Below are positions 1-64,000 of a stretch of 64,000 nt of DNA, piece after piece; positions within the stretch are counted from its first letter, which is position 1, and each line of letters opens with the position of its first letter. The DNA comes from an uncultured virus (IMG/VR IMGVR_UViG_3300005827_000008) (taxonomy: Duplodnaviria > Heunggongvirae > Uroviricota > Caudoviricetes): IMG/VR virus record IMGVR_UViG_3300005827_000008; one strand, given 5' to 3'. The notes beneath the pieces were generated by a model. It had not been told where the DNA came from and did not search any database. It was given only the letters and a program-made list of their open reading frames with translations. A program made the translations under genes and the position numbers.

Positions 1-66
1 ACCTTTTGGTAGTATAACCTGTGGTGTCCAGTTCGGTTAGTTGGGACTGGCTGAGTACTATGCTTT

Positions 67-453
67 TCATCCGTTAATCTTTAAAAATACACTATCACTT
101 TTCTCAATCAGCTTTACCACTACATCCGGGGGCGCATCAAAAGCAATTGCAATATCCGATATTTTGGTTCCGCTTAGATATTCTGCTTTCATCATTTTTT
201 CGCACTCAGGGTGGTTTAGGAATAATTCGTGCCGGAACTCGTTAAATGGCTGGTTGAATTTTCCGTTTTCAACTTCATTTAGAAATTTAGCTACCCTAAC
301 AACAGTATCGTATTGAATCTTGTGCCTCCCGCTTGCCCAATCGTAAAAAGCCGTTCTTGCAAGTCCAAGTATTTCGGACATTGCCGCAATTGAAACTTGG
401 CTTCTCCTTAGCCTGTAACGAACCTCTGCAAAAAACTCAATCTGACTTTTCAT
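67..453 (-). CDS. XRE-like HTH DNA-binding protein
   Basis: SIAAMSEILGLARTAFYDWASG fits an HTH pattern; a second HTH-like segment lies at the C-terminus. Confidence 0.6.
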   Translation of the reverse strand: MKSQIEFFAEVRYRLRRSQVSIAAMSEILGLARTAFYDWASGRHKIQYDTVVRVAKFLNEVENGKFNQPFNEFRHELFLNHPECEKMMKAEYLSGTKISDIAIAFDAPPDVVVKLIEKSDSVFLKING

Positions 454-596
454 TTGTTTGATTTAAGCCCGTCTTCCAAAAGGATTCTAACCATATCTGT
501 GATTTTTCTTCGTTCTTTTATCGCTAGTTCTTGAACTGTTGCATAAAACAATTCGGAAACCCTTGTTGATAATACCTTTGTTTTTTCTCTTGGCAT
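450..596 (-). CDS. Small ribbon-helix-helix-like regulator, 48 aa (not in ORF track)
   Basis: Hand translation gives MPREKTKVLSTRVSELFYATVQELAIKERRKITDMVRILLEDGLKSNK; its TGA overlaps the next ATG (ATGA). Confidence 0.6.
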   Translation of the reverse strand: MPREKTKVLSTRVSELFYATVQELAIKERRKITDMVRILLEDGLKSNK

Positions 597-615
597 ATTG
601 TTTAACTATTAATCA

Positions 616-945
616 TTACGTAAAGAACACCATGCAGCCACTATCATTATCTTTGGCTTTCTGATTATCCCTTTCGGCTTCAAGGTCTTTTTTCATCCAG
701 TAAACCTGGTCTGAATAACAAGGGTTATTCCATGATCCAATTTCTTCAATTAGCTTTTGTGAATCTTCTAAATTGAGTGTGTCAAATTTCTCACGTAGCA
801 TACTCATGTGGTGAATGATATTGGCGGGGGTTGGCTTTGGTATGTCTAGCTGTTCTGCTTTTTTACACTTGTCGCATTGCGCTTCACAAGTGTAGCCGTT
901 CTTTTCTCTTTCGGCACAATAGAAACTTATTTGTAGTTTGCTCAT
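616..945 (-). CDS. Hypothetical protein with Cys-rich N-terminus
   Basis: 109-aa ORF in a tightly packed minus-strand operon. Confidence 0.6.
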   Translation of the reverse strand: MSKLQISFYCAEREKNGYTCEAQCDKCKKAEQLDIPKPTPANIIHHMSMLREKFDTLNLEDSQKLIEEIGSWNNPCYSDQVYWMKKDLEAERDNQKAKDNDSGCMVFFT

Positions 946-946
946 G

Positions 947-1198
947 CTATTGTTCGCTTAGTTCGCTTAATCCATTGGCAGTAAACCCAAGTGCGGTTAG
1001 GCAATCTTCTACTGTCAAGTCTTCTGGGCGAACACCCATTAAATAACTGCGGCACTTATCCCTTAAAGATGCCGTTTCCGCAAACTTGTCTTTCTGCTTG
1101 CCAATTCTGGCTGCTAAATCAATCAATGCGGGTTTTGAAAGTTTTTTAACTTCAATTTTCCATTCTTCTCCGTATGGAGTGTAATCTTGGTTTACCAT
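947..1198 (-). CDS. Hypothetical protein
   Basis: 83-aa ORF packed against the next gene. Confidence 0.6.
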   Translation of the reverse strand: MVNQDYTPYGEEWKIEVKKLSKPALIDLAARIGKQKDKFAETASLRDKCRSYLMGVRPEDLTVEDCLTALGFTANGLSELSEQ

Positions 1199-1304
1199 AT
1201 CTGTATTTTCTTAGTATTTAATTGTTTTGTCCCAGCAAATAATCTGGCCAGCGAAGTCAAAAGGCCATTTGAACCATGCTTTGATTTTTTCGCGTAAGGC
1301 GAAT

Positions 1305-1820
1305 CTACATCTTTTTAATACTATTTAACTCGTCATAAGCTTCTAAAAACCTACGTTTTGCGTACCCTGCCGACCAACAAACGAAATTGTCAACTAGCGG
1401 CTTTTTAAGCATTAAATGCTCCCACTCAAATTGCAACATTTCTTCATCAATTTGTTTCACGGGTTTTTCAAGCGGGTATTTGAACCCAAACTTTTCAGCA
1501 ATCAAAGCCATTAACTTGTCCTCAATCCCTTTGTAGTTGCTCAATCCCTGTTTAATTGGGCGCGGAATGTCCAAAAGGTAGGCTTCGGAAGCGTCATGTA
1601 GCAATGCCTGTAATTTGTATTCGCGACCTACCATTTGGCTGCACAGAAAACTGTGTTGCGCTACTGAATAGAATTCAGGCAGGTGTCCACCGAAACGGCA
1701 TTGATTAGAGAGGGCGTGAGCAATGTCTTTAATGCTTATCATTTCAAGCGTTGGCTCAAATACGTTCATGTAAATTCCTGTGAATGTTCTGATGCAATTT
1801 GGTGTATATAAGTTTTCCAT
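1305..1820 (-). CDS. HD-domain phosphohydrolase (YfbR/YfdR-like 5'-deoxynucleotidase)
   Basis: DIAHALSNQCRFGGH, YSVAQHS and ALLHDASEAYLLD motifs; likely ATG at 1820. Confidence 0.85.
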   Translation of the reverse strand: MENLYTPNCIRTFTGIYMNVFEPTLEMISIKDIAHALSNQCRFGGHLPEFYSVAQHSFLCSQMVGREYKLQALLHDASEAYLLDIPRPIKQGLSNYKGIEDKLMALIAEKFGFKYPLEKPVKQIDEEMLQFEWEHLMLKKPLVDNFVCWSAGYAKRRFLEAYDELNSIKKM

Positions 1821-1824
1821 GGTG

Positions 1825-3101
1825 TCAATTAAATAAATCAATTTCTAATTTGTGCGCCCGCTTCATCAAAATACTCAATGCTTCTACGCATAAATAACTT
1901 TCGTATGGCGGTGTTTTGCCTGAGTATTCTGTATTCATTAGGGTAGTAGAGATTATGCTGAGTTCTCCGGTGGTCAGGTCAATAAAGTCTTTGGTAATAT
2001 CTATACCCTGACTAACGAAATACGCTAATTGCAAATTTTCTCTTTCTGGTTCTGTTAATAGTTCTGATAGTGTTGCCATTGCTACTTTGATAATAATTTT
2101 AAGGACAGAAACCAGTTAAAAATATGGTTTTTAACCCCAAGCGAATAGCCCCACTTTCCTGTAATTAAAAAGACAATAGGAACACATGCAATCATTAGTA
2201 CCATTGTAATGATTGCAAAAGGCAGCGTTAGCCTAACCCAAAAATTAACTGACGTTTCTTCCTCGTAATAAAAATCCATCTTTAACTCAATCAATCTATC
2301 GCATAGTTCCTCGGCATCAATTTTTGATAACTCAGGGAATGCCTTTTTAAAATCCGGTATGTATGCATAGTTGTTGCGCCAAGTCCTGTGTAGTTTTCTG
2401 TATATCATTGCTTTACGGTTTATATCTAATCCAACGACTTAACTAGAACTTCCAGTTTTTCAGCAAACTCAGCAGACATTGCCCGCAGGCTTGCAACTCT
2501 TGTCTTGTCGCTTGCAAACCTAATATAATGATCTCTCATGTTTATTAAATCCTTCTTTATGTCGGTCTGGCGACTCCCTTTAAGGTCTAACTTTAACTGG
2601 TCTTGTAGGGTTGTCTTTTTTATTATCTCAATGGCAATTTCGCTTATTGCCTTTTCTAGCAGCATCAAATCTTTTCGTAGATTACCCTGCTCTTTGCAAA
2701 GTTGGTTGTACTCATGGTCTGGCATCCTTCCATTTGTCCTAATCTCCGTTTTTATAATAGAGTGCTTTAACTCAATCTGCCTTTTGTCAAATATAAGTTT
2801 ATCTTTTTGTTGGTTCAGGTTGTTGATTGAAACCTGAAGATCAATAATGCTTTGTCCCGGATTTGTCATTTATGTATTACGGTTTATAGTTATACTTCTC
2901 TTTCAACACGGCAACCAGCTTTTTTATGTTCTCAGGCTCCAATGTTTTTCTGAAACCATTTAACAGACGGGTGCTAGTGCCTGATTGAAACCCGCACTTA
3001 AAGTCAACATATAAAAGATTAAACCTGTCACGGTCTTGCCTGATAAATTCAAGCGCACGGGTTAATGTTTGTGCGTCTTTTTCTGTTTGTTTTAAAATCA
3101 T
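1825..3101 (-). CDS. Four hypothetical genes (1825-2079, 2082-2408 membrane protein, 2426-2869 coiled-coil, 2877-3101)
   Basis: Co-oriented, tightly packed ATG-start ORFs. Confidence 0.6.
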
Positions 3102-3105
3102 GGTA

Positions 3106-3189
3106 CAAAGATATAAACTGTTATAACAAAAACAACATAATAAATAATTATTTTTTTTCTTGCATATTAATTTTATGTCCTTACCTTTG
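3106..3189. promoter_or_regulatory. Divergent Bacteroidota-type promoter pair
   Basis: TATCTTTG on the minus strand (3106-3113) and TACCTTTG on the plus strand (3182-3189) match the TAnnTTTG -7 consensus at a strand switch. Confidence 0.7.
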
Positions 3190-3273
3190 TGATGTAGTTA
3201 TGCAAAACAAGGACTTGGCTAAATGGCCAGGTTCTTGTTTAAATGAAGTAGTAAAGTAATAAACAAAAAAAAT

Positions 3274-4410
3274 ATGGCACACGAAGAACAACACCAACAA
3301 GAATTGACATATTTCAAAATGAACATGTTGCAAGCGGAAATTGAAATGCAGGGAATGATTGCAGAAAACAGACAAAGAGAAATGTTAGGACATGTCCTTA
3401 CGTATTCTGAAAAGGATTTTAAAGATTTGATTGAAAAGCATGGAATTCACCATAACCAATTTCCGTTTGCAAAACACTAGAAGCACAGAAATCCCTAAAG
3501 AACATCAATTAAGGTGCGAAGGTTGCGGAAAAATGCTCGATATGCGCGACCCGTCAATTTTGTTGCATGGATGGATTGAGGGCAACGAAATAGTTTGCTA
3601 TGACGATGACCAGATACCATATTCATCAAGTAAAAAAATAGGCGACACCGTTCAATGGACTGCCGATAAAAAACCAATAAACCTGAACTGAGCGACTAAC
3701 GCATCAATACACACTATAAATCAAAACAACATGAACAAAGAAACAAGACAATTTATTTGGGGATTGGTGCTGCTACTGGTTTGCGGTATTGGTGTGTCTA
3801 TTCATTTGAATAACATAGCAAACGGGACGTGGCCGGGCGGCATCAATTATCTTTATTCTTTCCTGTTTTCAATAGTAGGGTGTATTGCGGGATTTTATTA
3901 TGTGATAAAAAACACGTTGTAATCAATGAAACAACAAAACGAGAATACCCCCGCTATAAGCCAGTTTTTTATCGGGCAAAAAATATCTTCTATTTATGAA
4001 GCAAACAAAGGCTATACAGTGGTTGATGTTGATTCAAAGCAAGACAGAATTTTACTCAGGCAAGATGGAATCGAAAAGCCGCAATGGTTTACCTTATCCG
4101 AACTTACAAAATAAACAGCCTTTAACCAATGACAAGCGAAGAATTTAAAACAAAAGTTGAGTCTATCCCAGGCCAACAACTTACGGAAATGGCGCAAGCT
4201 GCAATTTCTGAACTATGCAAAACGGGTGGGCAAAGTTTTACAATGTCAGCTCCCCCAAGCATACAAGATACTGATATAATTTTGTCGGAGGTTGTTAGAA
4301 GGTTTGAGGTATGGAAACCAGTTGGATGCCAGCATAATTGGTTGAAGTCTCACTCAAATCACATGCTTTATTGTGGAATCTGTGGCAAATACAAACCCGA
4401 AGGTAGCTAA
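3274..4410 (+). CDS. Cluster of small hypothetical genes (3274-3480, ~3440-3691, 3731-3922 two-TM, 3926-4114, 4129-4410)
   Basis: Co-oriented ORFs with A-rich translation-initiation regions. Confidence 0.55.
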
Positions 4411-4413
4411 CCA

Positions 4414-4830
4414 ATGAAACTATCCCCAAACAAAATGGGCATCCACTTAGCCACATATTCAAAAAACTCATACTGGAAGTTTTTGGGGCCAGAAGATAAG
4501 ATTCACGCTGAGTGTGTGGACTTTCTTAGTGCCACTGATTTAATATGGGCGCACCCACCAAACGAAGGGAAAAGAACCCCTTTTGAGCAATTTAAAGCAA
4601 AAGTTCTGGGAATAACGTCAGGGCTAATGGATTTTCTTATCTTTGAGCCACACGCAGGTTATTGCGGGCTATTTATAGAGATTAAGGCAGGGAAAAACAC
4701 ACAATCCCCGTCACAACTAGAAATGGCCGCAAAGCTATCCGCAAAGGGTTATAGGTGTACCGTATGCTATTCTAAAGATGAGTTTGTAAAAGCAGTTGAA
4801 GATTATTTGAAAATAAATTTGCATAATTGA
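4414..4830 (+). CDS. VRR-NUC domain nuclease (Holliday junction resolvase-like)
   Basis: HPPNEGKR, GITSGLMDFLI, GLFIEIKAGKNTQSPSQ and GYRCTVC motifs. Confidence 0.85.
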   Translation: MKLSPNKMGIHLATYSKNSYWKFLGPEDKIHAECVDFLSATDLIWAHPPNEGKRTPFEQFKAKVLGITSGLMDFLIFEPHAGYCGLFIEIKAGKNTQSPSQLEMAAKLSAKGYRCTVCYSKDEFVKAVEDYLKINLHN

Positions 4831-4841
4831 AATTGATGTTT

Positions 4842-4950
4842 TAGTTTTGTTGTACCTTTTACGCTCCGACAAGCAAAATAGGATTTTCTCAATTAAACAG
4901 ATACAAGTAACCCCCATTCTTTTGTCGGAGCGTTGGGGGTTTACTTTTTT
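4842..4950 (+). promoter_or_regulatory. Promoter plus structured leader/terminator (element A)
   Basis: TAGTTTTG at 4842; ACGCTCCGACAA (4861-4872) is complementary to the loop (4922-4933) of a downstream hairpin with a T-tract. Confidence 0.65.
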
Positions 4951-4974
4951 ATATGCTTATTAATTAACACCGTC

Positions 4975-5653
4975 ATGAAAGAATCACTCCTGGATTTTGA
5001 AAACGAAAAGCGTGAAAAGGGGTATAAACCGTTTCAACTTACGCCCGAAAGCATAGCAGCAAACATTGGCAAAACAATTTGCTACGTTGATTATGTGGAA
5101 CCACACAGGGGAACTTATTTTGTTCGCTATGGTGTTATACATGGCAGCAAACGAAAAATGCTGATTATAGACAACGGCAATAAAGAAATTGAGATTTCTA
5201 AAATTAAGGAATGTGGGATTAAAATTTAACACCATGATACAAGCAAAAGAATTACGAACCGGGAACCTTGTTGAATACTTCTTAGGGGAAAATAATGAGG
5301 GTGAAAATTGGGAGCCAACCGCTTTAGATTGGCAAGATATTAAGTGGTGCGAGGAAGACAACGAAGAATTTAACAGGCGGCACCGACCAATTAAACTTAC
5401 AGAAGAAAAGCTTATGCGCCTTGGCTTTGCAGAAGGGAATAACACGTACTTCACACGGATATTTGAGGCGAACCACGCTAATACCGATGGGGAGTTTTCT
5501 ATAAATATAAAGTTCTCTATAAACATATCATTAAAATATGGCACCTTACAAATAGGGTTAGGTGAGCCTTTTCTTATTGCCCCGCAATGGGTTCACTCTT
5601 TGCAAAATACTGTTTTTACACTCACCGGAGAAGAATTATCTTACAAAAAATAA
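4975..5653 (+). CDS. Two hypothetical genes (4975-5229; 5234-5653)
   Basis: ATG starts; the second begins MIQAKELRTGNLV, a pattern I associate with Bacteroidota phage proteins. Confidence 0.6.
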
Positions 5654-5682
5654 AAACCCCTTGACATTATGAAAAAGTTCAC

Positions 5683-5800
5683 TAATTTTGTACCACTAAC
5701 ATAGTGAAGGATGTTAAGTTTCAATAGGCCGTATTTCTCATTCATATTATACGCTACCAGAAGCCCCGCAGTCCTTCACCTGTTGGGGCTTTACTTTTTT
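5683..5800 (+). promoter_or_regulatory. Promoter plus structured leader/terminator (element B)
   Basis: TAATTTTG at 5683; GTGAAGGA (5704-5711) is complementary to the loop TCCTTCAC (5772-5779) of the AAGCCCC/GGGGCTT hairpin with a T-tract. Confidence 0.6.
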
Positions 5801-5811
5801 AATCAAGTTTT

Positions 5812-7033
5812 ATGAGCAAAACAAACAAGCTAATCCCAATACGAGGCTCTATACAGCCAATGTATTACTACTCAAAGGGTATGGTGTATTATGCTTCTGG
5901 AAACTGTGTAGTGTACTCGTGTGCTGCATCAATGGACGAGGTTATTAGTATTTTTGACGGCAAAAGGAGCCTTATGGGCATGGGGTACGAGTATGTGTAC
6001 CTTAACCTTACCCCAGAAGCGCAACCGCCCGGATATTTAATTGAAAGGTTTGTTGAAAAAAATCGCAACCGATTCTCTTTTGATGCGACTAAAACATTGG
6101 ATTATTTTGGAAGCAGGCTTTTAAATATTCTTAACAATAAATTACAGGCTACATGAGCAACCCCCTTCCCACAACAGACGAATTGGCTTTAAAAAAGGCA
6201 AGAGAAATAATTGACAAATTCAATGAGTTCGATGTATTCTGTGAGGCTTGCGTAATGGCAGATTATATGGTTGGCGAAATTTTGAATATTGGGTTAATAA
6301 TGTATTCACATGAGCCTACTCGAAAGTTCTGGGAGCAAGTCAGAGAATATGTAAAGGTAATTCATGCAAGTGACGGTAAAAACTGGTAAACAAAAACTTT
6401 ATGAGCAACGAAATAAGCAACAATAACTTGCCCGTTGAATATCTGACAGTAGATGAAATAGTGTCAAAATACGGGGCTTTATTTACCGAAAACGAGGTAA
6501 ACGAACTTAGAAAAATTGATATTGTAAAAAACCGTAAAATTTTGGACACAAACCCATTAATCCCAATGATGCTGATAAACGATTTAAAGGCATGGTTTCC
6601 GGCATCTACCCCACCCAATGAGCCGGGCTGGTATATATGCGAACTAAAGAACGGTGATAAAATAAAAGTCCCGCTTGCACACACAATGTCTGGCAGCTTA
6701 GTTTGGGTTATACCAGATTCGAGCCAAGTAGTTAAATGGAGAGAGTTTTAACCCCCACTATTATGCACGAAGAATTAATTAACAATATCAGAAACATAAA
6801 ACAAAGGCTTTTAATTTAAAAACGAAATGAAATCATTTGTAGAACACAAAATCGAAGAAATTTACAATGTTGCCATAAAACTTGGAGTAGAAAAAGCAAC
6901 TGATATGGAAAAGGATTTATTTAAAAAAGCACTAAGGCAAATTGCAGTAGCAGCTATTGATGAAGTAAGAGGTAATATTGGTCAGTTGCTTCACGAAGAA
7001 AGTAATAAATACACTAATGGAAACGGTCAGTAG
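5812..7033 (+). CDS. Four hypothetical genes (5812-6156, 6153-6389, 6401-6751, 6827-7033)
   Basis: Co-oriented ORFs, one with an ATGA overlap. Confidence 0.6.
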
Positions 7034-7043
7034 CCTTGCACAT

Positions 7044-7385
7044 AACGTGTTTTCGCTTGCCGTCAGGTGGGGCAATCGAAACACTAAGTTGTCAAACCAC
7101 CACCGAACTTTAATTGAAAAACTGCACTTGGGTTTAACGCATAACCCCCACTTGTGGCAAACGAATGTTGTGCGAAGTGTTTTATTATGATACAATACAA
7201 AGTTTTCAGAATTGTTGGCAATGAAGAACTACCTGACGGAGTGCTTCGCCAAATTATTGAAGATGCAAGTTTCTCTTGGTACGAAAGCATAGAGGAAGCA
7301 TTTCAAAGAATAAAAGAAATAGGAGATGATTATGTTGATTACACTGTTTTGCCTGTTTTGCGGATGGATTAACATTTCGCACAAC
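7044..7385 (+). mobile_element. Integron-like gene cassette 1 (5' hairpin plus gene 7187-7372)
   Basis: AAC at 7044; arms TTCGCTTGCCGTCAGGTGGGG / CCCCACTTGTGGCAAACGAA; GTTGTGCGAAGTGTT (7167) is mirrored by AACATTTCGCACAAC (7371-7385). Confidence 0.75.
7187..7372 (+). CDS. Cassette-borne hypothetical protein, 61 aa
   Basis: ATG just after the GTT core; TAA overlaps the terminal inverted repeat. Confidence 0.65.
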   Translation: MIQYKVFRIVGNEELPDGVLRQIIEDASFSWYESIEEAFQRIKEIGDDYVDYTVLPVLRMD

Positions 7386-7400
7386 TTGCGTATATGTATA

Positions 7401-7429
7401 ACTAACTAGTATAACACTATATTGTAAAT
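7401..7429 (+). repeat. Post-cassette conserved motif ACTAACTAGTATAACACTATATTGTAAAT
   Basis: Exact 29-bp copy at 10936-10964 and a partial copy at 49191-49205, each 15 nt after the cassette-terminal AAC. Confidence 0.9.
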
Positions 7430-7439
7430 CAAATAATTT

Positions 7440-9125
7440 ATGACCACAGATAAAACAAAGAACGAGGGGGTGCCAATGACAGCGAAAGAGATTCGTGACC
7501 AGTCGGGCAGATTTCTTGCCCAAGTAGAGTTATATTGCAATAAAATCAGGTGGGAATTAGGTAATCTTGATGGGTTGGAAGATTGGCAAGTAATGAAAAT
7601 TGAGGATTTTTCTAATTCGGCTATACAGAGGTTTAAAGAGTTGCAGGAACTTGTAAAAATAAAGCCGGAAAATTGACCGCTATGTACATATCAAAAAGGA
7701 TAGAGAAATAATAAAAAACGAATATGAAACAGTTCACTATTTTAAACAAACAAACAGAATTATCAGCCCCAACTGCATTTGCATGGGGTGAGGTTCGCTA
7801 CCTTATTGACGATGGATTAAACGTCTGGCAGGTTTTCAAGGGGGATGGAGAAACTGTAATTGAAAAAAATCCAGACCTATACGTGCAGTTTGATAATACC
7901 TCGCAAGAAATGAACCGACTGCAAAAGCTAAAAGCGGATTACCATAAAATTGAAAACGGAACCCACGGATTTTCCAAGGACGGAAATGTTTCCAAGGATG
8001 GGATTAAACCACCTTCTGTGTTTAAGTAGTATGGCACCTCCAAAATGCGAAAACTGCGGAAAATTCGCTCCAATTAGACTTATGGATAATGTTTTTATCC
8101 GTGTTTTATATGGGCAATTTTCAGTAGATCGGGAACTTTTTTATCACAGAACATGTCCACCCAAAAAGCAAAAGTAAAATGGAAAAGATTTTAGTAAAAA
8201 CAAATACTGTTGGCGGGATGGAAATTGATGGGTATCCGGTTACGTGCCAGACAAAGACGATTAGAGCCGAACTTGATTTAATTCACGAAGCCAATACAGA
8301 ATTTTACCTTCCAGACACATATACATACGAATTAATTGAGTCTAACTTTTGGGGTAAGTATGTAGCAAAAATAGTTTACACACAAAATAAAAATAATATG
8401 TACAATGTAACATGCCTTGTCACAGGCAAAAGTGACAACCTAAGAATGCACGCCATGAGAAGCGAAAAGGGCGAAATGATAGGATGGGTTTTTCTTCACG
8501 AAAGCCTATCGTTAGAAGACATTGAAACAGAAGTTTCGTGGAAACATAAAATCAGTGCTGGAAATATTGCTATTACAAAAACCGGATTAAAATCAACCAA
8601 CTAATAAATCCAAATGAAAAAGAAAACTGTAGTTATGCAAGTTTCTTTGCATGAAATAGCGGCAGACATCGCTATTAATATCCAGTCGGGCAAAATTGAT
8701 TTATCAAAAGATACGCTACGTGGGATTGCTGATAAGATAGGGAGAAAAGGGTGTTCCCCTCAGCAAATCAAACACCACCTACAAGGGCTTGTTACATTGG
8801 GCTTTTTGTCTATTGTAGGCGGGAATATTATCTATATTGCGCCAGTGCAAGAAAAACGTAATCCAGAAGATTTTAAAAAGTGGAGGGACTATTTAGCCAA
8901 TAACGCATGAGCAGCAATACAACAACAAACCCTGCATCGAAACAAGAATTTGTTAACGGACGGCTTTATGGCCAATTAGTGAAGCGAAGGAAAGATGGAT
9001 TTTGCCAAAAGTGTAACGGTGAAATTAAGAAAGGCGACCAAGTATTAGTGGTAAAGGAACTGGATGGGTTTACAATAAAACCCATAGGGTTGTGCCATGT
9101 AGAGTGTTTTAAAGATTTTAGTTAA
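7440..9125 (+). CDS. Hypothetical gene cluster (7440-7676, 7724-8029, 8179-8604, 8614-8910 winged-HTH-like, 8907-9125 Zn-ribbon-like)
   Basis: TLRGIADKIG..SPQQIKHHLQGL resembles a wHTH; the last ORF has CxxC...CHxxC. Confidence 0.55.
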
Positions 9126-9181
9126 CGATAAAGTTTTGTATGTAAATGCAGGAAGCCTTTGGCTAAGTTGTAATATATTTC

Positions 9182-9886
9182 ATGACCACTATTATACCAT
9201 ACAACCTAATAACCACACACCCAGACGTACTTCATTATTGGGTTAAGTTAAAATGTTATGGTATAGTTTACAATTTCAACTTTCGCAATTTAGCCGGGAT
9301 ACTCAGAGTTAGCCCCACAACAGCCGGGAAACACTTTAAGGTTATGCAAGAACTTGGGTTAGTGCATTTTACTGGCAAAAACTTAGTAGTTACAGGTAAT
9401 AAAAAACTTTCACAAAAATACAGATTAGTAAAAACAAGGGTATTCAGGAAGAAATCTGCTCAGAAAATGGCATTTTTCTCCCTGGTTATCGGTGACAACA
9501 TAAAAAAACAGTCCAAAAGGATAAGTAAAAAGCTGAATATAATAAAAAGGCTTAGGTCGAATAGAAGAATAACCTCACAGCAGTACCGTGTAATACGTGT
9601 AAATGGTGGAGAGGCAGCGTTTGAAAACTCTTTTAATACTAAAACTATGTTGTCAAATAAAAAAATAGGTCGTATGCTTTACAGGGCACCCCGTACAGCA
9701 TCGAAGTACCAGAAGGCAATGAAAGACCTTGGATTGATAACGAAGCGGGCAAACCTGCGCTTAGTTGCAAAAAACGTGGGTTTAAAAAAGTTTGCTTGTG
9801 AGGTCGGTAGGAACATGATTGTTATAGGTAGTGACCTTTACAGACAACTTCCGAACTACATATCAGTACATAGCCTTAGTAGTTAG
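9182..9886 (+). CDS. Basic protein with two wHTH-like segments (possible replication initiator or regulator)
   Basis: NLAGILRVSPTTAGKHFKVMQELGLV and KIGRMLYRAPRTASKYQKAMKDLGLI. Confidence 0.5.
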   Translation: MTTIIPYNLITTHPDVLHYWVKLKCYGIVYNFNFRNLAGILRVSPTTAGKHFKVMQELGLVHFTGKNLVVTGNKKLSQKYRLVKTRVFRKKSAQKMAFFSLVIGDNIKKQSKRISKKLNIIKRLRSNRRITSQQYRVIRVNGGEAAFENSFNTKTMLSNKKIGRMLYRAPRTASKYQKAMKDLGLITKRANLRLVAKNVGLKKFACEVGRNMIVIGSDLYRQLPNYISVHSLSS

Positions 9887-9951
9887 AACAAAACTGAACA
9901 AAGGGGTTTAAAACAAAAAAAAGAACTAATTTTACAAAATAAATAAGCGCA

Positions 9952-10580
9952 ATGGAAACAGAAATTACAAAAAGCGAATACGGTAAATTTTTCGCTAAGT
10001 ACGGGGCGGTACACCGCAAGTCAATACACTCAGACTTGTTGTCATATATAAGAAAAACAAAAGGGGGTGTTACTTTTGTTTTTAACAAGCAAACATTAGG
10101 AGGCAAAAATGTAATATCGGCAACCGAAGTCCATCCCGGCAGCAGTGAGGTTATTTTTTCTCTAATTGAGTTTTACAACCTTGCTGATCTTGAACAACTT
10201 TTAGACCGGAGTAGATTAATTAAAGGGTTAAAAATAGCACAATGGGACACTTCACAAAGCGGTTAGAATATGCGCACATGGTTAAAATGCGCATAAAAAG
10301 CAACAAAGTTTTACAAAAGGTTCAATCAGATATGCAATCCGGCATACCCATATTGTACGAAACTTATATGCAGTTGATGCTACAACTACCAGAAATATTC
10401 CAGAAAAACGAACTGGTTAAACTGGTTCAATGGCAATCCATCCCCACTGAAATACACAAGGGATATGCTAAAGAAGTTGAAGAAATGGCCAAATCAGGAC
10501 AATTAACCAATACAACTCAGATGGAAAACCTGTGGCTTAAATGGTATCTAAAGTATAACGTGCCGTTTTATGCGGTGTAA
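9952..10580 (+). CDS. Two hypothetical genes (9952-10266, 10242-10580)
   Basis: ORF track; the second gene's TAA forms the TAAC junction of cassette 2. Confidence 0.55.
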
Positions 10581-10920
10581 CGCCCTGCGGCTTTGCTGTC
10601 GGGCGGGACTTTTGAAAACGAATTTATCAACTTAGTAAAAAAATAAAATATGAAAACGAAAACATCATTAAACCAAGAAAACCCGCCTGCGGCAAAACCG
10701 ATGTTAGGCGATGCCTTTCGGTGGGACGAAATAGCTTATGACTTTACAAAAGAAAAAGGTCAAATTGGGGCAATACTATTTTGTGAAGAAATGATTGCCG
10801 ACAAAAAGAAACAGATTAACGAACTGGATTTTTACGATGGTGAACGAGTGTCTGCGTTACAAAATAGTATGATGGATTGGGGTGCAATTCGGAGTAGGGT
10901 GGAGAAAGGTTTCGCCTAAC
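10579..10920 (+). mobile_element. Integron-like gene cassette 2 (5' hairpin plus gene 10650-10919)
   Basis: Arms CGGCTTTGCTGTCGGGCGGG / CCCGCCTGCGGCAAAACCG; GTTAGGCGATGCCTTTC (10703) is mirrored by GAAAGGTTTCGCCTAAC (ends 10920). Confidence 0.8.
10650..10919 (+). CDS. Cassette-borne hypothetical protein, 89 aa
   Basis: Starts in the hairpin loop, reads through the right arm and GTT core, and stops in the terminal TAAC. Confidence 0.65.
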   Translation: MKTKTSLNQENPPAAKPMLGDAFRWDEIAYDFTKEKGQIGAILFCEEMIADKKKQINELDFYDGERVSALQNSMMDWGAIRSRVEKGFA

Positions 10921-10978
10921 TTGAAGACATAAGCGACTAACTAGTATAACACTATATTGTAAATAAAATAAAGGTAAG

Positions 10979-12263
10979 ATGGATAATCAGGAAATACAAA
11001 ACAAGATAAGAAGTATTGAGAGTAAAATATCTCATCAGAAATCAATAATTAAGGTCGCTGAGTCTGATATTGATATTTTGCGGAGAGAGTTGTTTTTGAT
11101 TAAATGGGTGAAAATATCGTGGAAAGACCTAGAAAGTTGGCTAAAAACAAATAGACCAGAAAATAACTATGAAAAAAATCCCATTGTTTGCGATGGTTCT
11201 TTAAACGAAAGAACAAGTTATTGCAAACTAAATAGCGAAGGAAAGTTGCAGATAGGCGCATTTAGCACTACTGACTTTTTTGAAGAAGGTAATGATAGTT
11301 TGTATGTAACCTATAATTTTGAGCCGTATCGTAGCGTATGAAGCAGCAAGTAATAACCCGCAAGGAAGCACTAAAAGGAATAAAGTTTGCGCAAGACCGT
11401 TACAGGTGGTACGGAGGCAGGGTGCGCTTTGGGTGGATGCGCCCTGAGGACTTGTTAAAAAAATCTACACAAGAGCAGATGAACGAACACATGGCGGGCG
11501 TGGTATTGGATATTGCAAAAAGAACACTACCCAAGATAAGTGTTGATTTAACCGAACAAGACGTAAGGCAGATTATCAAAAACACCCCGAAAGACGATAG
11601 TATTCTTAACAGCGTTTACGCCTCACCTGAATATTGGGAAGAATTTGACAGGGTTGTGAAGCAGCAATATTTGAAATAAAAGCGTTATTTTTGTCTTAAC
11701 AGAATTAAGCAAACATGAAAGAAAATATAGAACAAATCGAAAAGCCCTGGGATACCAATTTTCTGAGGGGAAAAGTTGAAATTGATGATTTTACAATTGA
11801 CATTTCTTTCTATGCCGGAGCTAAATCAAGGAACCATGAAATAGAAAAATTGCCTTATCTTGTGCCTTTTTTTGAGCGCATGAAACTTGAATTATGCAAA
11901 GAATTTATGTCGCAAGCTTTTGAGTCTAAGATAAAAAAACTAAACATACCAGAAGGGCTTACTGGCCCTGCGGATGAAAAACTTTTAAAGGTAATACAAT
12001 TCAATAACCTATCGGGGCAATTTGTTTTACTATGCAAAGACCCGATATGTAATCATATTTTAAGCCTTACTTTTAGGGACTTTACAACCGGGGGAGGCGT
12101 GGGTAAAGATGCCCTACCTACAAAATGGGGTCACGTTTATGGAGTTGCGGATTGTTATTTTGCTATTGTATCTCCGCGTATAACCCCACACGGGCTTGAT
12201 TATTTTGATTTATCTCTGGACTATAAAGGGTTTGATGTGTACGACTTAGATATAGAGTTTTGA
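10979..12263 (+). CDS. Three hypothetical genes (10979-11341, 11338-11679, 11715-12263)
   Basis: Co-oriented ORFs; a promoter box precedes 11715. Confidence 0.6.
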
Positions 12264-13219
12264 AGATGAAACTAATTAACAATCAAATACTCGTAAAGCC
12301 TACTTACACCGAAAAGGTGGGTTCTATTTTTATTCCCGAAAACGCTGAGTCAAAAAAGTACGCCACGGTAAGCGGTGAAGTTTTGGCTATGCCAGAATCA
12401 CCAGTTTATTGTCACGGAAACCCCATTTCCTTACAGGTAAAGGTAGGCTTTGAAATTCAAGTTGGGGATACTGTATGGTTCCACTTTTCCTGTGAAGGGG
12501 ATGCAAGAGAAGAAGGTAAGTATATCGGAGACAATTTTCTGGTAAACTACCGGGACTGCTATGTTACAAAACGTAGGGGACACATAATCCCACTAAACGG
12601 GTTCGTATTAGGAAAACCAGTTATTAGCGACTTTTTAGAACAATTCCCGGCACTAAAAGCAATTGGGTTCAGAAACTCAGACAAGTTTGTTGATGCGCAC
12701 GATTACCGGAACAGGTGTATTGTTACGCACGTAGGGCAATTAATACCCGAATACAAGCACGGAATAGATAATGAGGTTATACAGCCTGACGACCCATCTA
12801 TAAAACCAGGGGATGAGCTGTTACTCACCCCGTATGTGGGCAATGAACTTGAAAAACTTGACCAAACATTAATCCCCGGACAGCCTACATACAGGTTTCA
12901 GAGAAGGGATATTATTGGCAAAATAGTAAACGAGCAAATAGAAAGCATTTCAGACAGGTTGTTGATAAAAGCAGATTCAGCAGAAAAGAAAATAGGCAGT
13001 ATAATCATTCCAGATATTGCGCAAAAACCCACAGAAGTACAAACCGGAACCGTGTTAAGTAGGGGGTATTTTGTAAAAGAAAAGTATTCAAAGGTTTATT
13101 TCCTAAAAAGCAGGGCTATGAAAATCCTGTTTAATGGTGAGGAATATTTCTCAGCAAGGGAAAGGCATTTACTTGGTTCGGATACAAATTCACCACTATT
13201 TGCTAAGTTGAGCGTCTAA
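12260..13219 (+). CDS. Co-chaperonin GroES-like protein with three tandem domains
   Basis: Repeated GroES-like starts LINNQILVKP, IPLNGFVLGKP and ISDRLLIKA; GSIFIPENA and GSIIIPDIAQKP mobile-loop motifs; IQVGDTVWF and IKPGDELLL. Confidence 0.75.
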   Translation: MKMKLINNQILVKPTYTEKVGSIFIPENAESKKYATVSGEVLAMPESPVYCHGNPISLQVKVGFEIQVGDTVWFHFSCEGDAREEGKYIGDNFLVNYRDCYVTKRRGHIIPLNGFVLGKPVISDFLEQFPALKAIGFRNSDKFVDAHDYRNRCIVTHVGQLIPEYKHGIDNEVIQPDDPSIKPGDELLLTPYVGNELEKLDQTLIPGQPTYRFQRRDIIGKIVNEQIESISDRLLIKADSAEKKIGSIIIPDIAQKPTEVQTGTVLSRGYFVKEKYSKVYFLKSRAMKILFNGEEYFSARERHLLGSDTNSPLFAKLSV

Positions 13220-15337
13220 AACCTTCTCTTGAAGTTTCCCTTCGTTTTTAAGTTGGGTGTTTTCTAGGGATACAGCACCTTGCTCTTGTGTCATAGCAAG
13301 TTGGGTGGCATTGGCATCCGCTTTGGCCTTTTCTTCAAGTGCAAGCTGTTGTTGCCGTTGCGCTTCTGCTATTGCTTTGCCTTCTGCCTCTTTTGCTTTC
13401 AAGTATCTGGCAATTTCAGACTTAGAATCCATCATTTTTATGGCAGCAAAATCACCTAATCCAAGTCCTTGAAAGTTTTGTGCATTTTGAAGGAAAGCAA
13501 ACTGCATTTCTTTGTATTCTGCCCGGTCTTGCGGTGTTACTGCATCGCTCTGATCTATGTGGGTATTCAGTTCTTTCAGCGACCATTCCTTTTGAAACTT
13601 AACAAACTCTATTTCAGCATTGCTAAATTGCAATACCTTGTCCGCTTCCGCAAGACTGAATAGCGTTCTTCTTAAATCTGTACCTTGTTGAATAATCCGG
13701 TTTAAAAAGATAAGGAACCCGTTGTAAAAGGTTGCTGTACCATAAGACGCTTGGTCTATAATCCCTTGCTGCTCTTTAAATGAGCCTTGGGGTGTTTGTT
13801 GGCCCAAAGCAGCGTCCGGGGCAAATGCTATTCTTTTTGTTTTTTCCTCCAAACGCCTGATCTCTTGGTTCAGCGCATTTACGGCCTGACCGTTTACATT
13901 GAGGTCAGCAACACTAAACACATTTCCTTTGCCATAAACACTCTCGGCTTGGTCAATTTCCATTTCCAGATAAACGAAGTTCATGGTGGCAATATTCGAT
14001 AATACCTCTTTTGGAGAAGTGTTGTCGGGCAGTTCGCCTCCGTGCATTATCAAAACAGAGCCTTTGGCTTGATTTATAAACAGGTCTAATTTGGCCTCCA
14101 ACCCATCAATCCTGTCTGATATTGAAAAGAGTCTGTCAACTATTGATTTGTTTTTGCCAAAGAACATATTTGGCCTAAAGTCAATGAACCTTGGCATAAT
14201 GTATGACTTGTTGCGCTTTCTTTCGGTCATGTACTTTTGGATGCCAAAGTTTTTTATGTATGCGTTTCCAATATAGTCACATACATAGTTTTTCTCCATC
14301 CCGTTTTCGTATCCCTTCCACCATGCTTTTACCACGCCAACAACCGGAACTCCGTTTATCCACCTCCAATACGGGAACCCGGAATTGCCTATATAAGATG
14401 AAATAAAGGGGTATCCAAGGTTTCCGGCAGCACTGGCAGAGTTTGCTTTTGCTATCTGGTTTAGTTGCTCTTTTTCGGTGTCAGTAAAAGAATACCTTGC
14501 AAAAAGGTCTGGGATTGTCATGTAGTCAACAACACCTCCAAACTGGTCGTCATCCCCAAAGTCGTCCTTTGAGTTTGTGTCGTAAATACATTGGTGCGGG
14601 GCGTAAATATCCATTACGGTGTCATCACCTTCCACACGCACCTCCACACGCATAAACGCACAAATATTACCGTACAATATTAGCTTCATAAAGGACTTTT
14701 CATAGTCTATGGCAAAAAGAAAATCCCTTGCCACGCTTGTAAAGATTCGCTCCACTTTGTCCATTGGGCGTTCTTTAAGGTAAGATATTGCTTGTTCTTC
14801 TGACTGTATTTCTTGTCCGGGAATAGGTTGTAAATTAACGTCAAGCCCCGCCTGTTTGAGTTCGCTTGCAAGGATTGCCAAGCTTACCCTTGCGTTCATG
14901 TCGGATAAAAAGTCGGGGCTATTGTCTTTTACATTGACTCTTTTATGCAGGTTTTTAACAAAGGCTTCGTACATGAATCCTGATCTGTATTCAATAATCT
15001 CAAATATTGACTGCCCATTGATAAGCCTTGTTGGTAGTTGGCTGTTATTTACGTCCTTAACCCAGTAAGCATAAGTTATATTATTCTGGTCTCCAAAGTA
15101 ATACGACATATTCCTGATAAACTTATCAATAACCCTTCCGGTGGTTGGGTTCTGCTTACCACCTTGCGGGGAGCCGTTGGCTTTTGCGACAGTATAAGCC
15201 GTTTCTACATTTGGATTATACTGTCCGGCCACAAACCTAACATTGTTTTTGTACCAGTCCTCGTTCTTTTCTACATTCCACTGGTCGGGCTGCACAGGGA
15301 CAAAGGTATCTGGGATTGCGTCTGTTGGTATGGTCAT
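13196..15337 (-). CDS. Portal protein (probable)
   Basis: ~713 aa next to the terminase; helical, with a Q/A-rich coiled-coil C-terminus typical of podovirus portals; likely ATG at 15337. Confidence 0.7.
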   Translation of the reverse strand: MTIPTDAIPDTFVPVQPDQWNVEKNEDWYKNNVRFVAGQYNPNVETAYTVAKANGSPQGGKQNPTTGRVIDKFIRNMSYYFGDQNNITYAYWVKDVNNSQLPTRLINGQSIFEIIEYRSGFMYEAFVKNLHKRVNVKDNSPDFLSDMNARVSLAILASELKQAGLDVNLQPIPGQEIQSEEQAISYLKERPMDKVERIFTSVARDFLFAIDYEKSFMKLILYGNICAFMRVEVRVEGDDTVMDIYAPHQCIYDTNSKDDFGDDDQFGGVVDYMTIPDLFARYSFTDTEKEQLNQIAKANSASAAGNLGYPFISSYIGNSGFPYWRWINGVPVVGVVKAWWKGYENGMEKNYVCDYIGNAYIKNFGIQKYMTERKRNKSYIMPRFIDFRPNMFFGKNKSIVDRLFSISDRIDGLEAKLDLFINQAKGSVLIMHGGELPDNTSPKEVLSNIATMNFVYLEMEIDQAESVYGKGNVFSVADLNVNGQAVNALNQEIRRLEEKTKRIAFAPDAALGQQTPQGSFKEQQGIIDQASYGTATFYNGFLIFLNRIIQQGTDLRRTLFSLAEADKVLQFSNAEIEFVKFQKEWSLKELNTHIDQSDAVTPQDRAEYKEMQFAFLQNAQNFQGLGLGDFAAIKMMDSKSEIARYLKAKEAEGKAIAEAQRQQQLALEEKAKADANATQLAMTQEQGAVSLENTQLKNEGKLQEKVLDAQLSK

Positions 15338-15352
15338 AATCAAATGTTTTGA

Positions 15353-15382
15353 CAAATTTAACCAATTTTTTAATTAAATTTG
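15353..15382. promoter_or_regulatory. Back-to-back promoters for portal and terminase
   Basis: CAAATTTA (15353-15360, TAAATTTG on minus) and TAAATTTG (15375-15382, plus). Confidence 0.7.
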
Positions 15383-15403
15383 CCGTAACAGAATTAAGCA
15401 AGC

Positions 15404-15790
15404 ATGATTGATGAAGCACTTTTAGAAAAGCTGACAAAGCATAAAGACGAAAACGTGCGGGAACTGGCAGGTTGGGCGTTAAAGATAATCAAAACACCGT
15501 ATTACGATGGGTATTTGGCCGATCTAACCCAAATGCTTTTCATTGACAAAGAAATACAAGATTCCCCTATCAGCATAAAGTCTGCAAGCGAAGAAGATAC
15601 CCGGTTGTTTGATAAGGTGTTAAAGTATATGGTTGACCGCCCGAAAATACAGGCAAGTTTAGAATCTACCAGACAAAAACTATTGCCAAAACAGGTAGAG
15701 CAAGCACAGGCCGAAGCAACATCAACCATAGATGAGGTCAGAATGGCAATAGCGGATGAGTTCAGAAAAAAGAATGAAGGAGGGGAGTAG
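15404..15790 (+). CDS. Putative terminase small subunit
   Basis: 128-aa helical ORF immediately upstream of and overlapping terL; positional call. Confidence 0.5.
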   Translation: MIDEALLEKLTKHKDENVRELAGWALKIIKTPYYDGYLADLTQMLFIDKEIQDSPISIKSASEEDTRLFDKVLKYMVDRPKIQASLESTRQKLLPKQVEQAQAEATSTIDEVRMAIADEFRKKNEGGE

Positions 15791-18700
15791 GGTAACTATT
15801 CATATTGACGGGTTTCACGTTCCGTACATAACCCCGCCAGTACCAAAACTAAGCGAAATTGCCGGGCATAACCTGCCCCAAAAGCAACAAAAATGGATTC
15901 GCCCCGTATTCCCAAGTGACGAGGATGCGAAACTGATGCCCAAAAGCGAAGTTTTTGAAATTATAAAAACTGATTTAATCCGCAGAATAGAGGGTTATTG
16001 GTTTATGAATAATGGCGTGCCAACATACATAACTGGCTCCCATTATTTTACATTAACCCATTGGTACATGGCCGCAGTCAATAAGGATGGCTACCCAGAA
16101 TACCGAAACGCAGCAAAGTTATGGTTTTACACAAAGGACATAGCCGATAAAGACGAGAACTGTTTTGGGCTTATAATGATGTGCCAAAAAAGATTCGGAA
16201 AGGCACTTGACATAAATACACCCATTCCTACTCCTGGTGGGTGGACGATTATGAAAGACTTACAGGTGGGTGATTATGTATTTGGGGCAGACGGAAAGCC
16301 TACAAAGATTACATTTGAAAGCGGGATTCAATATAACCGGAACTGTTATAAGGTTATATTCTCTGATGGGTCTGAAATCATAGCAGATGAAGAGCATAGG
16401 TGGCTGGCATCAAACGCAAAAGATAGAGCATCTACATCGTGGTTAAGGGCAAAAAACAAAGGTAAAGTTTATCCCGAAAAGGTGGTTACCACAAGAGAAA
16501 TGGCCGAATCTATAAAATCACAGCAAGGATTTTCAAATTGGGCTATAAAAAACACATTAGAAGTACAATACCCAAAAAACGAATTAAGCATACCTCCGTA
16601 TATTTTAGGTATATGGCTTGGCGATGGAAGTTCGTCATATACTAAATTGACCAACGTAGATGCTGACATAATAGAGAGTTGGGTAAATTATGGGAAGTCT
16701 ATCGGGTTGGGTGTGGTTAAAGACCAAGATATAACGTATATGCTAACGCCCGGCAGGACTGGTGTTGGGGGCAAAAACCCATTATTATTGCGACTAAGAG
16801 GGTATGATTTGATAAATAATAAGCATATCCCGCTTGACTATTTACAATCGTCAATATCCGACAGGGTAGAATTATTAAGAGGGTTGATGGATACAGATGG
16901 GTGTAAGTTAAAACAAGCGCAGGTATTTGAGTTTTGCTCAAAAAGAGAAGTGTTGGCAAAAAACGTCAAACAACTGGTTGAATCGTTGGGGATGAAATGC
17001 ACTTTAACGGAAAAATACAATAAAAAAGTGCAGAAGACCTACTATTACGTAAGGTTTGGTTCTTATAAAATAAACCCATTTAAACTAAAAAGAAAGTCTG
17101 ATTTATTTGGGGTGTCCAATAGGGTCAATACCGTTTTAGATTATAGGTATATTGTTGATATTGTCCCCGTTGAAACAAGACCCGTAAAGTGTATTCAGGT
17201 TGACAATGATAACCACACATATTTATGCGGGGAAAGCTATATTGTAACACACAATACTGAGTACGAATTAGCTGATATGTACAATAAGGCAACCAGAGGC
17301 GGGATTAGGATGCTAAAGGGGCTTGTAATTGAGGATAAAGATTGCCTTTTCGGGATGCAATCCCTCACTGCAACGGAAGCAAAAAACAACCTTTTCAAAA
17401 GTAGGCTCATGCGCTCCCACATGAAGATACAGAGGTATTTGAAACCGGAATCAAATGAAACTGGCTCAAAAAGAGAAATTGTCGGGGAACTCACGTTTAA
17501 AGGGACAAATATTGGGGGTGGTAAATACAAGGATGCTTTAAGAAACGTCATTGACCATAGGCCAACACTCGTAAGCGCATACCAAGGTAAAAGACCGAGG
17601 CAAATATTTATTGACGAGCCGGGGTCTATTGAGGAAATGGACTTAGAAAACTGGTGGACTACGGTAAAAGAACAGCTTGCGCTTGGTACAAAGGCTTTTG
17701 GGAAAGCATTTTTGCCTACCACATTAGAAACAATGACACCAAGGGGCGCAGATGCTTTTAAGAAAATATGGGAAGAAAGCGACCCAAACAAGAGAGACCC
17801 AAACGGAAGAACAACGTCTGGGCTGTACAGGTATTTTAAAGCACAATATCTTGGCAGGGAGGATTTTGTAGATGAATACGGGAATGACCTTATTGAAGAA
17901 GCTAAACAATTTAGGGCTAACCAACTGGAAAACGCAAGCCCATCCCAACAGCAAAAGATAAAAAGGCAGTACCCCGAAACAGTAGAAGAAGCGTTCGGGT
18001 TGATAATAGGCGGTGTTTGGGAGGACGATGTAAAAGAATCGCTTGTTGCAGACGAGGCTTTATGCGCAAAGTCCATAGTAAAGTACGTTACATTGCGCAT
18101 GAGCAACGGGGCTATTGTAGAATCATTTGCCCCAAAAACAGACGAAGCAGCAATAAAGATTCTGGAAACGCCCCTACCCAATACAATTTATTCTTTGGGT
18201 ATAGATAGCGCAACCACAGACGATGAAACTGGTGATAGCGGAGGCTCTAAGATTGCGGCAGTCGTCACCAAGGGTGCCGGGGAGGGTGCCTGTATGTATT
18301 CGCCCACAATTGCTTATTCTGAAAGGGCGCTAAACAAAGAGGCGTGTTACCATAAAATATTCCTTATAGCAAGGTATATAATAGATAAAGGCGGGATACT
18401 CAAAATTACCGGGGAGATAAACGGAGGGGGCGCAGATTGTTTTAGGTATTTATGTAACAGAGGATTAAAGCCGTATATGACCGGAACCCCAAAGCAATAC
18501 GCCAACTCGTCTGCCGGGGATAAGACCGGGCAATTCTGGCTTTATGTCGGTCCTGATTTGTTGAAATTCCTTCACGGGTTGGGTAACAGGTTTTTAAGGT
18601 TTTGCCATGAACACGGCACAGGAATAAAAATACTTTCTGTGGCACGTTCTTTAATAAAATACAAGGGAGGCTCGAATGAAGACGAGGCAAGTGCGTATTT

Positions 18701-18809
18701 AATATCATTATGGAACTTCCGGGATTTTGATAAGTTTGAGAAAAAAGCCAAAAAAGCCCCGGTGAAAATGCCTAAGTTTAATCAGGACACAGGAATGTGG
18801 GAGGGTTAA
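15756..18809 (+). CDS. terL: Terminase large subunit containing an intein
   Basis: GYWFMNNGVPTYITGSHYF N-terminus, Walker A QKRFGK/T, Walker B IFIDEPG, nuclease YSLGIDS. Confidence 0.9.
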   Translation: MSSEKRMKEGSRVTIHIDGFHVPYITPPVPKLSEIAGHNLPQKQQKWIRPVFPSDEDAKLMPKSEVFEIIKTDLIRRIEGYWFMNNGVPTYITGSHYFTLTHWYMAAVNKDGYPEYRNAAKLWFYTKDIADKDENCFGLIMMCQKRFGKALDINTPIPTPGGWTIMKDLQVGDYVFGADGKPTKITFESGIQYNRNCYKVIFSDGSEIIADEEHRWLASNAKDRASTSWLRAKNKGKVYPEKVVTTREMAESIKSQQGFSNWAIKNTLEVQYPKNELSIPPYILGIWLGDGSSSYTKLTNVDADIIESWVNYGKSIGLGVVKDQDITYMLTPGRTGVGGKNPLLLRLRGYDLINNKHIPLDYLQSSISDRVELLRGLMDTDGCKLKQAQVFEFCSKREVLAKNVKQLVESLGMKCTLTEKYNKKVQKTYYYVRFGSYKINPFKLKRKSDLFGVSNRVNTVLDYRYIVDIVPVETRPVKCIQVDNDNHTYLCGESYIVTHNTEYELADMYNKATRGGIRMLKGLVIEDKDCLFGMQSLTATEAKNNLFKSRLMRSHMKIQRYLKPESNETGSKREIVGELTFKGTNIGGGKYKDALRNVIDHRPTLVSAYQGKRPRQIFIDEPGSIEEMDLENWWTTVKEQLALGTKAFGKAFLPTTLETMTPRGADAFKKIWEESDPNKRDPNGRTTSGLYRYFKAQYLGREDFVDEYGNDLIEEAKQFRANQLENASPSQQQKIKRQYPETVEEAFGLIIGGVWEDDVKESLVADEALCAKSIVKYVTLRMSNGAIVESFAPKTDEAAIKILETPLPNTIYSLGIDSATTDDETGDSGGSKIAAVVTKGAGEGACMYSPTIAYSERALNKEACYHKIFLIARYIIDKGGILKITGEINGGGADCFRYLCNRGLKPYMTGTPKQYANSSAGDKTGQFWLYVGPDLLKFLHGLGNRFLRFCHEHGTGIKILSVARSLIKYKGGSNEDEASAYLISLWNFRDFDKFEKKAKKAPVKMPKFNQDTGMWEG
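16203..17255 (+). mobile_element. Class 3 (Ala1) intein with LAGLIDADG homing endonuclease, 351 aa
   Basis: Starts ALDINTPIPTPGGW; ADEEHRW; ILGIWLGDG and LLRGLMDTDG; ends VKCIQVD...IVTHN followed by Thr. Confidence 0.9.
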
Positions 18810-19186
18810 CTATTGTTATTATTAAAAAAATAAGACACAGCAAATTCAACCGTTTGTGATTCTGACCACCCATTTTTGTCCCTTAAAGACTCTAATTTTT
18901 TCAAGGTATTAATTGGTGGCCTGTAAGAATAAAGGTTAGCAACAAATTTCTGATCTAGTAACTCCATAAGTTTAGGCTTCCAATTTCCGCTTGTTGCATC
19001 AATGCACTTGTCGCTATCCTTTATTCGATTGCTTAGTTCAAATAAGTTTAGGTATCTGGATATTACAATATAATGTACCTCAAATAATTGTTCAGATGTT
19101 GGCCGTTCCTCAAACCCGTAATGGGTTAAGAAATGGGATATTTCCTGATCTGATTCATAATTCGATAATAAAACTATCTTTTTCAT
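18806..19186 (-). CDS. Antisense gene with C-terminal RHH-like DNA-binding segment
   Basis: YSYRPPINTLKKLESLRDKNGWSESQTVEFAVSYFF; own promoter TATATTTG (minus, 19221-19228). Confidence 0.55.
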   Translation of the reverse strand: MKKIVLLSNYESDQEISHFLTHYGFEERPTSEQLFEVHYIVISRYLNLFELSNRIKDSDKCIDATSGNWKPKLMELLDQKFVANLYSYRPPINTLKKLESLRDKNGWSESQTVEFAVSYFFNNNNS

Positions 19187-19299
19187 TCAAAAGTGTTACA
19201 ACCTGTAACGGACTGTAACGCAAATATACGCTATCTATCTAAATAACAAAATACTTAGGTAGAAATTTGTGACAGGAAAATAAATTAAGCGATATTTTT

Positions 19300-20385
19300 A
19301 TGTCAGAAACATCAGAACTTTCATTTACAGAGCGTATCCAACAGGAATTAAACGCAAAAAACCAAGCCCCTGAGACTATTGTTCCGGCTGTTCCGGTAGA
19401 GCCAGTGGCACCAGCGGCTCCCGCAACCCCGGCAGAACCAGCCGCCCCTGTAACTCCGGTAGCACCCGTAGAATCAGCGGCACCAGTAGCACCTGCCGAA
19501 CCCGCAAAAAAACCAGATTTTCTTGCCGTACTGAAAAACCCAGAATTAGCACAGGAAGACCCGGCTGAAAAGGCGTTCAGGGAAAAGTTTGAAAAACAGT
19601 ATGAGCAAGACCTAAAGCTTGCACAACTTGTTAAGACAGACAAGTTTGCTTCTGATTATGCAAAATACAAAAACGACCCCGATTTTGACCCACGCAAATT
19701 CTTTACTGTAAATACCACTGATTATTCTAGCTATTCTCCTGCTCAAATGTACATTGAAAGCCTTAAAAATAAAGGAATTACGTTTCAGGGTGAAGATTTG
19801 GAGAAGGAAGTCGAAGGCTTTGAACAAAAACTTTCCACTATGCTTTCTGGAGAAAAGAAAGCCTACATAAACGGGCTTAAAGAATCCATGCCAAAACCGG
19901 AAGACCCAATGGCAAGGTGGAATGACTTTGTAACCGAAAAAGAAAAACGGGATGCAGCCTACATCGCTGAAATGGATAACACCGCAAAAGAACTATCAAC
20001 TTACGCTACCACTATTGCAGGGGTTCAATTTGGCGGGGTTGAAATCAGTTCAGAAAAAGTAAGAAACATTTTATCCGAAACTTACGAAGAATGGAACTCA
20101 GGCTATTATAACCCAAAGGCAAAAGAAATCCTGACTGACCGCGTATTGGCTGCTCACATTAAAGAAAACTGGACACAGATTGTGTCCAACATCAAAACTG
20201 ACGCTGAGATTGAATTTTTAGCCAAGCGCACCAACGCAACACCGGGAGCATCAACTACCGCTCCTAGCCAATCGGGCTTAACAGAAGCACAGCAAGCTCA
20301 AATTAATATAATAAAAGGGATTCACCACGGTAATCCTGAACGTATAGAAATGGAACTTAAAAAAGCCGGACTACCAATAAACTAA
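19300..20385 (+). CDS. Capsid scaffold-like protein
   Basis: Acidic, with P/A/V-rich N-terminal repeats; directly upstream of the capsid gene. Confidence 0.55.
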   Translation: MSETSELSFTERIQQELNAKNQAPETIVPAVPVEPVAPAAPATPAEPAAPVTPVAPVESAAPVAPAEPAKKPDFLAVLKNPELAQEDPAEKAFREKFEKQYEQDLKLAQLVKTDKFASDYAKYKNDPDFDPRKFFTVNTTDYSSYSPAQMYIESLKNKGITFQGEDLEKEVEGFEQKLSTMLSGEKKAYINGLKESMPKPEDPMARWNDFVTEKEKRDAAYIAEMDNTAKELSTYATTIAGVQFGGVEISSEKVRNILSETYEEWNSGYYNPKAKEILTDRVLAAHIKENWTQIVSNIKTDAEIEFLAKRTNATPGASTTAPSQSGLTEAQQAQINIIKGIHHGNPERIEMELKKAGLPIN

Positions 20386-20397
20386 TACACATAAGAT

Positions 20398-21711
20398 ATG
20401 TCAACCACAACACCATCAGGATTGTTACCCGGCCCTAGCCTATTAAATAGCGCAGGGTTGACCTTTCCGCAGATTTATGAGTACGCTATCGAAAACCTTG
20501 GTAACGACTATGTTTCTGCTGCCTGTAAACTGTATTCTCAGTTGTCTGGAAGCGAAGAACGTAGTGGAAACTTAAAGGTTCAAGTTTACCGCTACGGGAT
20601 TAAATTCCCGTTTGCTTCAATTGCAAAGCGGACTACTTCGGGCACCAACTTGGTGCTTCAATTTGCCCAAGAGTATGACCAATACCGTCCGGGCGATGTT
20701 TTACGTGCAAAAAGTGAAGCACAGGGAACTGTAATTGCCGTAGGAACCGGACAGGTAACTATTGCTCCTTACGGACAAACTTCTTTTGCATCAACAGACT
20801 TTGTTGAAGAAGAGGTTGCCGGATGGCAGGGTAACTTACAGCCGCAAGATGGCGGTAACTCCGTAAACAGGATTATCAATATGCCAATCCCTTACTACAA
20901 CGTGATTGAGCAACAACGCGAATCCGTTCAGATGGGGATGAACGAAACATGGATAAAAACATTCCTTAACGACCCTTCTGGACAGCCTTACTACCTGAGA
21001 ACTTCACAAAGGGATGCTATGCAGCGTTTGATGTTCTCAATTTGTAAACGCCTGTACACAGGTGTAAGAATTGAGGGCAATGTTAACGAAGCAGGGGGAG
21101 CAATCTGGCAAGTAAAAAACCAGGGTGGTGTTTACAAGCCTTTTTACGACTCTTTATCAGAAACCGAATTGATGGACATGGTAGGGGAGATCAATAAAAA
21201 AGGCGGTATGAGGGATAATGAACTTGCTGCTTTCTGGGGATACGGATATTCTCAAATGTTCGGATTCAACATTGGTAAGCAGTATATCCAAACCGCAGGT
21301 ACAAACAATGTGCTTGGCGGGTCAAAAGTAACTGGCTTGAATATTAACAACTACGCAGTTGGTGGTTACAGGCTTGCGGGAATCAGGGATTGGTTCCTTG
21401 ATGCTCCGGGAATCTTTGCAGAAGAAGGGTTCTCTACCGTAAACGGACAACGCACCCGTTCAAACTCTGCTTTCTATTTTGACCCATCAAAATGCGAAAC
21501 AGACGGAGGACAGATGAAGCCAGTAATGAACTACTACTTCGGAAACGCAGGTATGATGTACTGGAATTGGGGTGGAGGCACTAACGTTGACGGAAGCAAA
21601 AACAGCAACCCATCAAACGGTACACTCATCGGAAACGAAGAGTTTCACTACACAGGTATGTATCAATTGACGCAACCACAACGTCACGGCTATCACTTCT
21701 TAGGTGTTTAA
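20398..21711 (+). CDS. Major capsid protein (probable)
   Basis: 437 aa after the scaffold, with strongly biased codons; size and position fit. Confidence 0.7.
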   Translation: MSTTTPSGLLPGPSLLNSAGLTFPQIYEYAIENLGNDYVSAACKLYSQLSGSEERSGNLKVQVYRYGIKFPFASIAKRTTSGTNLVLQFAQEYDQYRPGDVLRAKSEAQGTVIAVGTGQVTIAPYGQTSFASTDFVEEEVAGWQGNLQPQDGGNSVNRIINMPIPYYNVIEQQRESVQMGMNETWIKTFLNDPSGQPYYLRTSQRDAMQRLMFSICKRLYTGVRIEGNVNEAGGAIWQVKNQGGVYKPFYDSLSETELMDMVGEINKKGGMRDNELAAFWGYGYSQMFGFNIGKQYIQTAGTNNVLGGSKVTGLNINNYAVGGYRLAGIRDWFLDAPGIFAEEGFSTVNGQRTRSNSAFYFDPSKCETDGGQMKPVMNYYFGNAGMMYWNWGGGTNVDGSKNSNPSNGTLIGNEEFHYTGMYQLTQPQRHGYHFLGV

Positions 21712-21732
21712 TCTTTAATTATAGATAAGAAA

Positions 21733-22734
21733 ATGAATTTCCCAATAATCGTATTAAACAGCGTTACCACAAATGGTGGTGACTGTACCGTAGATGCAAG
21801 CGGAAGCATCTTTTTAACCGGACTTGTAAACGGTGTATCAGAAACCGCTATCTTTAGACCGAACTGGATAAAGAGTTTTTCTATCACCGCAGGGGTAGCA
21901 GACACCCCGGCAGTATGGACAAGTAATACCACCGCAACCGCAAGCACTACATACCAGATTCAGCTTTTTGGTATGAATAAGCTGACGAAGCAGCCCGACC
22001 AATGGCTCTCCCCTTCTTACACAAGTGCCGCAAGCACGTCTAAGACGTTAATTAACACCCCTTTTGTAAATTGGATTAACTCGCTGGGTGATGAAGCCCC
22101 TTTTACGGCTGTGCTTACTGCCACCGAATGTGTTATTACCGCAGACACTTCATTCCCAAACTTTAGTGTTGTAAACTTAGGCGCGGGTGCTACCAACTTC
22201 ACCGAAACAACTCCGGGGATAAATGGAAGAGGTGTTGGTGCCAACATTATCGAAGTTGGACAGTTTTCAAGTTCTGATGTTGTTTCTTCTAACGTGTACA
22301 CCACCGTAAACATTGAGTTTACCAAAGAGGTGTTTATCTTTAGCGGACAAAGCACAGGGCAAAACAGTTTGATCGTGTATGTAAACCAAGCCGATGCAGA
22401 TTACACAGCATTGGTAGGTTACGACATCACCAATTTAATTGGGTTCGGCACACTCGCATCAATCCTGTATAACAACCGCAAGGCTACATACAGTGCAGTT
22501 GGGGCAAACGTGGCCGTTGCAACAAATGTGGCAACAAGGGCATCCGGTTCGTTCTTCACAGAGAACATTAAATCCGGGGATATGCTTCTTATCGGCACAA
22601 CTTCTGCCTTAATCAATGTTCCATATACAGATGGGGCAACCGCAGCCAACTTAATCTTTACCAACGCTACGGTGACTGGTTCTGATGTAAGTTCTGCTGC
22701 TGCCAAGTTGATTAAGTTTACCAACCTTCCATAA
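21733..22734 (+). CDS. Auxiliary capsid/decoration protein (probable)
   Basis: T/S/A-rich beta-type protein after the MCP, followed by a terminator. Confidence 0.5.
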   Translation: MNFPIIVLNSVTTNGGDCTVDASGSIFLTGLVNGVSETAIFRPNWIKSFSITAGVADTPAVWTSNTTATASTTYQIQLFGMNKLTKQPDQWLSPSYTSAASTSKTLINTPFVNWINSLGDEAPFTAVLTATECVITADTSFPNFSVVNLGAGATNFTETTPGINGRGVGANIIEVGQFSSSDVVSSNVYTTVNIEFTKEVFIFSGQSTGQNSLIVYVNQADADYTALVGYDITNLIGFGTLASILYNNRKATYSAVGANVAVATNVATRASGSFFTENIKSGDMLLIGTTSALINVPYTDGATAANLIFTNATVTGSDVSSAAAKLIKFTNLP

Positions 22735-22762
22735 GCCGCTTAGTTCTGTTTTCCATAAGTTT

Positions 22763-22793
22763 AGGCTCTCATTTTGGGAGCCTTTTCTTTTTT
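22763..22793 (+). terminator. Intrinsic terminator
   Basis: AGGCTCTC-attTT-GGGAGCCT followed by T-tracts. Confidence 0.7.
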
Positions 22794-22833
22794 AAATAAA
22801 AGTAGTATTTTTGACAAAAAGAAAAACAGAATT

Positions 22834-23946
22834 ATGCGAAGATTCAAATTAGTAACCGTAGCCGAAGAAATTGACGAAAAGGCTATTACGGGTATGTGGT
22901 ACAATCGTATCCCTGCATACGGGAGTATCGGGCCAAAAATGCTATTCATTAACGGGGCTATTCAGAACGGTTCCCCGGCAAATCAGGAAGAGTGGGCTAA
23001 AGTAATGAAGATAAGCCTTAATATTCCAGAAGCCAATGGAAAGACTTTACAGCTTCCAGACGGCAAAACCCACCATTGCTCAAACTTAAAACAGTTATTT
23101 GAGTGTGAGGATTTTGATGTGGATAAGGTTAATATATCCGACTGGAATAATAAGATTGCATCTGCCAGCACCCCGCAAAAGGAAAAAGAAAAGATTATCA
23201 AGCAAGCCACCGTTTATATGCTTCAAAGGCATAGTGAGGTTGACTTTCCGGGAAACAAAAACCTGCAATACCCTTTGTTTAAGCTGATTGACATAACTGC
23301 TTCTGAGCAAAAACAAGTGGATACTGAAATGGCTTATTTGGACGTGGTTGACAAACTTCGCCCAATATTCAAACAAGACCCGCTTGAAATAAAAGACCTT
23401 TGTTATGGATACGGGATGAGGGCTGATATTGAAAAGCACAAATCAGACACAACCGGGAACGGACTTTTTGCCGCTTTGCTATCAGCCGTAAGGCGCAACC
23501 CAAGTGCTTTTGAGGAATATTTTGCCAATCATACGGACAAGGTTATGTTTTACAAAGCAGAGGCTTATGACATTATTGGGAAAGCGGGCAGCAATTACAC
23601 CTTCCAAGATGAACCAATTGGAACTAGCCCGGAAGAGGGTATGGCATGGCTGAAACTAAACCCATTGAGGTATCAGACATTAAAAGATATGGTATTTCAA
23701 AGGGATGGCCGACCAGTTGGCAAAAAAGCGGAAGTTGTACAACCCGACAGCCCCGCACCTGTATCAATTGACAAGGAAGAAATTGTAAAGAAATGCCAGT
23801 TTGCATCCACAGCCAGAAGCGCAGCAAGGTCATTACGCGCCAAATATAACACCCCGGAACTTACGCAACAGTTAGAGGAAACCTTCCAAGAAATTTGTGC
23901 TACTAAGAAATGGAAGTACGATGAAGTCTTCGCACAACAGGCTTAA
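22834..23946 (+). CDS. Virion-module protein of unknown function
   Basis: ATG at 22834 after promoter TATTTTTG (22806-22813). Confidence 0.6.
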   Translation: MRRFKLVTVAEEIDEKAITGMWYNRIPAYGSIGPKMLFINGAIQNGSPANQEEWAKVMKISLNIPEANGKTLQLPDGKTHHCSNLKQLFECEDFDVDKVNISDWNNKIASASTPQKEKEKIIKQATVYMLQRHSEVDFPGNKNLQYPLFKLIDITASEQKQVDTEMAYLDVVDKLRPIFKQDPLEIKDLCYGYGMRADIEKHKSDTTGNGLFAALLSAVRRNPSAFEEYFANHTDKVMFYKAEAYDIIGKAGSNYTFQDEPIGTSPEEGMAWLKLNPLRYQTLKDMVFQRDGRPVGKKAEVVQPDSPAPVSIDKEEIVKKCQFASTARSAARSLRAKYNTPELTQQLEETFQEICATKKWKYDEVFAQQA

Positions 23947-24180
23947 ATGCTTTGATTATCCCATATATTACGGTAAAAAAACAGGATTAAGAGTGGCCGA
24001 AAAAAGGGCAAAAAGGGCTTTATTTTATGCCTTTTTTTCTACCACAAGACAGGAAAAGAAGCAAGAAATTATAGACAGAACCCGAAAATATCTTGAAGAT
24101 TACCCTGATTTGTTCGATAATTGTTATAAATTTGTTGAACAGAGGTTTAATGAGATACAGCGAAACAAATTAGCTAAGAT

Positions 24181-26092
24181 ATGACGGGTTCTGATGTAAA
24201 TTCTGCGTTTGAGTTGTTATGCGATGAAGTGCAAAGCGATTACTTCCCACTTGCGGAGGTGCAGATATTTTGCAACATTGCTTTGCAGAACGTATTTCAA
24301 AAGGCGTTGAACGACTTTCAGATAAATCAAAACGTAACCGACAATCTGAGGGTTTTTATAAAATCAACCACCGTTACAACCCCCGCATCAAACCTTATTG
24401 ACATATCCAGAACAAGTACCGATGTGCCGGGATACGAAATGCTTATTGCGGTGCCGAGAATGGCATTTATTGTAGATGGCGTTACCTATGCACACAGAGC
24501 CACAGAATTAAAGTCACAGGATGAGGGCGCATATTTTGGGCAAGGAACATTATTTGCACCCAAATATCTGATACGTGACAATAAAATGTTATGCAAGCCA
24601 GAGGGCTACCAATGCAGCGAAGCCGTTATTTCGTATATTTCAGAGCCTATACAGATTGACGTTACGGATTCCGTTACAGTCGCCCCGTACCCTGATAAGT
24701 TTATTGATAATCTTATCAGCAATATGGCCGAACTTGCGGGAATACCCAAAAAGTCAACTTTTGATATTCAGGCCAACCAACAACAGCAGAACCTTAACCC
24801 ATGAAAATACTAGGAATAGCAGAAGAAGTTCAGAGGGCTTTTGGTGGGGGCAAATCCCCTGCCGACAATAGGTTCAATGATCTGGATTATGTGTTTCAGA
24901 AGATTGACGAATACAGCGCAAAAGCTATTTCACTGAGTTATACTGGTTCTAAGGCTCTTGGGGCAAACGCGAATATTAACTCTAAGACGTGGCTTGAATT
25001 TCCATTAACGCTTGACCCTGGATTGCAAGAGGAAGGGGCTTGTTATGTGGCCTTCAGATGCCCGGAAATGGTAATGATTAACACCGATAGGACTGGGTTT
25101 AGTTTTGTTGGGGACAAGTTAACTATGAAAGCCTTCTCCGAAATTCAAGACCCATCAACATTTGCCGCATTAGCAACGGTATTTGACGAACTGGACGGTA
25201 TTTATTTTTGTATGTCTAAGGGTATTATGAAGGTATTGGGGGGCAGGGACATAACCCAAGTTTGGGTTATAGGTAGGCCAATCAACCCAATGTCATTAAG
25301 CACCACTTATTACAATCCAGAAACAGACGAATACCCGTTGCCTGATGATTTGATTCCCCTTATGATTTCTCTTTTAAAAGCAGGTGAATTTCAGCAAGAG
25401 GCGGCTACACCCGTTGACAACAAAGTAGATGCAAACCCTAATTTGACTAAATAATGCCATACGGACGGTACTCATACAGCTCCTCAGACGAGATTCTTAC
25501 AAAATGTAAGTTCAGGCTTTTGCTGTCAGGCGTAACTACCCATGATGCAGAACTCAGGCTGAGTATGTCGGCTGCGCTTGGTGAACTTCCGTCTAGGGAC
25601 ATGGTGGAAGAAAAGTGGGTTAGAGATATTCCTATATGCGAAACCCCGCACAAAATGATTGAGTTGCCGTGCGGGTTTGTTAGGTTTAACGAGCCCAATT
25701 GTATTTTGATTAAAGATGCAGCAGGGCATTGTACTTATCCAAGAGTTAGACCCGGCACGGTTCAAGGTGGCAAAAACTGGTGGAGGGGATGCGACATACA
25801 AATAGCAAACGGGTATATAGTTTTCGATTCTGATACCACAGCAGTAACAGTAGATATTTACGCCTTATTTTTAAAGGTAAACGAAAACGGCAAATTGGTT
25901 ATACCTGACAGCCATACAGAGGCCATTATATCTTTTATGCTGTTTCAGTATTATGAAGCAAGGAGCGACAGAAGGGCGCAGGCGCACTATGCTCGTTGGT
26001 GCAGGGGCAGAGCATCCGTTAAATCAAAAACCAACAATCCAAACGTGCCAGAAAATCAGGAAATATTCATTATTCAAACCTCTCTACTTTAA
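24181..26092 (+). CDS. Three tail ring/connector-like genes (24181-24804, 24801-25454, 25454-26092)
   Basis: Three ~210-aa overlapping ORFs with similar C-terminal P-x-P/D..I helices, located between the capsid genes and a large tail gene as in crAss-like order. Confidence 0.55.
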
Positions 26093-29000
26093 TGGACTTC
26101 CCAGAAGCAAGAGGCGTATTTGGAAACATTAACTCCGATTCAAGTCCGGCCAATATCCCTAATGGCGGGGTGTTAGATGCGCATAACACTACTGTTACTT
26201 ACGATGAAAGAAACACGGGAGGCGAACGCAAGCCAATAACCGGGAATACATTTAAGTTTGAGTTAGGCACAGGAACTTTGGCGCAATCAAAGATAGTTCG
26301 GATAATTCCGTCTGCTTTGATTTTGGACGGTCAGCCTCACGATATATCCCTGGATTTTTATAACCGGATAAGCACCACTCCAGCAGCAAGCGGGCAGACA
26401 GGTACATTTACAGGCACCACAATAGCGGCTTTTAAAACCTTTATAGATGGGTTGGTTACGGCATCCACGTTTACATACACATCTGCAATTGGCCCTATAA
26501 TTTGCGTTGATTATACTTTTGCGACAGAAGATTGTATTATAACAACTGACAATCCAGATTATGAAATCACCCTGTATACCGTACAAGAGTTAATAACCTC
26601 AGATGAGGCGGGCGGTGAAATGCACAAAGTAGGCGACAAAAATGTTGGGGCTTACACATACATTTGGTCATGCAACAAAGAAGAGTTACCGTCTAGCGGG
26701 TTTGCTTTGGGTGAAATGGGCAGGGCTACATACGATGAGAATTATGATGTATGGACGTACACAAGGCTAATCCAAAGCAAAGAACTGACCTTTTTAAAAA
26801 CTAGGCCATTTGACGACCCTAAAATTGAGGTCAACTTTAATAAACACCAATGTTACACAACGGACGGCAATATTAGCCCAAAAGCGTTTTATGCTGACAT
26901 TATACCTTCACGGTTCTCGTTAAATGGGGGTGCGACAGTACTTACAGCCGACAATAAAGACGTAGATTTATCCAAAATATTCTACAATGACGGAGCCTGT
27001 AAAATAAATATGTGTGGTGAACAACGCACGATAACAAGCATTAATAATACCACCAAGCAAATAACCGTTACAGCCCCTTTTTCACAGTCTTTTCAGTCTG
27101 CCCTTATTGACATTGAGGATATTTGTTTAGAATACCGATACAATACCGGGTACGGCTTAAATTACGATTACATAGCCCAAGAAACCAATCAGGTTATTGT
27201 TCCCGATGTAATGAAAATAACGGACGCAAATGTGATAGGCGGAGGCCGGGTCATGTCCGGCAATAAAAGGTATATTGTAAGGGGTGTAACAACCGGATTA
27301 GAGGAATATGGTTGGTCGCGGCTAAGTTCAGTGGTAAATGTTTACAGTGAGTTTCCGTCCCCAACAGTAGTTGGCGATGTTACAAGCGTAGAAACTGGAA
27401 AATCGGTAACGCTAAACGTTAGTGGTATTGATACCAGCTTATTCAAGTATATTGATTTGGCCGTTATAAACTACAACAGTGGTTTGCCTTCTGGTGAGAT
27501 ATTAAAGCGGATAGACGTTTCGGCAAGGGAAATTAAGGTTACGCATTTAGGGACAGAAGCAGTGTCCCCATTGGACTTAGATCAAATAACAGACACTTCG
27601 TTATTTATAGCATCAGCACAAACAAACGCAGTAAGCGACAATGGTATCTTATTGGGAAATGTAGAGTTTGCGACACCATCAAACTTTCAGCCTTTTTGTT
27701 TGGCAATAAAACACTATGTCAGAAGGGCTGTATTGCCAGAAACACCCTCCACTATTAAATCAAACGGCACCGCATTTGCGCTGACTTATGGGGAATATCA
27801 AAACCCGCGAAACGTATTCTATGCGGGTTCTGGCATGCTTAACGAACTGTATAGGGTTGGGCTAAGAATAACCGAAACAAGCGGGGTTGTTTCTACGTGG
27901 TGGGTTGACGATATGGTAATTGATGCCAACACCGCAAACATAACGGCAGGTAAAATATGGAACGGAATGGTATTGTCAGATAGGCGACTTGGCGCCATAG
28001 CCAATTATGACCTTACGGACGCAAATTTTAACCCATATTATTTTTACCTAACTCTTGTTCCTGACTGGACAATATTGGTGAACGGAAAGCCAGCCCGCGA
28101 ATCTATAAAAACCATTGAAGTGGTTATGGCGCAAGTTACAATACGCAGTGTTGTGGCCTGTGGAATGGCAATTCCATCCACTAGTTTTTATGCAGACGGG
28201 GTAGCCCTTGCGGCAGGGTTTAGAAGACCTCCATATCTTTATAACAACAAGATAGAGGCTCAGTTAGATAGAAATATTGCGCAATTATACTTTCCAGATG
28301 CCTTGTTGGGGCAAACCGAAATACAGTACGCACCCGGAGATCAGTTGTGGGTTTATGGGCGACAAACCCCGGTTCTTGACGGAGTAACAGGGACGTATCG
28401 CTACCAATTGTATAGCGGGGATTTAAGCACGGGTGGCATAACTGGCATTTCGCAAAAAATAAACATATCGCACCTGCAACCCGTAAACAAGTTTCAGCAA
28501 GTTGTGCTTTCAAATGTGTTTTACCAAAACGCATCAGGCGCATCCGGTGCCACACCGACAGCATGGGCGCACGAAAACGCAATAGGGGTTAAATTTTCCG
28601 GTGGAGCAACGATAAACCACAACGGGGCGGTTTCCGATACCACGCCATTGTACTATGTTCAATACTACAAACCTTTTGCATACAATTCACCTGACGATTG
28701 TAAATACGGGACTGTATATAATACTATATACTATCCAATAGGAACAACTATTATAGACGTAACCGCAAGCACAGGGGATATTGATGTAGTTTTGAATGAC
28801 GTATTTACTCAGTCGTTCCACTTTAAAGAAATGTACCCGATCAAACAAACCGGGGTATATACCACAACCGGAAATGGGGTAGGGTTTACTTTTTATTGCC
28901 AGAATGTCGCTAACACCCAGATGCGGGCTTACGATGCAGATAATACCGGACTAAGATTGTACCCTAATTCGTACAAAATGTTTGCCCCGGACATAGCAGC

Positions 29001-30435
29001 AAGCGTGTGGCTATCTTACAAATGGGTTGACGATACGACTATTATTCAAGATGAGTTTAGTTATGACCCATCTTACACTTACAGAACTTTACTACAACCA
29101 GAAATAGGGCAAAACCCCGAACTGCCAGTACAAGCAAAACAGGAAAATGTTATACTTTATAGCCTGAACAAAGCCAGAAACTCCGTTGCTGATAGTTACA
29201 GATTTATTCCACCTGCAAACCGACATTATTTAGATAGTGTTTATGGTGGGATAACCGACCTATTCGTAAGGCAAAGTGAAGTTTATGCGCTTCAACCGTT
29301 CAATAACCAAAGATTATTCTACAACGAACGAGGGCAGTTGCAAACCAATCCCGACCTTTTGACCGTGGTAGGTTCGGGCGACCCAATGAATCTTGATGGG
29401 CGTTCCATTACCCGGTACGGCTGCATGCACCAAAACTCAGTAATAAAAGGGCTGACAGACAACGGTGACGATGTTTATTGTTACTTTGATGCTGTTAACC
29501 TGACCTTTGTACGTTTTGGCGGGGACGGTATTAATCCAGTATCATTTACAAAAGATTACGCTTTTGACACAGAAAACAAGACCAAGTGGGCTATCCGGCA
29601 CACTAAGAATTACAAGTTTGGCATTACCTCAGTATTTGACATAGCCAGAAGGGAGTACTTAACTTCCGTTCGGGGGCAAAAAATAGTTCCAGATTACACC
29701 CCAATAACCTATACAGTAGGACAGGTAGTTGCATCCACGGTAGCATACGTACCTAATTATTATTCGCTTGACAAAACTCTTTACAAAGCCAAAGTATCGG
29801 GCGCATTGCCACCGCCAAGCGGGACGGCAAATGACCCGAATTGGACGTTTGTAGAATTGTCAGATACCGATTATTTTTCATGGACAACTTTCTGTTATTC
29901 AGAGATTACCAAGGGGCTGAGTTCGTATTACGATTTTGTGCCAAGATCATTTATACAGCACAGCACCTATTTCCTTACCCCAATGCCATTGGAGAACGGG
30001 CAAAATAAAATTTACAGCCACGAAGACGGGTTATTTTGCAGGTGGTGGGAAGATTCCGGGGTTTATTTTCAAGCCGACCCAACAGTAGAAGTTCCGTTTA
30101 TAGGGGGCGACCCGGTGCAAGACAAAAAATGGATTTATATTCAAACTGACAGCACGGTTGCGCCCGACAGGGTAGATTTTACTTTAATAGACAGCACAAA
30201 TAAAACGCATTTAACTGAATCTGAGTTTACTAAGCGTAGAGTTGGCAAATGGACTGCCCCGATAAAACGTGACACCACAGTATCAGTTGACAACCCAAGC
30301 GGGCTAAATTCTTTGTCAACTTCACCGATGAGGTCAAAAGTATTAAAAGTTTTATTTAACTTTGGGGACTCGCAAATAGTAAGGGCTTTGCGGAATATTA
30401 TCATAAATTCAAGAATCTTAGACAAAAAAACCTGA
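26092..30435 (+). CDS. Large tail nozzle/muzzle (stabilisation) protein
   Basis: 1447 aa; begins GNINSDSSP..IPNG..LDAHN and contains DSVYGGIT, YGCMHQNS and YFDAVN, resembling P22 gp10/crAss muzzle-like proteins. Confidence 0.65.
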   Translation: MDFPEARGVFGNINSDSSPANIPNGGVLDAHNTTVTYDERNTGGERKPITGNTFKFELGTGTLAQSKIVRIIPSALILDGQPHDISLDFYNRISTTPAASGQTGTFTGTTIAAFKTFIDGLVTASTFTYTSAIGPIICVDYTFATEDCIITTDNPDYEITLYTVQELITSDEAGGEMHKVGDKNVGAYTYIWSCNKEELPSSGFALGEMGRATYDENYDVWTYTRLIQSKELTFLKTRPFDDPKIEVNFNKHQCYTTDGNISPKAFYADIIPSRFSLNGGATVLTADNKDVDLSKIFYNDGACKINMCGEQRTITSINNTTKQITVTAPFSQSFQSALIDIEDICLEYRYNTGYGLNYDYIAQETNQVIVPDVMKITDANVIGGGRVMSGNKRYIVRGVTTGLEEYGWSRLSSVVNVYSEFPSPTVVGDVTSVETGKSVTLNVSGIDTSLFKYIDLAVINYNSGLPSGEILKRIDVSAREIKVTHLGTEAVSPLDLDQITDTSLFIASAQTNAVSDNGILLGNVEFATPSNFQPFCLAIKHYVRRAVLPETPSTIKSNGTAFALTYGEYQNPRNVFYAGSGMLNELYRVGLRITETSGVVSTWWVDDMVIDANTANITAGKIWNGMVLSDRRLGAIANYDLTDANFNPYYFYLTLVPDWTILVNGKPARESIKTIEVVMAQVTIRSVVACGMAIPSTSFYADGVALAAGFRRPPYLYNNKIEAQLDRNIAQLYFPDALLGQTEIQYAPGDQLWVYGRQTPVLDGVTGTYRYQLYSGDLSTGGITGISQKINISHLQPVNKFQQVVLSNVFYQNASGASGATPTAWAHENAIGVKFSGGATINHNGAVSDTTPLYYVQYYKPFAYNSPDDCKYGTVYNTIYYPIGTTIIDVTASTGDIDVVLNDVFTQSFHFKEMYPIKQTGVYTTTGNGVGFTFYCQNVANTQMRAYDADNTGLRLYPNSYKMFAPDIAASVWLSYKWVDDTTIIQDEFSYDPSYTYRTLLQPEIGQNPELPVQAKQENVILYSLNKARNSVADSYRFIPPANRHYLDSVYGGITDLFVRQSEVYALQPFNNQRLFYNERGQLQTNPDLLTVVGSGDPMNLDGRSITRYGCMHQNSVIKGLTDNGDDVYCYFDAVNLTFVRFGGDGINPVSFTKDYAFDTENKTKWAIRHTKNYKFGITSVFDIARREYLTSVRGQKIVPDYTPITYTVGQVVASTVAYVPNYYSLDKTLYKAKVSGALPPPSGTANDPNWTFVELSDTDYFSWTTFCYSEITKGLSSYYDFVPRSFIQHSTYFLTPMPLENGQNKIYSHEDGLFCRWWEDSGVYFQADPTVEVPFIGGDPVQDKKWIYIQTDSTVAPDRVDFTLIDSTNKTHLTESEFTKRRVGKWTAPIKRDTTVSVDNPSGLNSLSTSPMRSKVLKVLFNFGDSQIVRALRNIIINSRILDKKT

Positions 30436-30472
30436 TAAACTAAGCGGTTGTTTATCAATAATGTAAAATGAA

Positions 30473-31187
30473 ATGAGAAAATTTATTCAAAAAATTGCAC
30501 TTTGGGCGTTAAGGGAAACAAATTACCAGTTCAAGTTTGAGTGCGATGAAATTAAAATAGAGGTTCAGCCAGTTGGAGCAGACGGAATGGGTGGATTGCC
30601 AAGTCGTTATGATTTTATTCTTAAGGGCAAGGATAAAGCCCCCGTATTCATGAACAGTATTAGCATGGTGAGGTATTTTAGCGAAAAGGATATATTTGAT
30701 TGCCCGAATCCGAAAACGAAAGGAGTCAGATTCAGCGATGAGAACCAAGTGGAGAACTTGGAAAAACAATACAACAACCTAGTAGATGCGGTTAAGAATA
30801 ACATAACATTCATTATACCATAAACAAAAAATGGAAATACTAACAGCATTGTATCGCAGAGGGAAAGCCCCAAAATCGGGCGCAACCGCACTAACAAGCA
30901 ACAGCCCGATCAATCTTCCGCTTGCTGATTTAAAATTCATATTATTCCACAGAGAAACACAGGCAGAAATACAAATGCCAGTGTTGTCAATTTGCGAAGA
31001 ATACAGCACGGTATCATTTAGTGCCGTTGATGGCGACAAGTTTGATGGCATATCAGGATTGCCCACCATTAACCCGGACGATAGTGCCGATGAATACGAT
31101 GTTTATGTTGAAATAAACGGGGTGAGGTATTTATATGACGGAATATTTTACTCTGATTATAAAGAGGTTCGTAGGCATCGGGCATAA
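30473..31187 (+). CDS. Two accessory hypothetical genes (30473-30823, 30831-31187)
   Basis: Interrupt the structural operon upstream of the cassette pair. Confidence 0.6.
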
Positions 31188-31661
31188 TGGGCGGACGGTT
31201 TGGGCAGGCTGCAAAACTTGACCAACTTTCTACCCGAACCAACATCGGCAGCTTGCTTAAACCGTAGGTTAGAAGCAGTTAATTAAACGTTGTGCGTGGG
31301 TCACGTAAGATAAATTGAAAATAAAATTATGGAAAATAAAAAAATAATACCAACCACATTTAGAAATACATGCGAAGATGACGAAAGTGAATTATTTGCC
31401 TTACTATTTCTTTTAGATGTTCAACAATATGTTTATTATGATAATGACGATGACAATGATATTTTGATGTTAGAAAATCATTTAAAGTCAAAAAATATTG
31501 AGTTTGAAAAAGGTCAAAGAAATAGAAAATATTTAACAATAAATGTAAAAACAGAACAGACATACGGTGAATTTATGAGAAGCAATCCACCTATTAATTG
31601 ATTGTCAAAACAGCGCTAAAGGCGGAAGCAAGCCAAAAGGTTTAATTTATTGCTTTCTAAC
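31186..31661 (+). mobile_element. Integron-like gene cassette 3A (gene 31329-31601)
   Basis: Arms ACGGTTTGGGCAGGCTGC / GCAGCTTGCTTAAACCGT; GTTAGAAGCAGTTAATTAAAC (31268) is mirrored by GTTTAATTTATTGCTTTCTAAC; left junction is AAT rather than AAC. Confidence 0.75.
31329..31601 (+). CDS. Cassette-borne hypothetical protein, 90 aa, very AT-rich
   Basis: ORF track; lies between the terminal inverted repeats. Confidence 0.65.
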   Translation: MENKKIIPTTFRNTCEDDESELFALLFLLDVQQYVYYDNDDDNDILMLENHLKSKNIEFEKGQRNRKYLTINVKTEQTYGEFMRSNPPIN

Positions 31662-31946
31662 GGCTGAGTATAACAGAAGGTGGGGATTAAAAGTACTGAA
31701 CCCCGACTTACCCAGAAAAGTAAATTAGAAGTACAATAGCTGAATGATGGAACTACACCCCACTTTTGGTTATACTTTGTTAGGTGTATGTAAAATTAAA
31801 GAATATGTACGAAGAAATTAAACAAGCCTTACTTGACAAAGGTTTTTCAGAAGATACAGCTTGTAGATTGGCTGAATTTATTAATGATGCTGGTTGGGAT
31901 ACAGTTAGAGATGCACTAAATGCTCTTTAATTTTATTACACCTAAC
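31659..31946 (+). mobile_element. Integron-like gene cassette 3B, tandem with 3A
   Basis: Arms GAGTATAACAGAAGGTGGGG / CCCCACTTTTGGTTATACTT; GTTAGGTGTATGTAAAATTAAAGA (31779) is mirrored by TCTTTAATTTTATTACACCTAAC. Confidence 0.8.
31805..31930 (+). CDS. Cassette-borne 41-aa protein (not in ORF track)
   Basis: MYEEIKQALLDKGFSEDTACRLAEFINDAGWDTVRDALNAL fills the space between the inverted repeats exactly. Confidence 0.7.
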   Translation: MYEEIKQALLDKGFSEDTACRLAEFINDAGWDTVRDALNAL

Positions 31947-32028
31947 TTGCGGCTTGGAGCGACAAATGTAGGACATTTTTCCATTAAACACTTAATTAAC
32001 AAAAGTTTGACTTAAATATTGTTTTAAC

Positions 32029-32373
32029 ATGAAAAAATTAGCACTTATTTTACTTCTTTTCGCCTCATGTACTGAGCCAGAAGAACAGTCTAAAGATGAA
32101 ATTTGGATAACACTAGAAACCGACCATGCTGTAAGCGGATGGGTTAAGTCATACAAAAATGGGGTAGGTTACATTGAAACCCTTTTGGTGTGGGACAGCA
32201 CAAACTTTTCCGGCACATGGTACATACAGAGCGACCGCCCGGATTCTTACGGTATTCACTTAGCCAATAAAAGTGAGGAAGAATACAAGGTTTACATTAC
32301 CAAAATTTCCGATGGGGTAAAGACAGAAAGAAAGTTTAACTCAGATGGTGGGTTTTTGGAAAAATCCTTCTAA
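32029..32373 (+). CDS. Lipoprotein
   Basis: Signal peptide with lipobox, MKKLALILLLFAS-C. Confidence 0.7.
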   Translation: MKKLALILLLFASCTEPEEQSKDEIWITLETDHAVSGWVKSYKNGVGYIETLLVWDSTNFSGTWYIQSDRPDSYGIHLANKSEEEYKVYITKISDGVKTERKFNSDGGFLEKSF

Positions 32374-32382
32374 CTTTGTTAC

Positions 32383-33210
32383 ATGATAGACCCGGTTACA
32401 GGCGCATTAATTGTAGGGACTGCAATAAACGCAGGTCAGGCTATCGGAGGCGCATCAAGAGCGGCCAAAGCCAAGCGTGAAATACGCAAGTTCGGCAACC
32501 CGCAGTTCACCGTAGCACCTCAATACCTTTCGTATTATGACAATGCTGTTCAGGATGCTGCTAACCCGCAAGGATTAGGACAAGAGGCTATTGGAGCCAC
32601 CGGGCAAAGAATAGCAGGGCAAACCACCCGTAATATTACCAATGCCAGAATGTTAGGCGGGGGCAATATCACAGGACAAGTAAATGCAGCCCTAAATAAT
32701 GCGGATGTGGATGCTTATACTGCACTGGCTATTGAAGATGCAGCCACAAGAGCCAGAAACAGAGAAATGGCTTTACAGCGTGTAGGGCAGGGCGCACAGA
32801 TGTTCCAAAATGTAAACAACCAGAACACTCAGTTAAAACTGGATACATTGAGGGCGTACGGTCAATCAGCACAAGAGGGTAGAATGTCCGCTAACAACGG
32901 ATTAAGCGATATGGCCAATACCGCAATTGGGGTAGGCGCAATGGGATTAGACCCGGAAATGTTTACAGGTAAAGCGCAAACCACAACCACACCTATGCCA
33001 CGGTTTAAATACCGTACCCCAAGTTTCAATATGTTCAATAACCCATCAGGATTTTCAACATATCCGGGCGCAGGTACAAGCACCACCCAAGATATTCAAG
33101 TTCCGCAACAACCCACCCCGATGTGGAACACTCCTGCCGAACCAATGGTTCAGCCATATTTTACCCCCTACAAACTGAACCCTTTTAATCCCGTGCGACC
33201 ACGCAGATAA
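32383..33210 (+). CDS. Internal virion/ejection protein (probable)
   Basis: MIDPVTGALIVG... G/A/Q-rich, typical of podovirus ejection proteins. Confidence 0.55.
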   Translation: MIDPVTGALIVGTAINAGQAIGGASRAAKAKREIRKFGNPQFTVAPQYLSYYDNAVQDAANPQGLGQEAIGATGQRIAGQTTRNITNARMLGGGNITGQVNAALNNADVDAYTALAIEDAATRARNREMALQRVGQGAQMFQNVNNQNTQLKLDTLRAYGQSAQEGRMSANNGLSDMANTAIGVGAMGLDPEMFTGKAQTTTTPMPRFKYRTPSFNMFNNPSGFSTYPGAGTSTTQDIQVPQQPTPMWNTPAEPMVQPYFTPYKLNPFNPVRPRR

Positions 33211-33216
33211 TAAGTT

Positions 33217-34815
33217 ATGGGAAATACCGGAGAAGCACTTGCATTAGGAGGCGTAAACAACCCACAAAATACATTTCAAACTGCGTTACAGGGGATGCAA
33301 GCGGGTGAGGTGATGCGTAACAGAAAAGCCGAAAAGGATGCTAAAGCCGATGCAATATTAAGAGAAAGCCTTGTAATAAAGCCAGACGGGTATATTCCCG
33401 CTATTTACAGTGAGGTAGTTGCTGAAAACGAAAGATTTATAAAGGACGCACAAGGGTTAAAAGAAAAAGTAGGGAGAAATTACACCAGCAGCCCAGAGTT
33501 TGCACAAAGAAAGGCTATGTACCTCAGTAAAATGGCTAATTTTAAAGAGGAAAGCGACAGGTTCAATTCTTTAAACAATGCTTACAGGGCAGGCACGCAG
33601 GTTGTTGATAGGGATTATATTGATGCGGGGCTGCAATCCGACTATAAGAAATACCTGTCCTATAAAAACGAATTAACGGGCGAGGGGGTTGATCCAAACA
33701 CAGGCAGGGCTAATGTAAGGGGTGTCCCGTCTTACAACCAAGCCGATATTCTCAAAAAGAATTTCAGCGAAGATGATATTGACCTGTATAACATTGAAGC
33801 GGAAACAAGAGGCTTTAAGGGAACCAAAGATTACATTCAGTATTACAGCATTAACCCAGATGCAGTAAAAAGAAAGGTTGCCGTTATAACCAATAACCAA
33901 CCGGAAATATTGGATTCGTATTTAATTGACCACAAAGCAGATGTAAACGCCCTAATGACCAAACTTGCCAATGCTGAAATTGCCAGAGGTGGAGTTCCAG
34001 ACCCGGTTTTATTAAGAAAAGCCGCAGCCCGGCAGTTGTACGAAGAAGACACCATGGAGCAACTAAAGAAAAAAGTTGGCTTCAAAGTTGACGTACCGCA
34101 ATACAAGCCAGAATCAAGCGGAAGTTCGTCACAGCAAATTCCTATCCCTACCTCTTATCACAATATGGCCAATGAAGTCATAAGCGGAGGCGCAACGGCC
34201 GAAACAGCAGCCGATGAGATTGCAAAAAAAACAGGAGGCAAGGTATATACTTTTAACAACGGAGCAAAAGCAATAGAACTGCCATTACCAATTGGTAAGC
34301 CCACGGACATATTAAGTATTCCAATGTCAGATATAATGGCACGTAAGGGTAGTGGAAGTTATTACAGTCCATTTCAGGATGAATCCGGTGACGTTCCAGT
34401 AAATGTTCAAAAGGTAACGATGGTTTACAAAATGCCAAACGGAGAAGTTGTGAACCCCGGAACCCCTGGTGCAAAACAGTATTATCAGGTGGTTGCGAAA
34501 CTGATAGATTCTGCCCCGCAAGGGCAAACTGGCGACCAGAACGCGCGAAGCATTTTTAACTTTAACGGGGCTACATTAAGCAGGGCGCAAAGCGATGAAT
34601 TAGTTAAAAACGCTCAGAAGGTATCAAAAGAACACGATAAGGTAGTGAAAATTCAGGTTGATGCCAGTGACCCGGTTCAGCAGACTATGCTGGGTAAATA
34701 CATTTACGGAGGCACTACCACAGAGTACAATAAAGCAAGGAAAAGCAGCACAGAATCCCCGGCAGCAGCCCCGGCAAAAACTACCACAAAGAAAAAGAAG
34801 CTACCCGGCACCTAA
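33217..34815 (+). CDS. Internal virion/ejection protein (probable)
   Basis: 532 aa, helical, between the small ejection-like gene and the giant protein. Confidence 0.5.
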   Translation: MGNTGEALALGGVNNPQNTFQTALQGMQAGEVMRNRKAEKDAKADAILRESLVIKPDGYIPAIYSEVVAENERFIKDAQGLKEKVGRNYTSSPEFAQRKAMYLSKMANFKEESDRFNSLNNAYRAGTQVVDRDYIDAGLQSDYKKYLSYKNELTGEGVDPNTGRANVRGVPSYNQADILKKNFSEDDIDLYNIEAETRGFKGTKDYIQYYSINPDAVKRKVAVITNNQPEILDSYLIDHKADVNALMTKLANAEIARGGVPDPVLLRKAAARQLYEEDTMEQLKKKVGFKVDVPQYKPESSGSSSQQIPIPTSYHNMANEVISGGATAETAADEIAKKTGGKVYTFNNGAKAIELPLPIGKPTDILSIPMSDIMARKGSGSYYSPFQDESGDVPVNVQKVTMVYKMPNGEVVNPGTPGAKQYYQVVAKLIDSAPQGQTGDQNARSIFNFNGATLSRAQSDELVKNAQKVSKEHDKVVKIQVDASDPVQQTMLGKYIYGGTTTEYNKARKSSTESPAAAPAKTTTKKKKLPGT

Positions 34816-34824
34816 ACTTAGAAT

Positions 34825-37800
34825 ATGCCACAAGACAAACTTGAACTTTTATACAACGACATAAAGAACGAATACGATGTTGGTTCTTTAGACGATTTTA
34901 GGGCGTATCTTTCTGACGATAAGAAAAGACAGGCTTTTTTTACGGACGTAGTTCAGCCTACTTACGATGTTAAGAGTATTGACGAGTTTGAAAACACATA
35001 CGGATTAAAAAAAAAATCCCAAGAAGTACCCTCTGGCGTTCCTTCTGCACCTACTGCAAAAAGTTCACTTTCTCCTTTCATATCAGCACCACAATCGGAA
35101 GAAGAACCTTTGAATTTACTGCAACAACAGCAGCAAAGGAACCCGCAAAAACCGATACCGACATTTAACGGACAGCTACCAAAAATTGACACAGGCGACA
35201 ATGCCGAAGCGGTTGTAAATGAAAAACTTTTAACCCAACAGGTTAAAGGGATAAAAGAAGCAACAAAAGATAAATTCATTTACCCTGACGACAACCTAAA
35301 ACGCCTAACTTCTGACGAAATAAACGAAGGGTTGCGCCAAATAAATGCACCCGCTTTTGTTGGGCAACAGCCAAGCCCCGAAAAGCCAGAAACAGAAAAC
35401 TATCAAATAGAACTTGGCAATATTTACAGGGATTCGGAAACACTAAGAAAGGATATTGATATTTACAGGGAACGGGGTGACGCAGAAGGAGAACAAATGG
35501 CTATTGATAGGTACAACGCCACAATAGGCGCAGCTAAAGAACTTGTAAAAAAATACCCCAATGCAATTAAGATTATACAGGCACAGCAGGACTATCAAAA
35601 AGAAGCCGACCAGTTTTATAGCGGGGCGGGTGGAAATCTATTAGAAGCTGGCGCAAGTTTCATTAATGGACTTTATGACGGGGTTGGTAAAATAGTGGCT
35701 TTTGCCCCACGTACAGCCGCGAATATTACAGGGGTGGAAGATGGGCTTTCCACGGCAGCCGCTGATGCGGTTGACGACTTTTTCAAAGCCCCCTTTATAA
35801 CTAGTTCTACCAAGTTTCAAGATGGCGACAAATTGAATTGGAATAAACTATTACCCGCAGTAGGGCAGCAAGCTGGAAATATGGGCGCATTGTTGTTAGG
35901 CGGTGAAGTATTGGGAGGCGGTGGCACAGGTTTGTTTGCCTCATCTTACATGACAACAAGGAATGACTATTACGATGCAGCAAGAGCCAAAGGGTTTAGC
36001 CAAGGCGAAGCAAATGCAATATCTGACGTATCCGCAGGGCTAACTTCCGTATTGGAACTCATATCCCCAAATACAGCAGCCTTTGCCCCTACATGGAAAG
36101 CTGATATGCTTGAAGAATACACCAAGCAATTAGCCAAAAGCCCTAAAAACGCAGTATCCAATACCATAACTTCTTTATTTGAAAAGGAGATAATACCAGA
36201 AAACGTACAGGAATTGTCGCAGTTGTTGGGGGATAAATTAGTGGAAACCGGGGCTGACTACATTACAGGAGAAGATAAGTTTAACCCGCAAATTAATCTA
36301 AACGATGTTATCAGCACGGTTGCCCTTACAACACTCACCACTGGACTAGTAAGCGGCACTGGTGTTATGGCTGAAAATAAACAAGCAAGGTCACAGGCTA
36401 TCTATGAACTAGCAAAGCAGCCCGAAAAAACACAACAGATATTACAAGACCAAGTTAACCAAGGTATAATTACCCCACAACAGGCTGAATCCGTTTTTAA
36501 GGTAGTGGCTGAGAACGCAGAAGCACAGGCAAAGATTCCCGACACAGTTCCAGAAGATTCAAAGGTTGAGGCAACAGAACTTGTTTCCGAAAAGCAGCGC
36601 ATAAAAGCAGAAATTGAGGGCAAAGATGAAATACTTTCAGCCCCGCAAAAAGAACGCATAAAACAGATTGACGAAGAATTAAAATCAATCGTCACCCCTA
36701 AAACAGAAGAATTAAGCACAGAGAATGAAATCCAAAAAACAGAGACAGCGCAAACAAGTATCCCCACCGAAAGCGGAATTGGTTTACAGCAGCGACTTGG
36801 GGAAGATAAGCCCACACCAGTAGTAGAAGCGGTTGTTGAGCCAATTGCAACAGGTGAAGAAGTTTCCCAAGTAGAAGCAATAAAAGCAGAACAGCAAAAA
36901 GAGTTAGACGCTAAGGTCAATAGGACAATCACAAATGATTTAATTGAAACTGTACTGCCCGAATTTGGATATAACCCGTCAGATTATCTAAAGAAAGATG
37001 GGGATTATGATACAGAAAAAATATCTACCGTATTTGATAGCATTGAAAGTCAAATTAACGCTAAATACGATGTAAAATTAAAGGACTTAGGGCAACCGCA
37101 GGAAGAAGTATCCCAACCCGTAGTAACGGCTGAGAGCGAAACCGAAGCACCCCAATCCGTAAAGGTAGAACAACCTACTGTATCTGAAACACCTAGTGCA
37201 AGTGATGTAGATAGTACGGCTAAAGCGTTGGATGGTATAGAGAGTTTTGAAACAGCAAAAGGTAGTATATACACAGTATTACCTAATGGTAAAACACAAA
37301 GATTTAAAACAGCTACCAAAGAACAAAATGAACCTAATGACTTAATCGTATTTGCTAAATTTGAAAATGCACAACAAGAACAAGACTTTCTTTCTGCACA
37401 AAATAGGCAAGATGGTAAAAAGCTATATGTAGTTGATTCTGCTGGAAATGTTTATGACACAAATGAGCAGGTAAAAGGGAAAGATGTAAGACTTGCTATT
37501 ATTAAAGATGGAAAAGCTATTGAAACAGTTGAAACATCTTTAGAACCCAAAATAGGTTATAATACTTTTGACCAAAGAAGATATGAAGAAAAAGGCGAGA
37601 AATATAGAAGCACTCATTTAGGAAATAAAGTAACTAAAATTACACCAAAAGCGGCAGAATCCCCACTATCTAAAGAACAAACACTACAAGACAATGGCAA
37701 AAACGAAGCCGAAAGGCGGGAAAAAGGGCGGCAAGATGTGCTGACCTCCCAAACGGAAGACACAGGGGGCGAAAAACCCCCTGTTGTTGAAAGTTCGCCA

Positions 37801-40800
37801 AAGGGGAAAACAGAACTTACCGTTGACGACATGGTGGAAGTAGGGGTATTCACAAGTGCTGAGAAGTTTGATATTGCATCTGGCTATGTGCAGGTGCCTT
37901 ATGACGACAAAGTAAACCTTACCGCAAAACAGCTTACCAAAGGTTTACAGGATATTAAGGACGGAAAATCCAACAAAGTAACGCAAGCCATAAACAGGTT
38001 TGTAGATTCAGTAAACAAAAAAGGCTTTGTAACAATTGTAAGAGGTTCTGGAAACGAACTTTACACAAGCAAGGTTGATGTGCCAGTATCGGTTTATTTG
38101 AATGGGTTAAACGAAACAGAAGTCAACAAAAGGTCGGACGAAGAAGTACAGACAATAATAAGCCAAAGCGAAGCCTTTAATGATTGGATGGATTCATTGA
38201 CAGATGAAGAAGTAGAAAGGCTATACACAGAAAGCGAATTATCAGGAATAGAGGCGTTAATAAATTTACAAAATGAAAGCACTAACAACACAGCAGAAGC
38301 GGGAACAACTAAAGAAAGCAGCGTTACAACACCTATTAAAGAAGAACCCACCAAAGAAGGACTAACTCCCGAAGAAAAAGCCAACCTTGAAAGTGTTGCA
38401 GAACAAGCGGGCGTAAACTTCCGTGAGGTGCAGAATGTTTACAACAAATACGGAGGCGACAAACCATTATCCGAAATTACCACCAAAGATTACCAAAAAG
38501 CACAGGAAAAAAGGGATAAGGCCAAAGTTGAAGAACGTAAGCAGAAAGCAGAAAAAAAGATTGACGATGCCGCAGCGTGGCTAAAAGATAAGTTAAAAAT
38601 TGACCTGCCCGAAGGAACCCAAAAAATGGGTTTTACTCAGGACGATTTAATAGACTTAGTTGCACGTGCCGCAAAAGTGTTAGTCAAAACAGGAATAACA
38701 GCACACGAAGCGGTTAGACAGGTATTAGCCTCACTAAAAGAAGGTGGTTTTATTGAAGATACTGAACAGGTTTTTGAGCAAGCCCGCCAAGCCGTTATAA
38801 GAGGCGGTGACTTTATCCCGCAAGCCGGAGAGCAATTAACGCCCACAGAACTTTATAACCAGTACTTAAAACTATACGACTTAGCCAGTGAAGATTTTAC
38901 CCCCACAGAACTAGCAGCAGAAGTATTTGACAAACCACAGCCGTTTGAACGGGAAATGGCAAAAACTGCATTAAGGAATAAGAAAGCCGGAGAAAATATT
39001 ACGTATTCACAATTTAAAAACAAGTTCTTAGGCATACGTGGTACTTTTTTTAACAATGCAGATTACGAAACATTAAAAGATATTGTGCCGGAAGAAATGC
39101 TTTACTACATTCCGGCAGGTACTTTTAACACCGCAAAAGAGTGGGCTGAACAATTAATCAATGATTATGGTTTTGATGCAGCCTATGCAGCAGCACTAAA
39201 ACAGGCTGAACGCGGATTGATAAACGTGAGTCCAGAAGGTACACGCCCGCAGTCCATGCTTGCGCTTCTTTCAACATTACAAAATTATTCAGAAGACAGG
39301 GCGGCTTATGCCAGAAAAGAAGGTAACACAGAAGCAGAAAAGGCGTGGGCTGACATAAACCAGAATCTTATCTTTATAGATTTAGCCATAAGAACTCAGT
39401 TAGGAGAAGGGTTGAACGCATTAAAGATTAACCTTGAAAACCGGAATTGGGGCGAATTACAGTACATCAACTCTTTTACAATGGCCAACAGAAAAGTTGA
39501 AGCTGAATTAAGGGATTTGATAGGTAAAGTAAACCGGGTAGTAAAAGAATCAGCCGAAGCAGTTGCACAGGATTTTGAGAAAAACGGCTCCACAAAAGCC
39601 ACTGCCAATAAAACCACGGAGAAAAAAGAAATAAGAAAACGACTCGACCAACGGGCAGAGAAGATAAAAACACTCTTGCGCAAGTCAATGGGTGGGTTAA
39701 ACTCAGGTATCCCGGCAGAAACAACCGAAGTATTTAAAGAAATAGTACTGTATGCAGTTGACTATATAAAGCTAAAAGCCCCAAGTTTCAAACAATTTAA
39801 AAAGCACCTAGTAGAGACATTCGGGTTCGAGGAAGATAAGATTGATGACAAAGATTTAAGAAGTAAAATTTACAACCCTGCCAGATCGGCCTCCGACCCT
39901 GAGTTTGCGGTAAAAGTAGGGGTAGAAGATTTTAATAAATTCATATCTGATATTATCCGTTCGCATTACTCAAAAACCACAAACACAGCCGGGCAACTGG
40001 CAAAAGAAATTCAGGCCAAAACAGGTATAAGCGAATCAGAGTCCAACCAGTTAGCCAAAGAAATCGAAAAGGCAATAACCGACTTAGGGGAGGTAAAAAA
40101 GAAGCAGATCATTAAGCAGAAACTATTCCAAAACTCTATTAAAAACGCGCAGATTCCGCAAAGTCAATTGGAGAAGATGATTGAACTTTCAAACTTTGGG
40201 GCGTTAGACGAAGAACAGTCTTTGGATTTGTTTAAAGAAAAGTTCAAGCTAAAAGAAGCAAGCAAAGAAACTATTGACAAAATCCGGGAACTAAGCAAAC
40301 AAGTAAGGGATGAAAAGGGCGAACAAGAGCAAGCCCGTTTGGTTCAGGAACTAGCAGATTATGTAAAAAACCAATCCACGAAAAACGGGGTATTGGAATA
40401 TTTATTGGCAAACTTCTACTCAAACATATTTTTGTCTATTGGGTCAAACGTGGCCAACGCTACATGGAATATGATGCAGATAGGTAAGGAAGGTTTAAAA
40501 GCGGCTGGCCTATCTATAATACAGGACATTAAAGGAGGCAAAGGGCTTTACACAAAAGAGGTAGCCAAAGCCACCGCAAGAGCCACGAATGCGGCAGTAA
40601 AAAACTTTGTTGAAGTAATATCAACGGGTGTTCCGTCTTACAAAGGAATGGAAAATATTAGTTCCAGAAATATTTGGGAACGGATAAAACTAGCCAAACC
40701 AACTAAAGGGGACAAATGGAATATCCGGGCTGCATACGGGTTTAAGGCTGCATTTTTAGGCTGGCAAAGATTGGCCGGACGGTTGTTGTTAAGTATGGAT

Positions 40801-42492
40801 GCGCTTTCGTCTGCTTATGTACACGAAATGGCATACGCAGCAATGACTATTCAGGATATTAATTCACAAAACCTGACACCAAGCGAACGCAAAGAAGCAT
40901 TTATGGTCGCAATGTCAGGCACACCAACTGAAAGAGAAGCATACAAAGACGAAGCGAACGCTATTTATAACACAAGCGAATCTGCTATAAATGGAATATT
41001 AGCATTATCCGGTATAAAAAAGGGGGATGAAGGGTACGCAGAAGCCTTTGAAAAGCAGTTTAATAAACGTAAAAAGATTCAAAAAGAATACTTTACCCAA
41101 CAGCTAGAATCAGCAAAAAATCCACAGGTTCAGCAAAGAGCAAAAGAACGCACAGCCGAATTGCTTTTATATCAAACACCCCCGACAAATACCGCAATAG
41201 GATACCTTGCTGCAAAATTAAATGAAGTATCCAATCAATCCCCTGCAATAAGATTTTTGGTTCCTGTGGTGAATACAGTGGCCAACTTGTCGCAAATGGC
41301 TTTTGATTACACTGTATTTGGACTTGCCTACGTGCCTATTCGCAAGAGTATAGACAGATACAAAACGCCAGATCAGGTATTGTCGCCAGAACAAACTAAA
41401 AAGAGGTTACAACGTGCTGCTATTGGTACAGGGATAAGTGTATTGGCTTTTGTTGCTGCCGCAATGTCTGCCGATGATGATGAAGACGAAGGATGGTTTG
41501 ATGTTATTGGGGATATTCCGGCAGAACCAGGCGCAAGGGAAGCGTTTTACAGAGAGGGTAAAATGCCATACAGTCTAAAATTTGGCGACAAATATGTGAG
41601 TTACAAAAACTCACCCTTTGTATTTGCTTTTGCTACGGCAGGTAAAATGAGGGACTACCAAAAAAGAGGCAAAGAACTTGGGTACAAAACCAAAGAAATT
41701 ATTTCCGAAAAGTTATTCCGCAAAAGTTACGGGGATTTAACAAAAGAAGAAGCGGCCACGGTAGATATGAAAGCCGGGCAAGCCGACATATTCAAAAGCC
41801 CCACTAATTTTGACCGAATGATACGTTGGGGGCAAGCATCCCTTGAAGCACCTATAAGCATGGCCAGTGACTTTTCTATGCTTTCAGGCGTTACCGGGCT
41901 TTATGAGGCTATTGTTGACGACAAAAGCGGTGGTAAGCAGGTTCAGAAATGGGCTGCAAACATGACCACCAGACTTATACCCGTGGCTGGATCAGGGATT
42001 GTAAGCGAAATGAACCAAGCTATTGACCCCCGTTTCAGAAGACCAGACAATATGTGGGAAATGATGAAAGTTTCCACCGGAATATCAGATAATGACGTTC
42101 CGTTAAAATATGACATATTTGGTAGAGAAACAGCCAGATACACCAAAGATATTAATGCATCTCTAAAAGACAAAGCACTCAGGGGCGCAGGGTATATAGT
42201 TGGGCGAAGATTAGGCAATACCGCCCCCAACGACCCGGTAGATAAGTTTTTTGATGAACACAATATTATAATTGACCCCGCAACAAATAACTACGGGTTT
42301 ACTGAGGAATATTTTGGGCAATTCCAGAAAGAATCAGGGGAATGGTTTTACGAATACGTATCCGACAACCTGAAAACTTTTGAAAATTCTGGACTTACAG
42401 ACGACCAGTTGCAGTCCTATTTGCGTGACGTTAATTCAAAAATACGGTCAAATGTAAAGAAAACATTTGTAGAGGACGCTTTATTCCGTTAA
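34825..42492 (+). CDS. Very large internal virion (polyvalent-type) protein, 2555 aa
   Basis: Single long ORF with a Gly-rich membrane-like region, acidic linkers and a helical C-terminal part; no RNAP catalytic motif recognised. Confidence 0.65.
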   Translation: MPQDKLELLYNDIKNEYDVGSLDDFRAYLSDDKKRQAFFTDVVQPTYDVKSIDEFENTYGLKKKSQEVPSGVPSAPTAKSSLSPFISAPQSEEEPLNLLQQQQQRNPQKPIPTFNGQLPKIDTGDNAEAVVNEKLLTQQVKGIKEATKDKFIYPDDNLKRLTSDEINEGLRQINAPAFVGQQPSPEKPETENYQIELGNIYRDSETLRKDIDIYRERGDAEGEQMAIDRYNATIGAAKELVKKYPNAIKIIQAQQDYQKEADQFYSGAGGNLLEAGASFINGLYDGVGKIVAFAPRTAANITGVEDGLSTAAADAVDDFFKAPFITSSTKFQDGDKLNWNKLLPAVGQQAGNMGALLLGGEVLGGGGTGLFASSYMTTRNDYYDAARAKGFSQGEANAISDVSAGLTSVLELISPNTAAFAPTWKADMLEEYTKQLAKSPKNAVSNTITSLFEKEIIPENVQELSQLLGDKLVETGADYITGEDKFNPQINLNDVISTVALTTLTTGLVSGTGVMAENKQARSQAIYELAKQPEKTQQILQDQVNQGIITPQQAESVFKVVAENAEAQAKIPDTVPEDSKVEATELVSEKQRIKAEIEGKDEILSAPQKERIKQIDEELKSIVTPKTEELSTENEIQKTETAQTSIPTESGIGLQQRLGEDKPTPVVEAVVEPIATGEEVSQVEAIKAEQQKELDAKVNRTITNDLIETVLPEFGYNPSDYLKKDGDYDTEKISTVFDSIESQINAKYDVKLKDLGQPQEEVSQPVVTAESETEAPQSVKVEQPTVSETPSASDVDSTAKALDGIESFETAKGSIYTVLPNGKTQRFKTATKEQNEPNDLIVFAKFENAQQEQDFLSAQNRQDGKKLYVVDSAGNVYDTNEQVKGKDVRLAIIKDGKAIETVETSLEPKIGYNTFDQRRYEEKGEKYRSTHLGNKVTKITPKAAESPLSKEQTLQDNGKNEAERREKGRQDVLTSQTEDTGGEKPPVVESSPKGKTELTVDDMVEVGVFTSAEKFDIASGYVQVPYDDKVNLTAKQLTKGLQDIKDGKSNKVTQAINRFVDSVNKKGFVTIVRGSGNELYTSKVDVPVSVYLNGLNETEVNKRSDEEVQTIISQSEAFNDWMDSLTDEEVERLYTESELSGIEALINLQNESTNNTAEAGTTKESSVTTPIKEEPTKEGLTPEEKANLESVAEQAGVNFREVQNVYNKYGGDKPLSEITTKDYQKAQEKRDKAKVEERKQKAEKKIDDAAAWLKDKLKIDLPEGTQKMGFTQDDLIDLVARAAKVLVKTGITAHEAVRQVLASLKEGGFIEDTEQVFEQARQAVIRGGDFIPQAGEQLTPTELYNQYLKLYDLASEDFTPTELAAEVFDKPQPFEREMAKTALRNKKAGENITYSQFKNKFLGIRGTFFNNADYETLKDIVPEEMLYYIPAGTFNTAKEWAEQLINDYGFDAAYAAALKQAERGLINVSPEGTRPQSMLALLSTLQNYSEDRAAYARKEGNTEAEKAWADINQNLIFIDLAIRTQLGEGLNALKINLENRNWGELQYINSFTMANRKVEAELRDLIGKVNRVVKESAEAVAQDFEKNGSTKATANKTTEKKEIRKRLDQRAEKIKTLLRKSMGGLNSGIPAETTEVFKEIVLYAVDYIKLKAPSFKQFKKHLVETFGFEEDKIDDKDLRSKIYNPARSASDPEFAVKVGVEDFNKFISDIIRSHYSKTTNTAGQLAKEIQAKTGISESESNQLAKEIEKAITDLGEVKKKQIIKQKLFQNSIKNAQIPQSQLEKMIELSNFGALDEEQSLDLFKEKFKLKEASKETIDKIRELSKQVRDEKGEQEQARLVQELADYVKNQSTKNGVLEYLLANFYSNIFLSIGSNVANATWNMMQIGKEGLKAAGLSIIQDIKGGKGLYTKEVAKATARATNAAVKNFVEVISTGVPSYKGMENISSRNIWERIKLAKPTKGDKWNIRAAYGFKAAFLGWQRLAGRLLLSMDALSSAYVHEMAYAAMTIQDINSQNLTPSERKEAFMVAMSGTPTEREAYKDEANAIYNTSESAINGILALSGIKKGDEGYAEAFEKQFNKRKKIQKEYFTQQLESAKNPQVQQRAKERTAELLLYQTPPTNTAIGYLAAKLNEVSNQSPAIRFLVPVVNTVANLSQMAFDYTVFGLAYVPIRKSIDRYKTPDQVLSPEQTKKRLQRAAIGTGISVLAFVAAAMSADDDEDEGWFDVIGDIPAEPGAREAFYREGKMPYSLKFGDKYVSYKNSPFVFAFATAGKMRDYQKRGKELGYKTKEIISEKLFRKSYGDLTKEEAATVDMKAGQADIFKSPTNFDRMIRWGQASLEAPISMASDFSMLSGVTGLYEAIVDDKSGGKQVQKWAANMTTRLIPVAGSGIVSEMNQAIDPRFRRPDNMWEMMKVSTGISDNDVPLKYDIFGRETARYTKDINASLKDKALRGAGYIVGRRLGNTAPNDPVDKFFDEHNIIIDPATNNYGFTEEYFGQFQKESGEWFYEYVSDNLKTFENSGLTDDQLQSYLRDVNSKIRSNVKKTFVEDALFR

Positions 42493-42501
42493 ATTTGTCG
42501 T

Positions 42502-43647
42502 ATGCTAACAGTAACAACCACCCAAGGAACTACCAGTCAAGATTGCAAAACACTTGTAATTACTGACACAACTGGCACTGGTTCAACTGGTTACTTGGCT
42601 CCGAATTACGTGGTTGGTGATGTTGCGGAACTTGTTTTTGACTGTATCCCACCAAATGAATCAGTATATACAGAGCCTTATGTATTAACAGGTTCCGATG
42701 CTGAGGATATTATGAACGGCACGTCTAATCTTGGCGTAACCTCACAAGTTTTAAATCCCACATTAACAACCAATTCGCCTTTAGTAGATGGGGTTTATTA
42801 TGGCCGATACGTACCTTATTGGTTGGCAGCAAGCACAATATCCGTAACAGCAGGTTCCGCATCAGCCACACTAAGCACTACCGCAGCCGTTGCTCCATAC
42901 GCAGGGGTTGACCGCATGAAAATTGACGGAGAATACTACGGAGTTGAAGTTAGCGGGACGGCCGTAACGCTTGACCGTTTGTATATTGGCACTACTAATG
43001 CTACTCAGGCATGGTACGCAGGCTTTGAGAGCCCTATAATTCTAAAACAAGCGTGTAATGCTGAAAGATGTTTGGCATTAAAGCGGGCGAATTTATACAC
43101 AACTAACTGCGAATGTTCTGATATTGAGAAACGAGAAGCAACCAACAGGCAATTTGACTTGGATAATGCCAATGCGATGTTTACTAACGGTAACTACACT
43201 CAATTCCAGTCTGTTATGAATCAACTAACGAATTACTGCAACGATACAAATAATGGGTGTAACTGCCATTAAATGAGTTATTCAGCCCCCATATCAACCA
43301 CCGATTTAACAGCCGTTAAGGAGACGGCCAGATGCTATTGTGTATATCTCACTAACAGGATTCGCATTGCCCGCGAACGGGGTATTCCATTCCAGTATTA
43401 TACCGACTTACGCGCAGAACTGGAATGTATCCTCATGGCTCTCAATACATGGCAACAAAGCCCGGACGGTTCCACTTCGCTATACGATAATCCCTTCACG
43501 GCAGCAGGGCTTAATGGGATGGTTGGCTTTATAAGGGCTAATTGCGGAACTGGCTGTATCGAACTGCCACCAGAAGACCCTAATACTTATGTATTGGTAC
43601 TTGAATTTTTGACCGATTACGAGGACTATATTTCAGTTTTACCATAA
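42502..43647 (+). CDS. Two tail-associated proteins (42502-43272, 43273-43647)
   Basis: T-rich beta N-terminus with a Cys-rich helical C-terminus; upstream of the tail fibre. Confidence 0.5.
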
Positions 43648-44534
43648 TGGCTATACCAGAAAAAATACCTCATATTGTGCCAGTAGAAGACCTTCCGATA
43701 GCGGAAAATCTTGCAAACTTCTGGTTTGCGGGTTCGCAAAACGGAATTACAAAACGGGCAGCATACGACTTGCTTTTATCTACTATTAATGCAGCGATAA
43801 GCGGTGGTGCCATAACAGGAGATATAAAAATGTCCAGAAGTTCGTCACCTCAGACTGGATGGCTTTTATGCGACAACACACAATACACGCAAGCCGCATA
43901 TCCAGCTTTATACACTATTTGCGGAGGTTCAGGCGGGTTTTTCAGGGTTCCAGATATGCGGGGCAGGGTTCCAGTTGGGGCGGGAACGGGGATTGTGCAT
44001 ATCGGAGGTTCGCCCAATGACCCATTAACAGCCAGAACACTAGGAACGTATTACGGGCTAGAAGATTCCACTGATACCGATAATGCTACTGTAACAATAG
44101 GCAATACTGCCGCAACAGGCACGGTGAGCGTAACAATGAACGCAATTACCCCATCCGGCACCGTAAGCGCACCAACCTTTACCGGGACAATTGCTACATT
44201 AACGGGAGTAGTGAGCATTACAGACCCCGGACACTCTCACGAAGTAACTACCTCACCAAAAACAGTAACAGACGGAGTTGCTGAGGCCGCAGAAAATGAT
44301 ACTTACACTTCATCAATAGAAACTACCGGGATAACCGCAGGGCTTACTATGACACCCTATACCCCTGCCGGAACAATATCTACCCCAACTTTTGTAGGGG
44401 CATCTGTAACGCCCACAACAAGCGCAACAGGATTTACAGGCACGAACCACACTCACTCAGGAAGCGCAACCGTTACTATAACCAACAGCACAATTCAACC
44501 AATGACCGCCCTTAATTTTTATATAAAGACATGA
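43647..44534 (+). CDS. Tail fibre with phage tail-collar domain
   Basis: GDIKM...QTGWLLCD...YPALYTICG...FRVPDMRGRVPVGAG; C-terminal IQPMTALNFYIK. Confidence 0.85.
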   Translation: MAIPEKIPHIVPVEDLPIAENLANFWFAGSQNGITKRAAYDLLLSTINAAISGGAITGDIKMSRSSSPQTGWLLCDNTQYTQAAYPALYTICGGSGGFFRVPDMRGRVPVGAGTGIVHIGGSPNDPLTARTLGTYYGLEDSTDTDNATVTIGNTAATGTVSVTMNAITPSGTVSAPTFTGTIATLTGVVSITDPGHSHEVTTSPKTVTDGVAEAAENDTYTSSIETTGITAGLTMTPYTPAGTISTPTFVGASVTPTTSATGFTGTNHTHSGSATVTITNSTIQPMTALNFYIKT

Positions 44535-46008
44535 CCGGAATAAGAGGACAATCAGTAGAAGTAAGCCCATTTTCACAGGCGAATTTTGGGGGATATACCC
44601 CAGCAGAGCAAGCAGAAATTACGCGCCCGCACAACGCAACACCGTATTCGGCAGGGGACATTGTAGTTGGTAGAGGCTCGGGTGTTGCAAGAACTTTTCA
44701 ACTTGTAAAACCAAACAATAACAACGGTTATATCATAGGGGGTAAACTCACCAGTTCGGACGCAGGATTGTCCGGGCTTTGGAGGATTCATATTATGAAT
44801 CAGATTCCTGATACGTTTGCAGACAACGACCCATTAAATATAACAAACGCAGAAATGCAGACCAATTATATTGCCAATTTCTATCTGACGGTTGAAACTA
44901 TAGGGGGTACAAATGTCGGATTCCCTACAGACGTTGACGGCAACGCAATTGATTTAAGGGTCCCGTATTACACAAACGGCAAGCAGGGGGTTGCAATAGC
45001 CGAAACAGTATCTGGATGCACATTCCTTAACAACAGTTCAACCATTCAACTGACGTTACAATACGAAAATAACGCCCCAAACGCCCCCGCTCTGTAATGA
45101 ACCGTACCAGATTCAAAAGGCTTTTTTTTGTATCTAAAAGAGGCGGTTCCGTGGTTTACAACCCACGAGCGCAAGCATGGTTCGATGAATACGCTGTGCA
45201 AACCGGAAACCCATTTCCAGATGCGTATAAGCCTGTTTATAGCGAATTGTTTGACAACCTGCAAGGGCTTGGCACAACTGGCGCAAACGACTGTTTTGAT
45301 GCCTATAAAATAATCAAAGGTTCACCCGGTTATTTTGATGGGTCAAATAAATGGCCTTTACTATCCGACTTTGTTACCCCAACAGCCACCCCAATGACAG
45401 AAATATCGGGCGGTGGTGATTATGTTCAAATCGGCACAGACCCAAATGTTTACACCAGAAGGGCAACAGGGCTAAAAGCATGGAACCTAAAAGTAAAACC
45501 TTCTGATTTAGCATACATATCCCTTAACTCAGCCGCTTATGGCAGTTGGTTACTGTCTAATATAGGAGCAAACGGACTTTACCTTATCGGGGTTGCTAAT
45601 GGTGCCGGAACCGCAGAAGTATCATTTCAAGCTAATTTTAGCGGAACTCAATCTGCAATGGCTATCCATGATGCTACTTATTTCATTGCAACAAACGGAG
45701 GCACGAAAGGATACTTTGAAATGCACAGGACAGCCGCAAGCGGTGCCGGATGCGTGGAGGTTTTTAAGAATAATACATCAATAGGCACAGGCAATGTAAC
45801 AAGTGTAGCAATTCCTGATAAAGAAATGATTTGTTGTGGTTTTTCTAACGACAACGGAGCCACCATAAGCCAGACAGCAAGCGGAGGCGTTACTCCTGAC
45901 GATGGACTGTGTACCGTTGTTGACAGGAGTGCATGGACTCCAACTATGGGGCAGCAGTTTTACGATTCTTTTGCAGCGTTTTACACACGTTTAGGAATGA
46001 CTATATGA
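44531..46008 (+). CDS. Two putative tail/receptor-binding proteins (44531-45097, 45097-46008)
   Basis: Beta-rich ORFs translationally coupled to the tail fibre. Confidence 0.5.
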
Positions 46009-46161
46009 CAGTTTACGAATACACCAAAACGCAACACACCAAAATGAAGGGCATCCCCGGAGTAGGCTTTACTGTTATTGACGGTAAATACTATTTACCA
46101 AAAGATTTTGTAGATTCGCATAACCTTGAAAAAGGGGTTGAAAAAGAAATAGCAACTTGAC

Positions 46162-46936
46162 ATGATGGCACCTAAAACTACTGAAACAAAACCTTGGTTA
46201 CAGCCTTTGATACTTGGAACCTATACCGTCTTACTAGGGTTTTCCTTAACCTACGGGATGAAATTTATTACTTTGGTAAACACAATGGCCACTCAGCTAA
46301 ATACATTAGCAGCAACGGTGGCAGTGATTCAAGAATCTCAGCACGAATTTCAGCAAGAAATCAAAAAGGACATTGAAAAAATAAAAGAAAACGGCACTGT
46401 AAAAGACATTCAACAGGACAGTAGAATTGATGCTGTTTCCGAAAGGGTTGATGCTTTGAGGCGGCAAAACAGGGAACCAGAAGACGACCGTTTCACATAC
46501 GAAGGTATTTTACCAGATAGAAAATATATACAAAATGAGCGACACAAAAATAGGCGAACTAAATAACGGTGCATTCACCGCTACGGTTGATATTCTGGCT
46601 ATCCTGAATAGCCTTACACCCTTTAAAGAAGGAACAGAAATCAAAGAGGCGGTATGGGATGCTTACGAATATGACGGCACCGCACAATTGATTAACATTG
46701 GTTCCAACGAAGGTTGGGGACGTATGCCAATTGCTATTGACGGCAATGATATTTTAATTATCCCTGACCCTTACGAGTGTATTAAGTTATGTTCAAAAGG
46801 ACTGTCCAATTGTTTGCAGTGCAGAATAACCATGTCAGAAGAATGTATTTGTTCTGGTTGCCCTGGAGGTGTTTGCGCTTGTGATGAAAAGAACCTGACC
46901 TTTTCTCCTTCGCAGGTATTTTACAATTACTTTTAG
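46162..46936 (+). CDS. Membrane-anchored coiled-coil protein (46162-46566, holin-like position) and Cys-rich protein (46535-46936)
   Basis: N-terminal TM segment in the first; many Cys at the C-terminus of the second. Confidence 0.45.
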
Positions 46937-46993
46937 TTGCATATCTGAATTAACGTATTACCTTTGTACGGTATTTTTCATTGTTATTTATTT

Positions 46994-47020
46994 GCCCGGC
47001 TGAGAGGTCGGGCTTTTTTT
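46994..47020 (+). terminator. Intrinsic terminator
   Basis: GCCCGGCT-gag-AGGTCGGGC followed by a T run. Confidence 0.75.
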
Positions 47021-47046
47021 TGATAAATTTTCTCTATGTTTGTGGC

Positions 47047-47534
47047 ATGGAAAATACAAATACAGTAATAGACCCCGATTGCAAACAAGGCATTTGCATG
47101 GATTGCGGAGATTCTTTAATTATACCAACGTCTTGGGGGCTTTGCATACCATGCTCAAGAACGTCATGGGCAAAACACGAAAAAGAGGTTGACGAAAAAT
47201 TCCCCTTTATAATTATTGGAGGCAACGGCCAAGAAATAGACAGGTTCGCAACAGAACCCGAAGCCGATGAATACTTGGATAATATCAGGAACGCTAAAAT
47301 TGAGGTTAAAATCAGCGAACGGCAATGACAAAGTTTGATTTACTTGCAGCGATAGTAAAATATAAGGAAACCAATAATTGGGATGAATTAATGGATGCTG
47401 TTGATTCCTACGAGCAAGAATTGCGTCAACCGCCTATTGACACTTTGGAATTGGCGGAATACCGAAAATGCCCAGATTGCGGGACTGAGTTCAAAAGCCA
47501 TAACAGGTGTCCAGAGTGTAATCCTATGGGTTAA
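47047..47534 (+). CDS. Two small Zn-finger-like genes (47047-47328, 47325-47534)
   Basis: Paired CxxC motifs in each. Confidence 0.55.
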
Positions 47535-47547
47535 ATTAAATAATAGT

Positions 47548-48166
47548 ATGAAACTACGCCACGTATTAGCAATAGCTGTATTCTTAATATCAATTTACGT
47601 TTCCTACAACTGGCCGCACGAAAAAGAAAATACTGAGTTTAAAAAGGCGGTACAATCCATTGAAAACAAAATAGACCTCAGAAGGGATACGATTATCAGT
47701 TTACTCCACTACATTGATTCTTTAAAGTCAAAACAGTATGACACAGTTTACATCCCAATGTACCGCAAGAGCAATAGCGTTCAGTATCTTAACGCTGATT
47801 CCACTATTAAGCTATTCCAGCGACTCAACGAAAGTATGCAAGTACCAGATTATTTCAGGAGACACAGTCTGCTTAGTTCCGATACAATACATTCGGAACT
47901 GCAACCAAGTGATTCTACTCAATGAAGGCAATCTTGAATACGGGCTGATATTAAAAGAAAGGTTGTTTGATTGCTTGCTTGTTGATTCCGCCTACCGATT
48001 TACTATTTATCAATACGAAGAAACCATCATACTAAAAAACGAGCAAATTAATTTGTGGGCAGATAGGGCAAATAATTTTGAGAAGGACGCACATCGTAAC
48101 CGTTTTTGGCGCAAGGTAGCAATCCCAAGTTTAGGATTAAACCTACTGCTAATATTGCTGTTGTAA
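47548..48166 (+). CDS. Overlapping spanin-like gene pair (47548-47925; 47738-48166)
   Basis: First has an N-terminal TM plus coiled coil; second is out of frame with a signal-like N-terminus and a C-terminal TM. Confidence 0.5.
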
Positions 48167-48206
48167 ATTTTCTTACAAAAACACTTGCATATTCAAAATC
48201 TGTCCT

Positions 48207-48319
48207 TATCTTCGTGTTGTCTTTTAAGTCGTAGCAGCCTCAAAGGAATTTCATCATTTTTTGTTTATTTATAAAGGAAAGCCCCCATTTCATGCTACGA
48301 CTTAGGGGGCTACCTTTTT
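48207..48319 (+). promoter_or_regulatory. Promoter plus structured leader/terminator (element C)
   Basis: TATCTTCG near-consensus box; TAAGTCGTAGCA (48225-48236) is complementary to TGCTACGACTTA (48293-48304) in the loop of AGCCCCC/GGGGGCT. Confidence 0.65.
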
Positions 48320-49175
48320 AACGGTTTGGTGTATATGTAGTGGTGGATAAAAAAGAGATGAACTTTGATTAACAACAAAACTTCATAGAAACCACAAATG
48401 TTGAATTACAGATGAAACCACCATTACATATAAACCTTGTTACCTGCTGGTACGGTTAATTTAGTAGAAACTTAAATACGAAGAACGAAACAAAAAATTA
48501 AAATTTAAAAGCGATGGCAAAAAAGAAAACAATCTGGGATTATTTTGATGACAATATTGATTACCCAAATGAAGTAGCGCACAATCCATTACCATACGGA
48601 ACTGTGTGGCGTTACATTTCATCAACATTTTTAAATGGAATGATAAATTATGTGAAACCTATTAACTGCTTTGTGTTGGATAGATATACAGCAGATGATG
48701 AAAATGTTGGTGATAGAAATTTTACCGTATGCAACAAAGGTGAATTTGGTAAATGGCATAAATGGGAAGGAACAAAGAAAGAATTAATTAAAGCGATTAC
48801 TACTGGTGAAAAAGAAATGTATCATACCGACATGAATTGCTTTGGTGATGATATTGCTTTGCTTTCCGAAATAGAAACCAATGAAGAAGATGGTAAAGGA
48901 AGATATGTGTTCTTTTGGTTTGACTGTGATGTTTCAGATTGTTGCATAGGTAAATTTGAAACTACTGACACCAAAGAAGAGGTGGCTCAATCAATGAGAA
49001 ATTGGCTTGACAAAAGTAAAGAAGAAAATAAAGGCAAAGTAGTTGAAGAAGGATATGATAATGGAATTGTGAACTACTCCGAACTTCCTATTTCTTTTTT
49101 GAAGGGTTGGCTTAAATTTTAATTTTTTGAACCGAAATGATAATACGAAGCGATACAGTAGTGCTTGCAGGTAAC
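48320..49175 (+). mobile_element. Integron-like gene cassette 4 (gene 48514-49122)
   Basis: Arms GGTGTATATGTAGTGGTGG / CCACCATTACATATAAACC; GTTACCTGCTGGTAC (48439) is mirrored by GTGCTTGCAGGTAAC (ends 49175). Confidence 0.8.
48514..49122 (+). CDS. Cassette-borne hypothetical protein, 202 aa
   Basis: AT-rich ORF inside cassette 4. Confidence 0.75.
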   Translation: MAKKKTIWDYFDDNIDYPNEVAHNPLPYGTVWRYISSTFLNGMINYVKPINCFVLDRYTADDENVGDRNFTVCNKGEFGKWHKWEGTKKELIKAITTGEKEMYHTDMNCFGDDIALLSEIETNEEDGKGRYVFFWFDCDVSDCCIGKFETTDTKEEVAQSMRNWLDKSKEENKGKVVEEGYDNGIVNYSELPISFLKGWLKF

Positions 49176-49502
49176 TTGCGGATATAAGCGACTAACTGGT
49201 ATAACATGCTTATAAATGCTGACATTCTGGCCATGCAGCCAATAATAATAATGTTCGGGATAAAAGGTTTTCCTAACCACTTTATGACCGACAAGGGCTT
49301 ATTGCAAATAGCCCATTGCCTAAGACGAAGAACGTTGCCTACTAAGATATTGCCAATAGTTAAAACAGGGAATGGTGGCAGGTGCAGGGGATATAAGATA
49401 TATGCCAGCTTTCGCTCTTTGAGTTGGATTGAAAAAAGATACTACCCTAAGACGTTGGTGGTAGTTGGAAAGGATTGTTTACCTTTTTAGTAATATAGCA
49501 TT

Positions 49503-49856
49503 ATGAAGCCAGAACAAAAGATAATGGAAATATTGAAAAGGCGCTTGCCAGAAACAGACGATGTTCTGTTGACGGAAATTGCTGTGTCTATTTCGGGGCT
49601 ATATAAGAAAAGAAAAAAACCAATAACAATACCGTTTGAAGATAGCCTAATTTTCGATAAGAACAATTTCAAAGCAGCGTTTCCAAGTTGGAGCGTTGAA
49701 AAACTGGCGTACTATTACTATTCCGCAGATGCTTATTCAGCAGAAGGGAATGAGTACGCAGATTGGGGAAAGGCTATTGCAAATTGGGAGCGTAGAGATA
49801 AGGCAAAAGGGCTTAAATTTGAAGACGAAAAACTAGTATATAAACCAAAGGGATGA
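49503..49856 (+). CDS. Putative replication-associated protein
   Basis: Coupled to dnaB by ATGA; DWGKAIANWERR resembles phage initiator C-termini. Confidence 0.45.
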   Translation: MKPEQKIMEILKRRLPETDDVLLTEIAVSISGLYKKRKKPITIPFEDSLIFDKNNFKAAFPSWSVEKLAYYYYSADAYSAEGNEYADWGKAIANWERRDKAKGLKFEDEKLVYKPKG

Positions 49857-51259
49857 AACAGCAAGATAAAAAGCCAATACATATTGCAGACCTTGGGGGT
49901 AAGATACCTCCACAGGCAATTGAAATGGAAGAAGCAGTGTTGGGCGCAATTATGTTGGATAAAAACGCCTCCAATGTGGTTATGGATATTCTAAAGCCTG
50001 AACACTTTTATAGGGATTCACATGGACTAATATTTGCGGCAATTGGCAGGTTAGTTGAAAAGGCGGAGCCAACCGATATTCTTACCGTAACAAACCAATT
50101 AAGGACAGATGGCAATCTAGATATTTGTGGTGGGGCTTATTACATTACCCAACTAACAAACCGAATAGCATCAGCCGCAAATATTGAGTTTCACGCAAGA
50201 GTTGTGGAGCAAAAGTTTATTCAGAGGGAATTGATTCGTATTTGCGGTGAAGGGCTGCGTGAATCTTACGAAGAAACCGCAAGTGTTTACGATATACTGG
50301 AAAATCTAATGTCGCAAATGTCTGTACTTGCGGAAGGTGGAGCAACCGCCCCCACAACATTTAAGGAGAAGGTAAAAGAAACGGTAAGTTCTATCGAAAA
50401 AACCGCCTCATCTGGCGGGGTTGCGGGCGTTCCTTCTGGGCTATCTAACTTGGACAATCTAACGCACGGGTTTCAGCCGACAGACCTAATAACAATAGCT
50501 GCAAGGCCGGGGATGGGAAAAACTGCTCTTGTGCTGGCTGTAATTAAAAATGTAGCACAAACCGGAAGTCCGGTAGCATTGTTTAGTTTAGAAATGGGGT
50601 CGGTACAACTGATAAAAAGAATGCTTGCCAGCGAAAGTCGGATAAATGCAGATAAGTTAAACTCAGGGCAAATACACCAAGACGAATGGGTAATGATAAA
50701 CCGTGCGGTGGGAGAACTTATAGACTTGCCAATACACTTAGACGATACCCCATATATGTCGGTAGCTAGTTTAAGGGCAAAAGCCAGAATACTAAAAAGA
50801 AAGCAGGGTATTGAATTATTGGTTGTTGATTATTTGCAATTAATGAAGGGCGGGAATGATAAAGTAACCCGTGAACAGGAAATCAGTTATATATCCCGGT
50901 CATTAAAGGCATTGGCTAAAGAATTGAATATTCCGGTTATTGCACTTTCACAGTTAAGCCGTGCAGTAGAAACCCGCGGAGGCAGTAAACGCCCTATGCT
51001 TTCAGATTTAAGGGAATCGGGCTCAATTGAACAGGATTCTGACGTTGTGGCCTTTATTTACCGCCCCGAATACTATGGAATAGACCAAGACGAATCAGGC
51101 AACAGCACAGAAGGACTAACTGAAATTATAATTGCTAAACACCGTAACGGGGCTTTGGATACCGTGCAATTACACTTTAACGCAAAGATACAGACCTTTA
51201 CCAACATGGCGTATTCAGTGCATTTTGACGAGCCGCAAGAAAAAGGTGAACCTTTTTAA
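49853..51259 (+). CDS. dnaB: Replicative DNA helicase
   Basis: PPQAIEMEEAVLGAIM, AARPGMGKT, VVDYLQLM, LSQLSRAVE and DLRESGSIEQDSD motifs. Confidence 0.97.
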   Translation: MKQQDKKPIHIADLGGKIPPQAIEMEEAVLGAIMLDKNASNVVMDILKPEHFYRDSHGLIFAAIGRLVEKAEPTDILTVTNQLRTDGNLDICGGAYYITQLTNRIASAANIEFHARVVEQKFIQRELIRICGEGLRESYEETASVYDILENLMSQMSVLAEGGATAPTTFKEKVKETVSSIEKTASSGGVAGVPSGLSNLDNLTHGFQPTDLITIAARPGMGKTALVLAVIKNVAQTGSPVALFSLEMGSVQLIKRMLASESRINADKLNSGQIHQDEWVMINRAVGELIDLPIHLDDTPYMSVASLRAKARILKRKQGIELLVVDYLQLMKGGNDKVTREQEISYISRSLKALAKELNIPVIALSQLSRAVETRGGSKRPMLSDLRESGSIEQDSDVVAFIYRPEYYGIDQDESGNSTEGLTEIIIAKHRNGALDTVQLHFNAKIQTFTNMAYSVHFDEPQEKGEPF

Positions 51260-51321
51260 AAATAAATTTTGTTTTCCCAAAATAACACGTTTACTTTGTG
51301 AAACGAAGTAACAGAAAAGAA

Positions 51322-51795
51322 ATGACAAAGTTTAAAGAAGTGAAGCACCTTTACTTAGGGTGCAAGGTGCGGGTTGACATGACAAGTTCAAACATGGGAT
51401 ATAAGGACGGAGCCTTTACAGGGCTGTCCAAAAGCCTAGGAACTTATTTTACCCAAGTGGAGTTCGGTAAAGCCAATTTTCAGGAGTTTCACAACTACCC
51501 GGTAAAGCCTTATTTGCTCCCCCTGTCCGCAATGACGGATGAGCAAATGGTAAGGGTCGGGCTAATCATTAGGAATATTAAGCCCGAAGATGCTACCTAT
51601 GCAGATAAATTGTTTGCCCTAGACGATGCGCCTTTTTTTGCAATAAAAAAAGGGATGAAATGCACGCTATCGTTAGCCCAATGTGTTGAACTAACAAACT
51701 ACTTTCGTTCACAATACTTCGATATTGATGGACTGATTGAATCAGGCGAGGCCATTGACGCAACCACACTAACACCTAACCCATACGCAAAATGA
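51322..51795 (+). CDS. Hypothetical protein, paralogue of 52015-52437
   Basis: Shared K/RP-x-L-x-PL and FDxxGLxxxGxAI motifs. Confidence 0.65.
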   Translation: MTKFKEVKHLYLGCKVRVDMTSSNMGYKDGAFTGLSKSLGTYFTQVEFGKANFQEFHNYPVKPYLLPLSAMTDEQMVRVGLIIRNIKPEDATYADKLFALDDAPFFAIKKGMKCTLSLAQCVELTNYFRSQYFDIDGLIESGEAIDATTLTPNPYAK

Positions 51796-52013
51796 CTAGA
51801 TTCGATTTCCAAAAATTCAGAAAAGACCTTTTGACAAAAAGGATTAATAGCAATTTAGATTTAAGAAGTTGCGCCAAGCAGATAGGCATTTCAGCCCCCA
51901 CTATATCCAGGCTTGAAAGGTGTATGGGGTTTCCTGATTTGGTTTCATTTATGGCTTGCTGTGACTGGATGGAAAAACCACCTGCTAGGTACTTTAAAAA
52001 GGAGGACAAATAA
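51792..52013 (+). CDS. XRE-family HTH protein
   Basis: LRSCAKQIGISAPTISRLER. Confidence 0.85.
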   Translation: MTRFDFQKFRKDLLTKRINSNLDLRSCAKQIGISAPTISRLERCMGFPDLVSFMACCDWMEKPPARYFKKEDK

Positions 52014-52014
52014 T

Positions 52015-53467
52015 ATGGAATTACAGTTGAAACATTTAGCACCTTATTTGCCTTATGAGTTAAAGGCAACGGATACAGATGCAAGCAATGAGTGGATGGG
52101 AATTAAGACGATTATCGGTTTGCACTCTGACACCGTTATTCTTTTGCTCAACAACTTTCCTTACATGGTTAAATTCCACATAACCAAAATTCGTCCACTG
52201 TTAAAACCGCTATATTCATTTGAATACGACCACATTGTTCAAATAAAAGAACATTTAGGATTAGAGCAATGGTGCGACTATTACGATGAATATTTTGATG
52301 CGTGGTTTGACGATGCTGAAAATGTACAAAAGTTGGTTTTACAATGCCCGTATGAAATTATGCAATTTTTTTTAGAATGCCATTTTGATGTATTCGGTCT
52401 TTTAGATGCCGGACTTGCCATAGAAATTAAGGATTAATATTAAAGCGTATATACAATGGATACAGCAGAGTTAAAGAAAATGACCAACTACTACGTTGAC
52501 GATATTAACAAAAGACTTTTGACTATCGAAAGCAACGTAAAGAAAAGAAATAGCTGGGCTTTAATCTATGACAAAATTAAAGCGAACCCATCAAGAACGG
52601 ATGAAAACGTTTTGATGCTAATGACAGAACACTTTGGAAAAGATTGTTTAAAGTCTGTCATTATACAGGTTGCGGAAAGATACGTTAAAGATTATGATGA
52701 TGTCATAACCAGTCAATCTTGCGATTTGAAAATGATTGTTAAGCCAAAAACAGGCAACCAGTAAATCATGAAAAAGTGGCACATAGTCTTCTCATCCATA
52801 TCTGAAACAGGCGACATTTATTGCTCCAAAAGAAAGCAGTTTGCTGTATTGGAGGGCAAATTTAGCAATGAATCAGAAGCCATTTCAGAGGCGTGTGGAA
52901 AGACTTACATTAACCCTAATTACCTATCAGCCATAAAAGGCAGGTATTCTTACTGTAAGGGAAAGCCTTTTGGAATCATTGAAGGTTCCGCAACAAAGTT
53001 TGATTTACTTTACAACGGAAAGGTTATAAAGGAAAATCAGAAAGCAGACTTTTTAAACAGCCACAAGCAGAGCCTTATTTCCACTGGGTTCTACAATAAA
53101 AATAAATTCTCATTCTCCCCACGGGGGTAAACCTTTAAAAAAAAACATGAAAGAAATAAGAATGGATTACTCTGAGTACGAAGAAATGGTAAAAACCATA
53201 CAAACTCAGCAAGATGCTATTGAGGAATTTAAGAAAGCCTCCAATGTTGTCTTGGTTGATAACAGGCATAGCACCGTACCCGACATTAGGTGGTTTAGCG
53301 GGCGCATACCGGTGGTTGTTTCGGATGGCGAACTGGCAAAGTCAATGATGAAAGACGAATTTGACCGATTATTCGCGGAGGCAAAAAATATTGAAGTGAA
53401 AGCGTTTCGCCAACAGGTACCCGACCCTGCGCCTATCTTTAATACTAGGAAGTGGTGGCATCTTTAA
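52015..53467 (+). CDS. Four hypothetical genes (52015-52437, 52456-52764, 52768-53130, 53147-53467)
   Basis: Packed co-oriented ORFs. Confidence 0.6.
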
Positions 53468-53478
53468 ATTTATACATC

Positions 53479-53880
53479 ATGACACGCATACGCAAATACC
53501 AGGGAGTTTGTTTGAAAACCGGAAACCTGATACAAGGCACCAGTTTACTCGTTTATGACGAAGAATCTGGATTAGCCAAACCCGGAGAAAACGTCTTTAT
53601 CATGGACGGATACGGACATACATTCAATATTATACCCGATTCAGCAGGGGACTTTACAGGCGAACAAGACATAAACGGGCAAGACCTTTATGAGCATGAT
53701 ACGTTTAGAAGTGTATTAAGAGATTGGGTTGTGATTTTTGACCAAGGTTGCTTTTGTGCGGCACCGATTGTGGACGGAGTTGTTGATATGCGGCAGGGGA
53801 CTATCACCCTTACCGCAATACGATCTGTGTTTGGCAAAGTTAAAACAGGAAACATTTATATTAAACAGCTATCAAAATGA
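53479..53880 (+). CDS. YopX-family protein
   Basis: IIPDSAGDFTGEQDINGQDLYEHD...VIFDQGCF...GNIY. Confidence 0.7.
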   Translation: MTRIRKYQGVCLKTGNLIQGTSLLVYDEESGLAKPGENVFIMDGYGHTFNIIPDSAGDFTGEQDINGQDLYEHDTFRSVLRDWVVIFDQGCFCAAPIVDGVVDMRQGTITLTAIRSVFGKVKTGNIYIKQLSK

Positions 53881-54783
53881 GCAACGGAGAAACAGAAGGA
53901 ATAAAGCCCACTTATATCATGGGGATTGACACCGCAAGCAAAGATAAGGCGTATTGCCTAGCCAGATGGTACAATGGGAACCATGAAATCATCTTTACCA
54001 AAACAACGAAAGACCAATCTTTGTTTAAAAGAGAGATTGACAGTCTGTGCAGTATCTTTAACGCACAATTGGTGCATGAGGTGAGTAGCGAAGACATTAA
54101 AAAAAATAGTCACAAAAAATACCCACTAACTCCAAGCGAATCCTTTTCACCAGAAGAAACAATAAAAGCAGCTTTGGATAAAATCAGCGAACTGCAAAAG
54201 CAACATACAATAATGTTAAACGCCATCCGTGACCATAAGGCAGTATCGGATTCGTCATTTTTTGAACTTAGGCTGCCTGACGAGATTAAGCAAATTTTAT
54301 AGCCATGAGATTAGATACAGACAGGCAAAAAGAACAGGAGCCAAAGCGCATAGAATACGCTGTTTCCCGACTTGCTCAGATTGGCATAGAGATAGATTAT
54401 GAGGACGACAAAAAGATTAAGTTCACTCATAAGGGGCATGAAGTCACCTTGTACCCATATTCCGGCTGGTTTACTGGTAAATCAGTAATGGACGGGAGGG
54501 GAGTCGAAAACCTTATTAAACAACTTTTATAAATTACAATATGACAAAAGAAAAAATTTACCCCAAAGGCATTATGACCTTTGCGCCTCACGCAAAAGCC
54601 CCGGCATCCGTGTTGGCCTCAATCATTATTTCACCAAGTACTTTAGCGGAATGGCTGGAAGAAAACCCCGACTGCCTTACTCACAGCGAAAAGTACGGTA
54701 CGCAACTTAAACTTGTTGTTAAAAAGAACAATGAGAACAAGGTTTACTGTGAAGTGGACACCTATAAATCTGGAAGCAATTAA
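53877..54783 (+). CDS. Three hypothetical genes (53877-54302, 54305-54532, 54541-54783 possible small SSB-like)
   Basis: Packed ORFs upstream of the recombination genes. Confidence 0.55.
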
Positions 54784-54795
54784 TCTACAACCAAT

Positions 54796-55605
54796 ATGAC
54801 AACCCCGTTTAAGGTCACTCAGTCCGCAATGAAAGATTTTCTTTCGTACACAAATGGCAATATGTGTGGGCTTCAATATGTAGCAAAATACTTTGACGGA
54901 ATGGAGTTTCCAGCTTCCGACCCAATGAAACTTGGACAGTACTTTGAATACATGGCAACCGGGGCTAAAACTAAATTTGGGCATACGCCTGTTGCTGAAA
55001 AAACACAAGCAGGGAAATTGACCGCCAATTACCAGAGGGCAGAAAAGCAGGTTGAGAACTTTAAGCGAATGATGGATTTTTACGGGTTTAAAATCGAACA
55101 CGTAGCAAAGCGGATACAGCACGATAATTCGACTGGCGACTTTGATACAGTTGTCTTGCTGACAAAAGATATTGCACTTGCTGATACTGTATTGCCAGAG
55201 GGATCAAGGTGTATTATTGACTTAAAATATAGCGGACTTCTTTACGACAAGTGGAATGAAATGGGATGGGATGCCGAAAGATTACCTGAGAAAGAAAACA
55301 TAATGACTCAATCCGTGCATTACACATGGTTAGGGCTAAAGGTTTTTAATGAACATATGCCCTTCTTTTTTGCCGTATTTTCGTCTACCAACGAAACCGA
55401 TCATGAATTGTTCCATATCAATATTGACGAGGAAAGAATACATAAGCATGAGGGTTTTGTTAAAACAGCATACACCATAATACAGAATGAATACAAAAAG
55501 GGATTTAAGCCACACGCCCATTATAAAAGATGCGGGGAGTGCCCGTTAATGCCAAACTGCAAATACGCCATATCAGTACCTCAAATAAAAACTATTAATT
55601 ATTAA
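54796..55605 (+). CDS. PD-(D/E)XK exonuclease, Cas4/AddB-like
   Basis: GDFD...IIDLK...QSVHY; N-terminal Cys plus C-terminal CxxCxxxxxC. Confidence 0.75.
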   Translation: MTTPFKVTQSAMKDFLSYTNGNMCGLQYVAKYFDGMEFPASDPMKLGQYFEYMATGAKTKFGHTPVAEKTQAGKLTANYQRAEKQVENFKRMMDFYGFKIEHVAKRIQHDNSTGDFDTVVLLTKDIALADTVLPEGSRCIIDLKYSGLLYDKWNEMGWDAERLPEKENIMTQSVHYTWLGLKVFNEHMPFFFAVFSSTNETDHELFHINIDEERIHKHEGFVKTAYTIIQNEYKKGFKPHAHYKRCGECPLMPNCKYAISVPQIKTINY

Positions 55606-55609
55606 TTAT

Positions 55610-56530
55610 ATGACAACCCCAGCAGAAACAAAAAAACAACTTGCCCCGTGGAAACAGCAGCTTCTCATCGCAGAGCAAAAGTGCCTAGCAATAACCAATC
55701 CCGAAAGAGTTAAAATAGAACTTGGCTTTGCAGCGCAACTTCTACAAAACTCCGCAGACTTGCAAAAATGCACCCCAGAAAGTATTCAGAACGCAGTAAT
55801 AAATGTTGCACGAACTGGCGTTACCCTTAACCCTATTATGAAATTTGCTCACCTTGTTAACCGGGGGGGTAAATGCACACTGGATATTGATTACAAGGGT
55901 TTGATTAAGATAATGATTGACAATGAATGTTGTAAAAACATTATTGCAATCATTGTGTATGACGATGAAGAATTTGAAGAAAGCGAAAGCCCAATCCAAC
56001 CACACGCCCACAAAAGAAAGCATGTTGACACGGAAGAAGAACAGGCAAAACGCAAGATAATCGGGGTTTACAGCCGTGTGCTAATGATGGATAACACCGT
56101 TATGTACACTGAGTTTATGCCTTACTGGCACGTATTGAAAGTTGAAAAGTCAAGCCCTGCCGCAAGGTCACAGTATTCACCGTGGAAGTCATGGAGAGAA
56201 AGCATGATTAAGAAAACTAAGATTCGCTATGACTTTAAGTTCCTGCCGCCCCGCAACACGTCAAATGAAATTTCTGCAATTATTGAACTGGAAGATCAGA
56301 ATAACGGAGCCGCAAAGCCTATTCAAAGCGGGAAAAGAGGGTTGGCCGATGTATTTAATATTGATGAGGCAAGTTTTGAGGAAATAAGCGATATAACAAC
56401 CGAAGATCAATTAAGGGAATTGCTTTCAACTAAAAACACCCCAGAAGAAGTTGAGGAACTGCAAAAGCAAATAGGGGCAAACTTTCCAAAAGAAATATTT
56501 ACCGACCGCATAGACCAACTTAAAAAGTAG
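55610..56530 (+). CDS. recT: RecT-family single-strand annealing protein
   Basis: LQKCTPESI, GVTLNP, LDIDYKGLI, SPW..WRESMIKKTKIR. Confidence 0.85.
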   Translation: MTTPAETKKQLAPWKQQLLIAEQKCLAITNPERVKIELGFAAQLLQNSADLQKCTPESIQNAVINVARTGVTLNPIMKFAHLVNRGGKCTLDIDYKGLIKIMIDNECCKNIIAIIVYDDEEFEESESPIQPHAHKRKHVDTEEEQAKRKIIGVYSRVLMMDNTVMYTEFMPYWHVLKVEKSSPAARSQYSPWKSWRESMIKKTKIRYDFKFLPPRNTSNEISAIIELEDQNNGAAKPIQSGKRGLADVFNIDEASFEEISDITTEDQLRELLSTKNTPEEVEELQKQIGANFPKEIFTDRIDQLKK

Positions 56531-56607
56531 GGGTGTGCCGCAGATTTGCAGCAGAATTATTAAGCATCAATATCCCAGACCCAGAAGAACAATTAGCAAT
56601 ATAAAGC

Positions 56608-56784
56608 ATGAAAATAACAGTAAAAACCACCATGATAGAACTGGCCGTGGAAGACCATGTAGTTCTTGGCACGGATAATTACCCGGCCAGAAGTTTAGCC
56701 CCCACTATTGAAGCAGTTCAGGGGGTAATAACAGAAGCTATCCGGCTTCATAATGAAGTAGCAAAGGGGTATGAAGTAAAGTAA
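56608..56784 (+). CDS. 58-aa hypothetical protein (not in ORF track)
   Basis: MKITVKTTMIELAVEDHV...GYEVK; its TAA forms the TAAC junction of cassette 5. Confidence 0.5.
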   Translation: MKITVKTTMIELAVEDHVVLGTDNYPARSLAPTIEAVQGVITEAIRLHNEVAKGYEVK

Positions 56785-57240
56785 CGACCGAGTATTGCCG
56801 AAGTTGGGGAATTGGCAGTACCGAAGTTGATTTAAAAACAAATGATAACAAATTATTCAAAAGCCCATCAAAGTACGTCAAGCCCCAATTTTGGCAATAC
56901 TTATGTTAGGCACGGTACGGTAAAATTATGGAATACGCTGATGTAATTTCTCTTGGGTGGAAAGATAGAAACCCTGAAAGTAAAAATGAAAATACAAAGA
57001 CATTTATTTATGAATCCGAAGGTTTTGATTACCACATAATGAGTGTCGGATTTGGTTGTGGTGATGATACAGCTTTTGACTTGATAATGATAAACTGTGT
57101 GCCTCAAGAAACTGTGTCAAATATTTGGGAAAATTCCGAAACCCATTTTTACGGTGAAATGAAAACAAAACAAGAGTTAGATATAACAATGCAACTTGTC
57201 GGGGTTACTCAATATAGAGGGTTGTAGTATTGTGCCTAAC
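56783..57240 (+). mobile_element. Integron-like gene cassette 5 (gene 56928-57227)
   Basis: Arms GAGTATTGCCGAAGTTGGGG / CCCCAATTTTGGCAATACTT; GTTAGGCACGGTAC (56905) is mirrored by GTATTGTGCCTAAC (ends 57240). Confidence 0.8.
56928..57227 (+). CDS. Cassette-borne hypothetical protein, 99 aa
   Basis: ORF fills the cassette; the stop abuts the inverse core. Confidence 0.7.
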   Translation: MEYADVISLGWKDRNPESKNENTKTFIYESEGFDYHIMSVGFGCGDDTAFDLIMINCVPQETVSNIWENSETHFYGEMKTKQELDITMQLVGVTQYRGL

Positions 57241-57340
57241 ATAAAATATGTACCGCACCTCATGTAATTCAATTAAACACAGACAGTTGATATGAACGTT
57301 TCTGAACACGTGCAGTTTTTCATTCAGGAAATGAAACGCC

Positions 57341-57841
57341 TTACCGCCCCTGCTTATTAGCCGCAATCATTTCCTTAATCTGGTCAAGAGAAAGTAGGCT
57401 GTATTCGGCCTTTAACTTTTCAAACAGTTCAAGATACTTGGCATAACCAGGGTACTCATGTAGCTTTTCTTTGGCCGCTAGAGTACCTTGATCTATTGTG
57501 TTGTGTACCCACGTTTGCAGTAAAACAATGTTTTTAGGGTTTAACAGCCATGCTTTGTGGTTCTTTTTATTCAGCACATGAGCGCAATTTGACGGGGATG
57601 GATTCCTGATGGCAGTACCCGTAATAAAGCAAATGTGGGGGCGTTCAGCTATTATCTTATCGAAGACAGCCTTTTCCCCTGTCACGGTTCTTTTTTTGCT
57701 TATGGCCGTCCTAACAAGCTCTTTTACCAGTTTCCTTGTGTCAGACCTTTCCCCTTTCACCGGAATCCGGCACTTTGCGCATAATCCATCTTTTAAAGTG
57801 GACAGGCGGTTGCAGGTTGAGCAGTAGCCGGGTTTATTCAT
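57341..57841 (-). CDS. HNH-like/NinG-like nuclease (tentative)
   Basis: CFITG...NCAHVL...NIVLL...HNTID plus N-terminal CxxC pairs. Confidence 0.5.
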   Translation of the reverse strand: MNKPGYCSTCNRLSTLKDGLCAKCRIPVKGERSDTRKLVKELVRTAISKKRTVTGEKAVFDKIIAERPHICFITGTAIRNPSPSNCAHVLNKKNHKAWLLNPKNIVLLQTWVHNTIDQGTLAAKEKLHEYPGYAKYLELFEKLKAEYSLLSLDQIKEMIAANKQGR

Positions 57842-58336
57842 TTAGATTCCTTTCATAAAAGCCATCCAGATTGTTTTTGCCTGTCTTCCGGTGGTGTGTC
57901 CAAAAAGTGGTTTATAGGGTATAATATCCAGAACTTGGCTAGAAGTTATTTCGCTTTCGTTCCACTTAAAAATAAGCGTTCCATTTGGCTTTAGTACTCT
58001 AAAACATTCGGAAAATCCCTTTTGTAGCATAAACTGCCAATCTTCGGGCAGTCTGCCGTATTTTTTAGCCATCCAACTGTTTTGTCCCAATGTTTTAAGG
58101 TGTGGCGGGTCAAATACTACCATTGCAAAACTTTCATCTTCAAATGGCATTTCCGTAAAATCAGCCACTAAATCAGGCTTTACTTCAATAGTCCTTATTC
58201 CGGTTTTGCAACTGCTGTCTTTTGCCTCAACTGTTTCTCTTCGTTTGTCAATAAACAGCACATTCGGGTTTTCTTTGTCAAACCAAAACATTTTACTCCC
58301 GCAACAAGCATCTAAAATAAGTTTTTCGTTATTCAT
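57842..58336 (-). CDS. SAM-dependent DNA amino-methyltransferase-like protein
   Basis: ILDACCGSKMFWFDK, VVFDPPH and RVLKPNGTLIFKWNE motifs. Confidence 0.85.
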   Translation of the reverse strand: MNNEKLILDACCGSKMFWFDKENPNVLFIDKRRETVEAKDSSCKTGIRTIEVKPDLVADFTEMPFEDESFAMVVFDPPHLKTLGQNSWMAKKYGRLPEDWQFMLQKGFSECFRVLKPNGTLIFKWNESEITSSQVLDIIPYKPLFGHTTGRQAKTIWMAFMKGI

Positions 58337-58340
58337 GCTT

Positions 58341-61300
58341 TTACTTGTTAATTGAATTATACCATTTTACGGCATCCACCAAGGCGTTGAATATGTCCGT
58401 AACGGTGCCTTTGGTAAAGGCGTGTACAATCCATTCGTTATGCACCCTTGCGCCTCTTGCGCCCAATGATTCTAATTGCGAATCTTTTTGGTGTTGCACT
58501 TCCCTGAATTTCACCCACACAGGCCACAACCAATCGAGTGAGGCGTGAAATTGAAGCTGGAACCACTCAAAGTCTTTAGCCTCTCCCTTCCACGGGTATG
58601 AGTATTTCCACCCTTGCTTGTTTTTGGCTGGCACCTTTGCTGGGTACACCGTTTTTCCAATAAATTCTGCCAGTACTATATTTCCGGCATTCTCTTGCTC
58701 TGTCATAATTTTACTTGTTATTTTTCGTCCATTAATTTATTTAATTTCACCAGTTCTGTATCAAAATTTATCCTGTGGCTTGACCTTGTGCCGTCCGTGC
58801 GTGTTTTGTACAATACGCCCAGATAAAGGTAGCAGACGGTTTTACAGCCGTTGGCTTCTACTGCCTCTACCTTCTGGACTTGTTCTAGTTGTTTCATGAA
58901 ATTATAGAACTCCCTCGTAAATTGACACCTCGAATTTATGAGAATAGAAGTCGCCTAGTCCTCCGGCATCAACTTGAAGGGCTGGCTCGTATTCGGGGTG
59001 CTTAAAAACCACCTGCGTCCCTTCGTGTATTCTGATAAATTCAGAAAGCCCAACATATTTTATAAACCAGTCCATTGACCAGTTATTGTCCATACTTTCT
59101 TCCGAAAAGTATCTGTATTCAGTTTCTCCATTTTCAAAGAAACTATGTACCGTGTTTGGCATGTGATTGTGATTCATTTTATCTGCTGTTTAAATTGTTA
59201 GTAATTGTTTATTTTCTCAGTTTCCTTTTCTTAATTTCATCCCTCACAATAGGGTTGACAATAAATGCAGAGCCTCCACGCCCGCGGTTTCGCACAAACA
59301 TAGGCAAGTTGAGTTCAAAGGCCGTATCAAACAATTCCTTTTCATCTGGGGTTAATGGCCTTGGCTTTACCAGAGTCCCGTCCGGCGCCTTTACTTTCAT
59401 GTGTTCGCTGTAAAATTCTGATGGATTCATATTTTTAATTGTTTATTTTCTTGTTTTAATCATTCGTAACCATTTTTCAAAAGGCGCCCTTGTGCCAGGG
59501 TTTTCCGTATGCTGTATAAGGGGTATGGGTGCCCAATTTTTGGGGAGCGTTACCAGTTTCCCCGATAAAGTTATGGTGGTTCTCATTTTTTGCCTCCTTG
59601 TGTTTTATCCGGTTTTGGTGCCCGGTTTGGTTCTGGTTTAATAATTTGCAGTGCATCGTCCAGAATTTCATTAATTCGCCTTAATTCGCGGGCTACTTGT
59701 TGTTTTTCTTCTTTGTTCATGGCTTTAAAATTAGTTTACCGTCCTCACTTTGTTTAGGTGATTGGTTATTTTCCGATTTGCCCACTGGATCAATTTCACC
59801 GCATCCCTGCTGACCATCCCGCAACAGGGTTTACCATTGTACATTATGGTTATAAAGTGGGTTTCCTGCCTTGTGGTAAGTTCGTAAGTCATGGCTATGC
59901 TTTAATGTTTTCAATTTTTTCGCCCAGTTTCATTAACTGGTGTTCGAGCATAGACATAGATGACCCTAGTTGAGTAATAGTTGACTCAATATTCGCCTGC
60001 AACCTGTCCTCTCTTAACTGGCGGTTTACATCTACCGATTCAGAAAAAATACCCAATTTATACATATACTCATCAATAGTATATTTAGGGGCCTCAATAG
60101 TTGCAGATACGCATTGAGTTTCATCTTTGCCAACAACAACATGTTCCGTTCCGTTCCATTCAGTTTTATCTTTGTAGCCTGAAACATGAACTATTGCGTG
60201 GTTTAATTCATCATTAACTTTGAATCCCAAGTCGTTTTCCCATACTTCTTTTACTTCGCCATTAGCGAAGCGCATTACTACGGATATACTATGTATCCAT
60301 GTTTGCATGCCGATTAATTTCAATTCTTTCATGTGTATTTTTGTTTATTGATTTTCTTTAAAATAGATTAATTTGAGTATCTGTATAAAATATCTCCCCT
60401 TTTTTAAATTCGTGGTTCTCAGTTTTCTTTAACTGTAATTTCCCTTCTCTATACAGTTTTAGTATCTCCTTTTGCGCGTTTCCGGGCTTATTTGCGCCAC
60501 TTTCTACCGTCAAAAGGTCGTCAGCCACACTCAGGCACGTTTCAGGGGCGTATTGCTGTCCGGGGTTGTCTAAATCTATGATCCAGTTTCCTTGTAACCT
60601 GCCCGCAAAAGCATGGCCTTTATGTTTGCCTGATACTATTTTAAACTGCATGACCTTATTTTTTCTTCTTCAAAATTAGCCATTTTTTGAATTTCACCCG
60701 TGTTGGGGTGTCCATCCATTGCCGGAGGGCTTTGTCTCCAGTGGTGTCAATATTATGCAAGCAGACTGCACAGGTAAATGTTACTTTCCTTGTGGTGGTT
60801 GCTTCCTTGTGGGTGTCATAGGCGGCAATTACAGCCACGGTGACGGAAATAAGGGTTAAAAGTAGTTTCATGCTATGCTGGTTTTTAAAATTTCAATATA
60901 TTGGTTCACAATCGGTGCCGCATCGAATTTTCTCACAATATCGGACGGGGCAAGGCTGTCCCTTCTTATCCCTATTGTGGTAGGCGTTTTGCCTATTATC
61001 TGCATTTCACACTCATAAAGGATATTTCCCGCTTTCGATACTCTGGTTTTTCTGCCAATGTACACATACTCGGCCCTGGTTGTTAAATACCATGTGTTAG
61101 GCTCAATTTGTTCGGTCATGTTATTTAATTAAAAAAATGTAATCAATCGCACTGTGTATAATATGAAGATAGCGCCCTTTAACCCCAAACAAAACGCCCG
61201 TTTTTACATTTGTATAATCTTCGTAAAAGGTTCTAAGGTTCAATTGTAGGCCATTAAACAGCGTAGCGTCAAACTGTTTAATCAATCTTTTAGCGGTGTT

Positions 61301-62353
61301 CCAGCTTATTTTCTTGCCGTTTTTCTCCGCAAATTCCCCAATTTCTGCACTTGAGCAAGTGCCAATAAATTCCAGTATTTCCATGATATTTTTATTTAAT
61401 GTTTGCTTGCAAGCGGGTGCCCTTTCGATGAGCCACGGCCGAACCGTCCCGCCTTGTGGCTATTCTTTGTTCATGTCCCTATCGTGCAAAGGGATGGGGT
61501 ATTTGTTTAATTCCTTTACTCGGCTGTCTGAGCAAGTTATAAAAGTACCTCCAAAGGTATAAAATCCCCTTTCCATTGGTTCAGCGTGCACATATTCGCT
61601 GCCTCCTATTTGCCGCCTTACGATGCGAACTGCCGGGGTATCTTCGCTTGCCTCAAATATTGGGGCAATTTGTTCATCTATAATGGTAACGGATTTTTTG
61701 CCGTGCATTACATTTATTTTGCTATCGTATGTACTCCGATATATTTCTGCTATTAATCCTTTCATGTTATTTGATTTTATAGGTTATACCAAAATTATGT
61801 AAAGGGATAAGGCGCAAACTCATGTTAATGCGCATAAGTGCAAGAGCGTGTTCTGCTTTCAGGTATTCAAAACTTGAATCTGCCAAATACACCCGCTTAA
61901 ATTCCTTTTCAAATTCCGGCAATACGTTATGGTTTTCATCATGCGTAAATCCGTTTTTATATCTGGCTATCAGCCTTTTTGCGTCTCTGTTTAATTCTTG
62001 CTTTGTCATTATCTTGTTTATTAAGGGTTTAATGTATTTTTAAATTGTTATTAATCAGTATAAAATGGGGTTGTACGGTTATCCCCACCGCCCGCTAAAA
62101 TCGCGGCAAAAACGGGCTAATCTTAGGCGAAACTAGGGAACTCACTAAACATTGTTTCACCTCCAAATGCTTGTAAATAGCTTATTTCTTTAGAAATTTC
62201 AACTCCGCGAACCGAAAGCGCAAGAGGTGTAAAAATTTCGCATCCTTTGGTATGACAGCCCTTTGCCCCTCCCTTAAATTTACCGGCTGCAAACCTAAAC
62301 GCCTGTTCCCGGTGTCCGCGTAAATTGATAATGTTGTTGATATTGTATTTCAT
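58341..62353 (-). CDS. Minus-strand operon of small hypothetical (probably early) genes, e.g. 58341-58706, 58718-58897, 58902-59177, 59209-59430, 59895-60332, 60358-60651, 60656-60871, 60868-61119, 61121-61384, 61460-61765, 61767-62009, 62123-62353
   Basis: Packed co-oriented ORFs downstream of promoter TACCTTTG (minus, 62395-62402). Confidence 0.6.
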
Positions 62354-62394
62354 TGCGATTTTTATTTAAGTCGCTCAACCGTTGAACGACATGA

Positions 62395-62534
62395 CAAAGG
62401 TATAAAGCCAGATTTAAAATGCAATAGGCAACCAATAATATTTTTATAAATAATTTTAACTTACTGAAATACAGGCTAATATTTTTTTATACAATATTTT
62501 TCTTGCTTGTTTGCGCAAAATTAAAGTACATTTG
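62395..62534. promoter_or_regulatory. Divergent Bacteroidota-type promoter pair
   Basis: TACCTTTG on minus (62395-62402) and TACATTTG on plus (62527-62534) flank an AT-rich spacer. Confidence 0.7.
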
Positions 62535-62556
62535 TACTCAGATAACAGTTAATAAT

Positions 62557-63965
62557 ATGGGACACAGAATAAACGAAAAAAATGTTGGCAACAGTTCTTT
62601 AAGTTCGGCACCAAAAAAGCGCGGACAAAAATTAAAATTTGATGAAATTCAGACTATTGCAATGATACTTTCTAAAGTGTACGATGCGATGGAAGCGGAT
62701 GAAGTAACTGGCACTCATACAGATGGTGGCAGAATCACGCTATCTTTAACTGGAGAGCAAATGTTCGATTTATTTGAAGCTAAAAGAAAGTTAACCAATG
62801 GACAATAAAACAAAATCAACAGCTTTGGCCACCTACATAAAGGCCAACAGAATGCACCACAAATACAGCACCCTGGCGCACGTGATCGGAATGACTCCCA
62901 CTTTATTCAGCAACATAATAAACGGTAAGACAAAAACAACCTTTGATTTTAAGCAGGTTTTAACGCTTACAGCGTATTTAAAGCCACACGGGTACAGGCC
63001 ACCAGCAGCCCATAAAGAATTGATTGGAGAAGCCATTACAGAGCCTGAAAGCATCACCCACACCCCCGAAGGGGAAGCCCCGGCAACAGAAAGAATATTT
63101 TTAACCTAAATTATAAAGCAATGAAAATACAGTTAAGCCACCTATCCCCTGAGGATTTAGGGTTCATTTACGATCAGTTATGCCCGCAATGGGCGACAAA
63201 AAAGGTATCTATCAGGAACGAAGCCGGCCTGATAAGGGCAGAGGACGAATATAAAAAGCGGATATTTTTCCGGCTAATGCAGAAAACTCAGGGCAGAATA
63301 AGCCGTTTTGACCCGAAAGTGCAAAGCTATCTGGAAACCAGATACAGCCAGAAGATCACAGAAATACTATCAAATAAAAGATTTTCAATTAATTAACCAC
63401 TTAATAAACAAAAAAAAACATGAAAACAATCACAATTTTTGTAGAGCCTGACAGCCTACCAACCGCACTGGCCACTTTAAAGGTGCTTGAAAACCTGCCT
63501 ATTGTCAACGATTTCAGGTTTACCCCTTCCGATATTAAATTCTCAACCTCAATGATCTCTAACTGGATATGGCTAAACCTTCCGGTTGACGAGTATTTGA
63601 AATTTTATTTTTCGTATAATGAACAAAAAAAGTAAATAAAAATGAAGCATTTAAAAGAAATTGCCGAAAGCATCTACAGCGAACTAAACGCAAGTTACGA
63701 CCATGCGGACATTGCCGCAAACCCTGGGTTTAAATCCCACATTGATACGCTGGAGGAACGCCCAGACCTCAGCACACTCATAGTTGAGTACCACGAAGAC
63801 GGCCAAAGCATCAACGTGTACGCAACCACTTTAAACCTCAATGAGGTTATTGAAATAGCCGGAATAGCAGCCGCCAGGCCCCCGGTTAAGGATGTGCCCT
63901 TTATTGCAGCCCAAACCACACCAAACGGAACGGCCTATCTGCATATTTTAATTGAATTTGAATAA
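62557..63965 (+). CDS. Five small genes (62557-62808, 62798-63109 HTH-like, 63121-63396, 63420-63635, 63642-63965)
   Basis: YSTLAHVIGMTPTLFSNIING is XRE-HTH-like; the others are unknown. Confidence 0.6.
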
Positions 63966-64000
63966 ACACTATGAAACTAGCACAATTTAAAAGGCTGCTG

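What the first reader, a model, noticed from the sequence alone, without database searches (positions are those of the whole stretch)
7381..7429. Conserved non-hairpin motif 15 nt after the last cassette: candidate attI-like docking site
Seen: after the terminal AAC the sequences are TTGCGTATATGTATA-ACTAACTAGTATAACACTATATTGTAAAT (7386), TTGAAGACATAAGCG-ACTAACTAGTATAACACTATATTGTAAAT (10921), TTGCGGATATAAGCG-ACTAACTGGTATAAC (49176) and the weaker TTGCGGCTTGGAGCG-ACAAATG (31947). The register relative to AAC is identical at distant loci with unrelated flanks. Inference: read on the minus strand this is a fixed site followed by G/TT and the cassette, which is the position of attI. It is either a landing pad the phage keeps in several copies or a donor attI fragment carried along with the first cassette.
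Basis: partly seen in the sequence, partly recalled or inferred. Interest (0 to 1): 0.78.

Follow-up and report, generated by a model that had tools for sequence, protein, structure and literature searches.

The report
Repeated end-piece of phage gene-cassette sites
A short DNA element repeated in this phage marks the side of swappable gene cassettes where the cutting-and-joining enzyme normally docks, but the repeated motif itself is peculiar to this phage and its role in docking is unproven.

Summary
The 29-mer is exact at 7401 and 10936 (0 expected), 36/37 nt over the wider block. A 23-nt, 96% copy lies at 49184. Only the junction-proximal 17 nt recur at 31947. I found a fifth, cassette-free copy at 3692-3733.

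The "cassettes" are integron-like units of a family widespread in Bacteroidota. One hairpin arm 19-mer has 64 exact hits in IMG/VR and at least 123 in GTDB genomes.

The motif lies on the attI side. In 14 bacterial loci and 4 phage loci of this family, a tyrosine recombinase gene or a stub of one sits just beyond the same array end. The window keeps such a stub: a 22-codon ORF at 57292-57360, 51 nt after the fifth cassette. That stub-linked site lacks the motif.

The "15-nt spacer" is not a spacer. It resembles the arm or loop that follows the inverse core in attC-like sites. The 7386 copy is 13/17 identical to a recombinase-side site in Flavobacterium.

The 29-mer was found in no other array, phage or genome searched. 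It does not travel with the cassette genes, and it runs up to start codons.

Verdict: the attI-like reading is partly supported for position and polarity and unproven for function. This scan earlier noted similar docking-site copies in other phages.

The parts
7386..7439 (+). Array-end element copy T1. It has a 17-nt junction-proximal segment (7386-7402), orphan inverse-core-type boxes ending at 7406 and 7415, the 29-mer at 7401-7429, and an A/T-rich leader up to the ATG at 7440.
   Evidence: The 17-mer is 13/17 identical to the recombinase-side site of L120. TATGTA lies at +8. No fold beyond shuffles.
10921..10978 (+). Array-end element copy T2, with the 29-mer at 10936-10964, up to the ATG at 10979.
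49176..49205 (+). Array-end element copy T4. Homology to T1/T2 stops one base after the second box (TATAAC, ends 49205), and the ATG follows at 49206. It lies after cassette C4, which was inserted just past a stem-loop followed by a T-run that reads as a terminator.
   Evidence: 23 nt, 96%
31947..31963 (+). Copy T3. Only the 17-nt junction-proximal segment is shared. Its first 11 nt equal the left arm of the commonest hairpin family.
3692..3733 (+). Copy T6. A diverged copy of the box plus distal part. It overlaps the stop codon of ORF 3440-3691, runs to the ATG at 3731, and has no recognisable cassette beside it.
7047..7385 (+). Cassette C1: attC-like hairpin about 7047-7166, then a gene module 7167-7385 bounded by inverted core boxes (ORF 7187-7372). 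It is preceded by another module (ORF 6827-7033) that ends in an inverse core at 7046.
   Evidence: (I6); the same module end occurs in L002
10581..10920 (+). Cassette C2: hairpin about 10582-10702, module 10703-10920. ORF 10650-10919 starts inside the hairpin loop. The left junction lies on the stop codon of ORF 10242-10580.
   Evidence: (I21); relative L078
31661..31946 (+). Cassette C3: hairpin about 31662-31778, module 31779-31946, ORF 31805-31930.
   Evidence: (I12, I15)
48322..49175 (+). Cassette C4: hairpin about 48323-48438, module 48439-49175, ORF 48514-49122.
   Evidence: (I7); relatives L002-L005
56785..57240 (+). Cassette C5: hairpin about 56786-56904, module 56905-57240, ORF 56928-57227.
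   Evidence: (I11, I13)
57241..57291 (+). The window's recombinase-linked array end, its best attI-equivalent. It is 51 nt long, has TATGTA at +7, and lacks the 29-mer.
   Evidence: Same junction-to-ATG distance as L063 (51) and L012 (52). No significant similarity to T1/T2.
57292..57360 (+). Probable 5' stub of a tyrosine recombinase gene: 22 codons, of which the first 16 match the start of the L052 recombinase.
   Evidence: tblastn top hit, 10/16 identical, residues 1-16 on 1-16, E 0.26. blastp-short best of 3233 ORFs, residues 10-16 on 10-16, E 0.006.

Best explanation
The motif is the middle of a repeated 30-58-nt 'array-end element'. This element sits on the recombinase (attI) side of integron-like cassette insertions in a Bacteroidota-type phage.

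Each full copy is composite:
1. 17 nt next to the crossover that resemble the arm or loop following the inverse core in the family's attC-like sites.
2. Two orphan inverse-core-type boxes, each ending in TAAC.
3. An A/T-rich leader that runs to the next gene's start codon.

Most likely the copies are duplicated, partly decayed docking ends. They mark the double-stranded partner side at which cassettes (hairpin plus gene) are joined at AA|C. The phage no longer makes the enzyme: its own gene is reduced to a 22-codon stub at 57292. Any exchange would therefore need a recombinase supplied in trans by the host or by a co-infecting phage.

Shown:
- The repeat itself and the exact boundary at AAC.
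- The mobility of the gene modules between phages.
- The side on which recombinase genes lie in relatives.
- The stub in this window.

Inferred:
- That the element is bound or used by a recombinase.
- That the 29-mer's two TAAC boxes act as accessory or secondary sites rather than being scars.
For: 1. Four unrelated cassette modules (ends 7385, 10920, 31946, 49175) abut the element at the same base.

2. The gene modules of C4 and C2 recur in other phages at 88-94% and 80% amino-acid identity. Where the core boxes are kept (L002/L003 and the right end of L004 for C4, L078 for C2), homology starts at GTT and ends at AAC. AAC is therefore a real crossover point.

3. The system is widespread. One hairpin arm 19-mer has 64 exact hits in IMG/VR and at least 123 in GTDB genomes, nearly all Bacteroidota.

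4. A recurrent tyrosine recombinase occurs as 15 ORFs in 14 bacterial loci. All 6 members tested carry PF00589 plus PF13495. Its stop codon lies 40-172 nt beyond the last inverse-core box, on the same side as the element. 13 of 14 rows have support of at least 10/13 from the inverted end box.

5. In phages the recombinase follows the array end on the cassette-gene strand: L055 (277 aa), L063 (147 aa, truncated) and L012 (93-aa SAM-domain stub, PF13495 E 4e-11).

6. The window has a probable stub 51 nt after C5. TATGTA lies at +6 to +10 in 4 of 4 recombinase-linked phage array ends, against a background of 0.46%.

7. The T1 17-mer is 13/17 identical to the L120 site (background fraction 0.0007). 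The T4, T3 and T2 means lie at background fractions 0.012, 0.031 and 0.072. T1 against the L055 docking region: 33 of 1000 shuffles score as high.

8. The first 11 nt of T3 equal the common hairpin arm. The 17-mers are 12/17 identical (my count) to the 17-nt loops of the short sites in L017.
Against: - The 29-mer is absent from every other array examined. No match within 2-3 mismatches for two 17-18-nt windows that cover its first two-thirds, and one likely chance match for each of two further windows, in 632 kb. Records G001-G005 show nothing beyond the control pattern. No exact pattern hits in IMG/VR, JGI metagenomes or GTDB.
- The stub-linked site at 57241-57291 lacks the motif and is not significantly similar to it (268/2000 and 520/2000 shuffles; 478/1000 and 642/1000).
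- Conservation runs the wrong way for a binding core. Between T1 and T2 the 15 nt next to the crossover are only 6/15 identical, while the distal 29 nt are 29/29.
- The distal part abuts start codons, and similar A-rich strings precede many other genes.
- Array ends in other phages are heterogeneous.
- An 8-mer 'core' test showed no enrichment at automatically called array ends: 2/41 against 11/342, Fisher P 0.41.
- The TATGTA hallmark was chosen after looking at the data.
- The stub match is short: E 0.26 in the window-wide search.
Confidence: 0.45

Rival explanations
1. The 29-mer is a phage-specific expression signal (promoter, operator or translation leader) of the downstream backbone genes. 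Cassettes merely landed, or were only tolerated, just upstream of it, so it has no role in recombination.
For: - All five copies end 0-14 nt (T1, T2, T4, T6) or 65 nt (T3) before a plus-strand start codon.
- T6 has the motif without a cassette.
- Without its cassette, T4 would be the only sequence between a stem-loop followed by a T-run (which reads as a terminator) and the replication-gene cluster.
- The right part resembles A-rich strings upstream of many start codons.
- The motif is absent from other phages with the same cassette family.
- A second promoter-like repeat pair exists at 11685 and 15374 (D11).
Against: - It lacks the host-type -7 box TAnnTTTG that marks this phage's likely promoters. 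14 of the window's 91 such boxes are intergenic, and none lies in the element on the plus strand.
- The sigma-70-type scan does not flag it, and such sites are not enriched here (26 found against 28.8 expected; 10 against 20.1).
- A pure expression signal does not explain why the sequence adjoining the crossover resembles attC arms and loops and a recombinase-side site.
- It does not explain why homology of T4 stops one base after a TAAC box.
Confidence: 0.3
2. The element is a scar with no present function. On this reading it is a collapsed former cassette (the start of a hairpin arm fused to its own inverse-core box) plus a second orphan box, and it was copied to several loci by being co-mobilised with neighbouring cassettes.
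For: - The segments between successive TAAC boxes are 21 and 9 nt.
- The first segment begins like a hairpin arm and ends like a module end of the usual format.
- An orphan module end directly after another inverse core is seen in L058.
- Two or more extra TAAC boxes occur at 2 of 15 strictly called array ends, against 3 of 118 internal junctions and 0.78% background (binomial P 0.006).
- Homology of T4 ends one base after the second box.
- Qi et al. 2023 (PMC9892861, section 3.4 read) report multiple or inverted GTTRRRY motifs at the boundaries of phage CALINs and suggest illegitimate events.
Against: - A neutral scar would not be expected to stay 29/29 identical while the adjoining 15 nt differ at 9 positions.
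- The 22 nt shared by T1 and T2 beyond the last box have no box at their end.
- The cassette-free copy T6 needs a separate explanation.
Confidence: 0.2

Closest known systems
[quoted passage not shown]
   Same: It is a non-hairpin, double-stranded site at the integrase-proximal boundary of a cassette array. Variable cassettes are joined to it at the G|TT (AA|C) crossover. Further direct copies of the core tetranucleotide lie on the integrase side.
   Different: No integrase gene stands beside the copies with the motif. There are five copies in one genome. Cassette genes point towards the site instead of away from it. The part nearest the crossover is the least conserved. The spacing of the boxes (21 and 9 nt) differs. 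No binding or recombination data exist.
CALINs and SALINs: attC clusters or single cassettes without an integrase, including those in virulent phages (Qi et al. 2023, PMC9892861, abstract and section 3.4 read; Polaribacter phage P12002L among them)
   Same: attC-type cassettes occur in a phage with no working integrase. Repeated core motifs are seen at the boundaries.
   Different: Here the end boxes are much longer (9-21 nt). Gene modules are exchanged at both core boxes, independently of the hairpins. The genes are antisense to the classical attC orientation. The associated recombinase family was identified here only by its Pfam domains.
attG sites (Loot et al., bioRxiv 10.1101/2022.09.11.507474; abstract and sections 32-33 read)
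   Same: Cassettes are inserted outside attI and attC into double-stranded genomic sites with a GWT core, singly, next to promoters.
   Different: attG sites were defined for IntI1-3 in E. coli, with a CRGM motif at +6 to +9 and 9+9 nt minimal length. The element here is a repeated, much longer sequence that shares its first 11-17 nt with attC arms.
PeSL regulatory cassettes of T4-type phages (Arbiol et al. 2010, PMC2839356, abstract read; Comeau et al. 2014, PMC4122927, search listing only)
   Same: Short conserved intergenic repeats flank small variable genes in a phage and are linked to modular shuffling and mini-circles.
   Different: PeSLs are promoter-plus-terminator units recombined by homology. 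Here the boundaries are base-exact at integron-type core sites, and no promoter consensus was found in the motif.

Membership tests
Integron attI site | Lies at the boundary of the cassette array, with the cassette joined at the G|TT crossover | tested here: met
   Four different modules end in their own inverse core and meet the element at the same base. Module homology in other phages stops at that base.
Integron attI site | Stands next to the integrase gene | tested here: not met
   None of 104 ORFs scanned with PHROGs nor of 88 scanned with Pfam is a tyrosine recombinase. tblastn with 15 bacterial and 4 phage recombinases gives nothing near T1-T4 or T6. The only stub is at 57292, beside a site that lacks the motif.
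Integron attI site | Simple site with integrase-binding L and R boxes, plus accessory direct repeats | tested here: inconclusive
   An R box is present (it comes from the cassette). The next 17 nt resemble attC arms and loops and, for T1, a recombinase-side site. Two more direct TAAC boxes follow. Similarity to the docking regions of L055, L063 and L012 is marginal: 33/1000, 98/1000 and 349/1000 shuffles.
Integron attI site | Recombines with attC in the presence of the integrase | not testable with these tools
   Needs a recombination or binding assay.
Integron attC site | Imperfect hairpin with paired R''/R' and L''/L' boxes | tested here: not met
   The element folds no better than shuffles (z -0.66, +0.28, -0.56, -0.63). 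It carries only the left half. The five hairpins to the left of the cassette genes do fold (-13 to -22 kcal/mol).
Bacteroidota-type promoter (-33 TTTG / -7 TAnnTTTG; consensus recalled from the literature, no paper read here) | A TAnnTTTG box a short distance upstream of the gene | tested here: not met
   14 of the window's 91 TAnnTTTG boxes are intergenic, and none lies in T1, T2, T4 or T6 on the plus strand. T3 has one on the minus strand at 31963-31970.

The most novel reading that the evidence does not exclude
A lytic Bacteroidota phage keeps several recombinase-less copies of an attI-like landing pad spread over its genome. Each captures cassettes by means of a recombinase supplied by the host or by a co-infecting phage. 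The 29-mer's two direct TAAC boxes serve as accessory binding sites, analogous to DR1 and DR2 of attI1. Landing pads would then be portable modules that can be multiplied independently of the integrase.
Probability: 0.2. Interest if true: 0.75.

Novelty: new variant of a known kind. Interest (0 to 1): 0.5.

Why it matters
If the copies are working landing pads, one phage genome offers several entry points for host or phage gene cassettes without encoding the enzyme. That would make phages efficient carriers in the cassette traffic of Bacteroidota. Standard integron searches see little in that phylum (per earlier notes of this scan; I did not run such a search).

The window also gives a clean set of natural substrates for testing how this recombinase family chooses its double-stranded partner:
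- the stub-linked site at 57241-57291;
- T1, which looks docking-like;
- T2 and T4, which are degenerate;
- T6, which is vacant.

If the motif is only a leader or a scar, the finding is an ordinary by-product of a cassette system that this scan has already met on other DNA.

Tried and rejected
- **Close relatives with empty sites.** None were obtained. blastn of 5800-12300 against 'phages' found no match. Protein-seeded searches with 12266-13216, 9182-9883 and 10979-11338 gave no relatives. The DnaB gene gave one locus at 50% identity, without the motif.
- **Whole genome.** None is held for this window.
- **Sequencing runs.** None was listed.
- **Rfam and tRNA.** Nothing found.
- **Sigma-70 promoter reading of TTG-N18-TATAAC.** Not flagged, and such sites are not enriched.
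- **ORFs 51322-51795 and 51913-52437 as diverged recombinases.** Weak tblastn hints (E 0.099-0.97) were rejected by BLASTP (E 4.8 and 8.9) and Pfam.
- **An 8-mer docking core enriched at all array ends.** Not supported: 2/41 against 11/342.
- **Homology of T6 to the array-end region of L051.** 22/31 by eye on alignment A2, but only a 13-nt exact match by blastn-short (E 0.42), among many similar A-rich hits.
- **A 74-aa gene that follows array ends in five IMG/VR loci.** It has no homologue in the window and only a sub-threshold NUMOD4 hint.
- **IS200/IS605-type or MITE readings of the units.** Considered and dropped once the core-site grammar and the recombinase linkage were seen.

Full report
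**1. What the window is**

The window is a phage. It encodes a large terminase subunit (15756-18809), a portal protein (13196-15337, minus strand), a DnaB-type helicase (49853-51259), a RecT-like protein and a DNA methyltransferase.
- No whole genome is held for it.
- It has no DNA relative in the phage collection.
- Several likely promoters carry the Bacteroidota-type box TAnnTTTG (the consensus is recalled, not read here).
- Sigma-70-type sites are not enriched.

**2. The observation**

The 29-mer is exact at 7401-7429 and 10936-10964, with none expected by chance.
- The identical block is 36 of 37 nt.
- A 23-nt, 96% copy lies at 49184-49206.
- The site at 31947 shares only the 17 nt next to AAC.
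- I found a fifth, diverged copy at 3692-3733 that is not next to a cassette.
- The genes flanking the two full copies are unrelated.
- None of the copies folds better than shuffled sequence.

**3. What the 'cassettes' are**

The window holds five units: 7047-7385, 10581-10920, 31661-31946, 48322-49175 and 56785-57240. On the plus strand each has the same parts in the same order:
- a left junction xTAA|C;
- a long imperfect hairpin (-13 to -22 kcal/mol as DNA);
- a gene module bounded by inverted boxes, GTT... on the left and ...AAC on the right.

Read on the minus strand this is the layout of an integron cassette (G|TT, gene region, R'', L'', L', R'), except that all five genes are antisense to that reading.

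The gene modules move between phages.
- The C4 gene recurs at 88-94% identity in four IMG/VR loci. Against L002, homology runs exactly from the left box to AAC, with a different hairpin on one side and a different flank on the other.
- The C2 module behaves the same way in L078.

Both core boxes are therefore crossover points, and the motif does not travel with these genes.

**4. How wide the system is**

A 19-mer from one hairpin arm has 64 exact hits in IMG/VR. It has at least 123 in GTDB genomes, nearly all Bacteroidota.

In the bacterial loci the commonest recurrent protein is a tyrosine recombinase.
- It occurs as 15 ORFs in 14 loci, and all 6 members tested carry PF00589 plus PF13495.
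- With the arm placed on the plus strand, it lies on the minus strand.
- Its stop codon is 40-172 nt beyond the last inverse-core box. For 13 of 14 rows that box has an inverted copy upstream matching at 10/13 or better.
- The two recurrent cassette-sized ORF clusters in these loci (8 and 7 loci) are on the recombinase strand, the opposite of the phage arrangement.

In phage loci the recombinase follows the array end on the cassette-gene strand:
- intact in L055 (277 aa), and present in L052;
- truncated in L063 (147 aa);
- reduced to a 93-aa SAM-domain ORF in L012.

G001-G005 hold no PF00589 match. That search missed the N-terminal stub of L012 because it lacks the catalytic domain.

**5. The stub in this window**

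A 22-codon ORF at 57292-57360 begins 51 nt after the end of C5 (AAC ends at 57240).
- Its first 16 residues match residues 1-16 of the L052 recombinase, 10 of 16 identical. This is the best of all tblastn hits in the window, though E is only 0.26.
- In a set of 3233 ORFs from all loci, the best blastp-short hit is the same protein in the same register (E 0.006).
- The four recombinase-linked phage array ends (L055, L012, L063 and this one) all have TATGTA at +6 to +10, against 0.46% of windows after any AAC. Their junction-to-ATG distances are 67, 52, 51 and 51 nt. I picked that hallmark after seeing the sequences.

I take 57241-57291 as the window's best attI-equivalent. It lacks the 29-mer and is not significantly similar to T1 or T2.

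**6. Anatomy of the element**

*The 17 nt after AAC are not an arbitrary spacer.*
- The first 11 nt of T3 equal the common hairpin arm.
- The 17-mers are 12/17 identical (my count) to the 17-nt loops of the short R''-loop-R' sites in L017.
- T1 is 13/17 identical to the recombinase-side 17-mer of L120 (Flavobacterium denitrificans). Only 0.07% of the 17-mers that follow an AAC in the window do as well, and 0.5% of hairpin-type junctions.
- T4, T3 and T2 are weaker: background fractions 0.012, 0.031 and 0.072 for mean identity.

*The 29-mer then follows.* It starts with two orphan boxes of inverse-core type, ending at 7406 and 7415. Homology of T4 to T1/T2 stops one base after the second box.

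*The rest is an A/T-rich leader* of a kind common before start codons here.

Stacked extra boxes occur at some other array ends: 2 of 15 strictly called ends, against 3 of 118 internal junctions and 0.78% background. The junction classes are rough. Array ends differ widely between phages.

**7. Reading**

Position, polarity and the base-exact junction agree with an attI-like partner site. T1 in particular looks like one.

Against a role for the 29-mer itself:
- It was found in no other array, phage record, metagenome pattern scan or genome pattern scan.
- It is missing from the stub-linked site.
- It is better conserved than the segment next to the crossover.
- It runs up to start codons.

My weights are 0.45 for duplicated, partly decayed docking ends that may still serve as targets, 0.3 for an expression signal beside which cassettes landed, and 0.2 for functionless scars.

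**8. Known work and novelty**

- CALINs in virulent phages, including a Polaribacter phage, and repeated core motifs at their boundaries are in print (PMC9892861; abstract and section 3.4 read).
- Insertion at non-att genomic sites is in print (bioRxiv 10.1101/2022.09.11.507474; abstract and sections 32-33 read).
- PeSL shuffling is the nearest phage analogue (PMC2839356; abstract read).
- Two searches listed no paper on attI-like sites in phage arrays of this kind. I read only the listings, plus two passages of PMC8138268.
- Earlier notes of this scan describe docking-site copies with recombinase stubs and reversed gene polarity in other Bacteroidota phages. I confirmed the same pattern here independently, but those notes are not independent evidence.

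I class the finding as a new variant of a known kind, with moderate interest.

Noticed in passing
window 57292-57360: A 22-codon ORF whose first 16 residues match the start of a phage tyrosine recombinase (L052). It begins 51 nt after the fifth cassette and is cut off where the minus-strand gene block begins.
   Followed up: yes
window 10650-10919: The cassette C2 gene starts inside the loop of its attC-like hairpin and reads through the right arm and core box.
   Followed up: partly
window 48239-48322: A G+C-rich stem-loop followed by a T-run, which reads as a terminator. Cassette C4 is inserted right after the T-run. My reading of the sequence only; the terminator scan did not list it.
   Followed up: no
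window 11685-11718 and 15374-15407: A 34-nt repeat pair (85% identical), each copy with a TAnnTTTG box 21 nt before a start codon. They look like copies of a host-type promoter plus leader.
   Followed up: partly
window 31963-31970 (minus strand): A TAnnTTTG box inside the T3 element that points back into cassette C3, antisense to its gene.
   Followed up: no
window 15756-18809: The large terminase ORF is 1017 aa long. Some of its tblastn hits lie under features annotated as DnaB helicase in other phages. This may mean a shared intein. I did not test it for the window. The terminase of L013 does carry intein/Hint domains.
   Followed up: no
window 12266-13219 and 34825-42492: A 317-aa protein with a C-terminal Cpn10 (GroES) domain, and a 2555-aa ORF with no family match beyond one weak PHROG hit.
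   Followed up: no
L017 5980-9100: This IMG/VR phage joins many cassette modules through short sites made of an inverse core, a conserved 17-nt loop and a core box, instead of long hairpins. It also has an 'empty' unit made only of paired boxes and an 11-nt loop.
   Followed up: partly
L120, L151, L082, L114, L125, L127, L158 (bacterial loci): A 199-aa MerT plus heavy-metal-associated-domain protein recurs as a cassette in 8 loci of Bacteroidota arrays (7 contigs; L114 and L115 overlap). 2 of 2 members tested match both domains in Pfam.
   Followed up: partly
L026 10402-10623, L051, L060, L022, L078: A homologous 74-aa gene (sub-threshold NUMOD4 hint only) starts about 30 nt after the last cassette in five IMG/VR loci. 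Arrays therefore dock at a fixed backbone point in those phages.
   Followed up: partly
L012 437-943 and 2780-3427: HNH and GIY-YIG (SegE-like) homing-endonuclease genes lie in the same contig as a long cassette array.
   Followed up: no

What the first reader, a model, noticed from the sequence alone, without database searches (positions are those of the whole stretch)
10579..10920. Reversed polarity: the attC-like hairpin precedes the gene and folds on the coding strand
Seen: solo units have the hairpin upstream of the ORF and none downstream. At most loci only the AAC triplet on the left matches the GTT core, so the full outer stem would form only on circularisation. Pairing the arms by hand on the plus strand gives G-T wobbles in all six (2, 2, 3, 3, 1 and 3), which would be A-C mismatches on the minus strand. 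Cassettes 1 and 2 also share a C-A mismatch and a bulged T at equivalent positions. The loop next to AAC/GTT is always asymmetric, longer on the left. Established: classical attC follows the gene and its bottom strand is recombined. Inference: the crossover here is at the 5' AAC on the coding strand, which points to a distinct cassette class.
Basis: partly seen in the sequence, partly recalled or inferred. Interest (0 to 1): 0.8.

Follow-up and report, generated by a model that had tools for sequence, protein, structure and literature searches.

The report
Hairpin-first integron-like phage gene cassettes
This phage carries six small swappable gene units built like integron cassettes but back to front, with the folded recombination site in front of the gene on the coding strand, a layout shared by hundreds of units in other phages that carry a small Xer-type recombinase.

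Summary
Window 10582-10920 is one of six units, all on the + strand. Each has the form TAAC|G, asymmetric spacer, 18-20-bp stem, 35-74-nt loop, stem, GTTnnnnnn, small ORF, nnnnnnAAC. The 9-nt ends are complementary and differ between units. No hairpin follows a solo unit.

A pattern scan of viral contigs found 300 such hairpins in 82 loci, mostly in tandem arrays. Arrays end with ...AAC, about 40-60 nt before a 266-270-aa Xer/IntI-like recombinase on the same strand. Across 80 integrase loci, 259 hairpins lie upstream on the same strand and 17 lie elsewhere.

Polaribacter phage Freya isolates supply empty and filled alleles, with 0 to 4942 nt of array between identical anchors. Every breakpoint falls after AAC, every block starts with a hairpin arm, and the empty allele has no hairpin. 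Hairpins travel with the downstream gene (101 pairs against 1).

Relative to the integrase the site geometry is classical. What is reversed is the gene, which lies on the recombined (bottom-type) strand. Hairpin and gene body are also uncoupled at GTT in some relatives.

No biochemistry was done. This scan has noted the same system on other DNA.

The parts
10578..10581 (+). Left junction TAAC of unit U2. TAA is also the stop codon of the upstream ORF 10242-10580. The inferred crossover lies within or just after AAC.
   Evidence: junction profile in relatives
10582..10587 (+). Left unpaired spacer (GCCCTG), longer than the right one
10588..10607 (+). Left arm of the hairpin (3 bp, C of the C/A mismatch, 7 bp, bulged T, 8 bp)
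10608..10681 (+). 74-nt AT-rich loop. It holds ATG 10650, in frame with the ORF body. A similar loop with the same encoded N-terminal peptide precedes other gene bodies in L277.
10682..10700 (+). Right arm of the hairpin (coding if translation starts at 10650)
10703..10711 (+). Core GTTAGGCGA (GTTRRRY-like), complementary to the unit's right end. ATG 10701 overlaps it.
10650..10919 (+). Cassette ORF (89 aa from ATG 10650, 72 aa from ATG 10701). No Pfam or PHROG family. Its stop TAA is the TAA of the terminal TAAC.
10912..10920 (+). Right end TCGCCTAAC, a perfect complement of the core
10921..10971 (+). Right flank TTGAAGACATAAGCGACTAAC..., repeated after units U1, U3 and U4. Proposed docking (attI-like) site; this is inferred.
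7047..7385 (+). Unit U1 (solo): hairpin, core GTTGTGCGA 7167-7175, ORF 7187-7372, end TCGCACAAC 7377-7385
31189..31661 (+). Unit U6: left junction TAAT, 35-nt loop, core GTTAGAAGC 31268-31276, ORF 31329-31601, end TTCTAAC. First unit of a two-unit array.
31662..31946 (+). Unit U3: core GTTAGGTGT 31779-31787, ORF 31805-31930, end ACACCTAAC 31938-31946
48323..49175 (+). Unit U4 (solo): core GTTACCTGC 48439-48447, ORF 48514-49122 (202 aa), end GCAGGTAAC 49167-49175
56786..57240 (+). Unit U5 (solo): core GTTAGGCAC 56905-56913, ORF 56928-57227, end GTGCCTAAC 57232-57240. Its right flank is ATAAAATATG, unlike the other units.

Best explanation
The region is a mobile gene cassette of a phage-borne, integron-like system of Bacteroidota phages.

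A cassette consists of a folded recombination site (AAC, spacer, stem, loop, stem, GTTnnnnnn), then a small gene on the same strand, then nnnnnnAAC. In the circular form the two ends close the outer helix of the site.

Cassettes are exchanged mainly at the AAC on the 5' side of the hairpin on the coding strand, so the hairpin travels in front of its gene. In complete platforms, arrays of such cassettes end at a short docking site just upstream of a 266-270-aa Xer/IntI-like tyrosine recombinase on the same strand, and new cassettes are added at that end.

Seen from the recombinase this is the classical integron geometry: recombinase pointing away from the array, docking site, then cassettes. 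The genes, however, sit on the strand that in classical integrons is the recombined bottom strand. They therefore point towards the recombinase and cannot use a platform promoter.

In this window six cassettes (four solo, one pair) sit at five places in a phage genome that shows no recombinase in its 64 kb. Presumably they were delivered in trans.

Shown: the anatomy, the family, linkage to the recombinase gene, breakpoints at AAC, and empty and filled alleles. Inferred: that the coding strand folds as single-stranded DNA, that this recombinase cuts it, and that the right flanks in the window are docking sites.
For: Window anatomy: six units, all on the + strand, with different but self-complementary 9-nt ends. 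No hairpin follows the solo units. No complement of the left flank lies upstream (0 of 6 as 9-mers; three of the six flanks were read one base off in that call).

Family: pattern scan, 90 stretches in viral contigs; 300 hairpins in 82 loci, never on both strands of one locus (0 of 82); 210 of 300 have an exact 9-nt terminal complement; median unit 450 nt. The gene lies on the hairpin strand in 200 of 210 units.

Recombinase: PF00589 with PF13495. The best NCBIfam hit is XerA/integron integrase, below its cut-off. In 80 loci, 259 hairpins lie upstream on the same strand, 8 downstream on the same strand, 8 upstream opposite and 1 downstream opposite. 54 of the 65 loci with at least 1 kb upstream have at least one hairpin there. 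The last cassette ends ...AAC, 36-76 nt before the match.

Mobility and polarity: the Freya series of 0 to 4942 nt, with breakpoints after AAC. Flank linkage of hairpins is 101 downstream-only pairs against 1 upstream-only. 14 cassette clusters have 2-5 different upstream contexts, with identity switching on at TAAC|G. For the same gene body, the upstream hairpin is shared and the downstream one different in 5 pairs, against 0 the other way.

Strand: G.T 716 against A.C 255 in 481 non-redundant hairpins. Classical bottom strands have 1.24 against 0.39 G:T pairs and fold 2.12 kcal/mol better (Nivina 2016, PMC5027507, passages).
Against: No experiment and no reads were available: no sequencing run was listed.

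The window's phage has no close relative in the collections, so no empty allele of these six sites was seen.

No recombinase was found in the window (tblastn best E 2.2).

For two of the window's own cassettes, relatives share only the stretch from the GTT core to the terminal AAC and carry a different hairpin. 104 non-redundant pairs share the hairpin alone, with identity falling right after GTTA. The right border is therefore also an exchange point, and hairpin-first is a tendency, not a rule.

One relative of the U4 gene (L271) shows no hairpin upstream in the stretch read and a hairpin downstream.

Extrahelical bases, which mark the strand in classical sites, are not conserved. A bulged T occurs in 2 of 6 units, and on the 5' arm.

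The recombinase lacks the IntI-specific insertion.

The G.T bias fits folding of the mRNA equally well. The figure of 431 of 490 hairpins more stable on the + strand comes from a descriptor that allowed G.T on that strand only.
Confidence: 0.8

Rival explanations
1. The hairpins act only as RNA structures in the phage mRNA (5' leaders that control translation or stability of the small genes). The units are not mobile DNA.
For: G-U pairs explain the strand bias equally well. RNA arm duplexes favour the + strand in 6 of 6 units. The start codon often lies in the loop: 110 of 210 longest ORFs, which is an inflated count. In unit U2 the stem encloses the start codon.
Against: It does not explain the breakpoints at AAC between isolates, the same cassette in 2-5 different contexts, or the tight link to a recombinase gene. 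The 9-nt end complement could be RNA pairing, but it also closes the site on circularisation. No Rfam family matches. An RNA role in addition to the DNA role is not excluded.
Confidence: 0.06
2. Classical polarity: each hairpin is the attC of the gene in front of it, the crossover is at G|TT on its 3' side, and the solo units are cassettes that lost their own site.
For: Inside arrays the two readings cannot be told apart (my analysis). Similarity of the U4 and U2 bodies to relatives starts at the GTT core. L271 shows the U4 gene with a hairpin behind it and none seen in front. 104 pairs share hairpins whose identity ends at GTTA.
Against: Hairpin with upstream flank only is shared in 1 pair, against 101 with downstream flank only. 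Freya_8 lacks one unit together with the hairpin in front of it and keeps the next hairpin. Arrays start with a hairpin and end without one, next to the recombinase. All five array ends in the window would have to have lost their site in the same way.
Confidence: 0.07
3. A single-strand transposon relative (IS200/IS605-type, PATE) or a MITE with terminal inverted repeats, moved by an HUH transposase or another enzyme.
For: Strand-specific hairpins, a short conserved cleavage-like tetranucleotide (TAAC) at both ends, and no target duplication beyond it.
Against: There is one hairpin per unit, not two. The arms differ between copies while pairing is kept, unlike copies of one MITE. The consistent neighbour is a tyrosine recombinase. 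I did not search for HUH genes, so that part is untested.
Confidence: 0.03

Closest known systems
Classical integrons (IntI, attI, attC cassettes; bottom-strand recombination at 5'-AAC-3')
   Same: A tyrosine recombinase sits next to a docking site and an array of one-gene cassettes. Sites are conserved in structure, not sequence, with AAC/GTT cores, an unpaired spacer, a variable loop, G:T pairs enriched on one strand, and ends that close the outer helix on circularisation. New cassettes are added next to the recombinase.
   Different: The genes lie on the strand with the bottom-strand marks and point towards the recombinase (200 of 210). The recombinase is 266-270 aa and lacks the IntI insertion: 36 residues where VchIntIA has 84. 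Extrahelical bases are not conserved. Loops are 25-37 or 62-79 nt with internal repeats and often a start codon. The hosts are phages.
attC clusters without integrase (CALINs) reported in virulent phages (Qi et al. 2023, PMC9892861; abstract and section 3.4 read)
   Same: attC-type sites bound small genes in phage genomes, including a Polaribacter phage, and no integrase is nearby, as in this window.
   Different: That paper reads them with the classical polarity and tests them with IntI1. It describes no phage-type recombinase, no inverted genes and no docking sites. The most common hairpin of this family has no blastn match in GenBank phages.
Xer recombinases acting on folded single-stranded phage DNA (CTX phage attP with XerCD; recalled, not read here)
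   Same: A Xer-type enzyme without an IntI insertion recombines a hairpin formed by one strand of a phage genome.
   Different: That is whole-genome integration at dif, not an array of gene cassettes.
Integrons with inverted integrase (Treponema and others; recalled, not read here)
   Same: Recombinase and cassette genes point the same way.
   Different: There, as I recall, the integrase lies upstream of the genes. Here it lies downstream of them, at its classical place relative to the sites.

Membership tests
Integron (sensu IntegronFinder: IntI + attI + attC array) | Integrase of the IntI clade with the IntI-specific additional domain | tested here: not met
   The window has no integrase. 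The family's recombinase matches TIGR02249 only in two stretches and below the cut-off (138-161 bits against 265). It aligns to VchIntIA (2a3v) with 36 residues in place of 84 between the two stretches. It aligns full length to XerA, 4a8e.
Integron | attC-type site: imperfect hairpin bounded by 5'-AAC and GTT-3' cores, with an unpaired spacer and a variable terminal structure; sequence not conserved | tested here: met
   Six of six window sites. In the family, 276 of 300 have left flank TAAC and 271 of 300 have core GTTA. No attC covariance model was on hand, so this was not run.
Integron | Extrahelical bases that mark the recombined strand | tested here: inconclusive
   A bulged T in U1 and U2 only, on the 5' arm. 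U3 and U4 have a 1x1 mismatch. U5 and U6 have none.
Integron | Cassette genes on the top strand, read away from attI so that Pc can express them | tested here: not met
   Genes are co-directional with the recombinase and point towards it.
Integron | Cassettes gained and lost as units at the conserved triplet, with insertion next to the integrase | tested here: met
   Freya isolates; 14 cassette clusters in different contexts.
Integron | Recombination of one folded single strand, resolved by replication | not testable with these tools
   Indirect only: G.T 716 against A.C 255.
CALIN / solitary attC in a genome without integrase | attC-type sites with no integrase nearby | tested here: met
   Six sites and no integrase in 64 kb. 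The rest of the genome was not available.
IS200/IS605-type single-strand transposons | Hairpins at both ends and an HUH (Y1) transposase | tested here: not met
   One hairpin per unit. The HUH gene was not searched for.

The most novel reading that the evidence does not exclude
A phage-specific lineage of integrons exists in which a minimal Xer-type recombinase, without the domain thought necessary to read folded attC sites, recombines the coding strand. Each cassette is a self-contained hairpin-first expression unit whose loop supplies the start codon and sometimes the N-terminal peptide. Because both borders of the hairpin can be used, the system shuffles whole genes and also re-pairs protein heads and bodies in frame. 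Cassettes can also be delivered in trans to several docking sites scattered over a phage genome that has no recombinase of its own, as in this window.
Probability: 0.45. Interest if true: 0.9.

Novelty: new variant of a known kind. Interest (0 to 1): 0.8.

Why it matters
In integron biology, cassette orientation is held to be essential: strand choice by IntI exists so that promoterless genes face away from the platform promoter (Nivina 2016). A large natural family with the opposite gene orientation, run by a recombinase lacking the IntI insertion, would show that the folded-hairpin cassette mechanism needs neither feature.

It would give a natural test case for how strand choice is made without extrahelical bases. 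It would also identify a gene-exchange system of phages of marine and freshwater Bacteroidota.

Cultured Polaribacter phage Freya isolates that differ only in cassette number make the question testable at the bench.

Tried and rejected
- Rfam at gathering thresholds: 0 matches in the window. tRNA scan: 0.
- blastn of window 9000-13000 against GenBank phages: no match. blastn of the commonest family hairpin: no match.
- Terminase relatives in IMG/VR: best 42% identity, so no orthologous empty sites. One further unit was found in 820 kb of those loci.
- Sequencing runs: none was listed, so no reads were laid.
- No whole genome is held for the window.
- The six unit ORFs have no PHROG or Pfam family and no tblastn hit in the 1.9 Mb of loci held at that time.
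- MAFFT alignments of the hairpins put the arms out of register. I therefore built no covariance model and counted pairs with my own scripts.
- Reading the loops as Bacteroidota promoters by eye gave no consistent -33/-7 match. This is left open.
- Genome-contig scan with the recombinase: only 2 hits, both on Bacteroidota MAG contigs. The scan used two peptide patterns, so its sensitivity is low.
- Literature: five searches found no paper that describes inverted cassettes or this recombinase with arrays. Bartlau 2021 (PMC8776804, passages only) contains the words cassette, hairpin and variable region zero times. Its supplements were not opened.

Full report
**What is at the coordinates.** The window is part of a phage genome: terminase, portal, DnaB helicase, RecT and a DNA methyltransferase by PHROGs. 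It carries Bacteroidota-type promoter repeats, TTG...TAnnTTTG (family D3; the consensus is recalled). Right after the stop codon of ORF 10242-10580 the + strand reads TAAC|GCCCTG. A 20-nt arm follows (10588-10607), then a 74-nt AT-rich loop, the matching arm (10682-10700), AT, and GTTAGGCGA (10703-10711). The stem has 18 pairs, two of them G-T, one C/A mismatch and one bulged T. An ORF starts in the loop (ATG 10650; in-frame ATG 10701) and ends at 10919. Its stop codon lies inside TCGCCTAAC (10912-10920), the exact complement of the core.

**Six units.** A descriptor scan finds six such sites in the window, all on the + strand, against 0-1 in five block-shuffles. The units are U1 7047-7385, U2 10582-10920, U6 31189-31661, U3 31662-31946, U4 48323-49175 and U5 56786-57240. 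The core and end pairs all differ: GTTGTGCGA/TCGCACAAC, GTTAGGCGA/TCGCCTAAC, GTTAGGTGT/ACACCTAAC, GTTACCTGC/GCAGGTAAC and GTTAGGCAC/GTGCCTAAC. U6 matches over 7 nt with an indel.

The left flank pairs with the core only through TAAC. The spacer is 4-6 nt on the left and 1-2 nt on the right. No comparable hairpin follows the right ends.

**A large family.** A degenerate pattern taken from three of the hairpins hit 90 stretches of IMG/VR contigs. In those loci my descriptor finds 300 hairpins in 82 loci, never on both strands of one locus. Of these, 210 have an exact 9-nt terminal complement within 3 kb. Loops cluster at 25-37 and 62-79 nt, and the median unit is 450 nt. Most hairpins form chains in which the end of one unit is the left flank of the next hairpin. 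The gene lies on the hairpin strand in 200 of 210 units.

Inside a chain, hairpin-first and hairpin-last readings give the same picture. Only array ends, solo units and comparisons between genomes can decide.

**The recombinase.** In two array-bearing records a PF00589 gene lies just downstream of the array on the same strand. The last cassette ends ...AAC, and 37-46 nt of non-hairpin DNA precede the start codon. The proteins are 266-270 aa, with PF00589 and PF13495. Their best NCBIfam match is XerA/integron integrase, below all cut-offs. They align full length to XerA (4a8e). They align to VchIntIA (2a3v) only in two pieces, with 36 residues where the integron integrase has 84.

A scan with their alignment gave 80 loci. 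Hairpins there lie 259 upstream on the same strand, 8 downstream on the same strand, 8 upstream on the opposite strand and 1 downstream on the opposite strand. 54 of the 65 loci with at least 1 kb upstream have at least one. The DNA between the last AAC and the gene shares a motif, AAC|TATTATATATAAG....

Turned round, this is the classical layout: recombinase pointing away from the array, docking site ending in G|TT, cassettes of the form TT...AAC-hairpin-G. The genes are antisense to it.

**Empty and filled alleles.** tblastn of the recombinase against GenBank phages found 35-39% identical genes in Cellulophaga phage Ingeline and Polaribacter phages Leef and Freya_1 to Freya_10. In seven Freya isolates the DNA between the same two anchors (...TTGTTTACAAC| and |ACCCCTATAACAACAATAAG..., 46 nt before the integrase ATG) measures as follows:

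| Isolate | Array length (nt) |
|---|---|
| Freya_1 | 0 |
| Freya_2 | 842 |
| Freya_5 | 1744 |
| Freya_6 | 2216 |
| Freya_8 | 4040 |
| Freya_9 | 4635 |
| Freya_10 | 4942 |

Freya_2, Freya_5 and Freya_9 are prefixes of the Freya_10 array. Freya_6 has an extra block at the integrase end. Freya_8 lacks exactly one internal 902-nt block. All five breakpoints follow (C/T)AAC, and each block starts with a hairpin left arm. The empty allele has no hairpin. Freya_8 has lost the hairpin in front of the missing gene and kept the next one, which excludes the hairpin-last reading for that event.

The paper that described these phages gives the size range and calls the integrase a sign of a temperate lifestyle. 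It does not contain the words cassette or hairpin (PMC8776804, passages).

**Linkage statistics.** I compared units from different loci with at least 90% identical hairpins:

| Flanks shared | Pairs |
|---|---|
| Both | 137 |
| Downstream only | 101 |
| Upstream only | 1 |
| Neither | 332 |

After removing redundancy, 31 pairs in 14 clusters show the same hairpin and gene behind 2-5 different upstream contexts. Identity is about 0.3 up to position -5, about 1.0 from TAAC and G, 0.61-0.84 in the spacer, and about 1.0 from +6. From the gene's side, for the same body, the upstream hairpin is shared and the downstream one different in 5 pairs (3 clusters). The reverse occurs in 0 pairs.

**Results against a strict hairpin-gene bond.** 104 non-redundant pairs (30 clusters) share only the hairpin, and identity falls right after GTTA.

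The window's own U4 gene has 88-94% identical relatives in four contigs, and U2 has an 86% relative in one. DNA similarity runs only from the GTT core to the terminal AAC. In the contigs where a hairpin stands in front of the gene (L269 and L270 for U4, L277 for U2) it is a different one; in L271 and L272 none was seen in the stretch read.

U2's hairpin type, including a loop-encoded peptide M(K/E)TKTSLN..., stands in front of two other gene bodies in L277.

The 3' border is therefore also used, more rarely. I read this as occasional recombination of the other strand. That is plausible for sites without conserved extrahelical bases, because deleting those bases equalises the two strands in classical sites (PMC5027507, passages). 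This is inference.

**Which strand.** A scorer that treats G.T and A.C alike counts 716 G.T, 255 A.C and 144 other single mismatches in 481 non-redundant hairpins (binomial p = 3e-51).

DNA folding favours the + strand in 5 of 6 window units. It does so by 2.2 kcal/mol on average in the family (from a set found with a G.T-tolerant descriptor, so partly circular).

Nivina et al. report 1.24 against 0.39 G:T pairs and 2.12 kcal/mol for classical bottom against top strands, and cleavage in the 5'-AAC-3' of the bottom strand. The coding strand here therefore carries the marks of the recombined strand. Folding of the mRNA would give the same bias.

**The window's sites.** Four of the five right flanks are related: AAC|TTGCGGATATAAGCGAC... 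The motif AACTTGN8AGCGAC occurs three times in the window, always at a unit end, against 0.18 expected. These flanks share ATATAAGC with the integrase-proximal sites at the same offset from AAC. I propose that they are docking sites. This rests on resemblance alone.

No integrase is present in the 64 kb, and the rest of the genome is not held.

**Host range.** The genome scan found only two recombinase relatives, both on Bacteroidota MAG contigs. One has a unit directly upstream.

**Novelty.** Five literature searches found attC clusters in phages (Qi 2023, section 3.4 read). They found no description of inverted cassettes or of this recombinase with arrays.

Earlier notes of this scan describe the same system on other DNA. 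They are AI notes, not independent evidence. I re-derived the points that I use.

Noticed in passing
window 10608-10681 and loops of L081-L170: The long loops hold two or three imperfect repeats of about 20 nt of the type CAC-nAA(A/T)GTT-nAAtt. Short loops hold one or two. These could be binding sites for an accessory protein or secondary core-like sites.
   Followed up: partly
window 10650-10711; L277:1255-1420, 1640-1790, 2390-2510: The start codon and about 17 codons lie in the loop and right arm and read in frame through the GTT core. The same head peptide stands before different gene bodies in L277, and U2's body has another head there. Earlier notes of this scan describe such head-body re-pairing.
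   Followed up: partly
window 4830-4950, 5655-5800, 48170-48316: Three promoter-like sites are each followed by a structured stretch and a terminator-like GC hairpin with a T run (for example 48218-48311, just before unit U4). These are possible small phage RNAs. Rfam finds nothing.
   Followed up: no
window 7362-7436 and 10897-10971: A 75-nt direct repeat (77% identity) lies at the same offset behind units U1 and U2. Both units are exactly 339 nt long although their ORFs look unrelated.
   Followed up: no
L253/L256 (Polaribacter phage Freya_10), array bases 383-842: In one cassette the two hairpin arms are 359 nt apart and the gene appears to lie inside the loop. The core and its complement follow each other directly.
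   Followed up: no
L272 (324-kb viral contig), 2451-3111: A homologue of the U4 gene body (87% DNA identity) lies in a context without core, terminal complement or hairpin. It may be a source gene or a decayed cassette.
   Followed up: no
L171:2534-3094: An IstB/DnaC-like ATPase gene lies two genes downstream of the recombinase in one array-bearing contig.
   Followed up: no
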